From a virus (Duplodnaviria; Caudoviricetes): DNA of 64,000 nucleotides. Location of the stretch: positions 32,001 to 96,000 of the IMG/VR virus record IMGVR_UViG_3300032330_001040. One strand, 5' to 3'. The notes under the pieces are model-generated. The model saw only the letters and a list, made by a program, of their open reading frames with translations, did not search any database and was not told the DNA's origin. The position numbers were made by a program, and so were the translations under genes. Shown here one piece after another: positions 1 through 64,000 of the stretch. Within the stretch, counting starts at the first letter, position 1. Each line of letters opens with the position of its first letter.

Positions 1-500
1 CAACAGGACCCACAGGACCAACAGGACCCACAGGTCCAACAGGTCCAACAGGACCATCAGGTTCTGGTACGACTTCATCTACTGGTTCTGTTTCCGCATT
101 AGGAGTTAATGCTTCAGTTGGACCTACAGGTACGATTCAATGTTCGGGTGACATCGTTGCTTTCTATTCTGATGAGAGACTAAAAAAGAATATTGAAATC
201 ATAAAAGATTGTTTATATAAAGTACAGAGTATGACAGGAATATATTACACAATTAATAAAGTGGCAGAAAAACATGGTTTTACAGATTATAGTAGACAAG
301 TTGGTTTAATTGCACAACAAATTGAATCTTTTGCACCTGAAGTTATTAAACCAGCACCGTTTGATATAGATGAAAATGGCGATAGTAAATCTGGACAAAA
401 TTATTTAACTGTACAATACGAAAAAATAGTTCCAATTCTCATTGAAGCAATTAAAGAACAACAAACGAGAATTAAAATATTATTGGAGGAAAGTAAATAA
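1..500 (+). CDS. Collagen-like tail fibre with C-terminal intramolecular chaperone (peptidase S74-like) domain; 5' truncated by window edge
   Basis: The 231..500 frame is open from base 3: (GPT)n repeats, then [16 protein letters not shown]...VGLIAQ...[19 protein letters not shown]; paralog of the next two genes. Confidence 0.85.
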
Positions 501-1945
501 TGGCTACCAATAATAATTTTAATATTAAAAATGGTTTAACAGTTTCTAGTGCATCATCTAATACTTCTGTTATTAATTCTAGTGGTGTTTGGACAGGACC
601 AACAACAAATATTCAAGGCGCTCAAGGACCTCAAGGTACACAAGGTGTACAAGGTGCCACAGGACCTCAAGGTTATCAAGGTTCACAAGGTGCAACAGGA
701 TTTCAAGGCGTAGCTGGTGTTCAAGGTGCTCAAGGTCCAAATGGTAATCAAGGTGCTCAAGGTGTGTCTGGTGTTCAAGGTGCTCAAGGTGCTACCGGTC
801 CACAAGGTTCACAAGGACCTGCTGGCGCTCAAGGTGCGCAGGGTTCATTAGGAGCTCAAGGCACAATAGGAAATTCAGGTGTTCCAGGAACTCAAGGTGC
901 CACAGGTTCTACAGGTGTACAAGGTGCACAAGGTAATGCTGGCGCTCAAGGTTCTTCAGGTTTTCCTGGACCTTCAGGTCCATCTGGTGTTCAAGGTGCT
1001 CAAGGACCTACAGGTATGGCTGGTTTTCCAGGTCCTCAAGGTGCACAAGGTGTACAAGGTGCTCAAGGTGCTCCAGGTTCTTTAGGTGCTCCTGGTATTC
1101 CAGGTGTTTCGGGACTTCAAGGACCTACTGGTTCTTCAGGTGCTCAAGGTCCAGCAGGACCACAAGGTGTTCAAGGCCCCGCAGGTCCTACAGGACCACA
1201 AGGTGTTCAAGGTTTTCAAGGTGCTGGAGGTTCTTTAGGTGCTCCTGGTAGACAAGGACCTTCTGGTGCTCAAGGTCCGGCAGGATTTCCAGGACCAACA
1301 GGAACAACTGGACCTACAGGTAGTACAGGATTTCCAGGACCTTCAGGCCCAGCCGGTGCTCAAGGACCTACAGGTTTTACAGGCAGACAAGGTTCTACAG
1401 GAAGTCCAGGTCCTTCCGGTGCTCAAGGACCAGCAGGCGGTACAGGTAGTACCGGACCTCAAGGTCCAACAGGACCTACAGGACCTACAGGTCCATCAGG
1501 AACATCTCCTTCAAGTTTATCAACATCAGTTAGTGCTTTAGGTGTAAATACTGCCGCAGTTACCACAGGATGGTTACATGCAACAGGTGATATTGTTGCT
1601 TATTATTCCGACATACGACTTAAAGATAATATTGAAACTATTAAAAATGCCGGCGATAAATTATATACACTTAATGGAATTTTTTACACACAAAATAAAT
1701 TTGCTGAACAGTTTGGTTATAATGATTATAAAAGGCAAGTTGGTTTAATTGCACAAGAAGTTCAAAAAATTATGCCAGAAGTTATTAAACCAGCACCGTT
1801 TGATGTAGATGAAAATGGTAATAGTAAATCAGGTGAAAATTATTTAACTATTCAATATGAAAGATTAATTCCACTTATTGTAGAAACTATAAAAGAACAA
1901 CAAAAAGAAATTGAAGAATTGGAAAAGTTAAATGGCCACCAATAA
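500..1945 (+). CDS. Collagen-like fibre protein (~98 Gly-X-Y triplets) with S74-like chaperone domain
   Basis: Uninterrupted G-X-Y from aa 40 to ~334; [10 protein letters not shown] motif, GLIAQEVQ and coiled-coil C-terminus. Confidence 0.88.
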
Positions 1946-3356
1946 TAATTTTATTGTTAAAAATGGATTAGCTATTGCTAATACCACATCCAATACTGTT
2001 GTAATTGCTGCTAACGGTGTTTGGGTTTCTTCACAATCATCCTATAGTGGTTATCAAGGTCCTCAAGGACCACAAGGTGCATCAGGTGTTCAAGGACCAC
2101 AAGGTTCTGTAGGTACACAAGGTCCTCAAGGTGCACAAGGTACTGTTGGTCTTTCAGGATTTCAAGGCGCAATAGGTTTTACAGGTGCTCAAGGTACACA
2201 AGGACCAACAGGCGCTCAAGGTTCTTCAGGTTTTCCTGGACCAAATGGCGTTCAAGGACCGGCAGGAGTTGCAGGCGTTCAAGGTAATTTAGGTCCTCAA
2301 GGTAGTCAAGGACCTACTGGTGCTCAAGGTCCACAAGGTTTTCAAGGACCTTTAGGTTCACCTGGTGTTCAAGGACCATTAGGTGCATCTGGTGTACCTG
2401 GCGCTCAAGGCACACAAGGTTCTCTTGGCCCTCAAGGTTTTATGGGAGCATCTCCAACAGGACCTCAAGGATTTCAAGGAAACTTAGGTTCACCTGGTGT
2501 TCAAGGAGCTCAAGGCAGACAAGGACCACAAGGTTTTCCTGGACCAAATGGCGTTCAAGGACCTGCTGGTCCAGCCGGCTTTCAAGGACCTGTAGGTTCT
2601 CCTGGTTCTCTTGGTAGACAAGGTGTTCAAGGACCAACAGGTGCTCAAGGCCCAGCTGGCGCTCAAGGACCACAAGGCCCCGCAGGTGTTCAAGGTTCTA
2701 CAGGACCTAGTGGCGTTCCGGGTACAACAGGCCCACAAGGAACTTTTGGCGCTTCAGGATCCACAGGTCCTCAAGCGGCTTCAGGTGCACAAGGTCCTCA
2801 AGGACCACAAGGACCTACAGGACCATCTGGTGCTCAAGGACCAACAGGTGGTACAGGTGCAACAGGACCTACAGGACCTACAGGAAGTCCAGGTGGTACG
2901 GGACCAACAGGTCCTCAAGGACCTTCAGGAGGTTCAGTAACACAAGTTGTTGCATTAAATGTTAACACTTCTGGTGCACCAACTGGTTATGTTTATGCTA
3001 CATCAGATATAACCGTTTTTTATTCTGATAAGAGATTAAAAGATATTGAAACAAACATACAAGAAGCATTACAAAAAGTAAATGAATTAAATGGTGTATA
3101 TTATGAACAGAACGATTTAGCTAAAAAGATGGGTTATAATAATGATGGTGAAAAACAAATAGGTTTAATTGCTCAGAATGTTCAGAAAGTTTTACCAGAA
3201 GTTATAGGATTGGCGGCTTTTGACACAGATAAATATGGACAGAGCAAATCAGGAAATAACTATTTAAGTATAAAATATGCAAAAATAGTACCTCTTTTAA
3301 TTGAAGCTCTAAAGCAACAGAAAGAACAGATAGAATATATTAAATCAAAAAAGTGA
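1932..3356 (+). CDS. Collagen-like fibre protein (~97 Gly-X-Y triplets) with S74-like chaperone domain
   Basis: Same MATNNNFxxKNGL N-terminus as the previous gene; G-X-Y aa 40-333; YSDKRLKDI motif. Confidence 0.88.
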
Positions 3357-3368
3357 AAGTGAATTATT

Positions 3369-3941
3369 ATGAATGGTGAATGGTGTTACTTTAAATCATA
3401 TTTTTCTCCAGAAAATTGTCAAAAAATTATTGATGATGCGGCAGATATACCGGTACAAGACGGCATTTTAGGTACTGGTGAAAATACTACGGTAGATTTA
3501 TCTTTTAGAAGAAGTAAAATTCGGTTTGTTAATTCTGACAATCCAAAATTTACTTGGTTATTTGATGAGTTATGGAAAACAGCTCTACAAGCAAACAGAG
3601 ATTTTTTCAATGTGCATATTACAAGATTACCATTTATTCAAATTGCTGAATATAATTATCTTGATAAAGGTGAATACAAAGAACATCATGATGTTTTTTG
3701 GTTAAACAATGATCCAATATACCACAGAAAACTTTCCTGTATTATTCAATTAAGCGACCCAAATGATTATCAAGGTGGTGATTTTGAAATTACAGAAGGT
3801 GTGGCGCCCCTCGATAAAGAAATTAAAAATCAAGGTTCAATCATTTACTTTCCTTCAATGTTTAGGCATCGTGCAAACCCTGTCCTAAGGGGTACTAGAT
3901 ATAGTGTAGCAGCCTGGTTTGAAGGACCTAAGTGGAGATAG
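3369..3941 (+). CDS. 2OG-Fe(II) oxygenase, prolyl-4-hydroxylase/PKHD-like
   Basis: HHD...RKLS...YQGGDF...FPSMFRHRANPV...RYSVAAW (HxD..H..R signature). Confidence 0.85.
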   Translation: MNGEWCYFKSYFSPENCQKIIDDAADIPVQDGILGTGENTTVDLSFRRSKIRFVNSDNPKFTWLFDELWKTALQANRDFFNVHITRLPFIQIAEYNYLDKGEYKEHHDVFWLNNDPIYHRKLSCIIQLSDPNDYQGGDFEITEGVAPLDKEIKNQGSIIYFPSMFRHRANPVLRGTRYSVAAWFEGPKWR

Positions 3942-3942
3942 A

Positions 3943-4662
3943 ATGAATGATATTGTTATGGAAGTTGAGCCTTTTAAATATTTCATAGTTGATAATTTTT
4001 TACCATTAAATACAGCCAAAAAACTCTCAATAGAATTTCCTGATTTTGATTCATCAATTTGGTATGATTATGATAATCCATTGGAAGTAAAAAAGACAAT
4101 CAACAATTGGTTTCATTTCCCACCATTAACGTATAAACTATTCAATGATTTAAATGGCATTGAATTTACTGATTCATTAAAAGATTTTATGGATTTAGAA
4201 AGTCTTTATTCTGATATGGGTTTATATGGAGGCGGCTGGCACATTCATGGTCGTGGTGGAAAATTAAATGTACATCTTGATTACGCTGTACATCCAAAAT
4301 TGAACCTAGAACGTAAACTCAATCTCATTTTATACCTAACACCAGATTGGGATCCAAAATGGGGTGGTAATTTAGAGTTCTGGTCACACGATGAAAAATT
4401 AAACAAACCAAAAGAAAAAATTAAAACAATTGATTGTGTTTTTAATCGTGCTGTTATTTTTGATACATCACAAAACTCATGGCATGGTTTCAATGAACCA
4501 ATTAATTGTCCTGAAGGTGTGTATAGAAAAAGTGTGGCAACATACTATCACACAGATTTATCTCCAACTACACCAAAAAGAAAAAGAGCATTATATAGTC
4601 CATCAAAAGAACAAGAGAATGATAAAGAAATATTAGAATTGATTGAAAAGAGAGCAAAATAA
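3943..4662 (+). CDS. 2OG-Fe(II) oxygenase (prolyl hydroxylase-like)
   Basis: GGKLNVHLD...LNLILYL...WGGNLEFW...FNRAVIF...SWHG...RKS; ATG at 3943 preferred over the upstream TTG. Confidence 0.85.
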   Translation: MNDIVMEVEPFKYFIVDNFLPLNTAKKLSIEFPDFDSSIWYDYDNPLEVKKTINNWFHFPPLTYKLFNDLNGIEFTDSLKDFMDLESLYSDMGLYGGGWHIHGRGGKLNVHLDYAVHPKLNLERKLNLILYLTPDWDPKWGGNLEFWSHDEKLNKPKEKIKTIDCVFNRAVIFDTSQNSWHGFNEPINCPEGVYRKSVATYYHTDLSPTTPKRKRALYSPSKEQENDKEILELIEKRAK

Positions 4663-6386
4663 TGGTTGAAAAAAAATGTAAAATTGTAATGACTACAATG
4701 TTTCAAAATGAATCTAAAACAATTAGAAGAATGTTGGAGTCTTGTTACAAATATATTGATTTTTGGGTAATACAAAATAATGGTTCAACAGATGGTACAG
4801 AAGAAATTGTCAAAGAGTTTTTTACTGAACATAAAATACCTGGTTTTTTATACAATGTGGAAGAAGGTTGGGTTGGATTTGGTTGGAACCGTGACCACTT
4901 AACACAAACTTGCCAAAGTATTGACCATGGTTGTGATTGGATTCTTAAAATGGATTGTGATGAGATTCTACAAGTAGATGATGATTTCGATTGGTCAATA
5001 CTAGATGATACATCAGTTCATTCTTGGGAAATTCCTTGTGTTCAAGGCACATCAACATACACTAGATGTTGGATGTGGAATGCAAAAATGAAATGGAGAT
5101 TTAATCACGACCCATGCCATGAAACTGTCTATTGTGCTGATGAGACTATTGGTGATAATTTTCAAAGAGTTTTATTGCCACAATCATTTAGACAAACTGG
5201 TTTTAACGAAGGTCAAAGTTGGGGAGTACCAACCAAATTTATGAGTCACGCTCTCATCTTAGAAGAAAAGATGATGGTCGAAGATAGTTTTAAAACAAAC
5301 CTATATCATTTTTGGTATATTGGTAAAAGTTATTTTGATGCTTGGGAATCAAATAATTTTCCATTGGGTGAAAGCCAAAAGAAAGAATATGGTCGTAGAT
5401 GTATCTATTATTTTAGTGAATATCTAAATCATACACACAGATTTGATGAAACACAATCAGCACAATTTATTGATGAAGTTTCTTATATGTCTATGTTAAT
5501 GATTGCACAAATCTATGGATATTTTAAAGACAATGAAAAACAAATAAGTTATTTAAAATTGGCAAATTCTTTTGCACCAGGTAGAAATGACCACTTTTTA
5601 TCTTTAGCATATAAGTACCAAGAATTAGGAGATTGGAAAAATATGCATCAGTATACAAGTATTATGATGCAACCCGAAAGAACAAATGCCTACCCAACTT
5701 ATACTAATTTTGTTAATTCAGCTATGTATCATGACGGTGGACCTTTAATACATGACTTGCATCAATTTGCAAGTAGTAAATTACAAGAAGAAAATAATTT
5801 ACACAATGAACATCCACCATTTTATATTAATAAATCATATGGTAAAAAATTGTTTGTTGTGGATAATTTCTACAATGATCCAGACACAATTAGAGAGTTT
5901 GCTTTAAATCAAGTTGAATATAAAGAAGATTTGAGATGGTATAAAGGACTTAGGTCTGTAAGACCATATCGTCCAAAAGGAATTAAAGAAGCCTTTGAGT
6001 TTATTATGGGTGAACCTATTGTGGATTTTGAACAAGGTTACAATGGTGTATTTCAAATTTGTATAGCACAAGACCCACAAGTTTATCATTATGATATGCA
6101 AAAATGGGCTGCCATGATATACATGACACCAGATGCACCATTAGAAAGTGGTACAAGATTACATAGGTCTAAAATTAATGGTGCCAGAAGAGCAACAGAT
6201 GCTGATGCTGATAGAGCTTTCTCTGGTGGATTTTATGATTCTACCAAATTTGATATTGCCGATTCAGCTGGTAACCTGTATAATAGATTAGTCATCATGG
6301 ATGCCAGATGTATTCATTCGGCAGGACCATATTTTGGACAAAACAAACAAGACGGCAGACTGACACATTTATTTTTCTTTGATTAA
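4662..6386 (+). CDS. Fusion: GT-A glycosyltransferase + TPR-like region + C-terminal 2OG-oxygenase-like domain
   Basis: N-term QNES..IRRMLES...NGSTDGT...MDCDE; central helical region; C-term VVDNFY.DPD...HYD...YNRLVI...HSA...RLTHLFFFD. Confidence 0.75.
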   Translation: MVEKKCKIVMTTMFQNESKTIRRMLESCYKYIDFWVIQNNGSTDGTEEIVKEFFTEHKIPGFLYNVEEGWVGFGWNRDHLTQTCQSIDHGCDWILKMDCDEILQVDDDFDWSILDDTSVHSWEIPCVQGTSTYTRCWMWNAKMKWRFNHDPCHETVYCADETIGDNFQRVLLPQSFRQTGFNEGQSWGVPTKFMSHALILEEKMMVEDSFKTNLYHFWYIGKSYFDAWESNNFPLGESQKKEYGRRCIYYFSEYLNHTHRFDETQSAQFIDEVSYMSMLMIAQIYGYFKDNEKQISYLKLANSFAPGRNDHFLSLAYKYQELGDWKNMHQYTSIMMQPERTNAYPTYTNFVNSAMYHDGGPLIHDLHQFASSKLQEENNLHNEHPPFYINKSYGKKLFVVDNFYNDPDTIREFALNQVEYKEDLRWYKGLRSVRPYRPKGIKEAFEFIMGEPIVDFEQGYNGVFQICIAQDPQVYHYDMQKWAAMIYMTPDAPLESGTRLHRSKINGARRATDADADRAFSGGFYDSTKFDIADSAGNLYNRLVIMDARCIHSAGPYFGQNKQDGRLTHLFFFD

Positions 6387-6389
6387 ATT

Positions 6390-7661
6390 ATGAAACAATA
6401 CAAATTTAGTTTTATCACACCTGAACACAGTCCAGAAAATATACCATATTTACTTGAATTATACGATTCAATTATTAATCAAACATATTCTAATTGGGAA
6501 TGGATTATTTTAACAAATAATAAATGTACTCCACATCATTTACCAGAAAAAATACAAAATGATTTAAGAGTAAAAATATTTCATTGGAATGGACAAACAG
6601 CCAGTATTGGCCGTTTAAAATTAGATGCGTTTAATTTGGGTACAGGTGATATATTAGTTGAAGCCGACCATGATGATATGTTTACTCCAGATTGTTTAGA
6701 AGAATTAAATAAAGCATACCAAGATGAATCAACTGGATTTGTTTATTCAGATAATGCTGTTTATCATATGAAAGATGAATTTGTTCCTTATTCATCAGAC
6801 AATGGCTGGACCTATAAAATGTATAATTGGAAAGGTAAAGATTTGTATGCGATGCATAGTTTTGAACCTTCTAGTCACAGTTTAGGTTATATTTGGTTTG
6901 CGCCAGACCATGTAAGAACATGGAGAGCATCCGTGTATAAAGAAATTGGTGGCCATAACCCCGAATTAGAGATTTGTGATGACCATGAATTGTGTATTCG
7001 AACTTACTTAAAAACTAAGATGGTTCGTATACCTAAGGTTCTCTATATTTACAGAGTTACTGGTGTTAATACATCAATGAACAGTAGAAATGCCGATATA
7101 CAAATTAAAACTGTAGAATTATTTAATCAATATGCAAGACAGTTGGCAGAAAAGGATGCTGATAATAAAGGATTATTAAAAGTAGATATTGGTGGAGGAT
7201 TAAATCCATTTCCAGGTTATGTGACGGTAGACCTTAGAGATACGGCTGATTATCCTAACTGTGATTTAAATGATGGTATTCCTTTACCTGATAATTCAGT
7301 TGGAGTATTAAATGCCAGTCATATTTTAGAACATTTACATGATAAAACCAAAATCATGTCTGAAATACATAGAGTATTGGCACATGGAGGATGGGCTTTT
7401 ATTGATGTCCCTAGTACCGATGGACGTGGAGCATTTCAAGACCCCACTCATGTAAGTTATTGGAATGAAAACAGTTTCTTATATTATACAGATGCTTACT
7501 TAGCTAACTTTATAGACAATAAAAATATTAAATTTCAACAATATAGGAAAGAAACTTATTTTCCAAATGATTGGATGAAAAGTCTAAATGTTTTAGTAAC
7601 AACCGCTTGGTTAGTATCCATTAAAGATGGACCTAGATTACCAGGACTACTGAAGATTTAA
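6390..7661 (+). CDS. Fusion: family-2 glycosyltransferase + class I SAM methyltransferase
   Basis: SIINQTYSNWEWII...DHDD...DDHELC; C-term VDIGGG...SHILEHL...EIHRVLAHGG...DPTH. Confidence 0.8.
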   Translation: MKQYKFSFITPEHSPENIPYLLELYDSIINQTYSNWEWIILTNNKCTPHHLPEKIQNDLRVKIFHWNGQTASIGRLKLDAFNLGTGDILVEADHDDMFTPDCLEELNKAYQDESTGFVYSDNAVYHMKDEFVPYSSDNGWTYKMYNWKGKDLYAMHSFEPSSHSLGYIWFAPDHVRTWRASVYKEIGGHNPELEICDDHELCIRTYLKTKMVRIPKVLYIYRVTGVNTSMNSRNADIQIKTVELFNQYARQLAEKDADNKGLLKVDIGGGLNPFPGYVTVDLRDTADYPNCDLNDGIPLPDNSVGVLNASHILEHLHDKTKIMSEIHRVLAHGGWAFIDVPSTDGRGAFQDPTHVSYWNENSFLYYTDAYLANFIDNKNIKFQQYRKETYFPNDWMKSLNVLVTTAWLVSIKDGPRLPGLLKI

Positions 7662-7665
7662 AACT

Positions 7666-7707
7666 AGTTTCTCCTGTTACATAAATACACTAATAATAGG
7701 AGAAACT
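7666..7707 (+). promoter_or_regulatory. Late-type promoter (CATAAATA) in the loop of a 14-bp hairpin that occludes the gp13 Shine-Dalgarno
   Basis: AGTTTCTCCTGTTA (7666-7679) pairs with TAATAGGAGAAACT (7694-7707), one G-U; CATAAATA at 7680-7687. Confidence 0.7.
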
Positions 7708-7708
7708 G

Positions 7709-8482
7709 ATGGCAACAATAACAAATAGAAACGATTTCAAACAATATTGCCTTCGTAGACTTGGATTCCCTGTCATTGAAATTAACGTAGATGATGACCA
7801 AGTGGAGGACCGTATTGATGATGCGTTACAATACTGGCAAGATTATCACTTTGACGGATTACAAAAAATATATTATGTCAAAGCAATTCAACAAGCTGAT
7901 ATTAACCAAAAATATATTGATTTAAGTAATGTTGTCGATGCTTCCAACAATACGATGGAGATTGTGGGTGTTACCCGTGTATTTCCAATTACCGATTCAC
8001 AGGCAACTATTAATATGTTTGACTTGAGATATCAGTTACGTCTTAATGAGTTATATGACTTCACCTCCGCATCGTATATCAATTATACTTTAACACAACA
8101 ACACTTACGTTCTCTTGAACTTATGTTCACTGGAGAAGTTCCTATTCGTTTCCAAAGACACATGCAAAAACTGTTTATTGATTGGGCATGGGGCACTTCA
8201 CAAGCCAACGTTGGTGATGTTGTAGTTGCCGAATGTTATGCCTCAATTAATCCAAATGTTTATGGTAGAGTATGGAATGACCGATGGATGAAAGAATATG
8301 CCACAGCATTAATCAAAAGAATGTGGGGAAACAATCTCAAGAAATTTGCCGGATTACAATTACCTGGTAGTGTAACATTAAATGGTGACAAAATTTATCA
8401 AGAAGCAACAGATGAGATTGAAAATTTACAAAATCAAATGCAAACTGAATATGGCGCCCCTTTAGAAATTATGATGAACTAA
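7709..8482 (+). CDS. gp13: Neck protein (T4 gp13-like)
   Basis: YCLRRLGFPVIEINVDDDQVEDRIDDALQ...LPGSVTLNG; first gene of the gp13-gp23 block. Confidence 0.92.
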   Translation: MATITNRNDFKQYCLRRLGFPVIEINVDDDQVEDRIDDALQYWQDYHFDGLQKIYYVKAIQQADINQKYIDLSNVVDASNNTMEIVGVTRVFPITDSQATINMFDLRYQLRLNELYDFTSASYINYTLTQQHLRSLELMFTGEVPIRFQRHMQKLFIDWAWGTSQANVGDVVVAECYASINPNVYGRVWNDRWMKEYATALIKRMWGNNLKKFAGLQLPGSVTLNGDKIYQEATDEIENLQNQMQTEYGAPLEIMMN

Positions 8483-8483
8483 T

Positions 8484-9365
8484 ATGGCAACTTCAGTATA
8501 TTTTAATAATTACAACTCAACAGGTGAACAACACCTTATAGAAGATTTAATTGTTGAATCAATTAAAATCATGGGGTTTGATGCATTTTATATGCCAATT
8601 TTTAATCCTGAAGATAGAGACATTTTATATGGAGAAGATCCAGTTAAAAAATTTAAAACTTCTTATCCATTAGAAATGTACCTATCAGATTCTTCTGGTT
8701 ATGAAGGTCAACAAGATTTCTTTTCTAAGTTTGGTTTAGAAATTCGAGACGTTGTTAAAGTAATATTATCAAAAAGGTCATTTGAACAAAGATTGCCTCA
8801 AGGAATATTAACAAGACCTAGAGAAGGTGATTTAATATATGTACCTTTCTTAAATGGTACTGGTGAATTGTATGAGATTACTTTCGTTGAACAAGCCAAA
8901 GATTTTCATCAATTAGGAAGAAAAGCACCATATTTCTATGAATTAAACCTTGAGAAATTCAAGTACTCACAAGAAATTATTAACACAGGTATGGCAGATA
9001 TTGATAAAGTTTCTAATGATTCTTCTTATACATTACATTTAAATACTGGAACTGGAACAGGTGTTTATACAATTCAAGAAATTATATATCAATCTTTAGA
9101 CGGCACATACGCAAATGCAAATACAGTTGCATATGTACAGTCTTGGATTCCAAGTTCAAATACATTATCAGTTACAAATATTGCTGGCGAATTTATTGAT
9201 GGAAGGTTGTTAATTGGTAAAACAAGTAATGCTCGTTATACATTAACATCATTTGATCCATTACAATCACCAGCACACTTAGAAGTATATGATAATTTTT
9301 ATCTTGCTAACACAGCGAATTCTATTATAGATTTCTCTGAATCTAATCCTTTTGGTTCAATCTAA
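8484..9365 (+). CDS. gp14: Neck protein (T4 gp14-like)
   Basis: EDLIVESIKIMG...FSKFGLEIRD...RPREGDLIY...DFSESNPFG. Confidence 0.92.
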   Translation: MATSVYFNNYNSTGEQHLIEDLIVESIKIMGFDAFYMPIFNPEDRDILYGEDPVKKFKTSYPLEMYLSDSSGYEGQQDFFSKFGLEIRDVVKVILSKRSFEQRLPQGILTRPREGDLIYVPFLNGTGELYEITFVEQAKDFHQLGRKAPYFYELNLEKFKYSQEIINTGMADIDKVSNDSSYTLHLNTGTGTGVYTIQEIIYQSLDGTYANANTVAYVQSWIPSSNTLSVTNIAGEFIDGRLLIGKTSNARYTLTSFDPLQSPAHLEVYDNFYLANTANSIIDFSESNPFGSI

Positions 9366-10354
9366 TGGCAAATGTAACATACAATCGTGTTATTCGTAAA
9401 CTTGTAGTAGGTTTTGGTAATCTATTTGATGAGATTACTTTGGTTCGATACAATTCAAATAACACAGAAGCAGAAAGATTTATTGTTCCTATTGCCTATT
9501 CAGCAAAAGAATTATATGTTCAAAGACTATCATTTGATCCTGATTTAGATAAAAAAGCAGGATTGACTTTACCAAGAATGTCTTTTGAAATGACAGGTAT
9601 GCAGTATGATGTATCGAGAAAACAAAATACAAACATAAAGAATTACACAAATACAAATTCTGGTGTAGTGTCTCAATATAATCCGGTACCTTATGATTTT
9701 GATTTTTCTTTATATTTGTATGTAAGAAATACAGAAGATGGTACTCAATTATTGGAACATATTATTCCTTTTTTTACCCCCGATTACACAATTAAATTAA
9801 ATTTAATACCAGATTTAGGTGTTGTGAAAGAAGTACCTGTTATTTTAAATAATGTAACTTCTGAAGTTAATTATGAAGGTGATAGAAATTCTCCAACTAG
9901 AATGATTATATGGACTTTAAACTTTACAGTTAAAGGATTTATATTTGGTTCTTATACTACACCAAAATTAATTCGTACATCTATTACAAATATATTAAAT
10001 GATATAAAAGATACCGATATAGTAAGATTTAGAATGACAGCAAATACTGGAGTTGGTAGTTATCAGGCAGGTGAAATTGTTTATCAAGGATATACTCCAC
10101 AAATTTCAACCGCTACAGCTAAAGTTGTTAGTTGGAATTCTAGTAATAATGTTTTGCATTTAACAAATATTAATGGTAATTTTGTTTCATCTCAATCAAT
10201 TATTGGTGTAAACACAAATGCAAATTATACATTTAATTCTTATCAAGTACCAACAGCTAATTTGGCCACTATTAGAATTACTCCAAATCCAATAACTGCT
10301 AATGCTAATTCTGATTATACATATACCACCACAATAACAGAAACAAAAATTTAA
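9365..10354 (+). CDS. gp15: Tail sheath stabiliser/terminator (T4 gp15-like) with C-terminal extension
   Basis: IRKLVVGFGNLF...LPRMSFE...PVPYDFDF...IIPFFTP...WTLNFTVKG. Confidence 0.9.
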   Translation: MANVTYNRVIRKLVVGFGNLFDEITLVRYNSNNTEAERFIVPIAYSAKELYVQRLSFDPDLDKKAGLTLPRMSFEMTGMQYDVSRKQNTNIKNYTNTNSGVVSQYNPVPYDFDFSLYLYVRNTEDGTQLLEHIIPFFTPDYTIKLNLIPDLGVVKEVPVILNNVTSEVNYEGDRNSPTRMIIWTLNFTVKGFIFGSYTTPKLIRTSITNILNDIKDTDIVRFRMTANTGVGSYQAGEIVYQGYTPQISTATAKVVSWNSSNNVLHLTNINGNFVSSQSIIGVNTNANYTFNSYQVPTANLATIRITPNPITANANSDYTYTTTITETKI

Positions 10355-10357
10355 ACT

Positions 10358-10771
10358 ATGAACAATCTTGACAAAAATCTAAGCAAAGTCTTTGATGTAA
10401 CTCCTATTGGTGAACCAGAACCAAAAAAAACTACAATATCTACACATTATAAACAACCTGATATTGAATCTGATTTAACAGATGCTTATCAACAATCAAA
10501 AGAAAATCTTCAAGGTATCATTGACCAAGGTCAAGAAGCCATGTATGAAATATTGGAAATTGCCAAAGCAGGTCAACATCCAAGAGCCTTTGAAGTATAT
10601 GCCACTTTATTAAAGAACATGACTGAAGCCAATGATAGACTTCTAAAGATTCAAAAAGAAATGCGGGAAATCTCTGGTGTTAAAAAAGAAACTAATACCA
10701 CCAATATAGACAAAGCCATTTTTGTGGGTTCTACATCTGAATTAAGTAAGTTACTAAAAAGTAAAGACTAA
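10358..10771 (+). CDS. gp16: Terminase small subunit
   Basis: HPRAFEVYATL...FVGSTSEL; directly upstream of gp17. Confidence 0.9.
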   Translation: MNNLDKNLSKVFDVTPIGEPEPKKTTISTHYKQPDIESDLTDAYQQSKENLQGIIDQGQEAMYEILEIAKAGQHPRAFEVYATLLKNMTEANDRLLKIQKEMREISGVKKETNTTNIDKAIFVGSTSELSKLLKSKD

Positions 10772-12450
10772 TGGCAACACAAAAGAAAGAGTCGTATCGT
10801 GATAATCCTCTACTAAAAAGAGTAGGTATAGATGTTAGTTTTACCGAAGAACAAGTAGAAGAATATATTAAATGTCGAAAAGACCCATTATATTTTGCCA
10901 AATACATTAAAATTATCACACTTGATGAAGGTGTGACTGAGTTTAAAATGTATGACTTTCAAGAAGAAATGATACGAACATTTCACAATAACCGTTTTAC
11001 CATCATGAAATGTCCTCGTCAGGTTGGTAAAACTACTACAACAGTCGCATATCTTCTTTGGACAATTCTATTCCAAGATTCTCAATCTGTAGCAGTTCTT
11101 GCTAACCGAGGTGAAACCGCTCGTGGTATTTTAAGTAAGTTACAATTAGCTTATGAAAATTTACCTATGTGGTTACAACAAGGCGTTGTTGAATGGAACA
11201 AAGGCCGGGTAGAATTAGAAAACGGTTCTGTTATCGTAGCATCTTCAACATCAAGTTCAGCGGCTCGTTCTGGTTCGTTTAACATTGTGTTCTTAGATGA
11301 GTTTGCTTTCGTACCATCTAATATTGCTACAGAATTCTTTACCTCAGTTTATCCTGTTATTACTGCTGGTACAAAAACAAAGATTATTATTGTTTCTACA
11401 CCTAACGGCATGAATTTGTTTTATAAAATTTGGACTGATGCAGTTAATAAAAACAATAATTATATTCCATTTGAAGTTCATTGGTCAATGGTACCAGGTA
11501 GAGATGAAGCTTGGAAAGAAGAAACTATTAAGAATACTTCCGAAAGACAATTCAGACAAGAGTTTGAAACTGAATTCTTAGGTTCTTCTAATACACTTAT
11601 CTCTGGTCAAAAATTACAACAGTTGGCTTATAAACCACCAATTGCCAACCACGACAAGATGAATATCTATAAACATCCTGTAAAAGGTAATGATGAAACT
11701 ACCAAAGACCACTTATATGGTATTTGGGTTGATGTATCTGAAGGTAAAAATTTAGACTGTTCTACTTTTTCTGTAATAGATATATCAACCACACCATATG
11801 AGCAAGTAGCCACATATAGAAGTTCTTCAATTTCTCCTATACTTTTTCCAACAGTCATCTATAATGCTGCTAAGTATTATAATGATGCTTATGTTTTAGT
11901 AGAGATAAATAACACACCACAAGTTGCTGATATTTTACACCAAGACCTTGAGTATGAAAATTTATTTAAAGTATTTACAGGTAATAAACAACCACAACAG
12001 TTGTCAGCTGGGTTTGCTAGAGGTGTACAACTAGGTTTGAAAATGTCAGTTCAAGTTAAAAGAATGGGTTGTTCTAATCTTAAGACTTTAATTGAAGGCA
12101 ATAAATTACTTATTAATGATTTTGATACAATATCAGAGTTAACTACTTTTGTTGCTAATAAAACATCATTTTCAGCAGAAGCAGAAGCAAATGATGATAT
12201 GGTTATGGGTTTAGTGATGTTTGCGTGGGCAACCACACAAAAATATTTTAAAGAAATAGTAAATCATGATATAAGAAAACAGATTCAGTTGGAAGATATG
12301 AATCAACTGGACCAAGAAATATTGCCAGCACCAATTATTGAAGATGGACTGGAACATAAATTTGAAGTTTTCGATGGTGATGTATGGGAAGCCGCTGATG
12401 GTGGCGAAATTTATTCAAGTTTTATCAGAGATTCTATTAGGAATCTATAA
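10771..12450 (+). CDS. gp17: Terminase large subunit
   Basis: PRQVGKTT Walker A, FLDEFAF Walker B, STPNG, FRQEFE, DDMVM nuclease motif. Confidence 0.97.
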   Translation: MATQKKESYRDNPLLKRVGIDVSFTEEQVEEYIKCRKDPLYFAKYIKIITLDEGVTEFKMYDFQEEMIRTFHNNRFTIMKCPRQVGKTTTTVAYLLWTILFQDSQSVAVLANRGETARGILSKLQLAYENLPMWLQQGVVEWNKGRVELENGSVIVASSTSSSAARSGSFNIVFLDEFAFVPSNIATEFFTSVYPVITAGTKTKIIIVSTPNGMNLFYKIWTDAVNKNNNYIPFEVHWSMVPGRDEAWKEETIKNTSERQFRQEFETEFLGSSNTLISGQKLQQLAYKPPIANHDKMNIYKHPVKGNDETTKDHLYGIWVDVSEGKNLDCSTFSVIDISTTPYEQVATYRSSSISPILFPTVIYNAAKYYNDAYVLVEINNTPQVADILHQDLEYENLFKVFTGNKQPQQLSAGFARGVQLGLKMSVQVKRMGCSNLKTLIEGNKLLINDFDTISELTTFVANKTSFSAEAEANDDMVMGLVMFAWATTQKYFKEIVNHDIRKQIQLEDMNQLDQEILPAPIIEDGLEHKFEVFDGDVWEAADGGEIYSSFIRDSIRNL

Positions 12451-12520
12451 AGATAGCGTTTGATAAATATAGTAATGGTATTATAACTGCCAATAACATA
12501 ATAATTTAAGGAGAACACAA

Positions 12521-14290
12521 ATGGCATTTCAAATCTCTCCAGGTGTAGCCACTTCCGAAGTCGATTTAACGACAGTAGTTCCTTCGGTACAAACTACAGC
12601 CGGTGCATTCGTAGGGTCTTTTACATGGGGACCTGCGGAAAAAGTAATTCAAATTACTAATGAAACAGAATTACTTAGTAAATTTGGTAAACCTGTAACA
12701 ACCGCAGGAACCACAATAGCTGCTAATGTAATTACAAGTTTTCACACTGCTGCTTCTTTTTTAGCTTATGGAAATAATCTTAAAGTTGTTAGACAAATTA
12801 GTTCTTTATCTAATAATGCTACAGCAAATTCTTCTAGTCCTGGTGTACAAGTAAAAAATGAAGATATTTTTGAATATTCTTATTTAAATACAACAAATAA
12901 TAATAACGCATATGGTGCTTTTATAGCAAGATACCCAGGAACTTTAGGTAATTCATTAACTGTATCTGCTTGTGATGCTGGTGGTGCTTTTTCAACATGG
13001 AATGTTAATGGTGTTGGTGTTTCTACTTATTTCCCTGGCGCTCCAGGAACTTCTGCTCAAGCTACAGCCGCTGGAGCATCAAATGATGAAATACATATTG
13101 TTGTTGTAGATAGTGGTGGAGAATTTACAGGTACAAAAAATACAGTATTAGAAGTATATCCGTATTTGTCAAAAGCTCGTGATTCAGTAGATTCTTTAGG
13201 AAATTCAAATCATTATATTGATTATCTTTATAAAAATTCAAAATATGTTTATGCAATTGATCCTCCTTTAAGAAATACCCCAGGTTCAGCAGGAACTACT
13301 CCAGCAAATACATGGATATATCCTTTAGCAAATACAACTAATACAGCTTATGCTACAATGAATACGACACCAACATTAACATTAGGTGGCGGTACTTCTG
13401 TTGTATCTACAGATGCAGAAAAAATTACTGCTTGGAATTATTTTTCAAATCCAGATTCAGTTGATATTTCTTTAGCAATAACTGGAAGTTCTAATATTAC
13501 AATTCAACAACACGTTATTGATAATATTGCAACCTCTAGAAAAGATTGTGTAGCTTTCATTTCACCTCCTTCAGTAAACGTTATTAATCAAACAGGTAGT
13601 GAAACAACTAATATTCAAAATTGGATAGCAGCATTAAGTCGCTCTTCATCTTATGTTTTTGCTGATTCTGGTTGGAAATATATGTTTGACAAGTACACTA
13701 ACGCTTATCAATGGATTCCATTAAACGGAGACATTGCTGGTTTATGTGTTTATACTGATGCTGTTCGGGATCCTTGGTATTCACCTGCTGGTTATAACCG
13801 TGGTAACTTAAAGAATGTTGTTAAGTTAGCATGGAATCCAAATAAAACACAACGTGATAGTTTATACTCTATTGGTGTTAATCCAGTTGGTACATTCCCT
13901 GGTCAAGGTACTGTATTGTTTGGAGATAAAACATTACAATCCAAACCATCTGCATTCGATAGAATCAATGTTCGTAGATTGTTTATTGTGTTAGAAAAAT
14001 CAATTGCTCAAGCAGCTAAGTTTTCTTTGTTTGAATTTAATGATGTTTCTACACAAAATCAATTTGTTAATTTGATAACTCCATTTTTAGCAGACATTAA
14101 AGCACGCCGTGGTATCTATGACTTCCGTGTTGTTTGTGATTCTACAAATAATACTCCGGCAGTTATTGATGCTAATCAATTTGTTGGTGATATTTACGTT
14201 AAACCTTCTCGTTCAGTTAACTATATTCAATTGAATTTTGTTGCTGTAAGAACTGGTGTCGATTTCACAACAATCGTTGGACAAGCTTAA
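12521..14290 (+). CDS. gp18: Tail sheath protein
   Basis: SPGV..SEVDLT; PWYSPAGYNRG; FDRINVRRLF; contractile-tail marker. Confidence 0.97.
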   Translation: MAFQISPGVATSEVDLTTVVPSVQTTAGAFVGSFTWGPAEKVIQITNETELLSKFGKPVTTAGTTIAANVITSFHTAASFLAYGNNLKVVRQISSLSNNATANSSSPGVQVKNEDIFEYSYLNTTNNNNAYGAFIARYPGTLGNSLTVSACDAGGAFSTWNVNGVGVSTYFPGAPGTSAQATAAGASNDEIHIVVVDSGGEFTGTKNTVLEVYPYLSKARDSVDSLGNSNHYIDYLYKNSKYVYAIDPPLRNTPGSAGTTPANTWIYPLANTTNTAYATMNTTPTLTLGGGTSVVSTDAEKITAWNYFSNPDSVDISLAITGSSNITIQQHVIDNIATSRKDCVAFISPPSVNVINQTGSETTNIQNWIAALSRSSSYVFADSGWKYMFDKYTNAYQWIPLNGDIAGLCVYTDAVRDPWYSPAGYNRGNLKNVVKLAWNPNKTQRDSLYSIGVNPVGTFPGQGTVLFGDKTLQSKPSAFDRINVRRLFIVLEKSIAQAAKFSLFEFNDVSTQNQFVNLITPFLADIKARRGIYDFRVVCDSTNNTPAVIDANQFVGDIYVKPSRSVNYIQLNFVAVRTGVDFTTIVGQA

Positions 14291-14319
14291 TAAATAATAC
14301 AACGATATAGGAGAAAAAA

Positions 14320-14868
14320 ATGGCATTTAACGTATCACAATTTAGGTCAGAACTTCAGTTTGACGGAGCTCGGCCAAATCTTTTCGAAGTGAATTTAACA
14401 TTCCCAACAGCAGTACCTGGTGCTGGTGATGCCACTCGTAAAGCTTTGTTCCAAGCAAAATCTGCTCAGTTACCTGGTTCAACTATTGGTACTGTTCCAT
14501 TATATTATTTTGGTCGTGAAATGAAATTTGCTGGTAACAGAACTTTCACAGATTGGACAGTAACAATTATCAATGATGAAGATTTTACAATCCGTAATTC
14601 TTTAGAAAAATGGATGAATCTAATCAATGGTCACTCAGGTAATGTAAGAAATGCAGCCTTTAATACACCATTAGGTTATACCGTTAACGCAAACGTAGTA
14701 CAATATGGTAAAGATAGTTCTGTATTAAAGAGATGTACTTTTGTTGGAATGTTTCCAGTTGATGTAGCGCCAATTGATTTAGATTGGGGTTCAAATGATT
14801 CTATTGAAGAATATTCAGTAACATTTGCTTATCAATACTGGACTTCAGATTCAACAGATAACGTTTAA
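14320..14868 (+). CDS. gp19: Tail tube protein
   Basis: GARPNLFEV...GREMKFAGNRTFTDWTVTIINDEDF...FAYQYW. Confidence 0.95.
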   Translation: MAFNVSQFRSELQFDGARPNLFEVNLTFPTAVPGAGDATRKALFQAKSAQLPGSTIGTVPLYYFGREMKFAGNRTFTDWTVTIINDEDFTIRNSLEKWMNLINGHSGNVRNAAFNTPLGYTVNANVVQYGKDSSVLKRCTFVGMFPVDVAPIDLDWGSNDSIEEYSVTFAYQYWTSDSTDNV

Positions 14869-14883
14869 TTTTTATTATTTTAT

Positions 14884-14908
14884 AGAGAGGACTCAGGTCC
14901 TCTCTTTT
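14884..14908 (+). terminator. Rho-independent terminator after gp19
   Basis: AGAGAGGAC-TCAG-GTCCTCTCT followed by T-rich tract. Confidence 0.65.
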
Positions 14909-14936
14909 ATGTTTTTTTGAATTGAAATAGGACAAT

Positions 14937-16565
14937 ATGGCCGCTAATAAATTTTCACTTTTTGGTTTTACAATTTCACGGAAAGACGATGACGTCCAAG
15001 CCGTGCAACAATCCTTTACGCCTCCAGTTAATGATGATGGTGCTCTTACCATTACTTCTGCCGCTTACTATGGCACTTACGTTGACTTAGACGGCTCCGC
15101 TAAAAATGAAATAGAACTCATTGGTCGATATCGTGAAATGGCAATGCAGCCAGAAATTGAATCTGCTATTGATGACATTATCAATGAAGCTATTTGCCAA
15201 GATGATGATGGTAGAAATATTCGTATGATTTTGGACGAATTAAAGCAACCAGATAAAATTAAAAAATCATTACAAACAGAATTTAGTACCGTGCTTAGAT
15301 TGTTAAACTATAATCAAATGGCACAAGACATTTTTCGTAGATACTATGTTGATGGTAGATTATATTACCACATGATTATTGATAGAGAAGCGCCTACAGA
15401 AGGTATTAAAGAATTAAGATATATTGACCCACGAAAAATTCGTAAAGTTAGAGAAGTTAAAAAATCAAAAGACGAAAGGACTGGCGTAGAAGTTGCCAAT
15501 GTAATCAATGAATACTACATTTTTAACGATAAAGTTATTTCTGGTTCTTCTAGTAATTTTGGGCCTGTGGGTGTTAGAATTACCACCGACTCAATTATTT
15601 CTGTTGTTAGTGGTCTTATGGACTCTCGTAGGGCTGTGGTATTGTCATACCTACACAAAGCGATAAAACCACTTAACCAATTAAGGATGATTGAAGATGC
15701 TACTGTCATATATCGAATTTCTAGGGCTCCTGAGCGTAGGATTTTTTATATTGATGTGGGTAATTTACCGAAATTAAAGGCAGAACAATACCTTCGTGAC
15801 ATCATGGTTAAGTATAAAAATAAATTAGTCTATGATGCTGTTACAGGTGAAGTAAGAGATGACCGTAAATTCTTATCAATGATGGAAGATTTTTGGTTAC
15901 CTCGTAGAGAAGGTGGTAAAGGTACCGAAATCTCAACATTACCTGGCGGCCAAAACTTAGGTGAGTTGGAAGATGTTAAATATTTTGAAAAGAAATTATA
16001 TAAAGCACTTAGTGTTCCAGTCTCACGTTTAAATCCAGAATCTTCTGGTTTTTCATTAGGTCGTACCAATGAAATTACCCGTGACGAATTAAAGTTTGCT
16101 AAATTTGTTGACAGACTTCGTAATAAATTTTCTAATTTATTTGACCAAGCAATGCGTGTACAAGTAGTATTAAAAGGTATTTGTACAGCAGAAGAATGGG
16201 ACATGATGAAAGAAAATATTTATTATGATTTCATTAAAGATAACAACTTTACAGAATTAAAAGATGCTGAGTTAATGACTAATCGTTTAGGTTTGTTACA
16301 GACTATTGACCCATATACAGGTAGATACTTTTCTCAATTATGGATTCAAAGAAATGTTTTACGTTTATCTGATGATGAGATTGAAGAAATGGATAAAGAA
16401 ATTGAAATGGAAAAAGAACAAGGACTTGGACTACCAGTTGGTGTAATGAATGATGTATCACAACAACAAATGATGTCTCAAGTGCCGGCACAACCTCAGA
16501 ATCCAGAGGACCAAAAACATGAAATTGCAATGGCAACAAAACAACAATCCAAAAGTGATAAATAA
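14937..16565 (+). CDS. gp20: Portal vertex protein
   Basis: YLHKAIKPLNQLRMIEDA.VIYRISRAPERRIFYIDVGNLP...EDFWLPRREGGKGTEI. Confidence 0.98.
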   Translation: MAANKFSLFGFTISRKDDDVQAVQQSFTPPVNDDGALTITSAAYYGTYVDLDGSAKNEIELIGRYREMAMQPEIESAIDDIINEAICQDDDGRNIRMILDELKQPDKIKKSLQTEFSTVLRLLNYNQMAQDIFRRYYVDGRLYYHMIIDREAPTEGIKELRYIDPRKIRKVREVKKSKDERTGVEVANVINEYYIFNDKVISGSSSNFGPVGVRITTDSIISVVSGLMDSRRAVVLSYLHKAIKPLNQLRMIEDATVIYRISRAPERRIFYIDVGNLPKLKAEQYLRDIMVKYKNKLVYDAVTGEVRDDRKFLSMMEDFWLPRREGGKGTEISTLPGGQNLGELEDVKYFEKKLYKALSVPVSRLNPESSGFSLGRTNEITRDELKFAKFVDRLRNKFSNLFDQAMRVQVVLKGICTAEEWDMMKENIYYDFIKDNNFTELKDAELMTNRLGLLQTIDPYTGRYFSQLWIQRNVLRLSDDEIEEMDKEIEMEKEQGLGLPVGVMNDVSQQQMMSQVPAQPQNPEDQKHEIAMATKQQSKSDK

Positions 16566-16583
16566 ATTAATTAGGAGAATAAA

Positions 16584-16763
16584 ATGGAAAAAAGTATAAT
16601 CGACTACGCAATGGACCAAGATGGTGTTCAATTTAGAAATGCACTATATGCTTCTATTCAAGATAAAGTAACTGCACATATCGAAGCAGCTAAACAAAGT
16701 TTGGCAAAAAATTTAATTACGCCACAAGATTATGAAGAATCTGAAGAACAATCAGAAGAATAG
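16584..16763 (+). CDS. Small acidic prohead core protein (gp67 position), 59 aa, missing from ORF track
   Basis: AGGAG RBS; MEKSIIDYAMDQDGVQFRNALYASIQDKVTAHIEAAKQSLAKNLITPQDYEESEEQSEE; lies between gp20 and gp21. Confidence 0.7.
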   Translation: MEKSIIDYAMDQDGVQFRNALYASIQDKVTAHIEAAKQSLAKNLITPQDYEESEEQSEE

Positions 16764-16787
16764 ATAAATAAATTAACAGGATAAAAA

Positions 16788-17321
16788 ATGGCAACGTCAA
16801 ATAGCACACAAATATTAGTTGATTCAAATAAACGAACCGTCATTAAACGGATTGGTATTTTTGATGCATCTGGAGGAAATGAAAACTTAACAGTTATTAT
16901 TGACCCACGAACTTTGTCTGGTGCTTTAAATGCAAATAATTTACCATATCAAGCTGGTAATACAGTTGCTCCTGGTTTTGCTAATTCTGCATTTACAATT
17001 TCCCGTGTTATCTATAATGTTGATGCAGAAGTTGGTCATTTACAATTAAAGTGGCAAGGTACATCTGCTGACGCTACCATCTTTGCTTTAGGTGTTGGTG
17101 CTGGTGATACAAACCCACAATATCAATTACCTGCAATCACAAACAACGCAAATGGTCCTACAGGTAATGTAACAATTACAACAGTTGGTACTACCGCCAA
17201 TGCTGCTTATACATTAATTATTGAGTTACATAAAGACAATAGATTCTTTGATGCTGGTTGGGGTCGTGACCCAGCTGCATTTAACTACGGAGATTATAGT
17301 ATAACTCCACATACTTCATAG
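16788..17321 (+). CDS. Hypothetical virion-associated protein in head module
   Basis: GATAAATA late motif upstream; beta-rich; located just before gp21. Confidence 0.6.
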   Translation: MATSNSTQILVDSNKRTVIKRIGIFDASGGNENLTVIIDPRTLSGALNANNLPYQAGNTVAPGFANSAFTISRVIYNVDAEVGHLQLKWQGTSADATIFALGVGAGDTNPQYQLPAITNNANGPTGNVTITTVGTTANAAYTLIIELHKDNRFFDAGWGRDPAAFNYGDYSITPHTS

Positions 17322-17328
17322 GCCAATT

Positions 17329-17976
17329 ATGAAACTTATTAAAGAAATAAACGACAACGTAAATTATACCTACTTAGAAGAATCTAACGGTAAAAAATCT
17401 TTACATATTGAAGGACCTTTTTTGGTTGCTGAAACTAAAAATAAAAATGGTCGTTTGTATGAATACAATACTATGAAAAAAGAAGTATCTCGTTATACTA
17501 ATGAGTACATTAACAAAAGCCGAGCCTTTGGTGAATTAGGACATCCTGAATCACCTTCTATTAATCTTGACCGTGTATCACATATGATTGTAGGGTTAAG
17601 AGAAGATGGTAATATTTGGATAGGTAAAGCAAAGATATTAGATACGCCAATGGGTAATATAGCAAAAAGCCTTATTGAAGGTGGTGCTCAGTTAGGTGTA
17701 TCTTCAAGAGGCATGGGTTCATTGAAGAACGTCAATGGCGTTAACGTAGTTCAACCCGATTTTTATCTAGCCACAGCGGCAGATATTGTAGCAGACCCTT
17801 CAGCACCTGGTGCTTTTGTACAAGGTATCATGGAAGGTAAAGAATGGATGTTAGTCAATGGTGTTTGGACAGAACAATATATTGAAGAAGCTAAGAGAGA
17901 AATCAAACAAGCTTCAAGAAAAGATATTGAAGCAGTAAGTCTACGCATATTTGAGAACTTCATGAAAAAACTTTAA
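17329..17976 (+). CDS. gp21: Prohead protease
   Basis: NKNGRLY...RAFGELGHP...DRVSH...LGVSSRGMGS...DIVADPSAPGA. Confidence 0.96.
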   Translation: MKLIKEINDNVNYTYLEESNGKKSLHIEGPFLVAETKNKNGRLYEYNTMKKEVSRYTNEYINKSRAFGELGHPESPSINLDRVSHMIVGLREDGNIWIGKAKILDTPMGNIAKSLIEGGAQLGVSSRGMGSLKNVNGVNVVQPDFYLATAADIVADPSAPGAFVQGIMEGKEWMLVNGVWTEQYIEEAKREIKQASRKDIEAVSLRIFENFMKKL

Positions 17977-18014
17977 ATATAAATATATCCAAATAAATCA
18001 AGGAGATTTTCAAA

Positions 18015-19280
18015 ATGGCAAATTTTAATTTATCTGACGCCGCTAAAAGTGTTTTATTAGGCGAAGATTCGAAATCAATTCAAGCATCTACCATTTACGG
18101 TAAAAGACCTGAAGGTGGTAAGTTACCTACATCAGTAGTTACTGGTCAACAAGACGCAGGTAAAATTGGTGATTCACCAACAAAAATGGGCGATGCAAAT
18201 CCAAACTATACTGCTGGCACACCATCTGCCACTCCTCCAGGCGCTACACCTCCTGTAGGTTCACAAAAAGATGGCGTTGGTGCTTCTAAACCAAAAGGTC
18301 AACCAGGCGATGAAGGTACGGCAACAACTCCTGTACAACAAGCTGCTACTGACTATGCCGCTATTCGTGACCGTATTGCTGGTAAACGTGCTGCACAAAC
18401 TATGACTGCTAATCCAGGCGCTACATTTCAATCTTACGGTGAAGAAGCTGAAGTTGAAGGTGATTTAGTTGAAGAAGAAAAAGAAGAAAAAGGTCATGAA
18501 GATGCAGCTCAAGATAAAAAATTAATCAAAAAAATGATTAGTAAGGAAAAAATGAAAGAAGATATGGACGCTTTACTTTCTGGTGAAAATCTTTCAGAAG
18601 AATTTGTAACTAAAGCCACTACAATTTTTGAAGCTGCTGTTATTGCTCGTGCTGAAGAAGTTATTGCTGAAGCCGAAGAGCAGTTAATGGAAGAATTTGA
18701 AATTGCCGTTGAGTCAATCAAAGAAGATTTGGCAGCTAAAGTAGATGACTACCTAAATTATATGGTAGAAGAATGGATGAAAGATAACGAACTTGCAATT
18801 CAATCTGGTCTCAAATCAGAGATTACAGAAGAATTCTTAACTGGTTTAAGAGATTTATTCATTGAACACAACATTGATATCCCTGAAGATAAGGTAGATA
18901 TTGTTGAAGAATTGGCAGCTCAATTAGAAGCTACTGAAGCCGTTCTAAATGAAGAAATTGCTCGTGGTGTTGAATTAACAAAAGCACTAAACGAACAGAA
19001 AAAAATTGAGGCTATCTACACAGCGTGTGAAGGCCTAACGCAAACTCAAGTAGAAAAAATGAAGTCGCTCGCAGAGGGCGTTGACTTTACTACTGAGGAA
19101 GAGTTTACAACCAAACTTGAAACTTTGAAAGAATCATATTTCAAAGCAGATGTGAAAGTTGCAACTACTGATGCTTTAGATGACGAAGTTTTGCTAGAAG
19201 AAGAAAAGAGGACAATTAAATCTTCAAATTCTGAAATCGATTATTATGCAAAAACTATTTCACAGACTTTGGTAAAATAA
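18015..19280 (+). CDS. gp22: Prohead scaffolding/core protein
   Basis: Acidic coiled coil, LSEEF..KATTIFEAAV, VDDYLNYMVEEWM; between gp21 and gp23. Confidence 0.9.
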   Translation: MANFNLSDAAKSVLLGEDSKSIQASTIYGKRPEGGKLPTSVVTGQQDAGKIGDSPTKMGDANPNYTAGTPSATPPGATPPVGSQKDGVGASKPKGQPGDEGTATTPVQQAATDYAAIRDRIAGKRAAQTMTANPGATFQSYGEEAEVEGDLVEEEKEEKGHEDAAQDKKLIKKMISKEKMKEDMDALLSGENLSEEFVTKATTIFEAAVIARAEEVIAEAEEQLMEEFEIAVESIKEDLAAKVDDYLNYMVEEWMKDNELAIQSGLKSEITEEFLTGLRDLFIEHNIDIPEDKVDIVEELAAQLEATEAVLNEEIARGVELTKALNEQKKIEAIYTACEGLTQTQVEKMKSLAEGVDFTTEEEFTTKLETLKESYFKADVKVATTDALDDEVLLEEEKRTIKSSNSEIDYYAKTISQTLVK

Positions 19281-19321
19281 TAAATAAAATACCAAAACAA
19301 GAAACTCACAAGGAGAATTAA

Positions 19322-20647
19322 ATGTATTTAACAGAAGAATTATCAAAAGCTTGGTCTCCAGTTCTGGATCATCCAGAATTAGAACCAATTAAAGACCCGT
19401 ACAAGCGTGCAGTTACAACTGTTATTCTTGAAAATCAACGTCAAGCTATGGCTCAAGACCGTCAACAGTTAAATGAAACTTTAACTGATACTGGTCCTAC
19501 AAACTTAGCTGGTGGTGTTCAAAACTTTGACCCAATCTTGATTTCTTTAGTACGCCGTGCTTTGCCTAACTTAATCGCTTATGACGTTGCTGGTGTTCAA
19601 CCAATGACTGGTCCTACAGGTTTAATTTTCGCAATGCGTGCTCGTTACGAAAATCAATCTGGTGCTGAAGCTTTCTACAATGAAGCAAACACAGTATTCT
19701 CAGGTACTAAATCTATCAACAACCCATACGGTTTTCAAGGTTCATTAGCAACTGATACTGCAAACACATTCCAAAACGTAACTTCTGGTGCAACTACTTC
19801 TGGTATTGCATTCCCAACAGCTAACGCTGAGTTGTTAGGTTCTGAGTCTGGTGCTGCTTTCCAACAGATGGCATTCACGATTGACAAAGTTACTGTAACT
19901 GCTCAATCACGTGCTCTCAAGGCTGAGTACTCATTAGAATTAGCACAAGACTTAAAAGCAATTCATGGTCTTGACGCTGAAACAGAATTGTCTAACATTC
20001 TGTCTACAGAAATTTTAGCTGAAATTAATCGTGAAGTTATCCGTACAATCTATACTTGTGCTGTTGCTGGTGCTCAGTATGGTACTACTTCTGCTGGTTA
20101 CTTTGACTTAGACACAGACTCTAACGGTCGTTGGTCAGTTGAGCGTTTCAAAGGTTTGATTTTCCAAATCGAACGTGATGCTAACGTAATTGCAAAACAA
20201 ACTCGTAGAGGTAAAGGTAACGTATTAATCGTTTCTTCTGACGTTGCTTCTGCTATGGCAATGGCTGGTGTATTGTCTTATACTCCTGCTCTCCAAGCTG
20301 ACTTGCAAGTAGATGATACTGGTAATACATTTGCTGGTTTGTTACATGGCCGTATCAAAGTTTATATCGACCCATATTTTGGTGGTTACATTGCTAACCA
20401 AGAACTCGTAACTATCGGTTACAAAGGTTCTTCACCATATGATGCTGGTATTTTCTATTGTCCATACGTTCCTCTCCAAATGGTTCGTGCTGTTGACCAG
20501 TTTACATTCCAACCTAAGATTGGTTTCAAAACTCGTTACGGTATGGTTGCTAACCCATTTGCAAAAGGTTTAACTGCTGGTACAGGTACATTAGATGCTC
20601 GTACTAACGTTTATTACCGTTTGTTTGGCGTTAAGAACTTGATGTAA
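19322..20647 (+). CDS. gp23: Major capsid protein
   Basis: LISLVRRALPNLIAYDVAGVQPMTGPTGLIFAMR...SRALKAEYSLELAQDLKAIHGLDAE...FQPKIGFKTRYG. Confidence 0.99.
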   Translation: MYLTEELSKAWSPVLDHPELEPIKDPYKRAVTTVILENQRQAMAQDRQQLNETLTDTGPTNLAGGVQNFDPILISLVRRALPNLIAYDVAGVQPMTGPTGLIFAMRARYENQSGAEAFYNEANTVFSGTKSINNPYGFQGSLATDTANTFQNVTSGATTSGIAFPTANAELLGSESGAAFQQMAFTIDKVTVTAQSRALKAEYSLELAQDLKAIHGLDAETELSNILSTEILAEINREVIRTIYTCAVAGAQYGTTSAGYFDLDTDSNGRWSVERFKGLIFQIERDANVIAKQTRRGKGNVLIVSSDVASAMAMAGVLSYTPALQADLQVDDTGNTFAGLLHGRIKVYIDPYFGGYIANQELVTIGYKGSSPYDAGIFYCPYVPLQMVRAVDQFTFQPKIGFKTRYGMVANPFAKGLTAGTGTLDARTNVYYRLFGVKNLM

Positions 20648-20674
20648 TCAAATCACCACAGAGTGATACTTTAG

Positions 20675-20702
20675 AGAGACCTCTTTGGAGGTCTCTTTTT
20701 TT
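20675..20702 (+). terminator. Rho-independent terminator after gp23
   Basis: AGAGACCTC-TTTG-GAGGTCTCT + T run. Confidence 0.85.
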
Positions 20703-20746
20703 ATAAGATAAATAGATATATAAACTTTAGCTTACTGGAGAATAAA

Positions 20747-21715
20747 ATGAAAAAAACTTTAAATTGGGTATTAGCTCACGAGCCATATCACGTTTTCATC
20801 AAAGCTGCCAAAAGTTTTGCTGAAGAAGTTTATGCAGAAACCAATGGAGAATACAAAATTAATGTGGTTAGTTTATCTGAGTGGAACAAACTATCACAAA
20901 CAAATTTAACCAATCACACAACAGACCGTGAAAAAATTATCAATTTAATTGATGATGGTGCGATTGATTTGGCTACTGTTTATGCAAGTACACTTGGTAA
21001 ATTTGATAACGATATTAATGCTTTAGCTATGCCTTTTTTATTCAATAATCATGAAGAAGCAAGCAACATCATTGATGGTCAAATTGGACAACATTTACTT
21101 TCTAAAATTGCCAAACGTAAAAATATTCGAGGATTAACATTTACTTATAGTGGTGGTTTTAAAATTATTCCAAGTACAAAAGCAATTGAAACATTAGAAG
21201 ATTTCTATCGTTTAGATTTAAGTTGCACCAATAATGCTGTATCTATTGGTACCATTGAAGCAGTTGGTGCTAATCCTGTACCAGCAATGATTGAAGATAT
21301 TGCTAAGAAATTATCAATTGGTGAAATTGATGGTGGTGAAACAACATATACACGTTACTTTATTTTAGAACAAGATAAGTATACAAAATATATTAACGAT
21401 AACGAACATAGTTTATTTTTAACAAGCTTAGTTATTAATGAACAACTATGGCAATCTTTAAGTTCAGAAGTACAACAGGTATTTTCTCGTGCGGCTATGA
21501 GAGCGGCAAAGATTGAACGTGAAGATAGTTTGGCGGATAATTTAATTGTTGAAGCACAAGCTGCTAAAGCAGGTATTGTTACTGTAAAAATGAACAACAA
21601 AGAAAAATCTAAATTTGTTAATGCTACTAAAGGTTTGTATAGTGCGTTAAACGGTTACTTTAGTCCAGGTTTATTAAACGAAATTATTGAAAATAAAAAA
21701 TATACAAAACATTAA
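20747..21715 (+). CDS. TRAP-transporter solute-binding protein (DctP-like), no obvious signal peptide
   Basis: FAEEV.AETNGEYKI...ALAMPFLF...GANPVP...GEIDGGE...WQSLSSEVQQVF pattern of the DctP family. Confidence 0.75.
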   Translation: MKKTLNWVLAHEPYHVFIKAAKSFAEEVYAETNGEYKINVVSLSEWNKLSQTNLTNHTTDREKIINLIDDGAIDLATVYASTLGKFDNDINALAMPFLFNNHEEASNIIDGQIGQHLLSKIAKRKNIRGLTFTYSGGFKIIPSTKAIETLEDFYRLDLSCTNNAVSIGTIEAVGANPVPAMIEDIAKKLSIGEIDGGETTYTRYFILEQDKYTKYINDNEHSLFLTSLVINEQLWQSLSSEVQQVFSRAAMRAAKIEREDSLADNLIVEAQAAKAGIVTVKMNNKEKSKFVNATKGLYSALNGYFSPGLLNEIIENKKYTKH

Positions 21716-21718
21716 ATA

Positions 21719-22462
21719 ATGAAAAAACCAAATTTGAATATACCACTTAGTGATTATGATAGTTTATGGGATTGGACCAAGTCACGTAGTAATTACCATT
21801 TCGACAACAATCGTGTGGATGCTCCAGGTTCTGTTTACAAAGTATTAGGTAAATTTGAAAATACTTGGTCTCACTTACTTGATGATATCAAACAAAAATC
21901 ATTTTCAAGTACTTGGAGCAATATTACAACCACAGGCGGTGGCAAACAACGACCAGTTAGTTATGAAAAACGTAAAAATGATATTGCTAAAGGTGGTGGT
22001 AATATTGATGAAATACAATTAACAAACATAACAGAAAATCCAACACAATATCCAGAATTTAAAAAAATTGTAGATTATTTTCATCTAGATGGTCCTGTAG
22101 AATCTAGATTTCATGTACAACTTACTGGTCAAATGTTTACATTACATATTGACCCAAATCACCATAGATTTGCCGAACCTGGTTCTAATCCACTTGGACC
22201 TTTTAATTATGATCCTAATGATATAGTACGAATTACTATTATGTTAGAAGATTGGCAACCTGGACAATTTGTAATTTATGGAAATAGTATTTACCAACAA
22301 TGGCAATCTGGAGATTTTCATATATTCGATTGGCCTAATATACCTCATGCCACAGCCAATGCAAGTCAACAATGTCGAATCACATTACAAATAACCGGAT
22401 TAAGAACCGAAAAAACAAATCAGTTGATTGGACCTAATCCTTTTTTATACCCCATTTTTTAA
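21719..22462 (+). CDS. Hypothetical protein, possible cupin/2OG-oxygenase fold
   Basis: HxD (LHID) and distal His (WPNIPHATAN...RITLQITG). Confidence 0.5.
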   Translation: MKKPNLNIPLSDYDSLWDWTKSRSNYHFDNNRVDAPGSVYKVLGKFENTWSHLLDDIKQKSFSSTWSNITTTGGGKQRPVSYEKRKNDIAKGGGNIDEIQLTNITENPTQYPEFKKIVDYFHLDGPVESRFHVQLTGQMFTLHIDPNHHRFAEPGSNPLGPFNYDPNDIVRITIMLEDWQPGQFVIYGNSIYQQWQSGDFHIFDWPNIPHATANASQQCRITLQITGLRTEKTNQLIGPNPFLYPIF

Positions 22463-22484
22463 TTTTTAACTTTGAAAGACTTTT

Positions 22485-23393
22485 ATGAAACGATTGATAT
22501 TTATTATATTAACACTATTATCATTTAATTTATTTGCAAATCCAATTAGAGTTCCAATTGTTTGGCCTTTTGCTCCGGCAGCAACTGAAGGAGTTTTTAT
22601 TAGAGCAATAGTAGAAGAAGCAAATAAATTACAAAACAAATATATTTTTAATTTTGAAAGTAAACCTGGAGCCGGTGGTACAATTGCAACTCGATATGTA
22701 CAAGATTATCAAGGCATTGCTATTTTAAGTAGTTCAAGTAGTTTCTTTGCAAGACCAGTTTTTTATCCAAATGAAAGTTATCAAACATCAAATTTTACAC
22801 CAGTTATGATTGAGTGTACAGGACAACCTTATGTAATAGTTAGTTCAAAATATAAAACAATTGAAGAATTAAATAAAGAAAAAGAATTAACTGTTGGTGT
22901 AATTTTAGGTGCCATGTCAGAAGTTTTAGCAAGACAACTACAAACAAAATTACCTAATACAAAATTAATTTTTGTTGGATTTAATGGAACAGTACAAGGT
23001 ACACAAGAAGTGATAGCTGGCCGATTAGATTTAAATGTTAGTGTTCCTGAAGATTCAAATAAATGGTTATCTTCTGGAAAAATTAATGTTATTGGAATTA
23101 GTGGTACAAAAAACATAATGGAAATGAAAACATTTCATAGTCAAGGAATTAGTGGATTTGAAGATTTGGTTGGTAATTATATGATGGTTACTCGTACTAA
23201 TGTTCCGGATAATATCATAGAAGAAATGAATCTTATTTTAACTGAAGCATCAAAAAAATCTTCATCATTAAAGTCATTATATGAAAGTGCTGGGTGTACA
23301 TTTTCAAATAGTACACTAGAACAATCTAATCAAAGTTTTGCAAAATGGAAAAAATATTGGCCAGAAAAATTACAATCGTTGAAAAATAATTAA
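22485..23393 (+). CDS. Tripartite tricarboxylate transporter substrate-binding protein (Bug/TctC-like)
   Basis: Signal peptide; IVWPFAPA...ESKPGAGGTIA...VIAGRLDL...GKINVIGISG. Confidence 0.8.
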   Translation: MKRLIFIILTLLSFNLFANPIRVPIVWPFAPAATEGVFIRAIVEEANKLQNKYIFNFESKPGAGGTIATRYVQDYQGIAILSSSSSFFARPVFYPNESYQTSNFTPVMIECTGQPYVIVSSKYKTIEELNKEKELTVGVILGAMSEVLARQLQTKLPNTKLIFVGFNGTVQGTQEVIAGRLDLNVSVPEDSNKWLSSGKINVIGISGTKNIMEMKTFHSQGISGFEDLVGNYMMVTRTNVPDNIIEEMNLILTEASKKSSSLKSLYESAGCTFSNSTLEQSNQSFAKWKKYWPEKLQSLKNN

Positions 23394-23419
23394 GTATTTT
23401 TTATGGACTAAATACCTGT

Positions 23420-23947
23420 ATGACTGTACTTACAAGAGCCCCTCAAAATATTAATTATTTACAACCGTCAAAGTTTCTTTTAAGCTTTGACAGGATGCCT
23501 ACTGTTCAATATTTTTGCCAAGAAGTAAATTTACCTGGTGTTTCAATGGGACAAGCTCCTATTAATACTCCAATGTTGGACATATATGCACCTGGCAATA
23601 AATTAACCTACAATAATCTTACTGTATCGTTTACAATAGATGAAGGTTTAATTGGTTGGCAAGAAATTTATAATTGGTTTAAAGCGATGGGTTCTCCAGC
23701 AGGATTTGAAGAAAGAAATCGTTTATCAGAAATACAAAGTAAAAGAACAACCAGTTCTAAAAGTTATTCTAATGCCACTTTAACAATTCTTTCAGCATTA
23801 AATAATCCATTAAAAAGAATTACCTATTATAATGCTTTCCCTTTAACATTATCTGACATTCAATTTGATACCAAATCTGACGCAAATCAGATTCTTACCG
23901 CTAGCGCATCTTTTAATTACGATTACTTTGAATTTGCATCAGCTTAA
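23420..23947 (+). CDS. gp3: Tail completion/tube terminator protein (T4 gp3-like)
   Basis: NYLQPSKF...YFCQEVNLPGVS...FTIDE...EIYNW...FPLTLSDIQFD...ASFNY. Confidence 0.85.
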   Translation: MTVLTRAPQNINYLQPSKFLLSFDRMPTVQYFCQEVNLPGVSMGQAPINTPMLDIYAPGNKLTYNNLTVSFTIDEGLIGWQEIYNWFKAMGSPAGFEERNRLSEIQSKRTTSSKSYSNATLTILSALNNPLKRITYYNAFPLTLSDIQFDTKSDANQILTASASFNYDYFEFASA

Positions 23948-23961
23948 TATAATAATATATT

Positions 23962-24984
23962 ATGTATAAATTGTCAGACATAAAATCATTGCATCTAGAA
24001 ACTACTTCCAAATGTCAAGCTAAATGTCCACAATGTGCTCGTAACTGGCATGGAGGTAAACTTAGGCCGCATATTGAATTGGATGAAATCACTTTAGAAC
24101 AATTTAAAGAATGGTTTTCTTCAGATTTTATTAAACAACTTACCAATATTTCTATGTGTGGTAGGTTAGGGGATCCTATAATTGCTAAAGATACTTTAGA
24201 AATATTTAAATATTTAAGAGAAACAAACAACAATTTAATATTAAATATGTCTACCAATGGTAGTGCAAGAAACTCACAATGGTGGACAGATTTAGCTAAA
24301 CTTGGTGTTAATGTTTATTTTGCCCTTGATGGATTAAGTGATACACATTCCATTTACAGAATTGGAACCAACTGGGAAAAAGTTATTGAAAACGCCAAAA
24401 CTTTTATTAAATCTGGTGGTCAAGCACATTGGGAAATGCTTGTTTTTAAACACAATGAACATCAAGTAGATGATTGTGAAAAATTAAGCCGGCAATTGGG
24501 ATTTGTTAGATTTGAATCAAAACATACCAATCGATTTGATTCAACTGGTATGTTAAAGGTTTTAAATGATGAAGGAACTCCAATCAATATTATATACCCA
24601 ACAAAAAAAAGTGAAGGTATGATTGGTAAAATTATAAAACAAAAAGAACAACAAGAACAATTACCAACTATTAATTGTATGGTTAAAAAAACCAATCAAA
24701 TTTATATAAGTGCCACAGGAACAGTTAACCCTTGTTGTTGGACAAACATAGAACATGATTGCCATACTGATTTATCAAGAGTTGATTATATGGACCTTAT
24801 AGGTGTTTGGCCAAATTTAAAAAAACAAAAATTATCTGAAATATTTGATAGTGGGTATTTTGATAAAATAGAAGAAACATGGACCACTTCACCATTAAAA
24901 GTTTGTAAAAAGAATTGTGGAAAATTTAATGTATATTATGAACAATACAGAAATGACTATCTTACGCTTGACACGATAACATAG
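23962..24984 (+). CDS. Radical SAM protein with SPASM/twitch-like C-terminus
   Basis: CQAKCPQC (CxxxCxxC), STNG, C-terminal C..YISATGTVNPCC...CKKNC. Confidence 0.85.
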   Translation: MYKLSDIKSLHLETTSKCQAKCPQCARNWHGGKLRPHIELDEITLEQFKEWFSSDFIKQLTNISMCGRLGDPIIAKDTLEIFKYLRETNNNLILNMSTNGSARNSQWWTDLAKLGVNVYFALDGLSDTHSIYRIGTNWEKVIENAKTFIKSGGQAHWEMLVFKHNEHQVDDCEKLSRQLGFVRFESKHTNRFDSTGMLKVLNDEGTPINIIYPTKKSEGMIGKIIKQKEQQEQLPTINCMVKKTNQIYISATGTVNPCCWTNIEHDCHTDLSRVDYMDLIGVWPNLKKQKLSEIFDSGYFDKIEETWTTSPLKVCKKNCGKFNVYYEQYRNDYLTLDTIT

Positions 24985-24997
24985 GTCGTGTTATAAT
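24968..24997 (+). promoter_or_regulatory. Sigma70-like promoter upstream of uvsY
   Basis: TTGACA-18 nt-TATAAT with TG extension; overlapped by inverted repeat ACACGAT/GTCGTGT. Confidence 0.65.
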
Positions 24998-25028
24998 GTA
25001 GATTTAGTGTTATTACTTTGAATATATT

Positions 25029-25463
25029 ATGGAAACTTTAGAACAAATACTTGAATTGTGGAAATCGGATGCAGACATGGACCAGACAGAACCTGGTAAA
25101 GAACTGTTAAAGATTCCTAAACTTCACAACAAATACCTCACTATATTAGTTAGACATAAAATGGCCAGTAAAAAGGCACATTTTAATTATCTACGCATGC
25201 GTAAAGTTAAGATTGACTATTATGGAGGTCGCCTAAGTAAAGAAGAACTATTGATGCACGGATGGGAACCATTTCAATTTGTTCTTAAATCGGATGTAAA
25301 TGCTTATTTGGAAGCAGATGAAGATTTAATCCATTTGTTAGAAAAAAAAGTATATCATGAAGAAGTAGTGTCTGTGATTGAATCTATTATGAATGAATTA
25401 AAACAAAGAACATGGCAGTTGCGTGATTTTATATCTTGGGAAAAATTTATAGGTGGACAATAA
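25029..25463 (+). CDS. uvsY: Recombination mediator UvsY
   Basis: IPKLHNKYL...YYGG...LKSDVNAYLEADED...RTWQLRDFISW. Confidence 0.9.
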   Translation: METLEQILELWKSDADMDQTEPGKELLKIPKLHNKYLTILVRHKMASKKAHFNYLRMRKVKIDYYGGRLSKEELLMHGWEPFQFVLKSDVNAYLEADEDLIHLLEKKVYHEEVVSVIESIMNELKQRTWQLRDFISWEKFIGGQ

Positions 25464-26937
25464 TTTAGTTATTTCTAAAGTCAATGAGGTATACTTAAAA
25501 GTTGAATGTGAAAAACATATAGCTAAAGAGTTATCGGAGTTTTTTACATTTTTTGTTCCTGGTTATACTTTTGTTCCTGCTTATAGGAATAAAATTTGGG
25601 ATGGAAAGATAAGACTTTTTGATTTAAGAAGTAATCAAATATATATTGGTTTATTACCATACTTAGAAGAATTTTGCCAAGAAAGAGATTATACTTGGCA
25701 CCACGATTTTGTACAAGACGAATACTCAGTTTACCATGCGAACAAATTTATATCACAAATTAATCCACATTCTCGTGGACAACGAATTGAAGTCAGGGAA
25801 CACCAACTCTCTGCCTATATTCACGCAATGCAAAACCGAAGAGCTTTACTCCTGTCTCCAACCGCTTCGGGAAAATCGCTCATCATCTACCTTATTTTCA
25901 GACAACTCTTAGAATATCAAAAGTTAAAAGGTCTTATTATTGTTCCAACCACTTCTTTGGTGGAACAATTATATACAGACTTTGAAGATTATGCTAACGA
26001 TTCAATGCAATCTTTAGTACATAGAATATATCAAGGAAAAGAAAAAGAGTCAAGCCTTCCTTTAACAATTTCTACATGGCAATCATTATATAAGATGCCT
26101 AAAGAATATTTTCATCAATTTGATTATATAATAGGTGACGAAGCCCATCTATTCAAAGCACAATCATTAACAACAATACTCACTTCTTGTATTAATGCCA
26201 AATACCGTATAGGACTTACTGGAACGTTGGATGGAACGAAAACACACAAGTTAGTACTAGAAGGTCTATTTGGCAAAGTAAATAAAGTTATTAGTACAAA
26301 AGAATTGATTGATAAAAAACAAGTTTCAGATTTTGAAATTAAATGTTTAGTATTAAAACATGCAGATGAAAAATGTTTAGAGTTAAAAGATAAAACTTAC
26401 CAAGAAGAAATTCAATATCTAATTTCAAATGAAGCCAGAAATAAATTCATTAAAAATCTTGCAGTTAGCCTAGGTAAAAATACTTTGGTGTTATATCAAA
26501 TGGTTGACAAACATGGTCAAATCCTGTATGATATCATAAGAAACACAGAAAAGATAGGCAGCAGAAAGGTATTTTTTGTTCATGGTGGAACTGATACTAC
26601 AGACCGTGAAGAAATTAGAAAAATTATGGAAATAGAAAATGATGCAATCGTGGTGGCTTCTTATGGTACTTTTAGTACTGGAATCAATATTCGTAATTTG
26701 CATAATATCATATTTGCAATGCCAACTAAATCTACAATTAGAACATTACAGAGTATTGGTAGAGGCCTTAGGCAAAATGAAGGCAAAGAAATAGCAACTC
26801 TATATGATATTTCTGACGACCTTAGATATAAAAAACATATGAATTATACTTTAAAACATTTCGTGGAAAGAACTAAGATATATAATGATGAACAGTTCCC
26901 ATATAAAATCTACAAAATAGGACTAAAAAATGTTTAG
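25453..26937 (+). CDS. uvsW: DNA helicase UvsW
   Basis: WDGKIRLF, SPTASGKS, GDEAH, GLTGT, QSIGRGLR. Confidence 0.95.
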   Translation: MDNNLVISKVNEVYLKVECEKHIAKELSEFFTFFVPGYTFVPAYRNKIWDGKIRLFDLRSNQIYIGLLPYLEEFCQERDYTWHHDFVQDEYSVYHANKFISQINPHSRGQRIEVREHQLSAYIHAMQNRRALLLSPTASGKSLIIYLIFRQLLEYQKLKGLIIVPTTSLVEQLYTDFEDYANDSMQSLVHRIYQGKEKESSLPLTISTWQSLYKMPKEYFHQFDYIIGDEAHLFKAQSLTTILTSCINAKYRIGLTGTLDGTKTHKLVLEGLFGKVNKVISTKELIDKKQVSDFEIKCLVLKHADEKCLELKDKTYQEEIQYLISNEARNKFIKNLAVSLGKNTLVLYQMVDKHGQILYDIIRNTEKIGSRKVFFVHGGTDTTDREEIRKIMEIENDAIVVASYGTFSTGINIRNLHNIIFAMPTKSTIRTLQSIGRGLRQNEGKEIATLYDISDDLRYKKHMNYTLKHFVERTKIYNDEQFPYKIYKIGLKNV

Positions 26938-27310
26938 CACACAAATAATAAAATTACAAAATGGGGAAGAATTGATAGCTAATGTGGATTTGAGTATTAC
27001 TGGCACATCTTATGTTTTAGAAGAACCAATGAAATTTTGGATTGATTATCGTAATAACAACTCTTTAGTTATTCAACATTATTTACCGGTACAATTAATT
27101 AAAGAAAATAAAATTTCTATTAACGTTAAAAATATATTAACAATAATGAGTCCTACGGAAGACTTTGTTGAATATTACTATCATACTATTGAAAAAATTA
27201 AAAGACTGATGAAAGCTAAAGCAGATATTGCCGAGATGACAGATGAAGAAATAAATTATATAATAAATGAATTTGAAATGGAAAACAATGAAACAGGAAC
27301 ATTACATTAA
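26930..27310 (+). CDS. Conserved T4-like hypothetical protein (Sm-like fold possible)
   Basis: IIKLQNGEELIA N-terminus resembling ORF 49862; between uvsW and gp55. Confidence 0.55.
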   Translation: MFSTQIIKLQNGEELIANVDLSITGTSYVLEEPMKFWIDYRNNNSLVIQHYLPVQLIKENKISINVKNILTIMSPTEDFVEYYYHTIEKIKRLMKAKADIAEMTDEEINYIINEFEMENNETGTLH

Positions 27311-27337
27311 TATTAATCTCAAAACAGGACATACTCG

Positions 27338-27366
27338 ACTTTACTCTCTTGTCAAGCGTTTGTCAA
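27338..27366 (-). promoter_or_regulatory. Antisense sigma70-like promoter just upstream of gp55
   Basis: Minus strand TTGACA (27366-27361)-17 nt-TAAAGT (27343-27338); second TTGACA at 27355-27350. Confidence 0.45.
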
Positions 27367-27384
27367 TAACTTTAGGTGGTAAAC

Positions 27385-27921
27385 ATGGCTTCTAAACCAA
27401 AACAATATGTAAACAATGCAGATTTCTTAGCTGCTCTTATTGATTATAAAGAAAAATGTAAGATAGCTAAAGCAGATAAGAAACCACCACCAGCAATACC
27501 TAATTACATAGGTGAATGTTTTATGAAAATAGCAGAAGGTCTATCACATAAACCTAATTTCATTAACTATACCTATCGTGATGAAATGATATCGGATGGT
27601 ATTGAAAATTGTTTAATGTATTTTGATAATTTTAATCCAGACAAATCTAAAAATCCATTTGCCTATTTTACACAGATAATTTACTTTGCCTTTCTTAGAA
27701 GAATTAGTAAAGAAAAGAAACAACAATATGTTAAGTATAAAGCCACAGAACAAATGGGTATACTTGATGAATTTGAAATGTTAGAATTTGAAGATGGTAC
27801 CACAAAACAGTTTGAACTATATGATAATATTTCAGAGTTTATTGAAAATTATGAAATAGCAAATAAAAAGAAAAAAGAAACAAAAAAACCAAAAGGGCTT
27901 GAAAATTTCTTAGGAGAGTGA
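27385..27921 (+). CDS. gp55: Late-transcription sigma factor
   Basis: YVNNADFL...YIGECFMKIAEGLSHKPNF..YTYRDEMISDGIENC...NPFAYFTQIIYFAFLRRI. Confidence 0.96.
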   Translation: MASKPKQYVNNADFLAALIDYKEKCKIAKADKKPPPAIPNYIGECFMKIAEGLSHKPNFINYTYRDEMISDGIENCLMYFDNFNPDKSKNPFAYFTQIIYFAFLRRISKEKKQQYVKYKATEQMGILDEFEMLEFEDGTTKQFELYDNISEFIENYEIANKKKKETKKPKGLENFLGE

Positions 27922-27927
27922 TATACT
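27899..27927 (+). promoter_or_regulatory. Sigma70-like promoter upstream of gp47
   Basis: TTGAAA-17 nt-TATACT with TG extension. Confidence 0.5.
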
Positions 27928-27936
27928 TATTTAATT

Positions 27937-29007
27937 ATGAAAATAGCAATTATAACAGACCAACATTTTGGTGCTCGGAATGATTCAATCCATTTTTTGG
28001 ACTTCTATGAAAAGTTTTATAAAGAAACTTTTTTTCCTAAACTATTAGAAGAAAAAATTGATACCGTTCTTATTCTTGGTGATACCTTTGACCGTAGAAA
28101 ATACATAAACTTTTATTCATACAAACGTGCCAGAGAGATGTTCTTTGACAAATTGTTTTATTATAAAATGAATGTGTTTATGTTAGCCGGTAACCATGAT
28201 ACCTATTTTAAAAATACCAATGATGTAAACTCTGTTGACTTATTATTACGTGAATATAATAACATTATTGTAATTGATAAACCAGATATCATTTATGTTG
28301 GTGATACAAAGATTTGTATGTTGCCTTGGATTTGTCCTGAAAATTATGATGAATCGATGGCAACAATAAAAGAAACTGATGCTAAACTTTGTATGGGGCA
28401 TTTAGAAGTTGATGGATTTACTATGCACCGTGGAATGGTGGCAGAAGGAGGATTGAATCGTGAAATCTTTGGCAAATTTGATATGGTCTTTTCTGGCCAT
28501 TACCACCATAGGTCTAGCGCAGATAACATTAATTATCTTGGGAACCCTTACGAGCTTACCTGGCAAGATTACGGTGATACTAGGGGCTTTCATCTTTTTG
28601 ATACTGACACTTATGATTTGGAGTTTGTACCTAATCCGAACATAATGTTTCACCGTATCGTATATGATGATAAGAAAGAATCTATTACAGAAATTACCAA
28701 CAAAAACTTAACAAAATATACCAACACTTATATTAAAGTAGTGGTCATCAATAAGACTAATCCTTTCCTATTTGATAAATTTATGGAAAATATCTATAAT
28801 ATTAATCCAATTGATGTTACCATTGTTGAGGACCATACAGACTTGACAGAAGGCGTAGAAGATGATACAATAGACCAAGCACAAGATACAATGACGATTA
28901 TTGAACATTTTGTGGATGGTATCAAAGAAGAACATATTAATAATGATAAGCTGAAAACTGTAATGAAAGAACTTTACGTTGAGGCGTTGAACTTAGAGCA
29001 GGCATGA
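27937..29007 (+). CDS. gp47: Recombination endonuclease subunit (Mre11/SbcD-like)
   Basis: TDQHFG, LGDTFDRRK, GNHD, GHLE, SGHYH. Confidence 0.95.
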   Translation: MKIAIITDQHFGARNDSIHFLDFYEKFYKETFFPKLLEEKIDTVLILGDTFDRRKYINFYSYKRAREMFFDKLFYYKMNVFMLAGNHDTYFKNTNDVNSVDLLLREYNNIIVIDKPDIIYVGDTKICMLPWICPENYDESMATIKETDAKLCMGHLEVDGFTMHRGMVAEGGLNREIFGKFDMVFSGHYHHRSSADNINYLGNPYELTWQDYGDTRGFHLFDTDTYDLEFVPNPNIMFHRIVYDDKKESITEITNKNLTKYTNTYIKVVVINKTNPFLFDKFMENIYNINPIDVTIVEDHTDLTEGVEDDTIDQAQDTMTIIEHFVDGIKEEHINNDKLKTVMKELYVEALNLEQA

Positions 29008-29273
29008 TTTGTCCATATCTAGATGAAAATAAACTTTGCTCAATATATGAGTTTAGATTTAATTGTTGTCGAAGCTTTCCTAATAGAGAAACTGGAATGT
29101 TTTGTAGTGAAACTACCAGATGCGTTTATGATGCAAATGGAAACGTAGACTGCTTTAATTGCAAAGATAAATGTTGTGAACATTTAGAAATACCAGATAA
29201 TACTCCCATTTGGGAAGTTGTTAAAATATTGGATATTTCTTGTGTTAAATGTAAAGAAACTTATTGTAAATGA
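29004..29273 (+). CDS. Cys-rich small protein (YkgJ-like metal-chelating motif)
   Basis: CPYLDENKLCSIYEFRFNCCRSFP plus additional CxxC/CC motifs; overlaps both neighbours by ATGA. Confidence 0.6.
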   Translation: MICPYLDENKLCSIYEFRFNCCRSFPNRETGMFCSETTRCVYDANGNVDCFNCKDKCCEHLEIPDNTPIWEVVKILDISCVKCKETYCK

Positions 29274-30982
29274 TTATATTTCAAAAACTCCGTTGGAAGA
29301 ACATTCTTTCTACGGGTAATAGTTTTACTGAACTTGATTTAACCAAATCACCAAACACACTTGTTATTGGTAATAACGGTGCGGGTAAATCGACCATGTT
29401 GGATGCCTTATGTTTTGGTTTGTTTGGTAAACCATTTCGTAAAATCAACAAACCCAATCTATTAAACTCTATCAATCAACAACAAGGTGTGGTTGAGATT
29501 GAGTTTTCTATTGGCAAAAAACAATACAAAGTAATTCGTGGTATTAAGCCAAATGTATTTGAAGTATTTTGTAATGGTGTTTTAGTGGACCAAGATGCGA
29601 AAGCTAAAGACTACCAAGACCACTTAGAGAAATTCATTCTCAAAATAAATTTCAAGTCTTTTACGCAAGTAGTCATCTTGGGTTCCGCATCATTTGTTCC
29701 GTTCATGCAGTTATCGCCTGGTGACCGAAGAGCAATCATTGAGGACTTATTAGATATTGGTATTTTCTCATCAATGAATGGTATTGTTAAAGAAAAGATT
29801 TCTGCCAATAAATCAGAATCATTAAAAACAAAATATGATTTAGATTTGACAGCAGAAAAAATTAAACTTCAAAAAGAAGCCATTGAAGAATCTAAAAAAC
29901 ATAATGAAGCCGAAATTGAAAAGAAGAAAAAAGAAGTGAATGATTCTATTCATCAAAATTTTACATTACAAAAAGACATTGAATTAATCCAAAAACATAT
30001 TGATGTATTAAATAAGAGAATTAGTGATAAGTTATCTATAGAAAAAAAAGTGAACCAACTGGTTCAATTGGAGTCCAAACTAGAATCTCGATTAAAAAAA
30101 TTAGATAAGGAGCATAAATTCTATGAAGAAAACCACGACTGCCCAACCTGTAAACAAAGCATCGCTGACACCTTCAGACATAGCCAGCTTAGTGGAATCG
30201 ATAAAACAAAAGGAGAAATCGGAGTTGGACTTAAAGATATCGAGGCTAAAATCCAAGCGACAAACAGCCGCATCGAAGAAATCCAAAAGATAGTTTTACA
30301 TATTCAATCACACAATAATGAAATCGTCAAACACAATTCAACCATATCAGCAATCAATACTTACGTTACTAAACTACAACGAGAAATTGAAACTTTGTCT
30401 GAACAGAAAAACTCGCTTGTTGATGATAATGCCAAACTTAAAGAACTCAAATCAGAACTTGGAGTTTTAGTTGCCAAACAACAAGAATTGTCGGATGAAA
30501 AACAATATTTGGAATATGCCGGTAATTTATTAAAAGATACTGGTATCAAAACAAGAATCATCAAACAGTATTTGCCAATCATGAACAAGTTGATTAACAA
30601 GTACCTGACAGCAATGGACTTCTTCGTAAACTTTAATATTAACGAATCATTTGAAGAAACAATTAAGAGTAGGCATCGTGATGATTTTAGTTATGCCAAT
30701 TTTTCTGAAGGTGAGAAGATGCGTATTGACTTGGCGTTGTTATTTACTTGGCGGCAAATTGCCAAGATGAAGAATTCAACCAATACCAATTTATTGATAT
30801 TAGATGAAGTGTTTGATAGTAGTTTAGATACAGTTGGTACAGATGAATTTTTAAAATTACTTTATGATATGGACAAAGATACAAATGTATTTGTTATTTC
30901 ACATAAAGGAGACCAATTGTTTGATAAGTTCCGAAGTGTAATTAAATTTGAGAAACATAATAACTTTAGTAGGATAGCATAA
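29270..30982 (+). CDS. gp46: Recombination ATPase subunit (Rad50/SbcC-like)
   Basis: GNNGAGKST, CPTC zinc hook, FSEGEKMRIDLA, LILDEVFDSSLD. Confidence 0.96.
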   Translation: MIIFQKLRWKNILSTGNSFTELDLTKSPNTLVIGNNGAGKSTMLDALCFGLFGKPFRKINKPNLLNSINQQQGVVEIEFSIGKKQYKVIRGIKPNVFEVFCNGVLVDQDAKAKDYQDHLEKFILKINFKSFTQVVILGSASFVPFMQLSPGDRRAIIEDLLDIGIFSSMNGIVKEKISANKSESLKTKYDLDLTAEKIKLQKEAIEESKKHNEAEIEKKKKEVNDSIHQNFTLQKDIELIQKHIDVLNKRISDKLSIEKKVNQLVQLESKLESRLKKLDKEHKFYEENHDCPTCKQSIADTFRHSQLSGIDKTKGEIGVGLKDIEAKIQATNSRIEEIQKIVLHIQSHNNEIVKHNSTISAINTYVTKLQREIETLSEQKNSLVDDNAKLKELKSELGVLVAKQQELSDEKQYLEYAGNLLKDTGIKTRIIKQYLPIMNKLINKYLTAMDFFVNFNINESFEETIKSRHRDDFSYANFSEGEKMRIDLALLFTWRQIAKMKNSTNTNLLILDEVFDSSLDTVGTDEFLKLLYDMDKDTNVFVISHKGDQLFDKFRSVIKFEKHNNFSRIA

Positions 30983-31554
30983 TGAGTGATATAATTAAAT
31001 TCAATACGGAAGATGCTGTCAAAGATGGCATAGTATTACCACAACAAGCCAAAACATTTAATTTGGTTGCTGAAGATAACCCAATCTTAAGAGAAGTTAT
31101 GCCTGAATTTAACTTTGATAATCCTCCAGTTAATCCCAATGAGTTTGCTTCTACTTTGGTAGAAACTTGTAAAATAAATCGAGGTTATGGTTTATCCGCC
31201 AATCAATGTGGATTTAAACATAGAGTATTTGTAATGGGTACTGGTGATGATTATGTTGCCTTTTATAATCCAAAAATAATTTCTCAAAAAGGAGAAAGTC
31301 ATTTAGCCGAAGGATGTTTATCTTTTCCTCTTTTGGGATTACATATTACCAGAGCCTCAATCATTGATGTTGAATACCAAGATTTTAATGGTGTAATTAG
31401 GCAATCTACTTTTTCTGGCATATCTGCTCGGTGTTTTCAACATGAGCTTGACCATATGAATGGAATAGTGTATACTCGAAGAGTGAAGCCAATGGCGTTA
31501 CAGTCAGGCTTGAAAAAACGTAACAAACTTATTAAGAAAATAAAACTCATATAA
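30982..31554 (+). CDS. def: Peptide deformylase
   Basis: GYGLSANQCG, EGCLSFP, QHELDHMNG motifs. Confidence 0.92.
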   Translation: MSDIIKFNTEDAVKDGIVLPQQAKTFNLVAEDNPILREVMPEFNFDNPPVNPNEFASTLVETCKINRGYGLSANQCGFKHRVFVMGTGDDYVAFYNPKIISQKGESHLAEGCLSFPLLGLHITRASIIDVEYQDFNGVIRQSTFSGISARCFQHELDHMNGIVYTRRVKPMALQSGLKKRNKLIKKIKLI

Positions 31555-32888
31555 TGGCAAGAGAAACTCAAACTAGAAGTACCCTGTGGGGCGATGAAGA
31601 ATACTTAGCAACTACAAATGAAATTCTTTCTGTTGATGAACAATGGGATGTTTGGCAAAAACAAAACCCTATAAAATCTTTTGAACATATTGATACTGAA
31701 AAATTGGTTAAAATTTTAACTAGTGATTTAACTTATGCTTCTAATATGGATGTGAAAGAATATACACTATATCAAAAATGGTGTGAAATTAAAGAAAGAT
31801 ATCCAACCGAAACAAAATCAATTATTCATGATGGCACATCAAAAATATCTAATGTATTGATTGATCCAGAACAAGAAAGACTTATTAATAAATTAAAAAA
31901 TAAATTTTGGATGCCAAAAGAACCTGATGATTATGCCAAATTACAACCTGTTATGAAATTACATAATGGTGAGTTGGCTGAGACATGGAATGCCATAAGA
32001 ACATTCTCATCAACTATGAAGAATAATTCGAATATTGGTCGTAACTTATTCTATACAATTGAAGATGAAGTTACTCAAAAATATCTTGGTGTAATTTGTA
32101 TATCTTCAGATTTCTTAGATTTAACTCCAAGAGATAAAGCAATTGGATGGTCAAGAGATGTTAAGACTTCTCAAGGCATGATTAATCATACTGCAATTGG
32201 TTCCACTATTGTACCTTTACAACCTCTTGGTTATAATTACATGGGTGGAAAATTGTTGGCATTGTTGTGTCTTGCTGATACAGTTCAAAAAGATTGGAAG
32301 GAAAGATATGGAGATGTCTTGGTCGGAGTTACAACTACTTCTCTTTATGGCAACACTAAGTCTAATGGTCTTTCTCAATATGATGGATTAGAACATTGGA
32401 ATAAAATGGGTTTCTCCTCTGGTTCAGTTGCTTTTGAACCAACAAGAGCAACCAAAAAAATGATATTTGATTGGTTAAAAGAAAATCATACTAAAAAATA
32501 TTTTGAGTGGTGGGAAGCCAAAAACAAACAAGGATTGCCACTAAAACGTGACCACAAAAATAGGTCATTACATTTTGCTTATCCTAAACTTGGAATACCA
32601 AAAGAATTAACAAGAACTGAACATCAAAGAGGAATCTATTTTTCTCCTCTTTATAATAATACAAATGAATTTCTTCGTAAAGAGATTGGTGAAAATCAAT
32701 TAATTAAATCTTTCGATACTAGTTTAGAGGCCTTAACCAATATTTGGAAAACCAAATACGCTAAAGGCCGTATATCAATGTTAAAAAAGAAGAATACAGT
32801 TTCATATGAAACATTGTTCTATGATGACTTGATATACTTGTCTTGGGAAGAAACCAAGGCAAAATATCTGACACAAGTTGGCAGATAA
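31554..32888 (+). CDS. DUF4338 / Druantia DruA-like protein (copy 1)
   Basis: IVPLQPLGYNYMGGKLLALLC...TTTSLYG...SQYDGL; paralog at 55435. Confidence 0.6.
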   Translation: MARETQTRSTLWGDEEYLATTNEILSVDEQWDVWQKQNPIKSFEHIDTEKLVKILTSDLTYASNMDVKEYTLYQKWCEIKERYPTETKSIIHDGTSKISNVLIDPEQERLINKLKNKFWMPKEPDDYAKLQPVMKLHNGELAETWNAIRTFSSTMKNNSNIGRNLFYTIEDEVTQKYLGVICISSDFLDLTPRDKAIGWSRDVKTSQGMINHTAIGSTIVPLQPLGYNYMGGKLLALLCLADTVQKDWKERYGDVLVGVTTTSLYGNTKSNGLSQYDGLEHWNKMGFSSGSVAFEPTRATKKMIFDWLKENHTKKYFEWWEAKNKQGLPLKRDHKNRSLHFAYPKLGIPKELTRTEHQRGIYFSPLYNNTNEFLRKEIGENQLIKSFDTSLEALTNIWKTKYAKGRISMLKKKNTVSYETLFYDDLIYLSWEETKAKYLTQVGR

Positions 32889-32909
32889 TCAAGTGTACCA
32901 TCAATATAC

Positions 32910-32939
32910 TTGACAAACACACATATATAATGATATGAT
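32910..32939 (+). promoter_or_regulatory. Sigma70-like promoter
   Basis: TTGACA-18 nt-TATGAT with TG extension. Confidence 0.55.
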
Positions 32940-32992
32940 GTGATTACTCGCAATATGCGAGAATTTTTTAAATTATGAATAAGGAGTTTTAT

Positions 32993-33271
32993 ATGAAGTT
33001 ATCAGCAAAACAAAAAATTGCCAAGTATCTGGAAACTAATCAGACTCGTGGTTTAACAGTTAATCAAGCCCGTGCTCGCTTTGGCATCAAAAACGTTTCT
33101 GCTCGTATTGATGAATTACGTAAAGAAGGTCACGTAATTTACACAAACACAAAAACCCGTGCCGATGGAACACGTTTCCATTTGTATCGTATGGGTAAGC
33201 CAACTAAAGCTTTAGTTCGTGCTGCTGTAGCTGCTGGTTTTGATTTTAATCAGCCACACAATGAAGTTTAA
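32993..33271 (+). CDS. Small winged helix-turn-helix DNA-binding protein
   Basis: AAGGAG RBS before ATG 32993; LTVNQARARFGIKNVSARIDELRKEGHVI. Confidence 0.7.
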   Translation: MKLSAKQKIAKYLETNQTRGLTVNQARARFGIKNVSARIDELRKEGHVIYTNTKTRADGTRFHLYRMGKPTKALVRAAVAAGFDFNQPHNEV

Positions 33272-33283
33272 TATGTAAGTTAT

Positions 33284-33318
33284 AGGGGAGGTTGCTGAAA
33301 GGTGACACTCCCTTTTTT
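33284..33318 (+). terminator. Rho-independent terminator
   Basis: AGGGGAG...CTCCCTT stem with inner GTTGC/GTGAC helix, followed by T run. Confidence 0.6.
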
Positions 33319-33340
33319 ATTTTTTTTATAATGGACTAAA

Positions 33341-34159
33341 ATGGAAATCTCAATCTCAAAAGAAGAATTACAAAAGAAAAGCCTATTTGTAGCCACTCCA
33401 ATGTATGGTGGTATGAATCATGGTTTATACATGAAAGCCTGTTTAGATTTACAAGGCCTCTGTATGCAATATAATATTCCAGTTAAATTCTCATTTTTAT
33501 TTAATGAGTCCCTAATTACACGAGCAAGAAATTATCTTGTTGATGAGTTTATTCACCGTTCAGATTGTACGCATTTATTGTTTATTGATTCTGATATCAA
33601 TTTTGGTCCACAAGATGTTCTTGCTTTATTAGCTTTAGACAAAGATGTTATTGGTGGTCCTTATCCAAAGAAAGCAATCAAATGGAAATCAGTTGCAACT
33701 GCACTAAGAAAAAATCCACAGATTGAATCCGGTTTATTAGAGAGAGTTACTGGTGATTATGTGTTTAATCCTGTTAAAGGTACAGCACAGTTTTCGGTTA
33801 CAGAACCTTTAGAAGTTATGGAAATTGGAACAGGTTTTATGTTAGTCAAACGTGAAGTGTTTGCTCAAATGGAACAAGAATATCCAATGATTCGTTATAA
33901 ACCTGACCATGTAGGTCAAGCACACTTTGATGGTAGTCGTTATATTCATGCTTTCTTTGATACAGTTATTGACACTAAAGATTCTATTACAGGTGGTGGT
34001 TCAGACCGTTACCTATCAGAAGATTATATGTTCTGTCAAATGTGGCGTAAAATGGGTGGTAAAATCTGGTTATGTCCTTGGATGAAAACAGAACACATTG
34101 GTACATATCACTTCAAAGGAGATATGGCTGCTGTAGCTAATTTTGTTGGAGAAATGTAA
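33341..34159 (+). CDS. Glycosyltransferase-like (GT-A) protein
   Basis: VATPMYGG, ESLITRARN, LLFIDSDI, GTGFML, LSEDYMFC. Confidence 0.65.
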   Translation: MEISISKEELQKKSLFVATPMYGGMNHGLYMKACLDLQGLCMQYNIPVKFSFLFNESLITRARNYLVDEFIHRSDCTHLLFIDSDINFGPQDVLALLALDKDVIGGPYPKKAIKWKSVATALRKNPQIESGLLERVTGDYVFNPVKGTAQFSVTEPLEVMEIGTGFMLVKREVFAQMEQEYPMIRYKPDHVGQAHFDGSRYIHAFFDTVIDTKDSITGGGSDRYLSEDYMFCQMWRKMGGKIWLCPWMKTEHIGTYHFKGDMAAVANFVGEM

Positions 34160-34539
34160 TGTTAGGCTCTATCGATAAACAAAGTTTCTCAGATATTATT
34201 AAATCATCACAAACAGCTAAAGAAGGAGGCCGTAAATTTGATGGAGGTAAATTGCAATATGGTTTGGTACCACCAAATGCACTAAAGGCAACAGTAGAAA
34301 TACTTACCTTTGGTGCAGAGAAGTATGAACCTGATAATTGGAAAAAAGTACCAGATTCTAAGCGTAGATATTTTGATGCTGCACAACGGCATTTATGGGC
34401 TTGGAAGTCTGGTGAACAAAATGACCAAGAAACAGGTAAGAATCACTTAGCACATGCTCTGTGCTGCTTGATGTTTTTGTATGAACATGATACAATAGAT
34501 TTTTTAAATAATGGAGAAGTGAATGAAACTATCAAATGA
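34159..34539 (+). CDS. dATP/dGTP diphosphohydrolase-like (DUF5664) protein
   Basis: KFDGGKLQYGLVP...FGAEKYEPDNW...AAQRHL...DQETGKNHLAHA. Confidence 0.8.
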   Translation: MLGSIDKQSFSDIIKSSQTAKEGGRKFDGGKLQYGLVPPNALKATVEILTFGAEKYEPDNWKKVPDSKRRYFDAAQRHLWAWKSGEQNDQETGKNHLAHALCCLMFLYEHDTIDFLNNGEVNETIK

Positions 34540-35209
34540 AACAATCAATGTGTTGAAGAATTTTTCAACAATCAATCCAGGTCTAGAGTTTAGACAAGGT
34601 AAAATAATTAAAACGGTATCTTCTAGTAAGGCACTAATGGCAGAAGCCACCTTACCTGATGATTTTCCAGAAACATTCTGTGTTTATGATTTGAATCAAT
34701 TTTTATCTGTGAATTCTTTATTCAAAGATAATGTGAAACTCATTTTTGATGGTCCAAATATTATATTTTCAAATGAAGCTGGCGATAAAACAGTAGATTA
34801 TCGTAAAACAGCAAAGAGTATGATTGTTGCAGCACCAGATAAAAGCATTACATTATCATCAATTGATGTTAATTTTACTTTAAGTGCTGACGATTATCAT
34901 TGGATTATGGACACTGCTAAAGTATTATCTTCACCACATATTGCAGTTCAATCTGATGGTAATTCTGTTGAAGTAGTTACATTTGATGCGACTAATGATT
35001 CAGCACACGTTAATTCTTTTAAGATTTCAGGACTTAATCCTGAAGGTAAGAAATATAAGATTGTTTTCAATATTGAAAATTTTAAGATGATACCAGGAAG
35101 TTATGAAGTAAATATTTCTTTCCAAGGAGTGAGTCATTTCAAGAACACGAAAGATAACATTCAATATTGGATGGCTTCAGAATCTAAGTATACAAAAATA
35201 GGAGGTTAA
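34523..35209 (+). CDS. gp45: Sliding clamp
   Basis: MKLSNETINVLKNFSTIN...YDLNQFLS...IPGSYEV...YWMASE. Confidence 0.93.
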   Translation: MKLSNETINVLKNFSTINPGLEFRQGKIIKTVSSSKALMAEATLPDDFPETFCVYDLNQFLSVNSLFKDNVKLIFDGPNIIFSNEAGDKTVDYRKTAKSMIVAAPDKSITLSSIDVNFTLSADDYHWIMDTAKVLSSPHIAVQSDGNSVEVVTFDATNDSAHVNSFKISGLNPEGKKYKIVFNIENFKMIPGSYEVNISFQGVSHFKNTKDNIQYWMASESKYTKIGG

Positions 35210-35210
35210 T

Positions 35211-35402
35211 ATGACAATGTTACATTTTACTGATTCTGTTACCGGTATGTCTGTCGCAATCAATCCATCTAAAGTTGTTTGTGTATTTACAAATAAAGAT
35301 GCTGAGACTGGTGTAGAGACTACAGTAATCAATTTAGTTAATGGTAATGTAGGTGTTACCGAAAGTTATTTGGAAACTGTTGGACGTTTACAAAGTAATT
35401 AA
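35211..35402 (+). CDS. Hypothetical protein
   Basis: GGAGG RBS; 63 aa; VAINP..V...VTESYLETVG. Confidence 0.6.
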   Translation: MTMLHFTDSVTGMSVAINPSKVVCVFTNKDAETGVETTVINLVNGNVGVTESYLETVGRLQSN

Positions 35403-35443
35403 TTGTAGTATTTTTGAGTTGTAATATATTATGGGAGTTTTGA

Positions 35444-36376
35444 ATGGAACATTTACTATGGGTCGAGAAATATCGACCAGCCAAAGTGGAGGATTGTATT
35501 CTTCCGGATGCAATCAAATCCACTTTTCAAGAGTATGTCAATAAAAAAGAAATACCTAACTTGTTATTATCAGGTTCGGCCGGTGTTGGTAAGACTACAA
35601 TAGCAAAAGCATTATGTGAAGAAGTAGGATGTGATTATATTGTAATTAATGGTTCTGATGAGTCAGGTATTGATGTACTTCGTAACAAGATTAAAAATTA
35701 TGCTTCTTCAATGTCATTATCTGGTGGCAGAAAAGTTGTCATCATAGATGAAGCAGACTATCTAAATCCTAATTCAACGCAACCTGCAATGCGTGGTGCA
35801 ATCGAGGAGTTCTCCTCAAACTGTTCTTTCATCTTCACTTGTAATTTTAAGAATCGTATTATAGACCCAATCCATTCTCGGTGTTCTGTAATTGACTTTA
35901 AAATTAATGGTAACAAGGCAAAGATGGCTTCTCAATTCTTCAAACGAGTTGAGTGGATTCTTGAACAAGAAAAAATTCAATATGATAAACAAGTGGTGGC
36001 TGCTGTCATCACTAAACATTTTCCTGATAATAGAAGGATTCTAAATGAACTTCAGCGTTACTCCGTTTCTGGTGTTATTGACAAAGGTATTCTCTCTAAT
36101 GTTACTGATGTACAACTTGATGCTTTGGTACAAGGGTTAAAAGAAAAAGACTTTGCTTCTGTTCGTAAATGGGTTACAAACAACTTAGACAATGACCCTA
36201 CAAAAATATATCGTAAACTATATGATACATTATATGAACAGTTAAAACCAAACGCAGTTCCGCAGTTGGTTTTGCATCTTGCTAAGTACCAATATCAGGC
36301 CGCTTTTGTTGCTGACCATGAAATTAATATGGTTGCTTGTTTAACTGAAATTATGGTAGATTGTGAGTTCAAATGA
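35444..36376 (+). CDS. gp44: Clamp loader large subunit
   Basis: WVEKYRP, GSAGVGKTT, IIDEAD, HSRC. Confidence 0.96.
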   Translation: MEHLLWVEKYRPAKVEDCILPDAIKSTFQEYVNKKEIPNLLLSGSAGVGKTTIAKALCEEVGCDYIVINGSDESGIDVLRNKIKNYASSMSLSGGRKVVIIDEADYLNPNSTQPAMRGAIEEFSSNCSFIFTCNFKNRIIDPIHSRCSVIDFKINGNKAKMASQFFKRVEWILEQEKIQYDKQVVAAVITKHFPDNRRILNELQRYSVSGVIDKGILSNVTDVQLDALVQGLKEKDFASVRKWVTNNLDNDPTKIYRKLYDTLYEQLKPNAVPQLVLHLAKYQYQAAFVADHEINMVACLTEIMVDCEFK

Positions 36377-36828
36377 CTAAAGATGAATTAATGAATGAAT
36401 TGGGTTTGAGTGGTGAAAAAATTATTATCAATATGTTAAGTGAAGAAGGATGTAAAGTTAAAAGTTCAATTAACAAATACGATTCAGAAAAAGACTTACT
36501 TGTTGATGATAGTTATACTGTTGAGGTTAAAACACAAGCTCCTTTTGTAAAAGAAAATGCTTTTACTTTTAATCCTTCACAACTTCGTAAATGTAAATCA
36601 GTTGATGTATTATATTTTGTTTCTGTACCACATCCTAGATATAGACATTTTTCTGATGGTTGGATTTATAGAGCAATTCCTAGTCAATTTAAATCTTATT
36701 CATGGAAAGATAGATATGGTAATCCTAGAATTTGTATACCAATTAAACAAGAAGCCTTAATACCAGTTAAAAAAATGTCTGATGAAGAATGTAAGGAACT
36801 ACAAAAATATCTAACGACTGGATATTAA
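36373..36828 (+). CDS. Hypothetical protein, possible PD-(D/E)XK nuclease
   Basis: GLSGEK...KDLLVD...VEVKT motif order; inserted between gp44 and gp62. Confidence 0.45.
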   Translation: MTKDELMNELGLSGEKIIINMLSEEGCKVKSSINKYDSEKDLLVDDSYTVEVKTQAPFVKENAFTFNPSQLRKCKSVDVLYFVSVPHPRYRHFSDGWIYRAIPSQFKSYSWKDRYGNPRICIPIKQEALIPVKKMSDEECKELQKYLTTGY

Positions 36829-36829
36829 T

Positions 36830-37222
36830 ATGCCAGATTTATTTAAAGATATTATACCTTCAATACTTCAAACGAAAAAGAATGTTTTACAAGATGAATT
36901 GGATATCAAAGATTATACTCCTTTTGTTGTTAATAGGGCTTTGTCATATCATATTGATTGTGTTCTCTATGCTAATGAGATGAATTTATATCCAGAAATG
37001 GATAAAGACCTTCAATATCAATACCTTCTAAATACCATTAGGTCGATGAAACGGAAATTTCAGCCGTGGCAGAAATCATCGTCCGATAAGGATTTAGAAT
37101 GCATTAAGGAGTATTTTGGTTATTCAAATCAAAAAGCCAAAGAGGCTCTTGATATTCTAAATGATGAACAAATCGCTGAAATAAAAGCAAAAACAAATAA
37201 AGGCGGAGTGAACAAATCATGA
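36830..37222 (+). CDS. gp62: Clamp loader small subunit
   Basis: YTPFVVNRALS...ANEMN...QYQYLLN...IKEYFGYSNQKA. Confidence 0.92.
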   Translation: MPDLFKDIIPSILQTKKNVLQDELDIKDYTPFVVNRALSYHIDCVLYANEMNLYPEMDKDLQYQYLLNTIRSMKRKFQPWQKSSSDKDLECIKEYFGYSNQKAKEALDILNDEQIAEIKAKTNKGGVNKS

Positions 37223-37626
37223 TTTCAATTACGGATTTAGTTGAGGTTACGCTTGGAGAAAAGGATGACTTTCTTAAAGTGCGAGAAACCCTCACCAGAA
37301 TTGGCGTAGCATCAAAAAAAGATAGAATATTATACCAGTCTTGTCATATATTACATAAGCAAGGTCGTTATTATATTGTACATTTTAAAGAGTTATTTGC
37401 ATTAGATGGTAAACCTACAGACATTTCTGAAAATGATTTATCTCGTAGAAATGCCATTGCTAAACTCTTACAAGATTGGGAATTAGTTAAAGTGGTAAAC
37501 AATAAACAAATTGAAGAACCCGTACCTATCTTCCTATCGCAAATTAAGATACTGTCCCATAAAGAAAAAGATGAATGGGAATTAGTTCCAAAATACAATA
37601 TTGGGTCTAAGAAAACAGTCTATTGA
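37219..37626 (+). CDS. regA: Translational repressor RegA
   Basis: DDFLKVRETLTRIGVAS...LYQSCHILHKQGRYYIVHFKELFALDG. Confidence 0.97.
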   Translation: MISITDLVEVTLGEKDDFLKVRETLTRIGVASKKDRILYQSCHILHKQGRYYIVHFKELFALDGKPTDISENDLSRRNAIAKLLQDWELVKVVNNKQIEEPVPIFLSQIKILSHKEKDEWELVPKYNIGSKKTVY

Positions 37627-37653
37627 CATTTCAGTAAAAATATGATATAAATA
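37623..37653 (+). promoter_or_regulatory. Composite promoter for hsp20 (sigma70 -35 plus T4 late TATAAATA)
   Basis: TTGACA (37623)-17 nt-TATAAATA (37646-37653). Confidence 0.65.
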
Positions 37654-37655
37654 TA

Positions 37656-37717
37656 AGTGTAGATGCCTTCGGGGTCTACACTTTTTTATTAACTCGCTTA
37701 TCAATAAGGAGAAACTC
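37656..37717 (+). promoter_or_regulatory. Structured hsp20 5' UTR; ROSE-like RNA thermometer candidate
   Basis: Hairpin AGTGTAGAT..TTCG..GTCTACACT, then CTC-G-CTTA/TAAG-GAG stem hiding the SD with a bulged G (UCGCU motif). Confidence 0.55.
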
Positions 37718-38179
37718 ATGACAAGCACACTATCTCTATTCCCACAATGGGATAAAATCCACAAATCTTTTGACCCTTTCACCATCGGCTTTGATGAAGT
37801 GATTGATAAAATTCAATCTATGCACACCGAAATGGCCAAGGCTACACCTGGTTATCCTCCATATAACATCAAACAAGTAAAAGACAACAAGTATGTCATT
37901 GAAATGGCAGTTGCTGGTTTTGCTAAATCTGATATTGAAGTTACTTTGGAAGGTGACAAGTTAGTTATCAAAGGTACTTCAAAAGATAATGAAACAGATG
38001 GTTCATATATTTTCAAAGGCATTGCTGGCCGTAATTTTGAACGTACATTTACATTGGCTGATAAGATTGAAATTAAAGATGCCGAATTAACAAATGGTAT
38101 GTTAAAAGTTTGGTTGGAAAACATGGTCAAAGCACAGGATATGGTAAAGAAAATTGCCGTAAAAACCAAAGATGAATAA
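37718..38179 (+). CDS. hsp20: Small heat-shock protein Hsp20 (IbpA-like)
   Basis: YPPYNI...IEMAVAGF...GIAGRNFERTFTLAD...AELTNGMLKV. Confidence 0.93.
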   Translation: MTSTLSLFPQWDKIHKSFDPFTIGFDEVIDKIQSMHTEMAKATPGYPPYNIKQVKDNKYVIEMAVAGFAKSDIEVTLEGDKLVIKGTSKDNETDGSYIFKGIAGRNFERTFTLADKIEIKDAELTNGMLKVWLENMVKAQDMVKKIAVKTKDE

Positions 38180-38237
38180 CTGGCAACCAATGACTGAAGA
38201 TGATGTGGAATGGGTAAATAACCCTTCTCGTAAGTAA
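38172..38237 (+). CDS. Possible 21-aa microprotein overlapping the hsp20 stop
   Basis: MNNWQPMTEDDVEWVNNPSRK; fills the gap between hsp20 and its terminator. Confidence 0.35.
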   Translation: MNNWQPMTEDDVEWVNNPSRK

Positions 38238-38242
38238 CCACA

Positions 38243-38277
38243 AGGGGCTTGACAAAGCCTTTTTTTTATGTTATAAT
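38243..38277 (+). promoter_or_regulatory. Terminator hairpin fused with a consensus sigma70 promoter
   Basis: AGGGGCTT-GACA-AAGCCTTT + T run; TTGACA (38249)-17 nt-TATAAT (38272). Confidence 0.75.
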
Positions 38278-38305
38278 GGTATTTTATGATGATAAAGGTG
38301 AAATT

Positions 38306-38509
38306 ATGAATTTGATGATGGAACGTATTACAGCCAGACGCCGTTTTAATCCTGAAAATAAAGTTGATATGGATACCGTTAAATCTTTTTTTGAAACATA
38401 TAAATGGGGTTCAATGGGTTGTCCATTTGTTTTGGAAGTTCCATGGGAAAATATTCCAGATATGCTTAAAGATAAGATTACAAGAAAACATTTAGGTATA
38501 AAAAACTAA
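38306..38509 (+). CDS. Hypothetical protein
   Basis: AAGGTG RBS before ATG 38306; RRRFNP...CPFVLEVPWENIPDMLKDKI. Confidence 0.6.
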   Translation: MNLMMERITARRRFNPENKVDMDTVKSFFETYKWGSMGCPFVLEVPWENIPDMLKDKITRKHLGIKN

Positions 38510-38576
38510 ATAGCTGTGAGTGAGTATTAGTAGGAATATGCCAATTATTGGGTCAATTTACTAAAGGAGAGACCTA

Positions 38577-39092
38577 ATGAGATTAAGTATAGTTGGTTGT
38601 CCCGATAAAGAGCGTTTTCGACCTTACGTCAAACGAGCTATAGAGTTTTATGCGCACGAACTATTAAGTTCTAAAATGATGGAAAATATCAACCTTAAAG
38701 TTAAGTTTGATAAAAATATTACAGATTGTTATGGATATGCTTCAGTTGAAGAAAGAACAGATTCGGGTAAAGCAAGAGATTTTCTAATAGAAATCAATCC
38801 TGTAATCGGTGGCCGTGCAATATTAAAAGCATTAGCACATGAGATGGTTCACATTAAGCAATACGCCTATGATGAAACCAATGACAACCTGACCAGATGG
38901 AAAGGTATGCCAATGAAATCTAATTTTGATGATTACTGGCGTCAACCATGGGAAATAGAAGCCTACGGTATCGAAGCTGGTTTGTTTAGAAAATTTGTTG
39001 TTAATGAAAAATTATGGGAAGTATTTGAAGGTATAGACAATCCAGATTCACCAATAGAAGAAGTTCCTATTGGTTGGAAACATTACGGGTAA
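38577..39092 (+). CDS. Zincin-type metallopeptidase-like protein
   Basis: LAHEMVHIKQY (HExxH) and downstream PWEIEAY. Confidence 0.7.
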   Translation: MRLSIVGCPDKERFRPYVKRAIEFYAHELLSSKMMENINLKVKFDKNITDCYGYASVEERTDSGKARDFLIEINPVIGGRAILKALAHEMVHIKQYAYDETNDNLTRWKGMPMKSNFDDYWRQPWEIEAYGIEAGLFRKFVVNEKLWEVFEGIDNPDSPIEEVPIGWKHYG

Positions 39093-39103
39093 ACACTCCC
39101 ACA

Positions 39104-39166
39104 ACTGTAGTAAAAAAACAACAGTCTTAAAATAACACTTGACTTATCCTATGGTTCATGTATAAT
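39104..39166 (+). promoter_or_regulatory. tRNA-cluster promoter with upstream palindrome
   Basis: ACTGTAGT-N6-ACAACAGT imperfect inverted repeat (39104-39125); TTGACT-16 nt-TATAAT (39139-39166). Confidence 0.55.
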
Positions 39167-39187
39167 GGTTGTATATTAAGTAGTAAT

Positions 39188-39262
39188 GCTCGGTTCATCT
39201 AGCGGTTAGGATATCGCCCTTTCACGGCGGTCACACCAGTTCGAATCTGGTACCGAGCGCCA
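39188..39262 (+). tRNA. tRNA-Glu(TTC)
   Basis: GCTCGGT/ACCGAGC acceptor, CT-TTC-AC loop, GTTCGAATC, encoded CCA. Confidence 0.93.
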
Positions 39263-39358
39263 TATTGAAGCACATTATTCAAAACCTGCGAGAAGCGGCG
39301 CTTGGTCATCCGGACCCTGACTTGAAAAGTGGAATCTCAATAGTGTGCTTCAATATGG
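39260..39358 (+). ncRNA. Structured inter-tRNA element closed by a 20-bp stem
   Basis: CCATATTGAAGCACATTATT pairs with AATAGTGTGCTTCAATATGG (one G-U). Confidence 0.55.
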
Positions 39359-39433
39359 TTTGTTAGATTAGTTGGTTAAATCGCCTCCCTGTCACGGAGG
39401 AGACCATGGGTTCGAGTCCCATACAGACCGCCA
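39357..39433 (+). tRNA. tRNA-Asp(GTC)
   Basis: GGTTTGT/ACAGACC acceptor, CCTCC-CTGTCAC-GGAGG, GTTCGAGTC, CCA. Confidence 0.93.
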
Positions 39434-39608
39434 GGTGTCAAACTCGGCCTCGGAGTAAATGAGGGGTAGATAACTTTCCAGAAAAGTTATAGTTTAAGCC
39501 ATAGATTAACTAAAAAATCAATTGGCGGCGGTTATGTCCAGACGTAACTAACGATGAATTCCAATCGGGGGCTTGATGACACAAGTAGCCCGTCCTAACC
39601 AGAGCAAT

Positions 39609-39684
39609 GGTGCCGTTAGTGTAACGGTTAGCACCCGAGATTGTGGATCTCGTAGTATGGGTTCGAATCCCATACAGCACCCCA
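39609..39684 (+). tRNA. tRNA-His(GTG)
   Basis: G-1:C73, CGAGA-TTGTGGA-TCTCG anticodon arm, GTTCGAATC, CCA; one C-A mismatch in acceptor stem. Confidence 0.9.
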
Positions 39685-39685
39685 T

Positions 39686-39763
39686 AGTACGGTGGCAGAG
39701 TGGTCCAATGCAGCGGCCTGCAAAGCCGTAAAACCGTGAGTTCAAATCTCACCCGTACTTCCA
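39686..39763 (+). tRNA. tRNA-Cys(GCA)
   Basis: AGTACGG/CCGTACT acceptor, U73, GCGGC-CTGCAAA-GCCGT, GTTCAAATC, CCA. Confidence 0.9.
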
Positions 39764-39791
39764 GTTTGATATATAGAAGAAAGGAGGGCAT

Positions 39792-40355
39792 ATGCCTAGT
39801 GTATTTTTAGTAAGCGACACACATTTTGGCCATAATGGTGTATGTCACTTCATGCAGAGTGATGGCGTAACAAAGCTTAGACCTTGGGATAATCCTGAAG
39901 ATATGGATGAAGAAATGGTCAAGCGTTGGAACGATAGAGTAAGACCTAATGATAAAGTATATCATCTTGGTGATGTTGTAATGAAGCGTAAGAACCTTGA
40001 AATTATGTCGAGGCTCAACGGTGATAAAGTATTGATTCGTGGTAACCATGATATCTTTAAGGATGAAGATTACAGAAAATATTTCCGTGAGCTTCGTGCT
40101 TATCATGTAATGAATGGTATGATTCTTTCTCATATACCATTACATCCAGAAAGTCTTGGCCGTTTTGGTACAAATATTCACGGTCATACCCATTCTAACC
40201 GAGTTATGCTTGACAATCAGATAGATATCCGTTATCATTGTGTATGTGTAGAACAAACAGATTTTACACCGATTCTTTTTGAGGATGTTATTAAAAAGAT
40301 TGAAGCAGAAGGTGGTATGATTGGTTTCAAAAATGGTAATGGTTCAGTAACGTGA
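39792..40355 (+). CDS. Calcineurin-like metallophosphoesterase
   Basis: SDTHFGH, HLGD, RGNHD, SHIP, HGHTH. Confidence 0.88.
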   Translation: MPSVFLVSDTHFGHNGVCHFMQSDGVTKLRPWDNPEDMDEEMVKRWNDRVRPNDKVYHLGDVVMKRKNLEIMSRLNGDKVLIRGNHDIFKDEDYRKYFRELRAYHVMNGMILSHIPLHPESLGRFGTNIHGHTHSNRVMLDNQIDIRYHCVCVEQTDFTPILFEDVIKKIEAEGGMIGFKNGNGSVT

Positions 40356-40384
40356 TTGACAAGTCAACTATATAATGATATACT
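40356..40384 (+). promoter_or_regulatory. Sigma70-like promoter ahead of the ncRNA/tRNA-Gly segment
   Basis: TTGACA-17 nt-TATACT with TG extension. Confidence 0.65.
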
Positions 40385-40459
40385 GGACTTACTGTTGGGA
40401 AACAGCAAAAACTTCCGACTCTCTTGGAGTCCCTGTAACCGGTAAGCAGGATTTTTAAT

Positions 40460-40640
40460 TGTGTTGTTTTGGAAAAAACCTGTGACCAGGTTAATGCACT
40501 CTCACTTACAGCTCTGTCGGCCGGCATCTGTAACGAGTTGTCAAAGCGAAAACGGAGAAACATCGGCGGATGTCCGTATAAGTGGTTAACGATAAAAGCA
40601 AACGATATCGGGTGAACGATATCCATAACAAAACAATACA
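40460..40640 (+). ncRNA. Putative ~180-nt multi-branched non-coding RNA
   Basis: Closing stem TGTGTTGTTTTG/CAAAACAATACA enclosing at least five helices; no credible ORF. Confidence 0.55.
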
Positions 40641-40651
40641 CTTAAGAATAT

Positions 40652-40720
40652 GCGGTGGGTTGGAGAACAGATTGAGATTCCCTCTTAATTATCTTTGTGC
40701 AACTCAAAGACACCGCTCCA
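40652..40720 (+). tRNA. Atypical tRNA-Gly(TCC)-like RNA (69 nt, reduced D-arm)
   Basis: GCGGTG/CACCGC-U-CCA, TTGAG-ATTCCCT-CTTAA arm, TCTTTG-TGCAACT-CAAAGA T-arm. Confidence 0.55.
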
Positions 40721-40725
40721 GATTT

Positions 40726-40799
40726 GCGGGAATAGTTTAGTGGTAAAACGAAACCTTGCCAAGGTTTAGTTGACAGTTCGATTCTGTCTTTCCGCTCCA
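40726..40799 (+). tRNA. tRNA-Gly(GCC)
   Basis: GCGGGAA/TTTCCGC-U-CCA, AAACC-TTGCCAA-GGTTT, GTTCGATTC. Confidence 0.93.
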
Positions 40800-40822
40800 G
40801 ATATTTTAACTATGGAGTAATT

Positions 40823-41272
40823 ATGTCTAATACATTAAAAAACCTTGAGAGTGCATTGGCTGGCGAATCAATGGCTCATATCAAGTATCGTTATTTCGCC
40901 AAGATTGCTCGTGAAGAAGGATTTGAAGATGTTGCAAAACATTTTGAACACACAGCAGACCAAGAGATTCTACACGCTTGGGGACATCTAGAATTACTTA
41001 TTGGCAAACCATCTACAAAAGAATGCTTAGAAAAAGCCATTGAAGGTGAAACATATGAATTCACTACAATGTATCCAAAGTTTGAAACTGAAGCATCTTT
41101 AGAACAAAATCCTTTAGCAAAGAATGAATTTTCTGAACAGATTGCTGAATCTAAAGAACATGCTGAGAAATTCAAACAAGTATTAGTTAAAGCAGAAAAA
41201 CGTTTCAATGCTTTGAAAAAAGTTGAAAAACGTCATGCTGAAGCCTATCAAAAAGTTTTAGGAGGTCTATAA
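40823..41272 (+). CDS. Rubrerythrin (ferritin-like di-iron domain)
   Basis: ALAGESMAHIKYRYFAKIAREEG...QEILHA...GETYE...MYP...ESKEHA. Confidence 0.9.
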   Translation: MSNTLKNLESALAGESMAHIKYRYFAKIAREEGFEDVAKHFEHTADQEILHAWGHLELLIGKPSTKECLEKAIEGETYEFTTMYPKFETEASLEQNPLAKNEFSEQIAESKEHAEKFKQVLVKAEKRFNALKKVEKRHAEAYQKVLGGL

Positions 41273-41406
41273 TGGAACACGTTTGTATAGTATGTGGCCA
41301 TGTCCACGATGAAGCAGTAGAAGGTAAATGGGAAGATTTGCCAGCAGATTTTGAGTGTCCAGAATGTGGTGTTGGTAAAGAAGATTATGATACTCTATCA
41401 TTTTAA
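41272..41406 (+). CDS. Rubredoxin (44 aa), missing from ORF track
   Basis: GGAGG RBS; MEHVCIVCGHVHDEAVEGKWEDLPADFECPECGVGKEDY (two CxxCG). Confidence 0.9.
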   Translation: MEHVCIVCGHVHDEAVEGKWEDLPADFECPECGVGKEDYDTLSF

Positions 41407-41416
41407 TAAATATCTA

Positions 41417-41492
41417 TGCGGTGTAGCTCAGGAGTAGAGCGCTGGACTCATAATCCAGAGGTCGTTGGTGCGATTCCAATCATCCGCAACCA
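41417..41492 (+). tRNA. tRNA with CAT anticodon (Met, or Ile2)
   Basis: TAGCTCAG D-arm, CTGGA-CTCATAA-TCCAG, T-loop TGCGATT, CCA; one bulged base in acceptor stem. Confidence 0.8.
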
Positions 41493-41507
41493 ATTTCAGG
41501 AGATATT

Positions 41508-41645
41508 ATGATACAAGAAGAAAAAGATCCTGTTAAAGAACAGGATCAAAAACATGAAGATGAAGAATTTGAGTATATCGAAAAGTATAAAAAATATAGA
41601 GAGGATCAATTAAAGAATAATCCCTTAATTGACCCCGGTTATTAA
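41508..41645 (+). CDS. Small charged hypothetical protein (45 aa)
   Basis: AGGAG RBS; MIQEEKDPVKEQDQKHEDEEFEYIEKYKKYREDQLKNNPLIDPGY; converges on the autotransporter stop. Confidence 0.5.
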   Translation: MIQEEKDPVKEQDQKHEDEEFEYIEKYKKYREDQLKNNPLIDPGY

Positions 41646-43654
41646 AACAATACTTTACCTGATACTTGTACCATATTACTTTTAATATCGTCCCATTGTT
41701 GCTGACCAGCTCTGATTGAAACATCAGCTTTGTCTTTAACTTTATAACTCAAACCACCCAATATCGTTTTATAACTTAAAGTTGTACGACTTGCTTCAGC
41801 AATTACACTTAATTTATCTGTAATAGGTTTATCAACATTCACACCAATTTCTTCACTAAATTTTGTAGTAGAAGTTGGGTCATAAGTAACTGAAGTCAAA
41901 GCTGAACCACCACTAGTTGTACCAGATACTCTATTTTTCTCCCAACGTACACCAGCAAAAGGCCTTACACCATATACTGATGGTGTATACAATCTGCCTG
42001 TAACCCAATTATCTACACCATTTGTTACTGCTGAATTGGACAATCCTAATTCAGGAATACTATAGTTTGTATCATAACGGTTATGAGCATAACCAACATC
42101 ATTTTTAATTAACCAATCTTTTACAGTATATAAACTATACACACCAACATGGTCTTTAGTTGCACTACCGCCAGCATTAGTACCTGTTAATGTTGAATTA
42201 GTCCTATTATATTGTGCACCAACAATCCAGTTGTACTGAATACGTTTATCAGCACCAACACCAAATCGATTACCAGTTAAACTGTAACTATCGGCAACAC
42301 CACCACGATTACCTTCTATTGTTACATAACTTGTAACTTCTTCATCACCAGCAAAACGACCATCTTTTACTTTTTGACGGTCTGTTACACGGCTATCTAA
42401 CCATAAATTATTAGCAAGATTAGAACGCCCAAATTTATTCAATTGGTCAATACGAGCCAAGTAATCTTTATTAGTTTGTGTTTGGTCAATTTCTAATCCA
42501 CTAACACTACTTGTTGCAACAGAATTGGTGGTACTTACAGAAACTACAGGAGTGCCATTTGTTGTAGTAGATGTATTATCACTATATGTTGTAACAGTTA
42601 CAGGAGTAGTTGTTGTAGTAGTTGTTATTGGAGTAGTTTTGGTTGTTGTGATTGTTACAGGAGTCGTATTTGTTACAGTTGTTGTTTGTGTAACACCTAA
42701 TGTCTTATCTGTTTTAGCGCCACGACTATTTGCTCTATCAACAGTTGTAGTTGTTATACCGTAAGCAGCTGAAGATGTAACTACTGGAGTTCCATTGACA
42801 GAACTTGTGGTTACTGAATCAGTTGTTGTGGTGCTTACTACTGTTGGAGAACTTGGTGTTGGTGTACTTGGGCCACTTGGCATAGTTGGGTCATTAGAAG
42901 CGACAGAATTAAATAATGTTCCATTTTTATTTACTGTACCTAGATTATCATTTACAAATAATACAGGACTTAATGATGTATCACCTTGATTGAATATACC
43001 AAAACCTACTTTATAATCACCATCTGTGGAAATATTATAGATAATCTGTTGCCAACCTGTTGAACCATAACTACCTGTAGAATAGTTACCTGTTCCTGGA
43101 TTTGTTGCACCTAATAAAATATATTGAGCACTTACACCATTGATTGTACCAAATGTTGTGGCTGAATTTTTATTAACTAATGTAGCAAGCGAACCGTCAT
43201 TGAATGGAACATAGTCTGTGCTTGTATATACCCAAGCCATCTTAAATGTTGTACCAGCAGTAAATGTAAAATCTTTACTAATCCAAGCCGTACTAGTAAT
43301 AGACCCACCAATTGAAGCTACTTGACTATTTAATGATGAAATACTTGAACTACTTAAACCTAGTGCTGTAGTCATACCACTATAATTTATTGAACTAGCT
43401 GGTTGCAAACCAACCATATAACTTCCTGTATACGGACTAATAGTCCATGTATTAGGACCACAACAAGATATAGTTTGTGTACCATTAACTGTTGCAACTC
43501 CGGTACCGGTCGAACCATAATCTCCATTTTTTGTAACTACACTAGGACCTCCAACCCAACCATTTAGGTCCCCCGTTCCAAAACTTACATCTGGCGTCTG
43601 AGCTAATGCGGACAAGCTTAGAGCCACTAATACTAGTGCTAAAATGCGTTTCAT
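41642..43654 (-). CDS. Autotransporter-like outer-membrane protein (signal peptide, beta-rich passenger, Thr-rich stalk, C-terminal beta-barrel)
   Basis: Sec signal; long T/S/V-rich linker; amphipathic strands (FGVGADKR...VGAQYN...RPFAGVRW) ending in terminal Phe. Confidence 0.75.
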   Translation of the reverse strand: MKRILALVLVALSLSALAQTPDVSFGTGDLNGWVGGPSVVTKNGDYGSTGTGVATVNGTQTISCCGPNTWTISPYTGSYMVGLQPASSINYSGMTTALGLSSSSISSLNSQVASIGGSITSTAWISKDFTFTAGTTFKMAWVYTSTDYVPFNDGSLATLVNKNSATTFGTINGVSAQYILLGATNPGTGNYSTGSYGSTGWQQIIYNISTDGDYKVGFGIFNQGDTSLSPVLFVNDNLGTVNKNGTLFNSVASNDPTMPSGPSTPTPSSPTVVSTTTTDSVTTSSVNGTPVVTSSAAYGITTTTVDRANSRGAKTDKTLGVTQTTTVTNTTPVTITTTKTTPITTTTTTTPVTVTTYSDNTSTTTNGTPVVSVSTTNSVATSSVSGLEIDQTQTNKDYLARIDQLNKFGRSNLANNLWLDSRVTDRQKVKDGRFAGDEEVTSYVTIEGNRGGVADSYSLTGNRFGVGADKRIQYNWIVGAQYNRTNSTLTGTNAGGSATKDHVGVYSLYTVKDWLIKNDVGYAHNRYDTNYSIPELGLSNSAVTNGVDNWVTGRLYTPSVYGVRPFAGVRWEKNRVSGTTSGGSALTSVTYDPTSTTKFSEEIGVNVDKPITDKLSVIAEASRTTLSYKTILGGLSYKVKDKADVSIRAGQQQWDDIKSNMVQVSGKVLF

Positions 43655-43671
43655 TTTTTATTCCTTTATTT

Positions 43672-43824
43672 TTAGTAAAGGCGGTTTATTCGACCGCCAC
43701 CCATAAATCCTTGTATCATTATGTGTGGATAATAATGCTTCATCATTTCAGACATCAACCATACCTGGTACTCACAATATGGTTCAAAATAATACCTATT
43801 TAGAAGTGGCCACATAAGTTCCAT
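43672..43824 (-). CDS. Possible 50-aa ORF between cyclase and autotransporter
   Basis: MELMWPLLNRYYFEPYCEYQVWLMSEMMKHYYPHIMIQGFMGGGRINRLY; overlaps cyclase end and fills the gap. Confidence 0.3.
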   Translation of the reverse strand: MELMWPLLNRYYFEPYCEYQVWLMSEMMKHYYPHIMIQGFMGGGRINRLY

Positions 43825-45796
43825 TCCAATTTTCTGGCTTGCCTTCTTCTAACCTCTCCAACATATTTTTATAATATTGCTCGAGTGGATTTTTTTTCTT
43901 AATTAATTCTTTAAGTGTTTCTATTGCAGTAAACCAATCACCACTATAATAATCTTCTAAGAATTCTTTGTGTTCTTGGGTTTCTTCACCTAAGGTGTAA
44001 ATTCTAACACCAATCTTTTTACCTTTAACAGCAATACAATCTAATTCAACAACAGAATATTCATCTTTAACTCTTTCTGCTGTTAATGGTCCTAAAACAA
44101 TTCTTACACCATATGGTTTACTTTGGCCTTCTAAACGTGATGCAAGATTGACTGTATCACCTAAACAAGTATAATCAAATCTTTGGTCAGAACCCATATT
44201 ACCCACAACAACAGTACCAGTATTGATACCAAGTCCCATACCAAAAGCAGGTACACCTTCTTTAGTAATAATTTCATTGAACGCATCCAAACTGTCCATC
44301 ATTTCAAGAGCAGTTTTTACGGCTAGTTTTGCGTGATTGATTTCTTCTACTGGTGCATTCCAAAATGCCATTTGAGCATCACCAATATATTTGTCTAATG
44401 TACCGCTGTTGGTTAAAATCTTTTCGGTCATTGCTGTCATGTACCGATTCATAATTTTAGTTAAGCCTTGTACATCATCTCCGTAGTGTTCAGAGATTAC
44501 TGTGAATCCTCTTACATCAGTAAACATGATGGACAATTCTTTTGATTCTCCACCCAATACTAATAGTTCAGGATTCTTTTGTAATTTTTCTACTAATGCT
44601 TTTGATAGATATGTTCCAAATTGTTTCTTTATCTGAAGTTTGGCCAAGTACTCAGCCACGAACTTAACTCCATAAGCATGTAACATGATAACGATAAGAG
44701 ACAAACAGATATAAGTACAATCTCCGAGCCAAAGGTTTTGCTCAAAAAGAATACGACTAAAGGCATAACTACCAATAACACTAATAACACCAAAGACAAT
44801 CCCAACATAAGTCCACCTCGTTAAAAATAATAGTAAAATACTTAATACGATTAAAGTTAATATTTCTGCACCATCCATCCAATCAGGTCGTTGTATAACA
44901 ACACCGTTGGCCATCGTGGCAATTACTGCAGCTTGTAAATCTTGAGGCCATACAGCGCCTTTTGCCGTAGGTACAGGATTACTTATGCCTGCAGCCGATG
45001 TGCCTACAATAACAACTGCACCACCAAAATCTTTAGGTAAATCTACCATTGATACTGATTTGTTTTGTTGTGACCAATCAATCCAAATTCGTCCTAGATT
45101 ATCGGTCACAATTGGACCAAATTTAGGAATACGCATCTTCTCTACACCATTCTCATTTACTTTGATTTGTGTAGTTGTATCACCAGCCATCACACGGAGA
45201 GTTTCCATAGAAAGACTAGGATAAAAACGGTCATTTGATTTAATAACTAATGGTATTCTACGATTTACTCCATCAATTTCTGGTAATGTATTTGTTGTAC
45301 CTACACCAACGGCATTTTTTTCTAATTTTGTAATGTTTGCAATAATGCCAGGATATTCAATGAGTGGTGCATTACTTGGACCTATAATAGCAATACCAGG
45401 ACTCTTAGGTTCATTTTTTGATTTGTTTGAAGGAGTATTACTGAGTATTACCGGATATTTGAGTAATGTACTAGCCAGCCTATCGTCTTGGCCACTTCGG
45501 TCAACATCAGGCATAAGAACATTAAAAACAACAAGACCAGCATTCCTTCCATAAAGACTTTCGATAATCTTAGCATATTCACTCCTTGGAAATGGCCATT
45601 GGCCAAATTTTGTTAAAGTTTCTTCATCTATATTAACTGTATAGATGTTATTTTCAGTTATTGGTTTTGATGTAATAACAGTATCAAAATATCTTAATCT
45701 CACCGATTCTACGAAACTTGGATCCATAACACGAATCGATACCAATAAACAAAGTGTCAATAAAGCAGTCCAAGGAGATAGTAATATTTTTTTCAT
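43796..45796 (-). CDS. CHASE2-domain membrane adenylate/guanylate cyclase (class III)
   Basis: VNIDEETL.KFGQWPFPRS...DGVNRRIPL (CHASE2); three TM helices; MFTDVRGFT...DKYIGDA.MAFWNAP...GINTG..VVGNMGS..RFDYTCLGDTVNLASRLEG. Confidence 0.93.
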   Translation of the reverse strand: MKKILLSPWTALLTLCLLVSIRVMDPSFVESVRLRYFDTVITSKPITENNIYTVNIDEETLTKFGQWPFPRSEYAKIIESLYGRNAGLVVFNVLMPDVDRSGQDDRLASTLLKYPVILSNTPSNKSKNEPKSPGIAIIGPSNAPLIEYPGIIANITKLEKNAVGVGTTNTLPEIDGVNRRIPLVIKSNDRFYPSLSMETLRVMAGDTTTQIKVNENGVEKMRIPKFGPIVTDNLGRIWIDWSQQNKSVSMVDLPKDFGGAVVIVGTSAAGISNPVPTAKGAVWPQDLQAAVIATMANGVVIQRPDWMDGAEILTLIVLSILLLFLTRWTYVGIVFGVISVIGSYAFSRILFEQNLWLGDCTYICLSLIVIMLHAYGVKFVAEYLAKLQIKKQFGTYLSKALVEKLQKNPELLVLGGESKELSIMFTDVRGFTVISEHYGDDVQGLTKIMNRYMTAMTEKILTNSGTLDKYIGDAQMAFWNAPVEEINHAKLAVKTALEMMDSLDAFNEIITKEGVPAFGMGLGINTGTVVVGNMGSDQRFDYTCLGDTVNLASRLEGQSKPYGVRIVLGPLTAERVKDEYSVVELDCIAVKGKKIGVRIYTLGEETQEHKEFLEDYYSGDWFTAIETLKELIKKKNPLEQYYKNMLERLEEGKPENWNGTYVATSK

Positions 45797-46866
45797 TTGT
45801 TAATTTGTTTAACGGTTAAATTATTTGTTGTTGAATCTTGATTCTGTAATTGTATTGTGTAAGCATCTTGTGTTAAGTTAATCATATAACCTCTATCTTT
45901 ATTAATCAAAGCTGTAAAATTTTGTTTTACATTTCTCGTTACTTGCCAATATGAACCTTTATCAAAAATATAAATCTGTGTTATTGCATTATAACCAACA
46001 GTAAAAGCTGCCAACATATAATTATCTAAAGCATTAGTCAATAAATTAACATCTAATTCATTAATTGCCAATTCGTTATAATCAGCAAATACATCTTTAA
46101 ATACTTTAACCTCTAAAGCATTTTGGTCCAAACCATTAAATTCTAAAGCTGAACCAGATTTATTAGTATTCTCAATTGTTTTTTGTGTAATCTCTTTTGG
46201 AGGTTTTACAATTAACATATTATTAATTGCCGACTCATTCAACATTAACAAAACCGGTCTCATTGGTCTTGTTTCATTAGATGTAGTCATTGTGGCTTGA
46301 AATGCTTGATTAAGCACCACAGAACCCATAGCAGTTTGTACTTCAATTTCACCAACAGAACCATCTTTATTCGGTAATAGTATAATCATTGATTGACCTA
46401 TTTCATCAACCGTCATACTAAATGCCGTGCCACGAACAGCAATTGTGGCAGTCGGAGTATTGATTGCAACTTTACTAGGGTTATTGTGTGCGATACTACC
46501 AGAAGCATATCGCACAGTTCCCATTGCTACTTTTAATCCTAACTTACCCGCAGATTTATTCTTTGGGTCATATACAAAATCATCAATAACAAGTTTTGAG
46601 TTTTCTGTTACTCTAACTTGTGTATCATCTTCAAAAGAAATACCTACAACACCGTTACCGGTTTGTACCAAATCATTACTATCAACACCAACATTCTTTT
46701 TAACTTCTATACTAGATTTGTTTCTAGTAATTGAAGCAACACCTTTTTGTTCTGTTACAGAACCAATTGCAGCATTAGTGTTGAACGATAGAAGTAATAT
46801 TGTTAGTACCACTAATACCACTACCTGTGATATTAACAATCGCTGTGTTTGCATTTGTTGCTCCAT
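45793..46866 (-). CDS. FecR-domain periplasmic protein
   Basis: Signal-like segment; DLVQTGNG...ISFEDDTQVRVTENSKLVID...GTVRYASG...TPTATIAVRGTAF; true start may lie slightly downstream. Confidence 0.85.
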   Translation of the reverse strand: MEQQMQTQRLLISQVVVLVVLTILLLSFNTNAAIGSVTEQKGVASITRNKSSIEVKKNVGVDSNDLVQTGNGVVGISFEDDTQVRVTENSKLVIDDFVYDPKNKSAGKLGLKVAMGTVRYASGSIAHNNPSKVAINTPTATIAVRGTAFSMTVDEIGQSMIILLPNKDGSVGEIEVQTAMGSVVLNQAFQATMTTSNETRPMRPVLLMLNESAINNMLIVKPPKEITQKTIENTNKSGSALEFNGLDQNALEVKVFKDVFADYNELAINELDVNLLTNALDNYMLAAFTVGYNAITQIYIFDKGSYWQVTRNVKQNFTALINKDRGYMINLTQDAYTIQLQNQDSTTNNLTVKQINK

Positions 46867-47536
46867 CTTGTGTAATACTTACTGAGTTGTATCCACCAAT
46901 TACATTAAGGTCAATTTTATGTCCACTAGCGCCTGATTGTGTTGTTGTGATATTATTTCTATTACCTGCAATTGCAATTTTAGTTTCGACATTTTTACTA
47001 TTAATATTACTAACTACTGTATTATAATTACTTGTACTCTGATTATCAGTAGAAACTCCACCATTACCAAGTGTACTACCAATATTTAATTGATATCTGT
47101 AATTATCGGCTTGTCCAGTTGTTCCAATATTTAAAGTAGTGGAGTTGTTATCACCATTAATATCAATACCAAGTAAACCATTATTGGTACCAAGATTTCC
47201 CATATTAAGTACTGTCGCATTAGTATTACCATTTTGTCTAATGTAAGCTGTTGAGTCTCCACCAATAAAATTACCCGTAATATTATTATTCATACCATCT
47301 TGAATGACGGTTAAATTCATATTATTTCCATCAACAACAAATGCTGGAGAAATTAAATTATTGGGGTCACCAAAATTATTTCCAGAACCTGTTTGTGTAA
47401 TAGATACGGATGACATATCAGCGTTTGTCTGGTCAATATAAACAGAGTTGCCTCCACTATCTACTGCACCAGATGAGCCCATAATAAAAGTTAAGGCGAT
47501 AGCAATAACTATTTGGCCAAACTTTAAGGTTTTCAT
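46775..47536 (-). CDS. Secreted curlin-like repeat protein (CsgA/CsgB-like)
   Basis: Signal peptide; repeated N/S-x-x-x-I-x-Q-x-G-x-x-N units (SVSITQTGSGNN, LTVIQDGMNNN, AYIRQNGNTN, SVSITQDG); next to csgG. Confidence 0.7.
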   Translation of the reverse strand: MKTLKFGQIVIAIALTFIMGSSGAVDSGGNSVYIDQTNADMSSVSITQTGSGNNFGDPNNLISPAFVVDGNNMNLTVIQDGMNNNITGNFIGGDSTAYIRQNGNTNATVLNMGNLGTNNGLLGIDINGDNNSTTLNIGTTGQADNYRYQLNIGSTLGNGGVSTDNQSTSNYNTVVSNINSKNVETKIAIAGNRNNITTTQSGASGHKIDLNVIGGYNSVSITQDGATNANTAIVNITGSGISGTNNITSIVQH

Positions 47537-48606
47537 TTTGTTTCCTTTAAATTGTCTTTTTTAACATACATCTTTGAACCATCCTTTAATGTTACTTCAG
47601 CAACATCATTATATTCTGTTGATACAACTTTTACTTCTGTATCTTTAACGTAATATTTGAAAGGTCCGTATAGTGGTCCATTCAAGTTTGATTTGTTATA
47701 ATATAGTTTTACAAAATCTTTTAAATAATAAATTGTTGGTTTTTCTTCTATAATTGGTTTAACAACTTCTTTAACTACGACTGGCTCCGGTTTTACAACT
47801 TCTTCTTGTTTACCTGATTTAAATTTCCATAAACCTTTTTTTTCACCATCGAAAATTAATTCTTCTACTGCTTTTTCTGTTGCAGCTTTAAGAACAAAAA
47901 TACCAACTTCTGTTGAGGACATACCAATTTCATTCTCAAAGGCTTTTGTTCCTTCATCAAAAAATTTAAATGTTGCTATACCAACTTGATAACTCAATAA
48001 TGTCTTTCTTACATTAGTTGTCAATAACACCTCACCCGTTTGGGTGCTGACCACTCTTAATGATATCGTTACAACATCTTCATTATATGATGTTGATGGA
48101 CCAATTCCTAACCATCTCCAACCAAATCCACCTGTTCTTATGTTCGTATCATATGAAACAATGACTGCTTCAAGTATCATACCAGCATAAAGTATTGGTC
48201 TTAAATTGGATGGATCTTTTGCCTCATCTCTTGCCGACCTAATCAGTTGCCGTTCTTTTAATAAATTATCAAGTCCAACTCTTTCTACCACTCTAAACCA
48301 TTGTCCATCACCAATGTCTTGTAATGCTTTAATTAATATGCCTTCACCACCTTGTGTTACTGCTGTAGAAAAACTTGCAACACCAGGTTGTTGTTTTCTT
48401 TGACCAGTCGCATCTTTAAATGAATATACTGCAACAACAATTTTACCATCATGTGGTGGAGGTACTTCTCTAACAACCTTTTTAGTTTCTTGTGGTTGTT
48501 GTAATACTTCAGCATCATTCGTTTCAAATTTCATTGGAGAAAGTGGGCCTGTAGCGGCACAACCAAATAATCCAAAACACATTAAAATAATCAATATTTT
48601 TTTCAT
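47533..48606 (-). CDS. csgG: Curli secretion channel CsgG (lipoprotein) with extra C-terminal domain
   Basis: Lipobox LFGC; VAVYSFKDATGQRK...FSTAVTQG...WFRVVERVGLDNLLKERQLIR...VTISLRVVSTQTGEVL. Confidence 0.92.
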   Translation of the reverse strand: MKKILIILMCFGLFGCAATGPLSPMKFETNDAEVLQQPQETKKVVREVPPPHDGKIVVAVYSFKDATGQRKQQPGVASFSTAVTQGGEGILIKALQDIGDGQWFRVVERVGLDNLLKERQLIRSARDEAKDPSNLRPILYAGMILEAVIVSYDTNIRTGGFGWRWLGIGPSTSYNEDVVTISLRVVSTQTGEVLLTTNVRKTLLSYQVGIATFKFFDEGTKAFENEIGMSSTEVGIFVLKAATEKAVEELIFDGEKKGLWKFKSGKQEEVVKPEPVVVKEVVKPIIEEKPTIYYLKDFVKLYYNKSNLNGPLYGPFKYYVKDTEVKVVSTEYNDVAEVTLKDGSKMYVKKDNLKETK

Positions 48607-49043
48607 TAGAATTTTAAAGTCCCAATTGGTATTTGAACTTGTGTGATATTACCATCAGCACCGGTAACAGTTAATGAAATTTGGTCGGCTGTTTTGGTAT
48701 AAACAATTGTGTTACCTTCAATCGTAACAGTTCCACTATTTTGTGGATTTTCTCCAAAAAGATTGTTAACTAATTGTGTAGACAACTGAGCATATACACG
48801 GCTTTCGAAATTATTTAAAAACTTTTGAAGATTTGTATTATTGGCGGCTGTTGCCGCATCTTTGATAGCTTGTAGTCTAGCGGCTTCTAAAGATTGTCTA
48901 CGAGTAGTTTCAGTATTTTCTATTGTTTGAACGTGTGAAGAATACCCAACACCACTAAATGAAGGAGATTTAAATTGAAACGTTTGTTCTGCACATACTA
49001 AACTACTTTTTAGTATTAGTAGAATCATTATTAGTTTTTTCAT
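48606..49043 (-). CDS. csgF: Curli assembly factor CsgF
   Basis: Signal peptide then FQFKSPSFSG (CsgF FxNPxFGG-like)...FLNNFESRVYAQLS...ITQVQIP. Confidence 0.8.
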   Translation of the reverse strand: MKKLIMILLILKSSLVCAEQTFQFKSPSFSGVGYSSHVQTIENTETTRRQSLEAARLQAIKDAATAANNTNLQKFLNNFESRVYAQLSTQLVNNLFGENPQNSGTVTIEGNTIVYTKTADQISLTVTGADGNITQVQIPIGTLKF

Positions 49044-49278
49044 CTTTAATGTCTCGCATCATCAACACAATGTTGATTTTTTGGTTTAACCTAATTAAAT
49101 CATTATCCAACATTCGTACACGGTCAATTAAAGCAATTAAAACATTACTGGCTTCTGAAAGAACAGGTTTAATCTCCTGTGTAGCCCATTTCCATACATA
49201 AAATATAAGATAACCCATGCCTCCAGCGGCAACAATAGGAAAACCATATTTGTTAATTAACTCTGCTATATCCATCAT
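49003..49278 (-). CDS. Small single-pass membrane protein (GFPI motif, coiled coil)
   Basis: LINKYGFPIVAAGGMGYLIFYVWKW + LIDRVRMLDNDLIRL; paralog of 49469..49747. Confidence 0.7.
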   Translation of the reverse strand: MMDIAELINKYGFPIVAAGGMGYLIFYVWKWATQEIKPVLSEASNVLIALIDRVRMLDNDLIRLNQKINIVLMMRDIKDEKTNNDSTNTKK

Positions 49279-49466
49279 ACAGGTATGTATTTTTCTGTTT
49301 GATATTTTTGTCTAGCTAATTTTGTTAATTTTGCTTGACAAGTTCTAATTTCTTTTATTAAATCAGTTTCTTTTGCATCAATTAGGTAAGAAATGGCAAA
49401 ATTGGCTGCATCTTCAAAATTGATAGCTGCATCTTCTAAATCATCCATACTTTTATATAACGGCAT
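49275..49466 (-). CDS. Hypothetical protein
   Basis: 63-aa ORF tightly packed in the operon. Confidence 0.5.
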   Translation of the reverse strand: MPLYKSMDDLEDAAINFEDAANFAISYLIDAKETDLIKEIRTCQAKLTKLARQKYQTEKYIPV

Positions 49467-49468
49467 TT

Positions 49469-49747
49469 TTAATCCTTTCTCGCATCATTTTTTCCATCGG
49501 CTCGTGCAATACGGTCGATATCTGGTTTTACACCCATAGCGCTTGACATCAGAGTATCAATTCTGATAACATCATGGTTCATTGTTTTAACACGATTGTC
49601 TAATGCGGTAATAATACCACTCAACGATTTGACAGAGGATGTAACCCCAGCAAGAATGAATTTTAAAGTCAAAAACACAAAATAACCAGCAGAAATTGCT
49701 GCGGCTATTGGAAATCCTACTTCAGCAACTAATTTAAAAAAGTCCAT
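49469..49747 (-). CDS. Small single-pass membrane protein (GFPI motif, coiled coil)
   Basis: LVAEVGFPIAAAISAGYFVFLTLKF + ALDNRVKTMNHDVIRID. Confidence 0.7.
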   Translation of the reverse strand: MDFFKLVAEVGFPIAAAISAGYFVFLTLKFILAGVTSSVKSLSGIITALDNRVKTMNHDVIRIDTLMSSAMGVKPDIDRIARADGKNDARKD

Positions 49748-49754
49748 TTTTATA

Positions 49755-49783
49755 TTGACAATTGAGTTAAATTATAGTATAAT
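49755..49783 (+). promoter_or_regulatory. Consensus sigma70 promoter for the gp43 operon
   Basis: TTGACA-17 nt-TATAAT. Confidence 0.75.
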
Positions 49784-49817
49784 CAATGATACATCAATAT
49801 ATGTTTCAATACATACT

Positions 49818-49825
49818 TATTTATG
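49818..49825 (-). promoter_or_regulatory. Candidate late promoter for the minus-strand curli operon
   Basis: CATAAATA on minus strand, identical to the motif before gp13, ~70 nt upstream of the first ATG. Confidence 0.45.
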
Positions 49826-49861
49826 CCAGTTAAAGCCAGTTAAATTTATAAAGGAAATCAA

Positions 49862-50170
49862 ATGGATATTAAAATTTTGAAGTTAATTACAGGTGAAGAA
49901 GTTCTCGGAGAAGTTGAAATTGAATCTGAAACAGAATTTGTATTAGTAAATGTCGTTGGAGTTGCAATAGTTCGTGGTAAAGATGGTCAGCCAAATGTTG
50001 GATTTGCACCATTTCCTATGCACGCTGAGCCAAAAACAGGTCAATCTATTGCCTTTGCTAAGAAAAATGTAGTATACTCCTATGTTCCAGCACAAGAATT
50101 TATAGATAATTATAATCAAATTTTTGGTGCCGGTATCGTTCTTCCTAATAAACAACTTATCGTAGGTTAA
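49862..50170 (+). CDS. Conserved T4-like hypothetical protein (Sm-like) upstream of gp43
   Basis: IKILKLITGEEVLG...GFAPF...YNQIFGAGIVLP. Confidence 0.7.
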   Translation: MDIKILKLITGEEVLGEVEIESETEFVLVNVVGVAIVRGKDGQPNVGFAPFPMHAEPKTGQSIAFAKKNVVYSYVPAQEFIDNYNQIFGAGIVLPNKQLIVG

Positions 50171-50171
50171 T

Positions 50172-52709
50172 TTGAATTTTTATACAAGCGTACAAAGTTT
50201 TAGTAATTATATCCTTTATCGGGGTATAAAAAATGGTAAAAGAGTGAAAGAGAGGATTGATTATTCTCCTTCACTTTTTCTACCTTCTAAACGAATAACT
50301 AATTATACCAATCTTGAAGGTGAATATCTCGACCAGAAAATCTTTACTGATATTCGGACGGCTAGAGAATTTATTAAACAATTTGATGGTATTCCAACAT
50401 CACCAGTTATCCATGGCCAAACTAGGTATGAGTATGCCTTTATTGCTGATGAACACAGAGGTATGGTTGATTATGATTTTGAGAAGGTTTTAATTGGTGT
50501 AATCGATATTGAAGTTGGTTCTGAAAATGGTTTTCCTGACCCGTATGAAGCCAATGAACCAATTACTGCTATTGCTATCACCTATCTCAATGATAAAACA
50601 TATGTGTTTGGTTGTGGTGTTTATGAAACACCAGGTGACGAAATCTATGTAAAATGCAAAGATGAATATACTTTATGTAGGAAATTCATGGAACTTTGGA
50701 CTAAAAAATGTCCAGATATCGTTACTGGTTGGAATACAAAGTTCTTTGATATACCATATTTGATTAATCGTTTTCGTAAAATTCTTGGAGAACCCGATTC
50801 TAAAAAATTATCTCCATGGAATTTTATTGGTGAACGTAAAACAACAATAAATGGCCGACAATTAATTGCGTATGAGTTGTTAGGAGTCGCATCTCTTGAC
50901 TATATAGAGTTATACAAATGGTATGCTCCTGGTGGTAAATCACAAGAGTCATATCGTTTGGATGCTATTGCTCAAGTTGAGCTTGGTGAAGGTAAAATTT
51001 CATATGATGAATATGATAATTTACACGCATTATATCGATTAAACTTTCAAAAGTTTATTGAGTATAACATTAAAGACGTACAACTTATTTTACGTTTAGA
51101 AGATAAGTTAAAGTTGTTAGAATTGGCAGTAACTTTGGCATACGACACAAAATCAAACTTTGAAGATGTATTTGCACAGACCCGTATGTGGGACGCAATG
51201 ACGTATTCTTATTTGTTGGAAAAGAATATCATTGTGCCACCTAGGATTGTAAAAGAAAAAGATGGAATGTTTGAAGGTGCTTATGTTAAAGAAGTTCAAG
51301 TTGGATTACATGATTGGGTTGCCTCATTTGACTTAAACAGTTTGTATCCTCACTTAATGATGCAATACAATATTAGTCCAGAAACACTTATTGAACCACA
51401 AGACTATTCGGATGAAATGCGTAAAATTTTATCAGAAGGTGTAACTGTAGATAGGTTGTTAAAGAAAGAAATTAACACAGATGGTTTAGTAACTGCAACG
51501 TTAACACCAAACGGACAATTCTTTCGTACAGACACTAAAGGTTTCTTACCTACAATGATGGAAGAAATGTATACCGATAGAAGTAAGTTTAAGAAGATGA
51601 TGTTGAAGGCGAAGCAAGAGTATGAAAATGAAACTGATGAGAGTAAGAAATATGAAATTGAAAAACGAATTGCTAAGTATAATAATATTCAGTTGGCAAA
51701 AAAAGTCTCCCTTAACTCAGCTTACGGTGCTCTTGGTTCTCAGTATTTTCGTTTTTATGATTTACGCATGGCACTTGGTGTCACAACAGCTGGTCAATTA
51801 AGTATTCGTTGGATAGAAGCAAAGTTAAACAATTACATGAATAAGGTACTAGAAACAAAAGATGTGGATTACGTTATTGCGAGCGATACTGATTCAATTT
51901 ATCTTCGTCTTGGAGAATTGGTTAATCGTGTCTACAACTCACGAATACCTGATACAGAGGATGTTATCAAGTTCATGGATAAAGTCTGTAATGATAAACT
52001 GCAACCATATATTGATAATTGCTATAAGGAACTTGCTGAGTATCTTAAAGCACCTACACAGAAGATGCAGATGAAACGTGAAGGTTTGTCTAACAAAGGA
52101 ATCTGGACTGCCAAGAAACGATATATTCTGAACGTATATAATAATGAAGGTGTACAATATAAAGAACCTGATATGAAAGTCATGGGTCTTGAGATGGTAA
52201 AATCATCTACTCCATTTGTAATTCGAGAAAAGATGAAACAAGCAATTAAGATTATGATTAACGGTACAGAAAATGATATGCACAACTTTATTTCTGAATT
52301 CAAAGAAGAATTTAAGAATCTTCCACCAGAAGAAATATCGTCACCAAGAGGCTGTAATGGCTTAGCTAAATATCAGGATGCTCTATCGTTATACAAATTA
52401 GGTACACCAATTCATGTTAAGGGTGCTATATTGTATAATCATTATCTTAATAAAATGGAGTTAACCAAAAAGTATCCTTTGGTTCAAGAAGGTGAGAAGT
52501 TGAAGTATAGTTATTTAAAGATGCCAAATCCTTTTAAAGATACAGTCATATCTTTTCCAGGAAGATTACCTAAAGAATTTGGATTACATGAGTTTATTGA
52601 TTATGATACACAGTTCGACAAATGTTTTTTAGAGCCCATCAAAGTTATTCTTGATTGTATTAAATGGAAGACCGAGAAGATGAGCACACTTGACGATTTT
52701 TTTAGTTAA
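50172..52709 (+). CDS. gp43: Family B DNA polymerase
   Basis: DIEV exonuclease, SFDLNSLYPH, KVSLNSAYG, SDTDSIY, KKRY; TTG start. Confidence 0.98.
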   Translation: MNFYTSVQSFSNYILYRGIKNGKRVKERIDYSPSLFLPSKRITNYTNLEGEYLDQKIFTDIRTAREFIKQFDGIPTSPVIHGQTRYEYAFIADEHRGMVDYDFEKVLIGVIDIEVGSENGFPDPYEANEPITAIAITYLNDKTYVFGCGVYETPGDEIYVKCKDEYTLCRKFMELWTKKCPDIVTGWNTKFFDIPYLINRFRKILGEPDSKKLSPWNFIGERKTTINGRQLIAYELLGVASLDYIELYKWYAPGGKSQESYRLDAIAQVELGEGKISYDEYDNLHALYRLNFQKFIEYNIKDVQLILRLEDKLKLLELAVTLAYDTKSNFEDVFAQTRMWDAMTYSYLLEKNIIVPPRIVKEKDGMFEGAYVKEVQVGLHDWVASFDLNSLYPHLMMQYNISPETLIEPQDYSDEMRKILSEGVTVDRLLKKEINTDGLVTATLTPNGQFFRTDTKGFLPTMMEEMYTDRSKFKKMMLKAKQEYENETDESKKYEIEKRIAKYNNIQLAKKVSLNSAYGALGSQYFRFYDLRMALGVTTAGQLSIRWIEAKLNNYMNKVLETKDVDYVIASDTDSIYLRLGELVNRVYNSRIPDTEDVIKFMDKVCNDKLQPYIDNCYKELAEYLKAPTQKMQMKREGLSNKGIWTAKKRYILNVYNNEGVQYKEPDMKVMGLEMVKSSTPFVIREKMKQAIKIMINGTENDMHNFISEFKEEFKNLPPEEISSPRGCNGLAKYQDALSLYKLGTPIHVKGAILYNHYLNKMELTKKYPLVQEGEKLKYSYLKMPNPFKDTVISFPGRLPKEFGLHEFIDYDTQFDKCFLEPIKVILDCIKWKTEKMSTLDDFFS

Positions 52710-52718
52710 AGGAATATT

Positions 52719-53780
52719 ATGAGTTTATTAGATAAAATCAAAAAAAATAGTACGATTCAAGAATCATCTATTTTATCAAAATCAAAATTGTTTACAGAAA
52801 AAGATATGATTCCCACTTCTGTACCAATGATTAATGTAGCACTTAGCGGTAAATTGGATGGAGGTTTAACTCCAGGTCTTACTATGTGGGCAGGTCCATC
52901 AAAACATTTTAAGACCGCTTTTTCACTTTTGATGGCAAAATCTTACTTGGACAAATATGAAGATGCAGCGTTACTTTTCTATGATTCAGAATTTGGTACT
53001 CCACAATCTTATTTTACTTCCTTTGGAATTAATCCTGATAGGGTTCTTCATTCTCCTCTTACCGATATTGAAGAATTAAAGTTTGATATAATGAAACAAT
53101 TGAGTGAAATCAAACGTGGAGATAAACTCATTATTGTGATTGATTCAATTGGTAATTTGGCATCAAAGAAAGAAGTTGATGATGCGATGGATGGAAAATC
53201 TGTTGCTGATATGTCAAGAGCAAAACAAAATAAATCGTTGTTTAGAATGATTACGCCACATTTAAATCTCAAAGATATTCCAATGATTGTAGTTAATCAT
53301 ACATACAAAACTATGGAATTATACTCTAAAGATGTTGTAGGTGGTGGTACTGGTTCGTATTATTCTGCTGATAATATTTTTATTATCGGTCGTCAACAAG
53401 AAAAAGAAGCTGGCGAAGTCAGCGGTTACAATTTTATAATTAACGTGGAAAAATCAAGATATGTTAAAGAAAAATCTAAAATCCCTATTACTGTTAGTTT
53501 TACTGGTGGCATTAGCCGATGGAGTGGTCTACTTGACGTTGCTCTCGATTCAGGACACGTTACCAAGCCGTCAACCGGGTGGTATAGTAAGGTCGATGAA
53601 GATGGTGTAATTGAAGATAAGAAATATCGTATTGCTGATACCAACAATAAAGAATTTTGGTTATCAATTCTTAAAATGAAATCATTCCAAGATTATATTG
53701 AAAAAACTTATCGTGTCGCTTCTGGTGATATTTTAAGTGATGGTGAAGGTGGTTTAATGGAGGAAATGGCAAATGCTTGA
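52719..53780 (+). CDS. uvsX: RecA-like recombinase UvsX
   Basis: AGPSKHFKT, YDSEFG, DSIGNLASKKE, GGGTG.YYSAD. Confidence 0.96.
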   Translation: MSLLDKIKKNSTIQESSILSKSKLFTEKDMIPTSVPMINVALSGKLDGGLTPGLTMWAGPSKHFKTAFSLLMAKSYLDKYEDAALLFYDSEFGTPQSYFTSFGINPDRVLHSPLTDIEELKFDIMKQLSEIKRGDKLIIVIDSIGNLASKKEVDDAMDGKSVADMSRAKQNKSLFRMITPHLNLKDIPMIVVNHTYKTMELYSKDVVGGGTGSYYSADNIFIIGRQQEKEAGEVSGYNFIINVEKSRYVKEKSKIPITVSFTGGISRWSGLLDVALDSGHVTKPSTGWYSKVDEDGVIEDKKYRIADTNNKEFWLSILKMKSFQDYIEKTYRVASGDILSDGEGGLMEEMANA

Positions 53781-54096
53781 AGGCTTTGATTATTGTTTCA
53801 TATACCCTAAAAATGATGCTCAAGCTGTACATATTCGTTTAATGACTGGACCTTATACTGATACCATATTTAAATATGGTAAAGTTAAATTTGAGGAAAA
53901 GAATGGCGAAATGCATTTACTTTTCGCCTATGATGTGTTAGAATCTACTATTAACAAGCCAAAAAAATTGGAAAAAGATTTGGCATTTAAGAACTACATT
54001 GGTGATTTACTAGTGGAGATTATGAGTAGTAATATAGATGAGGAAATTATTGATGAAACTGGAACAAGCGATATTAACCAGTCTGATTTACAATGA
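53773..54096 (+). CDS. Hypothetical protein (T4 gp40 position)
   Basis: FKYGKV...F.YDVLES...IGDLLVEI; between uvsX and gp41. Confidence 0.6.
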   Translation: MLEGFDYCFIYPKNDAQAVHIRLMTGPYTDTIFKYGKVKFEEKNGEMHLLFAYDVLESTINKPKKLEKDLAFKNYIGDLLVEIMSSNIDEEIIDETGTSDINQSDLQ

Positions 54097-55438
54097 AGAT
54101 TATTTAAGAAAAGTTTTACCATTTTTAAACGAAGATTATTTCTCTGATAGAACAGAGAGGACAATATTCAATGAAATTACACAATTCACGCAAACTTATA
54201 ATAACTCGCCGGAGATTGCAGCACTTAGTATTGCCGTCAAGGAAAAGAACAATCTTACAGATGAAGAAGTTCAGAAGTGTGAAGATTATCTCAAAGAAAT
54301 GTCAAAGGATAGCGACCCAAAAACCGAGATTCAATGGCTTGTTGACAAAACCGAAAAGTGGTGTCAAGAGAAGGCCATATACAATGCAGTATTGGGGTCT
54401 ATTTCTATTCTCGATGGGAAAGATAAAAACCGGGACAAAGGTTCAATTCCCAAAATATTATCGGATGCTTTAGCAATAAGTTTCGATACAACCGTAGGAC
54501 ATGATTACTTAGAGGACTCAGATGAAAGATACGATTTTTACCACCGTAAAGAAGAAAGAATTCCCTTTGATTTGGACTGTTTTAACAAAATCACAAAAGG
54601 TGGACTCCCAGCGAAAACGCTTAATATTGCTCTTGCTGGCACGGGAGTTGGTAAATCTCTCTTTATGTGTCATGTGGCTTCAGGATGTATGGTACAAGGC
54701 AAAAACGTATTGTATATCACTATGGAAATGGCAGAAGAAAAAATAGCAGAACGTATTGATGCTAATCTTCTTAATGTTACTCTTGATGATTTGATGGGTT
54801 TACCTAAAGATATCTATGACAAAAAAGTTGCTCGTGTTCGTGATAAATGTACCGGTAAATTAATCATTAAAGAATATCCAACGGCTTCGGCTTCAACTAT
54901 ACACTTTAAAACATTGCTCAATGAACTCAATCTTAAAAAGTCTTTTGTACCTGACATTATCTTTGTGGATTATCTTAATATCTGTTGTTCTTCTCGTATT
55001 AAAGCAGGCGCAAATATTAACTCCTATACCTACGTCAAATCGATTGCAGAAGAACTTAGAGGTCTTGCAGTTGAGTATAATGTACCTGTTGTTAGTGCCA
55101 CACAGACTACTCGCTCAGGATTTACATCAAGCGATCCTGGTCTTGAAGATACCTCCGAATCATTTGGACTCCCAGCCACCGCAGACTTAATGTTTGCTTT
55201 GATTACAAGTGAAGATTTAGAAGCACTTGGTCAAATTATGGTCAAACAATTAAAGAATAGATATAATGACCCATCTTATTATAAAAGATTTACAATTGGT
55301 GTTGATAGAGCTAAAATGAAATTATATGACATTGAACAATCAGCACAAATTGGTATTGCTGACGCAGGACACAATGACAAACCATTAAACACTTTTGGCA
55401 ATCGTGATAGCAATAAATTTGAAGGATTTAAAGTATGA
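54053..55438 (+). CDS. gp41: Replicative helicase
   Basis: AGTGVGKSL, IIKEYPT, VDYLNIC, SATQTTR, ESFGLPATAD, KQLKNRY. Confidence 0.97.
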   Translation: MKLEQAILTSLIYNEDYLRKVLPFLNEDYFSDRTERTIFNEITQFTQTYNNSPEIAALSIAVKEKNNLTDEEVQKCEDYLKEMSKDSDPKTEIQWLVDKTEKWCQEKAIYNAVLGSISILDGKDKNRDKGSIPKILSDALAISFDTTVGHDYLEDSDERYDFYHRKEERIPFDLDCFNKITKGGLPAKTLNIALAGTGVGKSLFMCHVASGCMVQGKNVLYITMEMAEEKIAERIDANLLNVTLDDLMGLPKDIYDKKVARVRDKCTGKLIIKEYPTASASTIHFKTLLNELNLKKSFVPDIIFVDYLNICCSSRIKAGANINSYTYVKSIAEELRGLAVEYNVPVVSATQTTRSGFTSSDPGLEDTSESFGLPATADLMFALITSEDLEALGQIMVKQLKNRYNDPSYYKRFTIGVDRAKMKLYDIEQSAQIGIADAGHNDKPLNTFGNRDSNKFEGFKV

Positions 55439-56544
55439 TATTAGAAAGAGAAGATGCTTTAGTTTGCGCTAAAGCATTTCACGATTATTTTAGTGACTTT
55501 GGTAGCATAGAACAATACATGAGAGATGAGAAGTTAAAGTCTGTTAATGAAATACCACAGTCTTTATTTCCTCCAGAAGATGATTTATTTTCTGATTTCT
55601 CGATGCATCCAAAAGATATGGATATTGAAGTTATTGAAATTCCCAATAATACATGGGAAACATTACTTGCCATTACATCTTCTCATGTTAATAAGGCACC
55701 AGTTGGAAGAAACATCCAATTGGCAGTCAGAGAAAAAAACACACAAAAGATTCTAGGATTCATTCGTTTAGGTTCACCAGTTATCTATATGAAACCTCGT
55801 AATGAAATGATTGGACAGGTTTGGATTCAAAATCCAGACTGTGCCAAAAGGTTTAATGCTGCGAGTATCATGGGCTTTGTAATTGTACCAAGTCAACCTT
55901 TTGGTTTTAACTATCTTGGTGGTAAACTATTAGCAGCTATCTGCACTTCACATACTGTGAGAGAAATCTGTAATAAAAAATATGATATGAACCTTTGTTT
56001 ATTTGAAACTACCAGTTTATATGGTTCTACTAAACAAGTATCACAATATGATGGTATGAAACCTTATATCAAATTCAAAGGATTAACCGATTCTGATATG
56101 GTTCCAATGATGCACGGTGAACGATATGAATCATTAAAGAACTTTGTGGAAAGTAAAGTTGGAGATTTATTAGGTGGAGATGAATCAACTACAAGTAGAA
56201 AACTTAGGAGCTTTACCAAGATAATAGCTTTAACTAAAGCAGCACTTAAAGGTACTGATGAAGGATTGGCATTCAGCTTAACGATTGATAACGCTAAAAA
56301 GTTGACAGAGAAAAAAAGATATTATGTGTCAGACTATGGTTTTAGTAACATGGTTGACTATATGAATTGTCGTACAGACCAATTGGTAAAAGGCGAGAAC
56401 TATAATAAACACGAATTGGTAAACATTGTTGAATGGTGGAGAAATAAAGCTATAAATAGATATGAAACTCTCAAATCAGAGGGTAGACTAAGAACAGAGC
56501 TTGAAGTATGGACTTCAGGTAAAGACATTCAAATCATTAGGTAA
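55435..56544 (+). CDS. DUF4338 / Druantia DruA-like protein (copy 2)
   Basis: IVPSQPFGFNYLGGKLLAAIC...ETTSLYG...SQYDGM. Confidence 0.6.
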   Translation: MILEREDALVCAKAFHDYFSDFGSIEQYMRDEKLKSVNEIPQSLFPPEDDLFSDFSMHPKDMDIEVIEIPNNTWETLLAITSSHVNKAPVGRNIQLAVREKNTQKILGFIRLGSPVIYMKPRNEMIGQVWIQNPDCAKRFNAASIMGFVIVPSQPFGFNYLGGKLLAAICTSHTVREICNKKYDMNLCLFETTSLYGSTKQVSQYDGMKPYIKFKGLTDSDMVPMMHGERYESLKNFVESKVGDLLGGDESTTSRKLRSFTKIIALTKAALKGTDEGLAFSLTIDNAKKLTEKKRYYVSDYGFSNMVDYMNCRTDQLVKGENYNKHELVNIVEWWRNKAINRYETLKSEGRLRTELEVWTSGKDIQIIR

Positions 56545-56547
56545 AAA

Positions 56548-58308
56548 ATGGCTGACGCAACTTCTACTCTAAAACAATGGAATCCAAAAATTCTTTTAGA
56601 ATTGTTAGGAGAAAAAAAGTATAATTTTACTGCTGAAACAACTAGTGATAAAGGTGCAATAAGATTAATTGTTTATACTCCAGACAGACTTAAAGACCAA
56701 CCAAAATTTGAGCAAGAATTAACCAAATTAGCAAAAGTTAAAAGTAATAATTTATCTTGGCAACCATCAAGTTCAAAGAGTGGTTCAAAAACTATTACAC
56801 CTACTGAAGTTACCATCAAAGATAAAAAATATATTCTTTTATATAAGCCTTTGTCTAGTGATCCTGGAAATACCAGTTCAGCTGATAAGTTTGGTAAATT
56901 AACAATAAAATTAAAACCTTCTGAGATTAGTTCTTTAACATCAATATCACTCAAAACTGCTGTACCTGACGTATCAAAAAGAAAGTCTGAATATTTCAAA
57001 AAGAATGAAAAAGAAAAGGGCGATGAATTATATCCAATAGAAATAACAAATAAATGGTTAACACCAGAACAAATGGTTAAAAGAACCAAATATTATTTAC
57101 ATTCAAAATCAACTCAAGTAACAAAAGATGGAAGTGGAAAAGCAAGAAAAGGACTCGATTTACCAAAAGATGTAGTAAATGAATTCGATAACTTGTTTGC
57201 TAGGGTATTAGACAATACTTCAACTTCTATTAAAGTCAATCTCAGTTTATCACCAGCATCTGCTGAATTTTTTGAAGTTTTAAGTGCTGTAAAAATGGCT
57301 GTTTTGTTGAGAGCTAAAAATAAATATCTTATACAAGATGTTTTGTTCTTACCAAAAGAAGATATAAGAGGTTCTATACAACCAAAAATCCTTATTCCTA
57401 AAGCTGCAAACTTTCCATTACTTGATTACTATGTGAGTATTAAAAAATTAACAGGTAATCATGAAATTGATACAAAAAATGCAATAAAGATTAGTGTTAA
57501 ATCTCACATATCTTCACCTACAGTAGAAACAAATACAATTAAACTAGACCAAGTATTTCATTCTGAACAAGAATTGATGCAATGGTATTCTGGAATTAAA
57601 GATTCAACAACAAAAGCTAAAGAAAAATATCCAATGCAAGTTGCTGAATCTGCTTTAGAATTGAAAAAATCTAGTGGAGCTGGAGCTATGTTTCCAATTG
57701 AAACACTTTCGAAATTTTTAGTTGAAGGGATTGCAGAACAAACTAAAAAAGAGTTAATTACTAGCCTTGAAAAATTTGGACAAAAAAATATAAATGCGTT
57801 TGAATCAAAAACATATTCGAAAACACAAATATTAAATGTTATAATTAAAACAATAAAAACTATAGGTCCAAAACTTAAAAGTTACAAAAAAGAAACTCTT
57901 TTGTCTGATGCTGGTATTAAAAACCAAGATTTGGTTATTATGACAGAACTTTTTAAAAAAATATTAGCAACCGATAAAATAAAACCAGAACAAGTTGGAA
58001 TAACTGTACAAAATTTGGCATTTATATGTGAAAGAATATTAGCTACAGGTTCAAAACCCGTTTCACATTTAAAATTAAATTTTTATAAAATGTTTTATGA
58101 CCAAGTTTTAGATAAATATGAAATAGCTTATGCTATGCCGACAATTAATAAAAAAGGCGGAGATACAGTAAAATTTAAATATCTTGCTGTTAAAAATTGG
58201 AATAAAGAATATGAAGAAATTAAAAAACAAGCCGACCAATATTGGTTACAATTAAGAGGTAAGAGCGGTACCAACAAAGTTAATGATGCTATAGGAATAT
58301 CCGTATAA
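56548..58308 (+). CDS. Large Lys-rich hypothetical protein, possible restriction-endonuclease-like fold
   Basis: EFFEVL...NFPLLDYY...IKISVKS resembles E..PD..(S)xK variants. Confidence 0.4.
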   Translation: MADATSTLKQWNPKILLELLGEKKYNFTAETTSDKGAIRLIVYTPDRLKDQPKFEQELTKLAKVKSNNLSWQPSSSKSGSKTITPTEVTIKDKKYILLYKPLSSDPGNTSSADKFGKLTIKLKPSEISSLTSISLKTAVPDVSKRKSEYFKKNEKEKGDELYPIEITNKWLTPEQMVKRTKYYLHSKSTQVTKDGSGKARKGLDLPKDVVNEFDNLFARVLDNTSTSIKVNLSLSPASAEFFEVLSAVKMAVLLRAKNKYLIQDVLFLPKEDIRGSIQPKILIPKAANFPLLDYYVSIKKLTGNHEIDTKNAIKISVKSHISSPTVETNTIKLDQVFHSEQELMQWYSGIKDSTTKAKEKYPMQVAESALELKKSSGAGAMFPIETLSKFLVEGIAEQTKKELITSLEKFGQKNINAFESKTYSKTQILNVIIKTIKTIGPKLKSYKKETLLSDAGIKNQDLVIMTELFKKILATDKIKPEQVGITVQNLAFICERILATGSKPVSHLKLNFYKMFYDQVLDKYEIAYAMPTINKKGGDTVKFKYLAVKNWNKEYEEIKKQADQYWLQLRGKSGTNKVNDAIGISV

Positions 58309-58586
58309 TGCCACTAATAGATTTTGATAAACTAGCTAAACAATATGAATCTGAAGATGATTTTGGATTCTCTGCGGTATCTGAAGAAGAATATAATTCA
58401 GTTATTAATAAAACAGCTGAAACAGCAGACGATTATAAAACAAGATTACAAGAAGTAGAAAAGATTATTATTCCTTTCCTTACAAAATTACATACGACTG
58501 GGGATAAAGAATATATATATTGGCCTAATAGAAAACCTATTATAGAAAAACAAATTGAAAGAATATTGAAACTGACGAAAGCTTAA
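58308..58586 (+). CDS. Conserved phage hypothetical protein
   Basis: DDFGFSAVSEEE...IIPFL...KEYIYWPNR. Confidence 0.65.
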   Translation: MPLIDFDKLAKQYESEDDFGFSAVSEEEYNSVINKTAETADDYKTRLQEVEKIIIPFLTKLHTTGDKEYIYWPNRKPIIEKQIERILKLTKA

Positions 58587-58587
58587 T

Positions 58588-59316
58588 ATGAGTGCTACTG
58601 TGATTATACCCACAACGGGTTCTGCTGAATTTCATCATGCTTTGAAATCTGTATTAGACCAAACATATGATACGAAATGTTATGTTGTCTGTGACGGTCC
58701 TGATTTTACATATGCTGTAAGAAATCATGTACAGTCTTTTAAAGACCATCCAAAATTTAAAAATATAAATGTTTGTAATTTACCAATCAATGTTGGTGCA
58801 AAAGGATTCTATGGACATAGAGTCTATGCTTCTTTTACACATTTAGTAGACACAGATTATGTAATGTACTTAGACCAAGATAATTGGTTATATCAAAGCC
58901 ATGTTGCCAAATGTATTGAAACAATTGAAACACGAAATCTTGATTGGTGTTATTCTTTAAGAAAAATTCATAAAAAGAATGGTGACTTTGCTTGTTTTGA
59001 TGATTGTGAATCCTTAGGTAAATGGCAAACTTATCACGGCATTTATCATATAGATACAAACTCATATTGCCTTAAGACAGATATTGCTGTAAAATTGGCT
59101 AGTGCATGGCATGGAGGTTGGGGCCAAGATAGAGTATTTTTACAAGCAGTAACTCAACATTTTCCTAAATGGGATTGTACAAATGAATACACGGTAAGTT
59201 ATCGTGTTGATGGAGGTAAAGGTTCTGTAAGTGAAGAATTTTTTATCAATGGTAATGAAATAATGAATGAACGATATAATGGAATATTCCCATGGCGAAC
59301 AAAGACTCTGACCTAG
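58588..59316 (+). CDS. Family-2 glycosyltransferase
   Basis: VIIPTTG...SVLDQT...VVCDG...YLDQDNW. Confidence 0.82.
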   Translation: MSATVIIPTTGSAEFHHALKSVLDQTYDTKCYVVCDGPDFTYAVRNHVQSFKDHPKFKNINVCNLPINVGAKGFYGHRVYASFTHLVDTDYVMYLDQDNWLYQSHVAKCIETIETRNLDWCYSLRKIHKKNGDFACFDDCESLGKWQTYHGIYHIDTNSYCLKTDIAVKLASAWHGGWGQDRVFLQAVTQHFPKWDCTNEYTVSYRVDGGKGSVSEEFFINGNEIMNERYNGIFPWRTKTLT

Positions 59317-60185
59317 TAATAGGTTTTATTACAGGATACAAATACGACCATAAAGTTGCTCCTTGGGCTGAATCATTGATTGAGTCTGGTTTTACTGGAA
59401 CAAAAATGATGGTCACATATAACATTGATAAAAGTGTTATAGAAAAATTACAAAGTTTAGGCTTTGTCGTTTTACCTTTTGAAAATAATGGTAAATTTAA
59501 TATTGTCAATATAAGATTTTTACATATGTGGCAATATCTCAAACATATCAAGATTAAACCTCGTTATATTATTTCTACTGACGTTGCAGATGTTGTATTT
59601 CAATCTAATCCATCAGATTGGTTGGAACAAAATATTGGCGATAAAAAACTTTGTGCTTCAGCTGAAAGTTTAAAATATAAAGATGAAACATGGGGTATTC
59701 ATAATATGTACCAATCTTTTGGTGATACAGCCGCACAATACATGGCGAATACACCAATTTATAATGCTGGGGTAACAGCAGGTACCTATGAAGAATATAT
59801 AGATTTATGTTATAATGTTTATTTACTTTGTAATGGCGCCCCTCAATTCGTTGAAGGTGGTGGTGGACCTGACCAAGCAGCTTTGAATCTACTCCTCTCA
59901 CTCAAACCATATAAAGATATTACATTGTATGCTAACCATGATGATGGTTGGGCTTGTCAATGTGGTACAACAGTAGACCCAAATAAAATTGATAAGTTCA
60001 GACCAAATCTATTGAGTCCAGAACCAGTTTGGAAAGACGGAGTGATGTATAATAGTAAAGGTGATAAGTATGCTATACTACATCAATACAATAGAGTACC
60101 AATGATTAATGATTATATAAGGAAGAAATATGAGCGAAGTTTTGACATTCAACACAACGACAGGTTTGTATACACCACCAATTAG
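59292..60185 (+). CDS. Glycosyltransferase-like (GT-A) protein
   Basis: RF...TDVADVVFQSNP...NAGV...DQAALN...ILHQYNR. Confidence 0.65.
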   Translation: MANKDSDLVIGFITGYKYDHKVAPWAESLIESGFTGTKMMVTYNIDKSVIEKLQSLGFVVLPFENNGKFNIVNIRFLHMWQYLKHIKIKPRYIISTDVADVVFQSNPSDWLEQNIGDKKLCASAESLKYKDETWGIHNMYQSFGDTAAQYMANTPIYNAGVTAGTYEEYIDLCYNVYLLCNGAPQFVEGGGGPDQAALNLLLSLKPYKDITLYANHDDGWACQCGTTVDPNKIDKFRPNLLSPEPVWKDGVMYNSKGDKYAILHQYNRVPMINDYIRKKYERSFDIQHNDRFVYTTN

Positions 60186-60786
60186 TGTTCAAACTAGCCA
60201 AGATCCTTGGCATAATTTGCCAGCCAAACAATGGGTACAAAAACAAATAGATTGGGCTAATCAATCCGAACCATCTGGTTTAGGACTTGTCGAACCTATT
60301 TCACAATTAAAAGGCGAACTAATTGGTGTTGAAATAGGTGTTTGTTTAGGTTCAACAACTGAGGCTTTTTTAAAAAAAATACGTAATATTAAAAAGCTTT
60401 ATGGTGTAGACAATTACCCTACTTTTATTGATTGGAATGGTGCTGATTATAGTGAAGAACGACAACAACTAATGAAAGAATATGCATCACATAAATTGTC
60501 GCAGTTTGGTGATAGAGTTGAATTGCGTTATGAATCTAGTACTGAGTTTGCAAAAACACTCAAAAAAGAATCTTTAGATTTTGTTTTCATTGATGGCGAC
60601 CATTCTGAGGAAGCTTCATATGCAGATTTTTGGAATTTTTATCCATTAGTTAAAACTGGTGGTATTTTTGCTGGGCATGATATTGTCTTACCAGATGTTG
60701 AAAAATCACTTAAAAACTTTTTAGCTGATAAATTTGATAAAGTAATCAGAGTTAGTAATAATGCTTGGTACTTGATTAAGGAATAA
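60130..60786 (+). CDS. Class I SAM-dependent methyltransferase
   Basis: GVEIGVCLG...DFVFIDGDHS...VKTGGIFAGHD. Confidence 0.85.
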   Translation: MSEVLTFNTTTGLYTPPISVQTSQDPWHNLPAKQWVQKQIDWANQSEPSGLGLVEPISQLKGELIGVEIGVCLGSTTEAFLKKIRNIKKLYGVDNYPTFIDWNGADYSEERQQLMKEYASHKLSQFGDRVELRYESSTEFAKTLKKESLDFVFIDGDHSEEASYADFWNFYPLVKTGGIFAGHDIVLPDVEKSLKNFLADKFDKVIRVSNNAWYLIKE

Positions 60787-60787
60787 T

Positions 60788-61351
60788 ATGCCACAATTAA
60801 CGATAGAACATTTACAACGATATTCAAAGACATATGCCTTTATTGAAAGTGGAACATATGAAGGTGATACTGTAAAAGCAGCATTAGAATATAATTTTGA
60901 ACATATTCATAGTATTGAAATTGAACCAAACTTATTTAAAGCAGCTGTTGAAAAATTTAAAGATGAACCTACTGTAAAAATATGGCAAGGAGATTCACCT
61001 GATGTCATTAGAGAAAATATTATAATGACATTAGAAAAACCTTCAACATTTTGGTTAGACGCACATAGAAGTTGGGCTTTGCAAACACCAGGTAGTGATA
61101 AGTATGGAGCCTGTCCTTTGTTACATGAACTTGATGCTATTGCTGAATCACCAATTAAGAATCATGTAATTATTGCTGATGATGTTAGATTGTTTGATAC
61201 AATCGGATGGGACTTTTTAAAGAAAGAACATTATATTGAAAAACTAATGAAAATTAATCCAAATTATGTGATTGAATATTTGGATGGTGGTTTTAGTTTT
61301 GGTAGACAATTTCCTCCTAATGATATTATGGTGGCCTATGTACCAGATTGA
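60788..61351 (+). CDS. Methyltransferase-like protein
   Basis: FIESGTYEG...SIEI...GDS...FWLDAH...IIADDVR. Confidence 0.65.
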   Translation: MPQLTIEHLQRYSKTYAFIESGTYEGDTVKAALEYNFEHIHSIEIEPNLFKAAVEKFKDEPTVKIWQGDSPDVIRENIIMTLEKPSTFWLDAHRSWALQTPGSDKYGACPLLHELDAIAESPIKNHVIIADDVRLFDTIGWDFLKKEHYIEKLMKINPNYVIEYLDGGFSFGRQFPPNDIMVAYVPD

Positions 61352-61352
61352 A

Positions 61353-62378
61353 ATGAAAAAACATAAAAAAATTATTATTTGGGGTGCCAAACCTTATACA
61401 GGACACACACATCAATTTGTTCATGGAGCATTTTATAATGCCGCCAAATTTTTAGGATTGAAAGTATTTTGGTTGGACAACAACGATAATATGCCTGATG
61501 ATTTTTTTGATAATGCTATTATTATTACAGAACAATGGTTGGTATTTCCTAATGGTTTGAGTATCAATAGTAATAAGTTGCCATTAAGAAAATCATCTAC
61601 TTATTTTGTACACTATGTTGGTAACAAAGGTGTTGTTGATGGTAATCCTAGTGTTGATATGTATCTTGGTAAAGTAGGTAGATTGGTTGATTATAGATTA
61701 TCTTGTAGTTGGGGAATCAATGGCGTAGAAGATAAGAACTATGCATATGAATTTAAAAAAGAAGAATGTGAAGAACTTGGTGGAGGTTCAGGTTATTATC
61801 AAAAAGGTGATAACTATGATTTCTTCTATTCATTTTGGGGAACAGATTTATTACCAACTGAAATAAATTTTGAAGATAGATTTACTCCATTCAAAGAACC
61901 AAAATATGCTTTCTTTGGTGGAACAATCACAAGTGGTTGGGGCAATCCAGAAGATGGTAATATTAATTATATTACTCCATTTGCCGAAGAATGTCAAAAA
62001 AACGGTGTTCTTTTTATTTGGAATGATTCACAGAGAAACCCACTTACACCACTAGAATTAAAACGAGCCTCAATCGAATCTTTTTTACCTATTGATGTTC
62101 GACCTAAGAATCATTTAGTAAACAAGTATGTACCTTGTAGAACAATTAAGAATTGTAGTTATGGTCAATTAGTTATAACAAATTCAAAAGCAGTACACGA
62201 TTTCTTTGGTGGTGATGTTGCTTACTCAGATAATACTGCTGAGTTATTTCATATTGCTAAAGAAATGCAAAGTGATCCTAAAACTAAAGATAAGATTTGG
62301 TGTCAAATGCACATGGTTAAAGACAAGCATACATATGTAAGTAGAATTATTGATATTGTTAATGTTGCGGAGAGATAA
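61353..62378 (+). CDS. Glycosyltransferase-like (GT-B) protein
   Basis: IIIWG...HTHQFVH...YVPCR..KN.SYG...HTYVSRI; in sugar cluster. Confidence 0.5.
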   Translation: MKKHKKIIIWGAKPYTGHTHQFVHGAFYNAAKFLGLKVFWLDNNDNMPDDFFDNAIIITEQWLVFPNGLSINSNKLPLRKSSTYFVHYVGNKGVVDGNPSVDMYLGKVGRLVDYRLSCSWGINGVEDKNYAYEFKKEECEELGGGSGYYQKGDNYDFFYSFWGTDLLPTEINFEDRFTPFKEPKYAFFGGTITSGWGNPEDGNINYITPFAEECQKNGVLFIWNDSQRNPLTPLELKRASIESFLPIDVRPKNHLVNKYVPCRTIKNCSYGQLVITNSKAVHDFFGGDVAYSDNTAELFHIAKEMQSDPKTKDKIWCQMHMVKDKHTYVSRIIDIVNVAER

Positions 62379-62379
62379 G

Positions 62380-63264
62380 ATGAAAATTTTAATTACAGGT
62401 CATATGGGTTTTGTTGGTAAATATTTTATGAGAAAATATGCCGACCATGATATTACAGGTATTGATATTAAAGAAGGTAATGATTGTAGAGACTTCTTTA
62501 AAACAAATACAGATAAGTTTGATTTAATTATTCACTTGGCTGCTATCGTTGGTGGTCGTCAAACGATTGAGGGTAATCCACTTTCAGTTGCAACAGACTT
62601 AGCGATTGATTCAGATATGATTCAATGGGCTCTTAGAACAAAACCAGGTCGTGTTGTTTACTTCTCATCATCTGCTGCTTATCCAATTTCATATCAAACA
62701 GGATTAAATGGGTTTAATCCAAATCCTAAAAATAATCTTAATGAATCAAACATTAATTTGAATGACTTAAAAATGCCAGACTTAACTTATGGTTGGGCTA
62801 AACTAACAGGCGAATATTGTTTACAATTTTTAGAAACAGAAGGCATTAAAGTAAACGTATTCAGACCATTTAGTGGTTATGGTACAGACCAAGATTTAGA
62901 TTATCCTTTCCCGTCATATATTCATCGTGCTAAATCTAGAAAAGACCCATTTGATATTTGGGGTGACGGCACGCAAGTTCGTGATTTTATTCATATGCAA
63001 GATATTGTTGATGCCGTTGATGAAGCAATTAAACAAGATATCAAAGGTCCAGTAAATCTTTGTTCTGGTGTGGCAACAACTTTTAATGAATTACAAGAAA
63101 TTGTTTGTGGTATTGCCGGTTATAGTCCTGAAGTAAATCATATTGTAGATGCACCTAAGGGCGTTTTATATCGTGTTGGTGATCCTACAAAAATGTTATC
63201 ATTCTATAAACCAAAAATCAATATCTATGATGGTATTGCTAGAGCATTGAGGGGTGAAATTTGA
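62380..63264 (+). CDS. NAD-dependent nucleotide-sugar epimerase/dehydratase
   Basis: LITGHMGFVG, IHLAA, SSSAAY, YGWAK (YxxxK), WGDGTQVRDFIH. Confidence 0.92.
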   Translation: MKILITGHMGFVGKYFMRKYADHDITGIDIKEGNDCRDFFKTNTDKFDLIIHLAAIVGGRQTIEGNPLSVATDLAIDSDMIQWALRTKPGRVVYFSSSAAYPISYQTGLNGFNPNPKNNLNESNINLNDLKMPDLTYGWAKLTGEYCLQFLETEGIKVNVFRPFSGYGTDQDLDYPFPSYIHRAKSRKDPFDIWGDGTQVRDFIHMQDIVDAVDEAIKQDIKGPVNLCSGVATTFNELQEIVCGIAGYSPEVNHIVDAPKGVLYRVGDPTKMLSFYKPKINIYDGIARALRGEI

Positions 63265-63590
63265 GAACCGATAGAGAATGGGGCTACTATACAGTATTAT
63301 TTGATGTACCCGGAAATAAAGTTAAAGAATTAGTTGTTAAACCAGGTAAATCTTTAAGTATGCAAAAACATGAAAAACGAAATGAATATTGGCATGTCGT
63401 TGAAGGAACAGGGAATGTTTTGATTGAAACTCGTTCTTCTAGTAATAATGTATTTTTAACTAAACAACATCATGTCAGCATTCCAAAACATTCGTGGCAC
63501 AAACTAACAAATACGGGCGATATTGATTTGAGAATTATTGAAATACAATATGGCGAAGAATGCATTGAAGAAGATATAGAAAGAAAATAA
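63261..63590 (+). CDS. Cupin protein, mannose-6-phosphate isomerase type II C-terminal-like
   Basis: REWG.Y...KELVVKPGKSLSMQKH.KRNEYW...H.L.N...IIEIQYG...EEDIER. Confidence 0.85.
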   Translation: MRTDREWGYYTVLFDVPGNKVKELVVKPGKSLSMQKHEKRNEYWHVVEGTGNVLIETRSSSNNVFLTKQHHVSIPKHSWHKLTNTGDIDLRIIEIQYGEECIEEDIERK

Positions 63591-63591
63591 T

Positions 63592-64000
63592 ATGAAAAAA
63601 ATATGTTTTATTGTACACCGTTATGCTCCATTTCCTGGTGGTTCTGAATATTATGTCCAACAAATGGCCGAAGAATGTCTTGCTAGAGGACATGATGTTA
63701 CTGTAATTACAGCAGAACATAAAGGAGATTTAAATGGTGTTAAAGTAACCAATAAAGGTCATATGGTTTTTGAGCCATACGATTTAATGGTAGTTCATGG
63801 TGGTGACGTTTCTGTTCAAAATCAAATTTTATTAAACGCTAATAATATTAAAACACCAATTCTTTATATGTTAATTAAACCATCAGAAAGTCCTGTTTGT
63901 TTACAGGCAATTAAAGATGTTTCATATATTGGTTGTTCAACACAAGAAGATTGGGAACACGTTAAAAAATGGGGTGTTGATTCTAAATCACACAAAGTTA
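63592..64000 (+). CDS. Family-4 (GT-B) glycosyltransferase, 3' truncated by window edge
   Basis: MKKICFIVHRYAPFPGGSEYYVQQMAEECLARGHDVTVIT; open to end of window. Confidence 0.75.
   Translation, partial: MKKICFIVHRYAPFPGGSEYYVQQMAEECLARGHDVTVITAEHKGDLNGVKVTNKGHMVFEPYDLMVVHGGDVSVQNQILLNANNIKTPILYMLIKPSESPVCLQAIKDVSYIGCSTQEDWEHVKKWGVDSKSHKV

Follow-up and report, generated by a model that had tools for sequence, protein, structure and literature searches.

In a 64-kb stretch of DNA from an uncultured T4-like phage (the window; its parent record is 114 kb long and 69% complete), nine ORFs lie together on the minus strand. With about an even chance of being right, we read them as a mobile, self-contained module for the envelope, alphaproteobacterial in type, which, expressed in the infected Gram-negative cell, would couple the display of fibres and a lectin, via FecR, to a sensor that makes cAMP. 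Besides an ORF of 63 aa, the block encodes two paralogous single-pass proteins, CsgF, CsgG, a curlin-repeat protein, a FecR-domain protein, a CHASE2 cyclase and an autotransporter, all at verified coordinates (Table 1). The parts list given in an earlier note on this DNA was correct: all of the ORFs are present, and Pfam and profile searches identify the families.

Organisation of the block and its predicted products

The block is, much as that note had it, the only credible one on the minus strand of the window, where other minus-strand ORFs of at least 100 aa all overlap plus-strand genes; GC skew is negative at 42-50 kb only. From small protein 1 to the cyclase, neighbouring genes abut or overlap by 1-92 nt, and a gap of 141 nt separates the cyclase from the autotransporter. 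The GC content of the block (0.341) is that of the phage itself (0.334), which argues against a fresh host fragment, an origin that had been raised earlier as a way in which the proposal could fail. On the minus strand of the window, ATAAATA occurs in three copies only; about nine of its fifteen plus-strand copies precede a gene start by 24-71 nt, mostly in the first 21 kb.

Table 1. Features of the block in window coordinates
Feature	Position	Strand	Evidence or remark
Two terminator-like hairpins	41526..41636	-	Directly after the autotransporter stop
Hairpin 2	41547-41526	-	9-pair stem, then T run
Hairpin 1	41636-41602	-	16-pair stem
Autotransporter, 670 aa	41642..43654	-	PF03797 2.9e-12, 47.3 bits vs cut-off 26
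Autotransporter head (residues 1-254)	42893-43654	-	CBM-like beta-sandwich
CHASE2 class IIIb adenylate cyclase, 666 aa	43796..45796	-	PF05226 1.1e-35 (residues 15-323); PF00211 Guanylate_cyc 4.3e-21
Exported FecR-domain protein, 357 aa	45793..46866	-	PF04773 7.6e-9
Secreted curlin-repeat protein, 253 aa	46775..47536	-	At least 5 xQxG/N repeat strands
CsgG C-terminal extension (residues 268-357)	47536-47805	-	SH3b-like (lead only)
CsgG homologue, lipoprotein, 357 aa	47533..48606	-	PF03783 5.2e-50; signal peptide with lipobox LFGC
CsgF homologue with signal peptide, 145 aa	48606..49043	-	PF10614 1.1e-16, model positions 3-132 of 132
Small membrane protein 2, 91 aa, paralogue of protein 1	49003..49278	-	phrog_18771 3.7e-34
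63-aa ORF, in variable slot between the two paralogues	49275..49466	-	No family match (Pfam, PHROG)
Small membrane protein 1, 92 aa	49469..49747	-	phrog_18771 4.6e-35; N-terminal GFPI motif, one TM segment, C-terminal helix
CATAAATA, T4-type late-promoter-like motif	49818..49825	-	About 71-77 nt upstream of first gene; motif only

Three of the genes belong to type VIII (curli) secretion. The CsgG domain spans residues 52-262 (Pfam), and the extension that follows it is SH3b-like by protein-atlas features alone (score 0.91). Mature CsgF begins with TFQFKSPSF, which we take to resemble the CsgG-binding N-terminal peptide of E. coli CsgF. As a single sequence the curlin-repeat protein stays under the Pfam cut-off (Curlin_rpt, 15.2 vs 20.7 bits), and the family profile of 25 viral homologues matches solved curlin 8c50 at 4.7e-15 and CsgA 8enq at 3e-4. 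The putative CsgG pore, CsgF and the curlin-repeat subunit are shown by their sequences to be a complete minimal type VIII secretion set. Neither csgE nor csgD had been visible to the earlier reader, and indeed no match to CsgE (PF10627) was obtained in the 114-kb record, 69% complete, and no CsgD-like gene was recognised in the block using Pfam; alphaproteobacterial type VIII systems likewise lack CsgE (PMC9599517).

The FecR-domain protein consists of a signal/anchor, a FecR beta domain (residues 35-195), a low-confidence linker and a small C-terminal beta domain (290-354). Foldseek analysis of its AF2 model, which is of moderate confidence (pLDDT 68, pTM 0.36), gave weak matches to the C-terminal signalling domain of PupR (6ovk, E 9.6e-4, rmsd 3.2 over 145 columns) and to the periplasmic plug domain of MpIBP (5ix9, E 1.3e-3, TM 0.79). 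The modelled fold thus weakly matches the domain with which PupR binds its outer-membrane transducer. A cytoplasmic N-terminal anti-sigma domain was ruled out, as the hydrophobic signal/anchor begins at residue 6.

The cyclase is predicted to possess a transmembrane segment, a periplasmic CHASE2 domain, about three further transmembrane segments and a cytoplasmic cyclase domain, its hydrophobic segments lying at about residues 3-29 and 305-382. Class IIIb cyclases employ two Asp residues for metal, a Lys and a Thr for the substrate and an Asn and an Arg for the transition state. Here this hexad is D427, K469, D473, T543, N550 and R554, the sequence shows the motifs FTDVRGFT, DKYIGD and DYTCLGDTVNLASRLE, and the six residues are each kept in 94-101 of 101 homologues. 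The best solved relatives are of class IIIb, and CyaB of P. aeruginosa (3r5g) aligns with the same DYT...VNLASRLE pattern. The intact catalytic motifs noticed earlier were therefore confirmed; the Lys/Asp specificity pattern was not, as the residue seven before the catalytic Asn is Thr543, making Lys469/Thr543 (class IIIb) the substrate pair. The protein is predicted to be a membrane enzyme that makes cAMP and, since CHASE2 is an extracytoplasmic sensor domain, it appears built to receive periplasmic input. Six phage genomes, namely the 114-kb record, Melnitz, HTVC008M and three near-complete large phages, yielded neither a cNMP-binding domain nor a cAMP receptor.

With its signal peptide, CBM-like head, Thr-rich stalk, beta-barrel (Pfam match at residues 449-613) and C-terminal Phe, the autotransporter has the N-terminal hydrophobic segment, folded head, beta-domain and aromatic end of type Va. 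The head was modelled with a pLDDT of 81 and a pTM of 0.82. Its best Foldseek match is CBM61 (E 2.8e-4, TM at most 0.58), and VIA-align gave Z scores of 9.5 (porphyran CBM 8xmz), 8.9 (C-terminal domain of the phage CBA120 tailspike) and, against further CBMs, 8.7 and 8.4, all of them barely above the tool background of 7-8. This head domain is found either with a curlin-repeat tail, in other phages, or with a barrel, and HTVC008M carries a PA14 and curlin protein in the same slot. Because other phages fuse the domain to curlin repeats, only its anchor seems to have been swapped here.

The two small membrane proteins are 26% identical and have in common the motifs GFPI...GY and LxDRxxxxxxDxIR; the hydrophobic segment of protein 1 lies at residues 12-36. 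They are the best-conserved genes of the block, protein 1 being 66% identical to its Melnitz and 51% to its HTVC008M counterpart. Among 50,697 records, homologues of protein 1 were confined to these two phages, which carry the module, and on sequence grounds both proteins are shown to be phage-specific. The first 21 residues of protein 2 weakly match a PHROG holin (2.1e-4), and the nearest named protein-atlas cluster is YvrJ (0.89), which is a lead only. Proteins in this position have been labelled "HK" (PMC9599517); an identity as histidine kinases was rejected, as they are 91-92 aa long, contain a single hydrophobic segment and match no kinase domain of Pfam or NCBIfam, protein 1 having no Pfam match at all. 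The 63-aa ORF, earlier counted as part of the operon, was matched in only one of 80 loci, and in L005, the closest relative, its slot is taken by an unrelated ORF of 139 aa; it probably stands outside the module.

Linkage in phages and in bacterial chromosomes

Gene neighbourhoods were surveyed in the 39 related viral loci whose sequence extends 7 kb or more beyond the cyclase in either direction. Every one of them (39/39) has FecR, CsgF, CsgG and the two small proteins, in one of three arrangements, so that the co-occurrence called for in the earlier note is found despite rearrangement. When a divergent homologue of the small proteins served as seed, 23 loci were obtained, 22 of them with the cyclase and 19 with CsgG. 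Compared with phages of 328-343 kb, identity reaches 62-65% for the cyclase and 75-84% for small protein 1, against 29-35% for DNA polymerase; judged by these identities, conservation between T4-like and ~340-kb phages is much stronger for the block than for the polymerase.

Genes in the order CsgF-CsgG-curlin-FecR-CHASE2 cyclase were likewise found in genuine bacterial chromosomes, at loci L098, L089 and L091 of Henriciella and Caulobacteraceae MAGs. These loci resemble the phage block in the five families, their order and orientation, at 36-50% identity, and their cyclase likewise combines CHASE2 with an intact hexad. Unlike the phage, they lack the small membrane proteins and the autotransporter and are flanked by housekeeping genes. 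Their GC content is 0.51-0.53, near that of the flanks in L098 and L089, and their CsgG clusters with that of viruses (L016) and not with that of ordinary Caulobacterales. Type VIII systems do not in general show this coupling, as neither FecR nor a cyclase lies near csgFG at 20 other, ordinary Caulobacterales loci. FecR and CHASE2 are paired without type VIII genes at six alphaproteobacterial loci and one deltaproteobacterial locus; the pairing is also seen at cyaD1-smc02177 of S. meliloti (PMC5498481) and in Burkholderia (PMC5192318). In phages without the cyclase, FecR remains with the type VIII genes (PMC9599517).

Possible roles in the infected cell

In the module as we picture it, the parts would be exported by the Sec system, CsgG and CsgF would form an outer-membrane pore, and the curlin would be secreted through it and polymerise on the surface. 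The CBM-like head would be displayed there too, on its own barrel in this phage and, in many relatives, on a curlin-repeat tail joining the fibre. The FecR-type protein would sit in the periplasm between the pore/fibre pathway and the CHASE2 domain, so that changes in the envelope or in secretion could be relayed through FecR and CHASE2 to cAMP synthesis in the cytoplasm, the targets of cAMP being host receptors and not phage ones. The likely benefit would be an altered cell surface late in infection (masking of receptors, exclusion of other phages, sticking to neighbouring cells) jointly with a cAMP-driven shift in host physiology. In favour of this reading count the linkage of the genes across rearrangements and phage lineages, the recurrence of the five-gene order in chromosomes, the FecR-CHASE2 pairings, which suit FecR to the part of a hinge, the two ways of mounting the head, the conserved catalytic residues and the late-promoter-like motif. 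The trans-envelope signalling in it, also proposed in the earlier note, has a precedent, from outer membrane to CHASE2 cyclase, in Sinorhizobium. Against the reading stand the lack of clumping in Melnitz-infected cultures (Buchholz et al., PMC9004378), the failure to find a cAMP receptor in the six phage genomes or CsgE in the 114-kb record, the modest FecR and CBM-like structural matches, the 20 Caulobacterales csgFG loci without FecR or cyclase, and the finding that smc02177, the FecR-domain gene flanking cyaD1, is dispensable for signal perception (PMC5498481).

A stronger form of this idea, which we think improbable, is that the fibres or lectin heads and the CsgG pore report an extracellular event via FecR to CHASE2, and that cAMP then sets lysis timing or exclusion. 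Cell contact, a superinfecting phage or material from lysed neighbours could be the event, the CHASE2 cyclases of S. meliloti being known to respond to free ribosomal protein uL2; if true, this would be a new kind of phage decision circuit.

It has also been suggested that CsgG and CsgF form a gated outer-membrane pore that times lysis in a pinholin- or secretin-like manner (Buchholz et al. 2022), in which case the small proteins could be holin-like and the cyclase an input to the timer. The late-promoter-like motif upstream of the block, the holin match of small protein 2, the strong conservation of the small proteins and the absence of clumping with Melnitz all agree with this. We nevertheless consider it unlikely, as curlin subunits with conserved repeats and the N-terminal motif of CsgF are retained, head-curlin fusions exist, the inner membrane is not depolarised by a pore in the outer one, and the same gene order, minus the small proteins, occurs in bacterial chromosomes, which have no use for a lysis timer. 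Equally doubtful is the view that information flows from cAMP to expression rather than from envelope to cAMP, FecR and the cyclase regulating the type VIII genes or host biofilm genes (Wittmers et al. 2022). It draws on the tight gene linkage and on the argument that cAMP feeds CsgD control in Gammaproteobacteria (PMC9599517), but no cAMP-binding transcription factor was found in the six phage genomes, Pfam recognised no CsgD in the block, whose expression seems to depend on a late-type promoter motif of the phage, and the extracytoplasmic CHASE2 sensor suits the cyclase to periplasmic input.

The absence of CsgE from the 114-kb record and the naming of FecR after ferric citrate signalling would fit an ungated CsgG pore that imports nutrients or cofactors during infection, FecR hinting at iron (PMC7029224, PMC9599517). 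This is very unlikely: the FecR protein has no anti-sigma domain, the block shows no recognisable gene for a partner sigma factor or a TonB-dependent transducer, and curlin, CsgF, CBM-like heads and cyclase are left unexplained. Least credible of all is that the genes are unrelated passengers of a hypervariable island or a decaying host fragment. Replication genes do flank the region, which belongs to a variable part of T4-like genomes, and the slots of the 63-aa ORF and the autotransporter vary. The linkage data already contradict this, however, with co-occurrence in all 39 loci across rearrangements and lineages whose polymerases are ~30% identical; the catalytic residues are intact, the GC content is the phage's, and the order recurs in bacterial chromosomes.

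Comparison with known systems

The phage genes and the curli genes of E. coli and Salmonella (csgBAC-csgDEFG) are alike in the CsgG lipoprotein pore, CsgF and a curlin subunit with xQxGxxN strands. Relative to these, no CsgE was found in the 114-kb record, Pfam picked out nothing like CsgC or CsgD in the block, and FecR, the cyclase, the autotransporter and the small membrane proteins are added. With cell-surface signalling of the FecA-FecR and PupB-PupR kind the block has in common the periplasmic FecR fold, which weakly matches PupR (6ovk); the phage protein has no anti-sigma domain, and the block shows no recognisable gene for an ECF sigma factor or a TonB-dependent transducer. In S. meliloti, the outer-membrane beta-barrel NsrA is needed for the inner-membrane CHASE2 cyclases CyaD1, CyaD2 and CyaK to raise cAMP, which acts on Clr (PMC13001267, PMC7529298). 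NsrA is a large barrel protein unrelated to the phage parts, and Clr is a dedicated Crp-type receptor, no counterpart of which was found in the six phage genomes. The biofilm-linked "BiofilmReg" operon of Burkholderia (PMC5192318) likewise has an exported LysM-FecR protein beside a CHASE2 sensor, but its output is a CHASE2 histidine kinase and a response regulator, not a cyclase, and it lacks type VIII genes.

The closest known system is the block of SAR11 and OM43 phages, described as "HK"-CsgF-CsgG-CsgA/B-FecR-CsgA/B-AC (Wittmers et al. 2022, PMC9599517); the viral curli region is also covered by Zaragoza-Solas et al. 2020 (PMC7029224) and Buchholz et al. 2022 (PMC9004378). The novelty of the full set was therefore overrated in the earlier note, curli, FecR and cyclase having been published in phages in 2022. 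These papers name neither the CHASE2 domain nor the class IIIb type, and they state that FecR and cyclase lie outside bacterial type VIII operons, a statement which the Henriciella and Caulobacteraceae loci qualify. Using tblastn of the window proteins, the same families were found in the same order in pelagiphage HTVC008M (KC465899, 7181-13807) and OM43 phage Melnitz (MZ577097, 50118-56876), like the present block in T4-like genomes, with cyclase and CsgG only 37-43% identical. The phage described here lacks the second curlin gene that is frequent in myophages between FecR and the cyclase, these two genes overlapping by 4 nt. Unlike the HTVC008M and Melnitz regions, it has a 90-aa C-terminal extension on CsgG and, after the cyclase, carries the homologous head domain on an autotransporter barrel. 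The core block was thus already known, and what is found here is an autotransporter-bearing variant of the viral curli module.

Genetic content and setting of the block

The source record is a linear IMG/VR virus of 114 kb, approximately 69% complete, of which the window comprises bases 32001-96000. The phage carrying the block is T4-like. Clamp-loader, Hsp20 and phosphoesterase genes and a cluster of tRNAs border the block at one end, and the genes for gp43 DNA polymerase, UvsX and the gp41 helicase lie at the other; the DNA polymerase of the phage shares about 51% identity with cyanomyophage polymerases. The parts list and tight minus-strand packing claimed in the earlier note were borne out, as the gene families were matched in what is the sole credible minus-strand block of the window (see table). 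From small protein 1 through the cyclase, neighbouring genes abut or overlap. The GC skew reverses its sign at the block, and the GC content of the block (0.341, versus 0.334 for the phage) is the phage's own. Two terminator-like hairpins were identified downstream of the autotransporter gene.

The motif CATAAATA occurs on the minus strand 71-77 nt upstream of the first ATG of the block. The minus strand of the window holds only three copies of it, and plus-strand copies lie 24-71 nt ahead of about nine gene starts, mostly in the first 21 kb. The position of this promoter-like motif upstream of the first gene suggests that the block is transcribed late in infection. Within the 114-nt divergent gap, back to back with this late-type motif, a perfect TTGACA-17-TATAAT consensus is directed towards the gene preceding the DNA polymerase. 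At the other end, a sixth tRNA gene (Rfam, 56.5 bits; missed by ARAGORN) is convergent with the end of the block; its anticodon was read by eye as CAT and its CCA is encoded.

Features of the block and its surroundings (window coordinates)
Feature	Location	Strand	Remarks
Hsp20 gene	37718-38179	+	flank
Five clustered tRNA genes (Glu, Asp, His, Cys, Gly)	39188-40799	+	just upstream of block
Calcineurin-like phosphoesterase gene	39792-40355	+	flank
Rubrerythrin-like gene	40823-41272	+	flank; PF02915, 2.4e-18
Sixth tRNA gene	41418-41488	+	
Block	41642-49747	-	
Small proteins 1 and 2 (paralogues, 92 and 91 aa)	start of block	-	one membrane segment each; phrog_18771
63-aa ORF	between the two paralogues	-	not conserved
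CsgF	block	-	PF10614, 1.1e-16
CsgG	block	-	PF03783, 5.2e-50; lipobox; 90-aa C-terminal extension
Curlin-repeat protein, 253 aa	block	-	weak as single sequence
Exported FecR-domain protein	block	-	FecR, 7.6e-9
CHASE2 + class III cyclase	block	-	1.1e-35 and 4.3e-21
Autotransporter	block, past a 141-nt gap	-	PF03797, 2.9e-12
TTGACA-17-TATAAT consensus	49755-49783	+	

The profile of the 253-aa curlin family matches a solved curlin (PDB accession no. 8c50, 4.7e-15), and the C-terminal extension of CsgG looks SH3b-like by its protein-atlas features alone. No family was found for the two small proteins in Pfam, NCBIfam or the protein atlas. Their published label of 'histidine kinase' is ruled out by their size and the absence of a kinase domain, and a holin assignment was not adopted, its sole basis being a 21-residue PHROG match. 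In the related locus L005 (3712-4131), a 139-aa membrane-like ORF, unrelated to the 63-aa ORF of the window, separates the two small-protein genes. L005 is the closest relative, and the gap between these genes is a variable insertion slot.

It has been described that pelagimyophages carry CsgF, CsgG and associated genes (Zaragoza-Solas et al. 2020, PMC7029224). The cluster of Wittmers et al. 2022 (PMC9599517) consists of one or two 'HK' genes (the small proteins of this study), CsgF, CsgG, CsgA/B, FecR, often a second CsgA/B, and an adenylate cyclase; in full, it was found in podo- and myo-pelagiphages and in ocean metatranscriptomes, and shows alphaproteobacterial affinity. The core of the present block is thus already known, and the block represents a variant of a phage module already in the literature rather than a new system. 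What sets this variant apart are the autotransporter-anchored head domain and the extended CsgG; the main additions made here are linked operons in bacteria and an anchor swap of the head.

Predicted signalling and surface proteins

The best solved relatives of the cyclase are class IIIb adenylate cyclases, namely 6fht (a CyaB1 fusion), CyaB of P. aeruginosa (3r5g) and CyaC of Spirulina. Its catalytic hexad (D427, K469, D473, T543, N550, R554) gives a Lys/Thr pair (K469/T543) and not the Lys/Asp pair previously claimed; Lys/Thr is still a predicted adenylate-cyclase pattern. Each hexad position is retained in 94-101 of 101 homologues, viral and bacterial, which argues that the predicted catalysis is under selection. 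The hydropathy profile is consistent with a single membrane segment, then CHASE2 in the periplasm, about three further segments and a catalytic domain in the cytoplasm.

The model of the FecR protein is of moderate quality (pLDDT 68). Its FecR domain matches the periplasmic signalling domain of PupR (6ovk, 9.6e-4), which binds an outer-membrane transducer; for the small domain at its C-terminus, the match is to a LapA-type adhesin, namely to the plug domain (5ix9, 1.3e-3, TM 0.79) that is seated in the periplasm under an outer-membrane pore. Both are weak leads and fold matches only, a PDB sequence search having returned no significant match for the FecR family profile or the C-terminal 73 residues. 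Members of the family share a conserved C-terminal strand, TT-x-ITI-x-Q, in which the Gln is invariant, and the cytoplasmic anti-sigma domain is absent from the protein.

Residues 1-254 of the autotransporter, its head, are modelled with good confidence (pLDDT 81, pTM 0.82) as a beta-sandwich, which most resembles carbohydrate-binding modules and a phage tailspike's C-terminal domain (Z 9.5-8.4, and Foldseek); support for a CBM-like fold is moderate, not decisive. A homologous head (38-45% identity) was identified in about fifteen related loci on proteins of 460-507 aa, usually encoded between FecR and cyclase, where curlin repeats (hhalign probability 92.5%; Pfam Curlin_rpt 32.8 bits) fill the C-terminal half. 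The head is therefore anchored in one of two ways, by a fibre tail or by a barrel of its own. From this swap, display of a probable glycan-binding head at the surface is predicted to be a conserved output of the block. The architecture of head plus barrel, shared by the best 120 of 969 metagenomic homologues, is common in metagenomes. In other loci, including the closest relatives L005 and L006, the barrel carries unrelated passengers, and the corresponding slot of SAR11 phage HTVC008M holds a PA14 and curlin protein; BLASTP of the autotransporter against the second curlins of HTVC008M and OM43 phage Melnitz showed no homology. This slot turns over quickly.

Distribution among phages and bacteria

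The block is very widespread: at least 577 cyclase relatives were identified in IMG/VR (the best 80 at 60-83% identity); head-domain homologues number 969, and cluster representatives of the small-protein family 951. All 39 loci flanked by 7 kb or more on both sides retain the two small proteins together with CsgF, CsgG and FecR; sixteen are collinear with the window, fifteen have the small-protein pair on the opposite strand and eight have CsgF to FecR inverted. With a divergent small-protein homologue as seed, the cyclase was found in 22 of 23 well-flanked loci and CsgG in 19. One such locus, L181, a possible exception to the linkage, lacks both; its small-protein pair has flanks of 9 kb and 7 kb, in which CsgF, CsgG, FecR and cyclase are not detectable. 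In a set of 50,697 deposited phage genomes, from which close records may be missing, only Melnitz and HTVC008M, both block carriers, contain a match to small protein 1, and megablast of the block against these records gave no match.

Three near-complete phages (L015, L017 and L042; 328, 337 and 343 kb), one with terminal repeats, also carry the block. Compared with the window phage, their cyclases are 62-65% and their small protein 1 is 75-84% identical, while their polymerases share only 29-35% identity, which argues that the block has moved between unrelated phage lineages.

Cyclase relatives in Bacteroidetes-labelled MAGs (L084) were rejected as host evidence, phage genes being present on the same contigs; on the phage contig L084, five radical-SAM-like genes lie in a run (14062-21832) just downstream of the module copy. 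Block contigs binned as Luteolibacter, Flavobacteriaceae, Legionellales, Pirellulales, Rhodobacteraceae and actinobacterial MAGs were likewise taken as binned phage. Block contigs L088, L090, L093-L097 and L099, from such MAGs, also encode the phage-specific small proteins, and their assignment to bacteria is probably a mis-binning of phage DNA.

A FecR-profile scan covering one genome per prokaryotic species identified five block genes (CsgF, CsgG, curlin, FecR and cyclase) in identical order, at 36-50% identity, in three MAGs, one of Henriciella (L098, a 396-kb contig) and two of Caulobacteraceae (L089 and L091). The small proteins are absent from all three. Neighbours at L098 and L089, the two loci examined, include TonB-dependent receptors, FAA hydrolase, methylmalonyl-CoA mutase and acyl-CoA dehydrogenase. 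Their GC content is near that of their flanks, and L091 has one flank that is clearly higher. The published statement that FecR and cyclase do not occur within bacterial type VIII (curli secretion) operons therefore needs qualifying. The linked form is rare in bacteria: CsgG-family matches occur in 102 of 151 Caulobacterales genomes (a tally counting one weak match, G052, which enters no locus, sequence or conclusion), and at 20 further loci of this order whose CsgG and CsgF are strong neither FecR nor cyclase lies within 9.5 kb. In a quick-search CsgG tree, the ordinary bacterial proteins make up a single clade (support 100); those of the three linked bacterial loci cluster with viral L016 (support 95) and are placed between this clade and the main viral radiation; being midpoint-rooted, this tree does not settle the direction of transfer between bacteria and phage.

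A FecR-domain gene beside a CHASE2 protein, without type VIII genes, was found in seven more loci (six alphaproteobacterial, one deltaproteobacterial). Such pairing has been described in Burkholderia (PMC5192318) and in S. meliloti, where cyaD1 (CHASE2) adjoins the FecR-domain gene smc02177 (PMC5498481); podophages carry FecR with type VIII genes and without the cyclase (PMC9599517). As it occurs with either half alone and with both, FecR is the natural candidate for a link between secretion and signalling.

Proposed function

From the domain identities, topologies, linkage and conservation of the block, which the sequences show, we infer the following working steps. Pore and fibre would be assembled late in infection, and the lectin-like head would be presented at the cell surface. 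The periplasmic FecR protein would join the pore/fibre pathway to CHASE2 and thereby make cAMP synthesis depend on the state of the envelope. This reading as a whole is given about even odds. The earlier note had likewise proposed envelope-to-cAMP signalling; its gene identities stand, and its interpretation is partly supported.

Several observations count against this reading. A search of six genomes (this record, Melnitz, HTVC008M and the three large phages) returned neither a cNMP-binding domain nor a phage-encoded cAMP receptor. In S. meliloti, smc02177 is dispensable for signal perception (PMC5498481), and no clumping was reported for Melnitz (PMC9004378). Buchholz et al. 2022 (PMC9004378), who modelled the Melnitz pore, suggested that it helps to time lysis; as an account of the present block, a lysis-timing pore is unlikely. 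An arrangement in which FecR and cyclase act instead as regulators of the type VIII genes is judged improbable to the same degree, and use of the pore as an import channel is very improbable. That the genes are simply unrelated neighbours, to be set beside the constant association of small proteins, CsgF, CsgG and FecR across well-flanked loci, is the most improbable of these readings.

If the block does set the surface properties or cAMP state of infected cells of abundant aquatic bacteria, this bears on aggregation, superinfection and carbon flow. Relatives of the Henriciella and Caulobacteraceae bacteria with linked operons are easier to grow and manipulate than SAR11, and the proposed FecR-CHASE2-curli coupling is thereby open to study in a bacterium. 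The closest working precedent for the proposed coupling is found in S. meliloti, where the outer-membrane barrel NsrA is needed for CHASE2 cyclases to raise cAMP (PMC13001267, PMC7529298).
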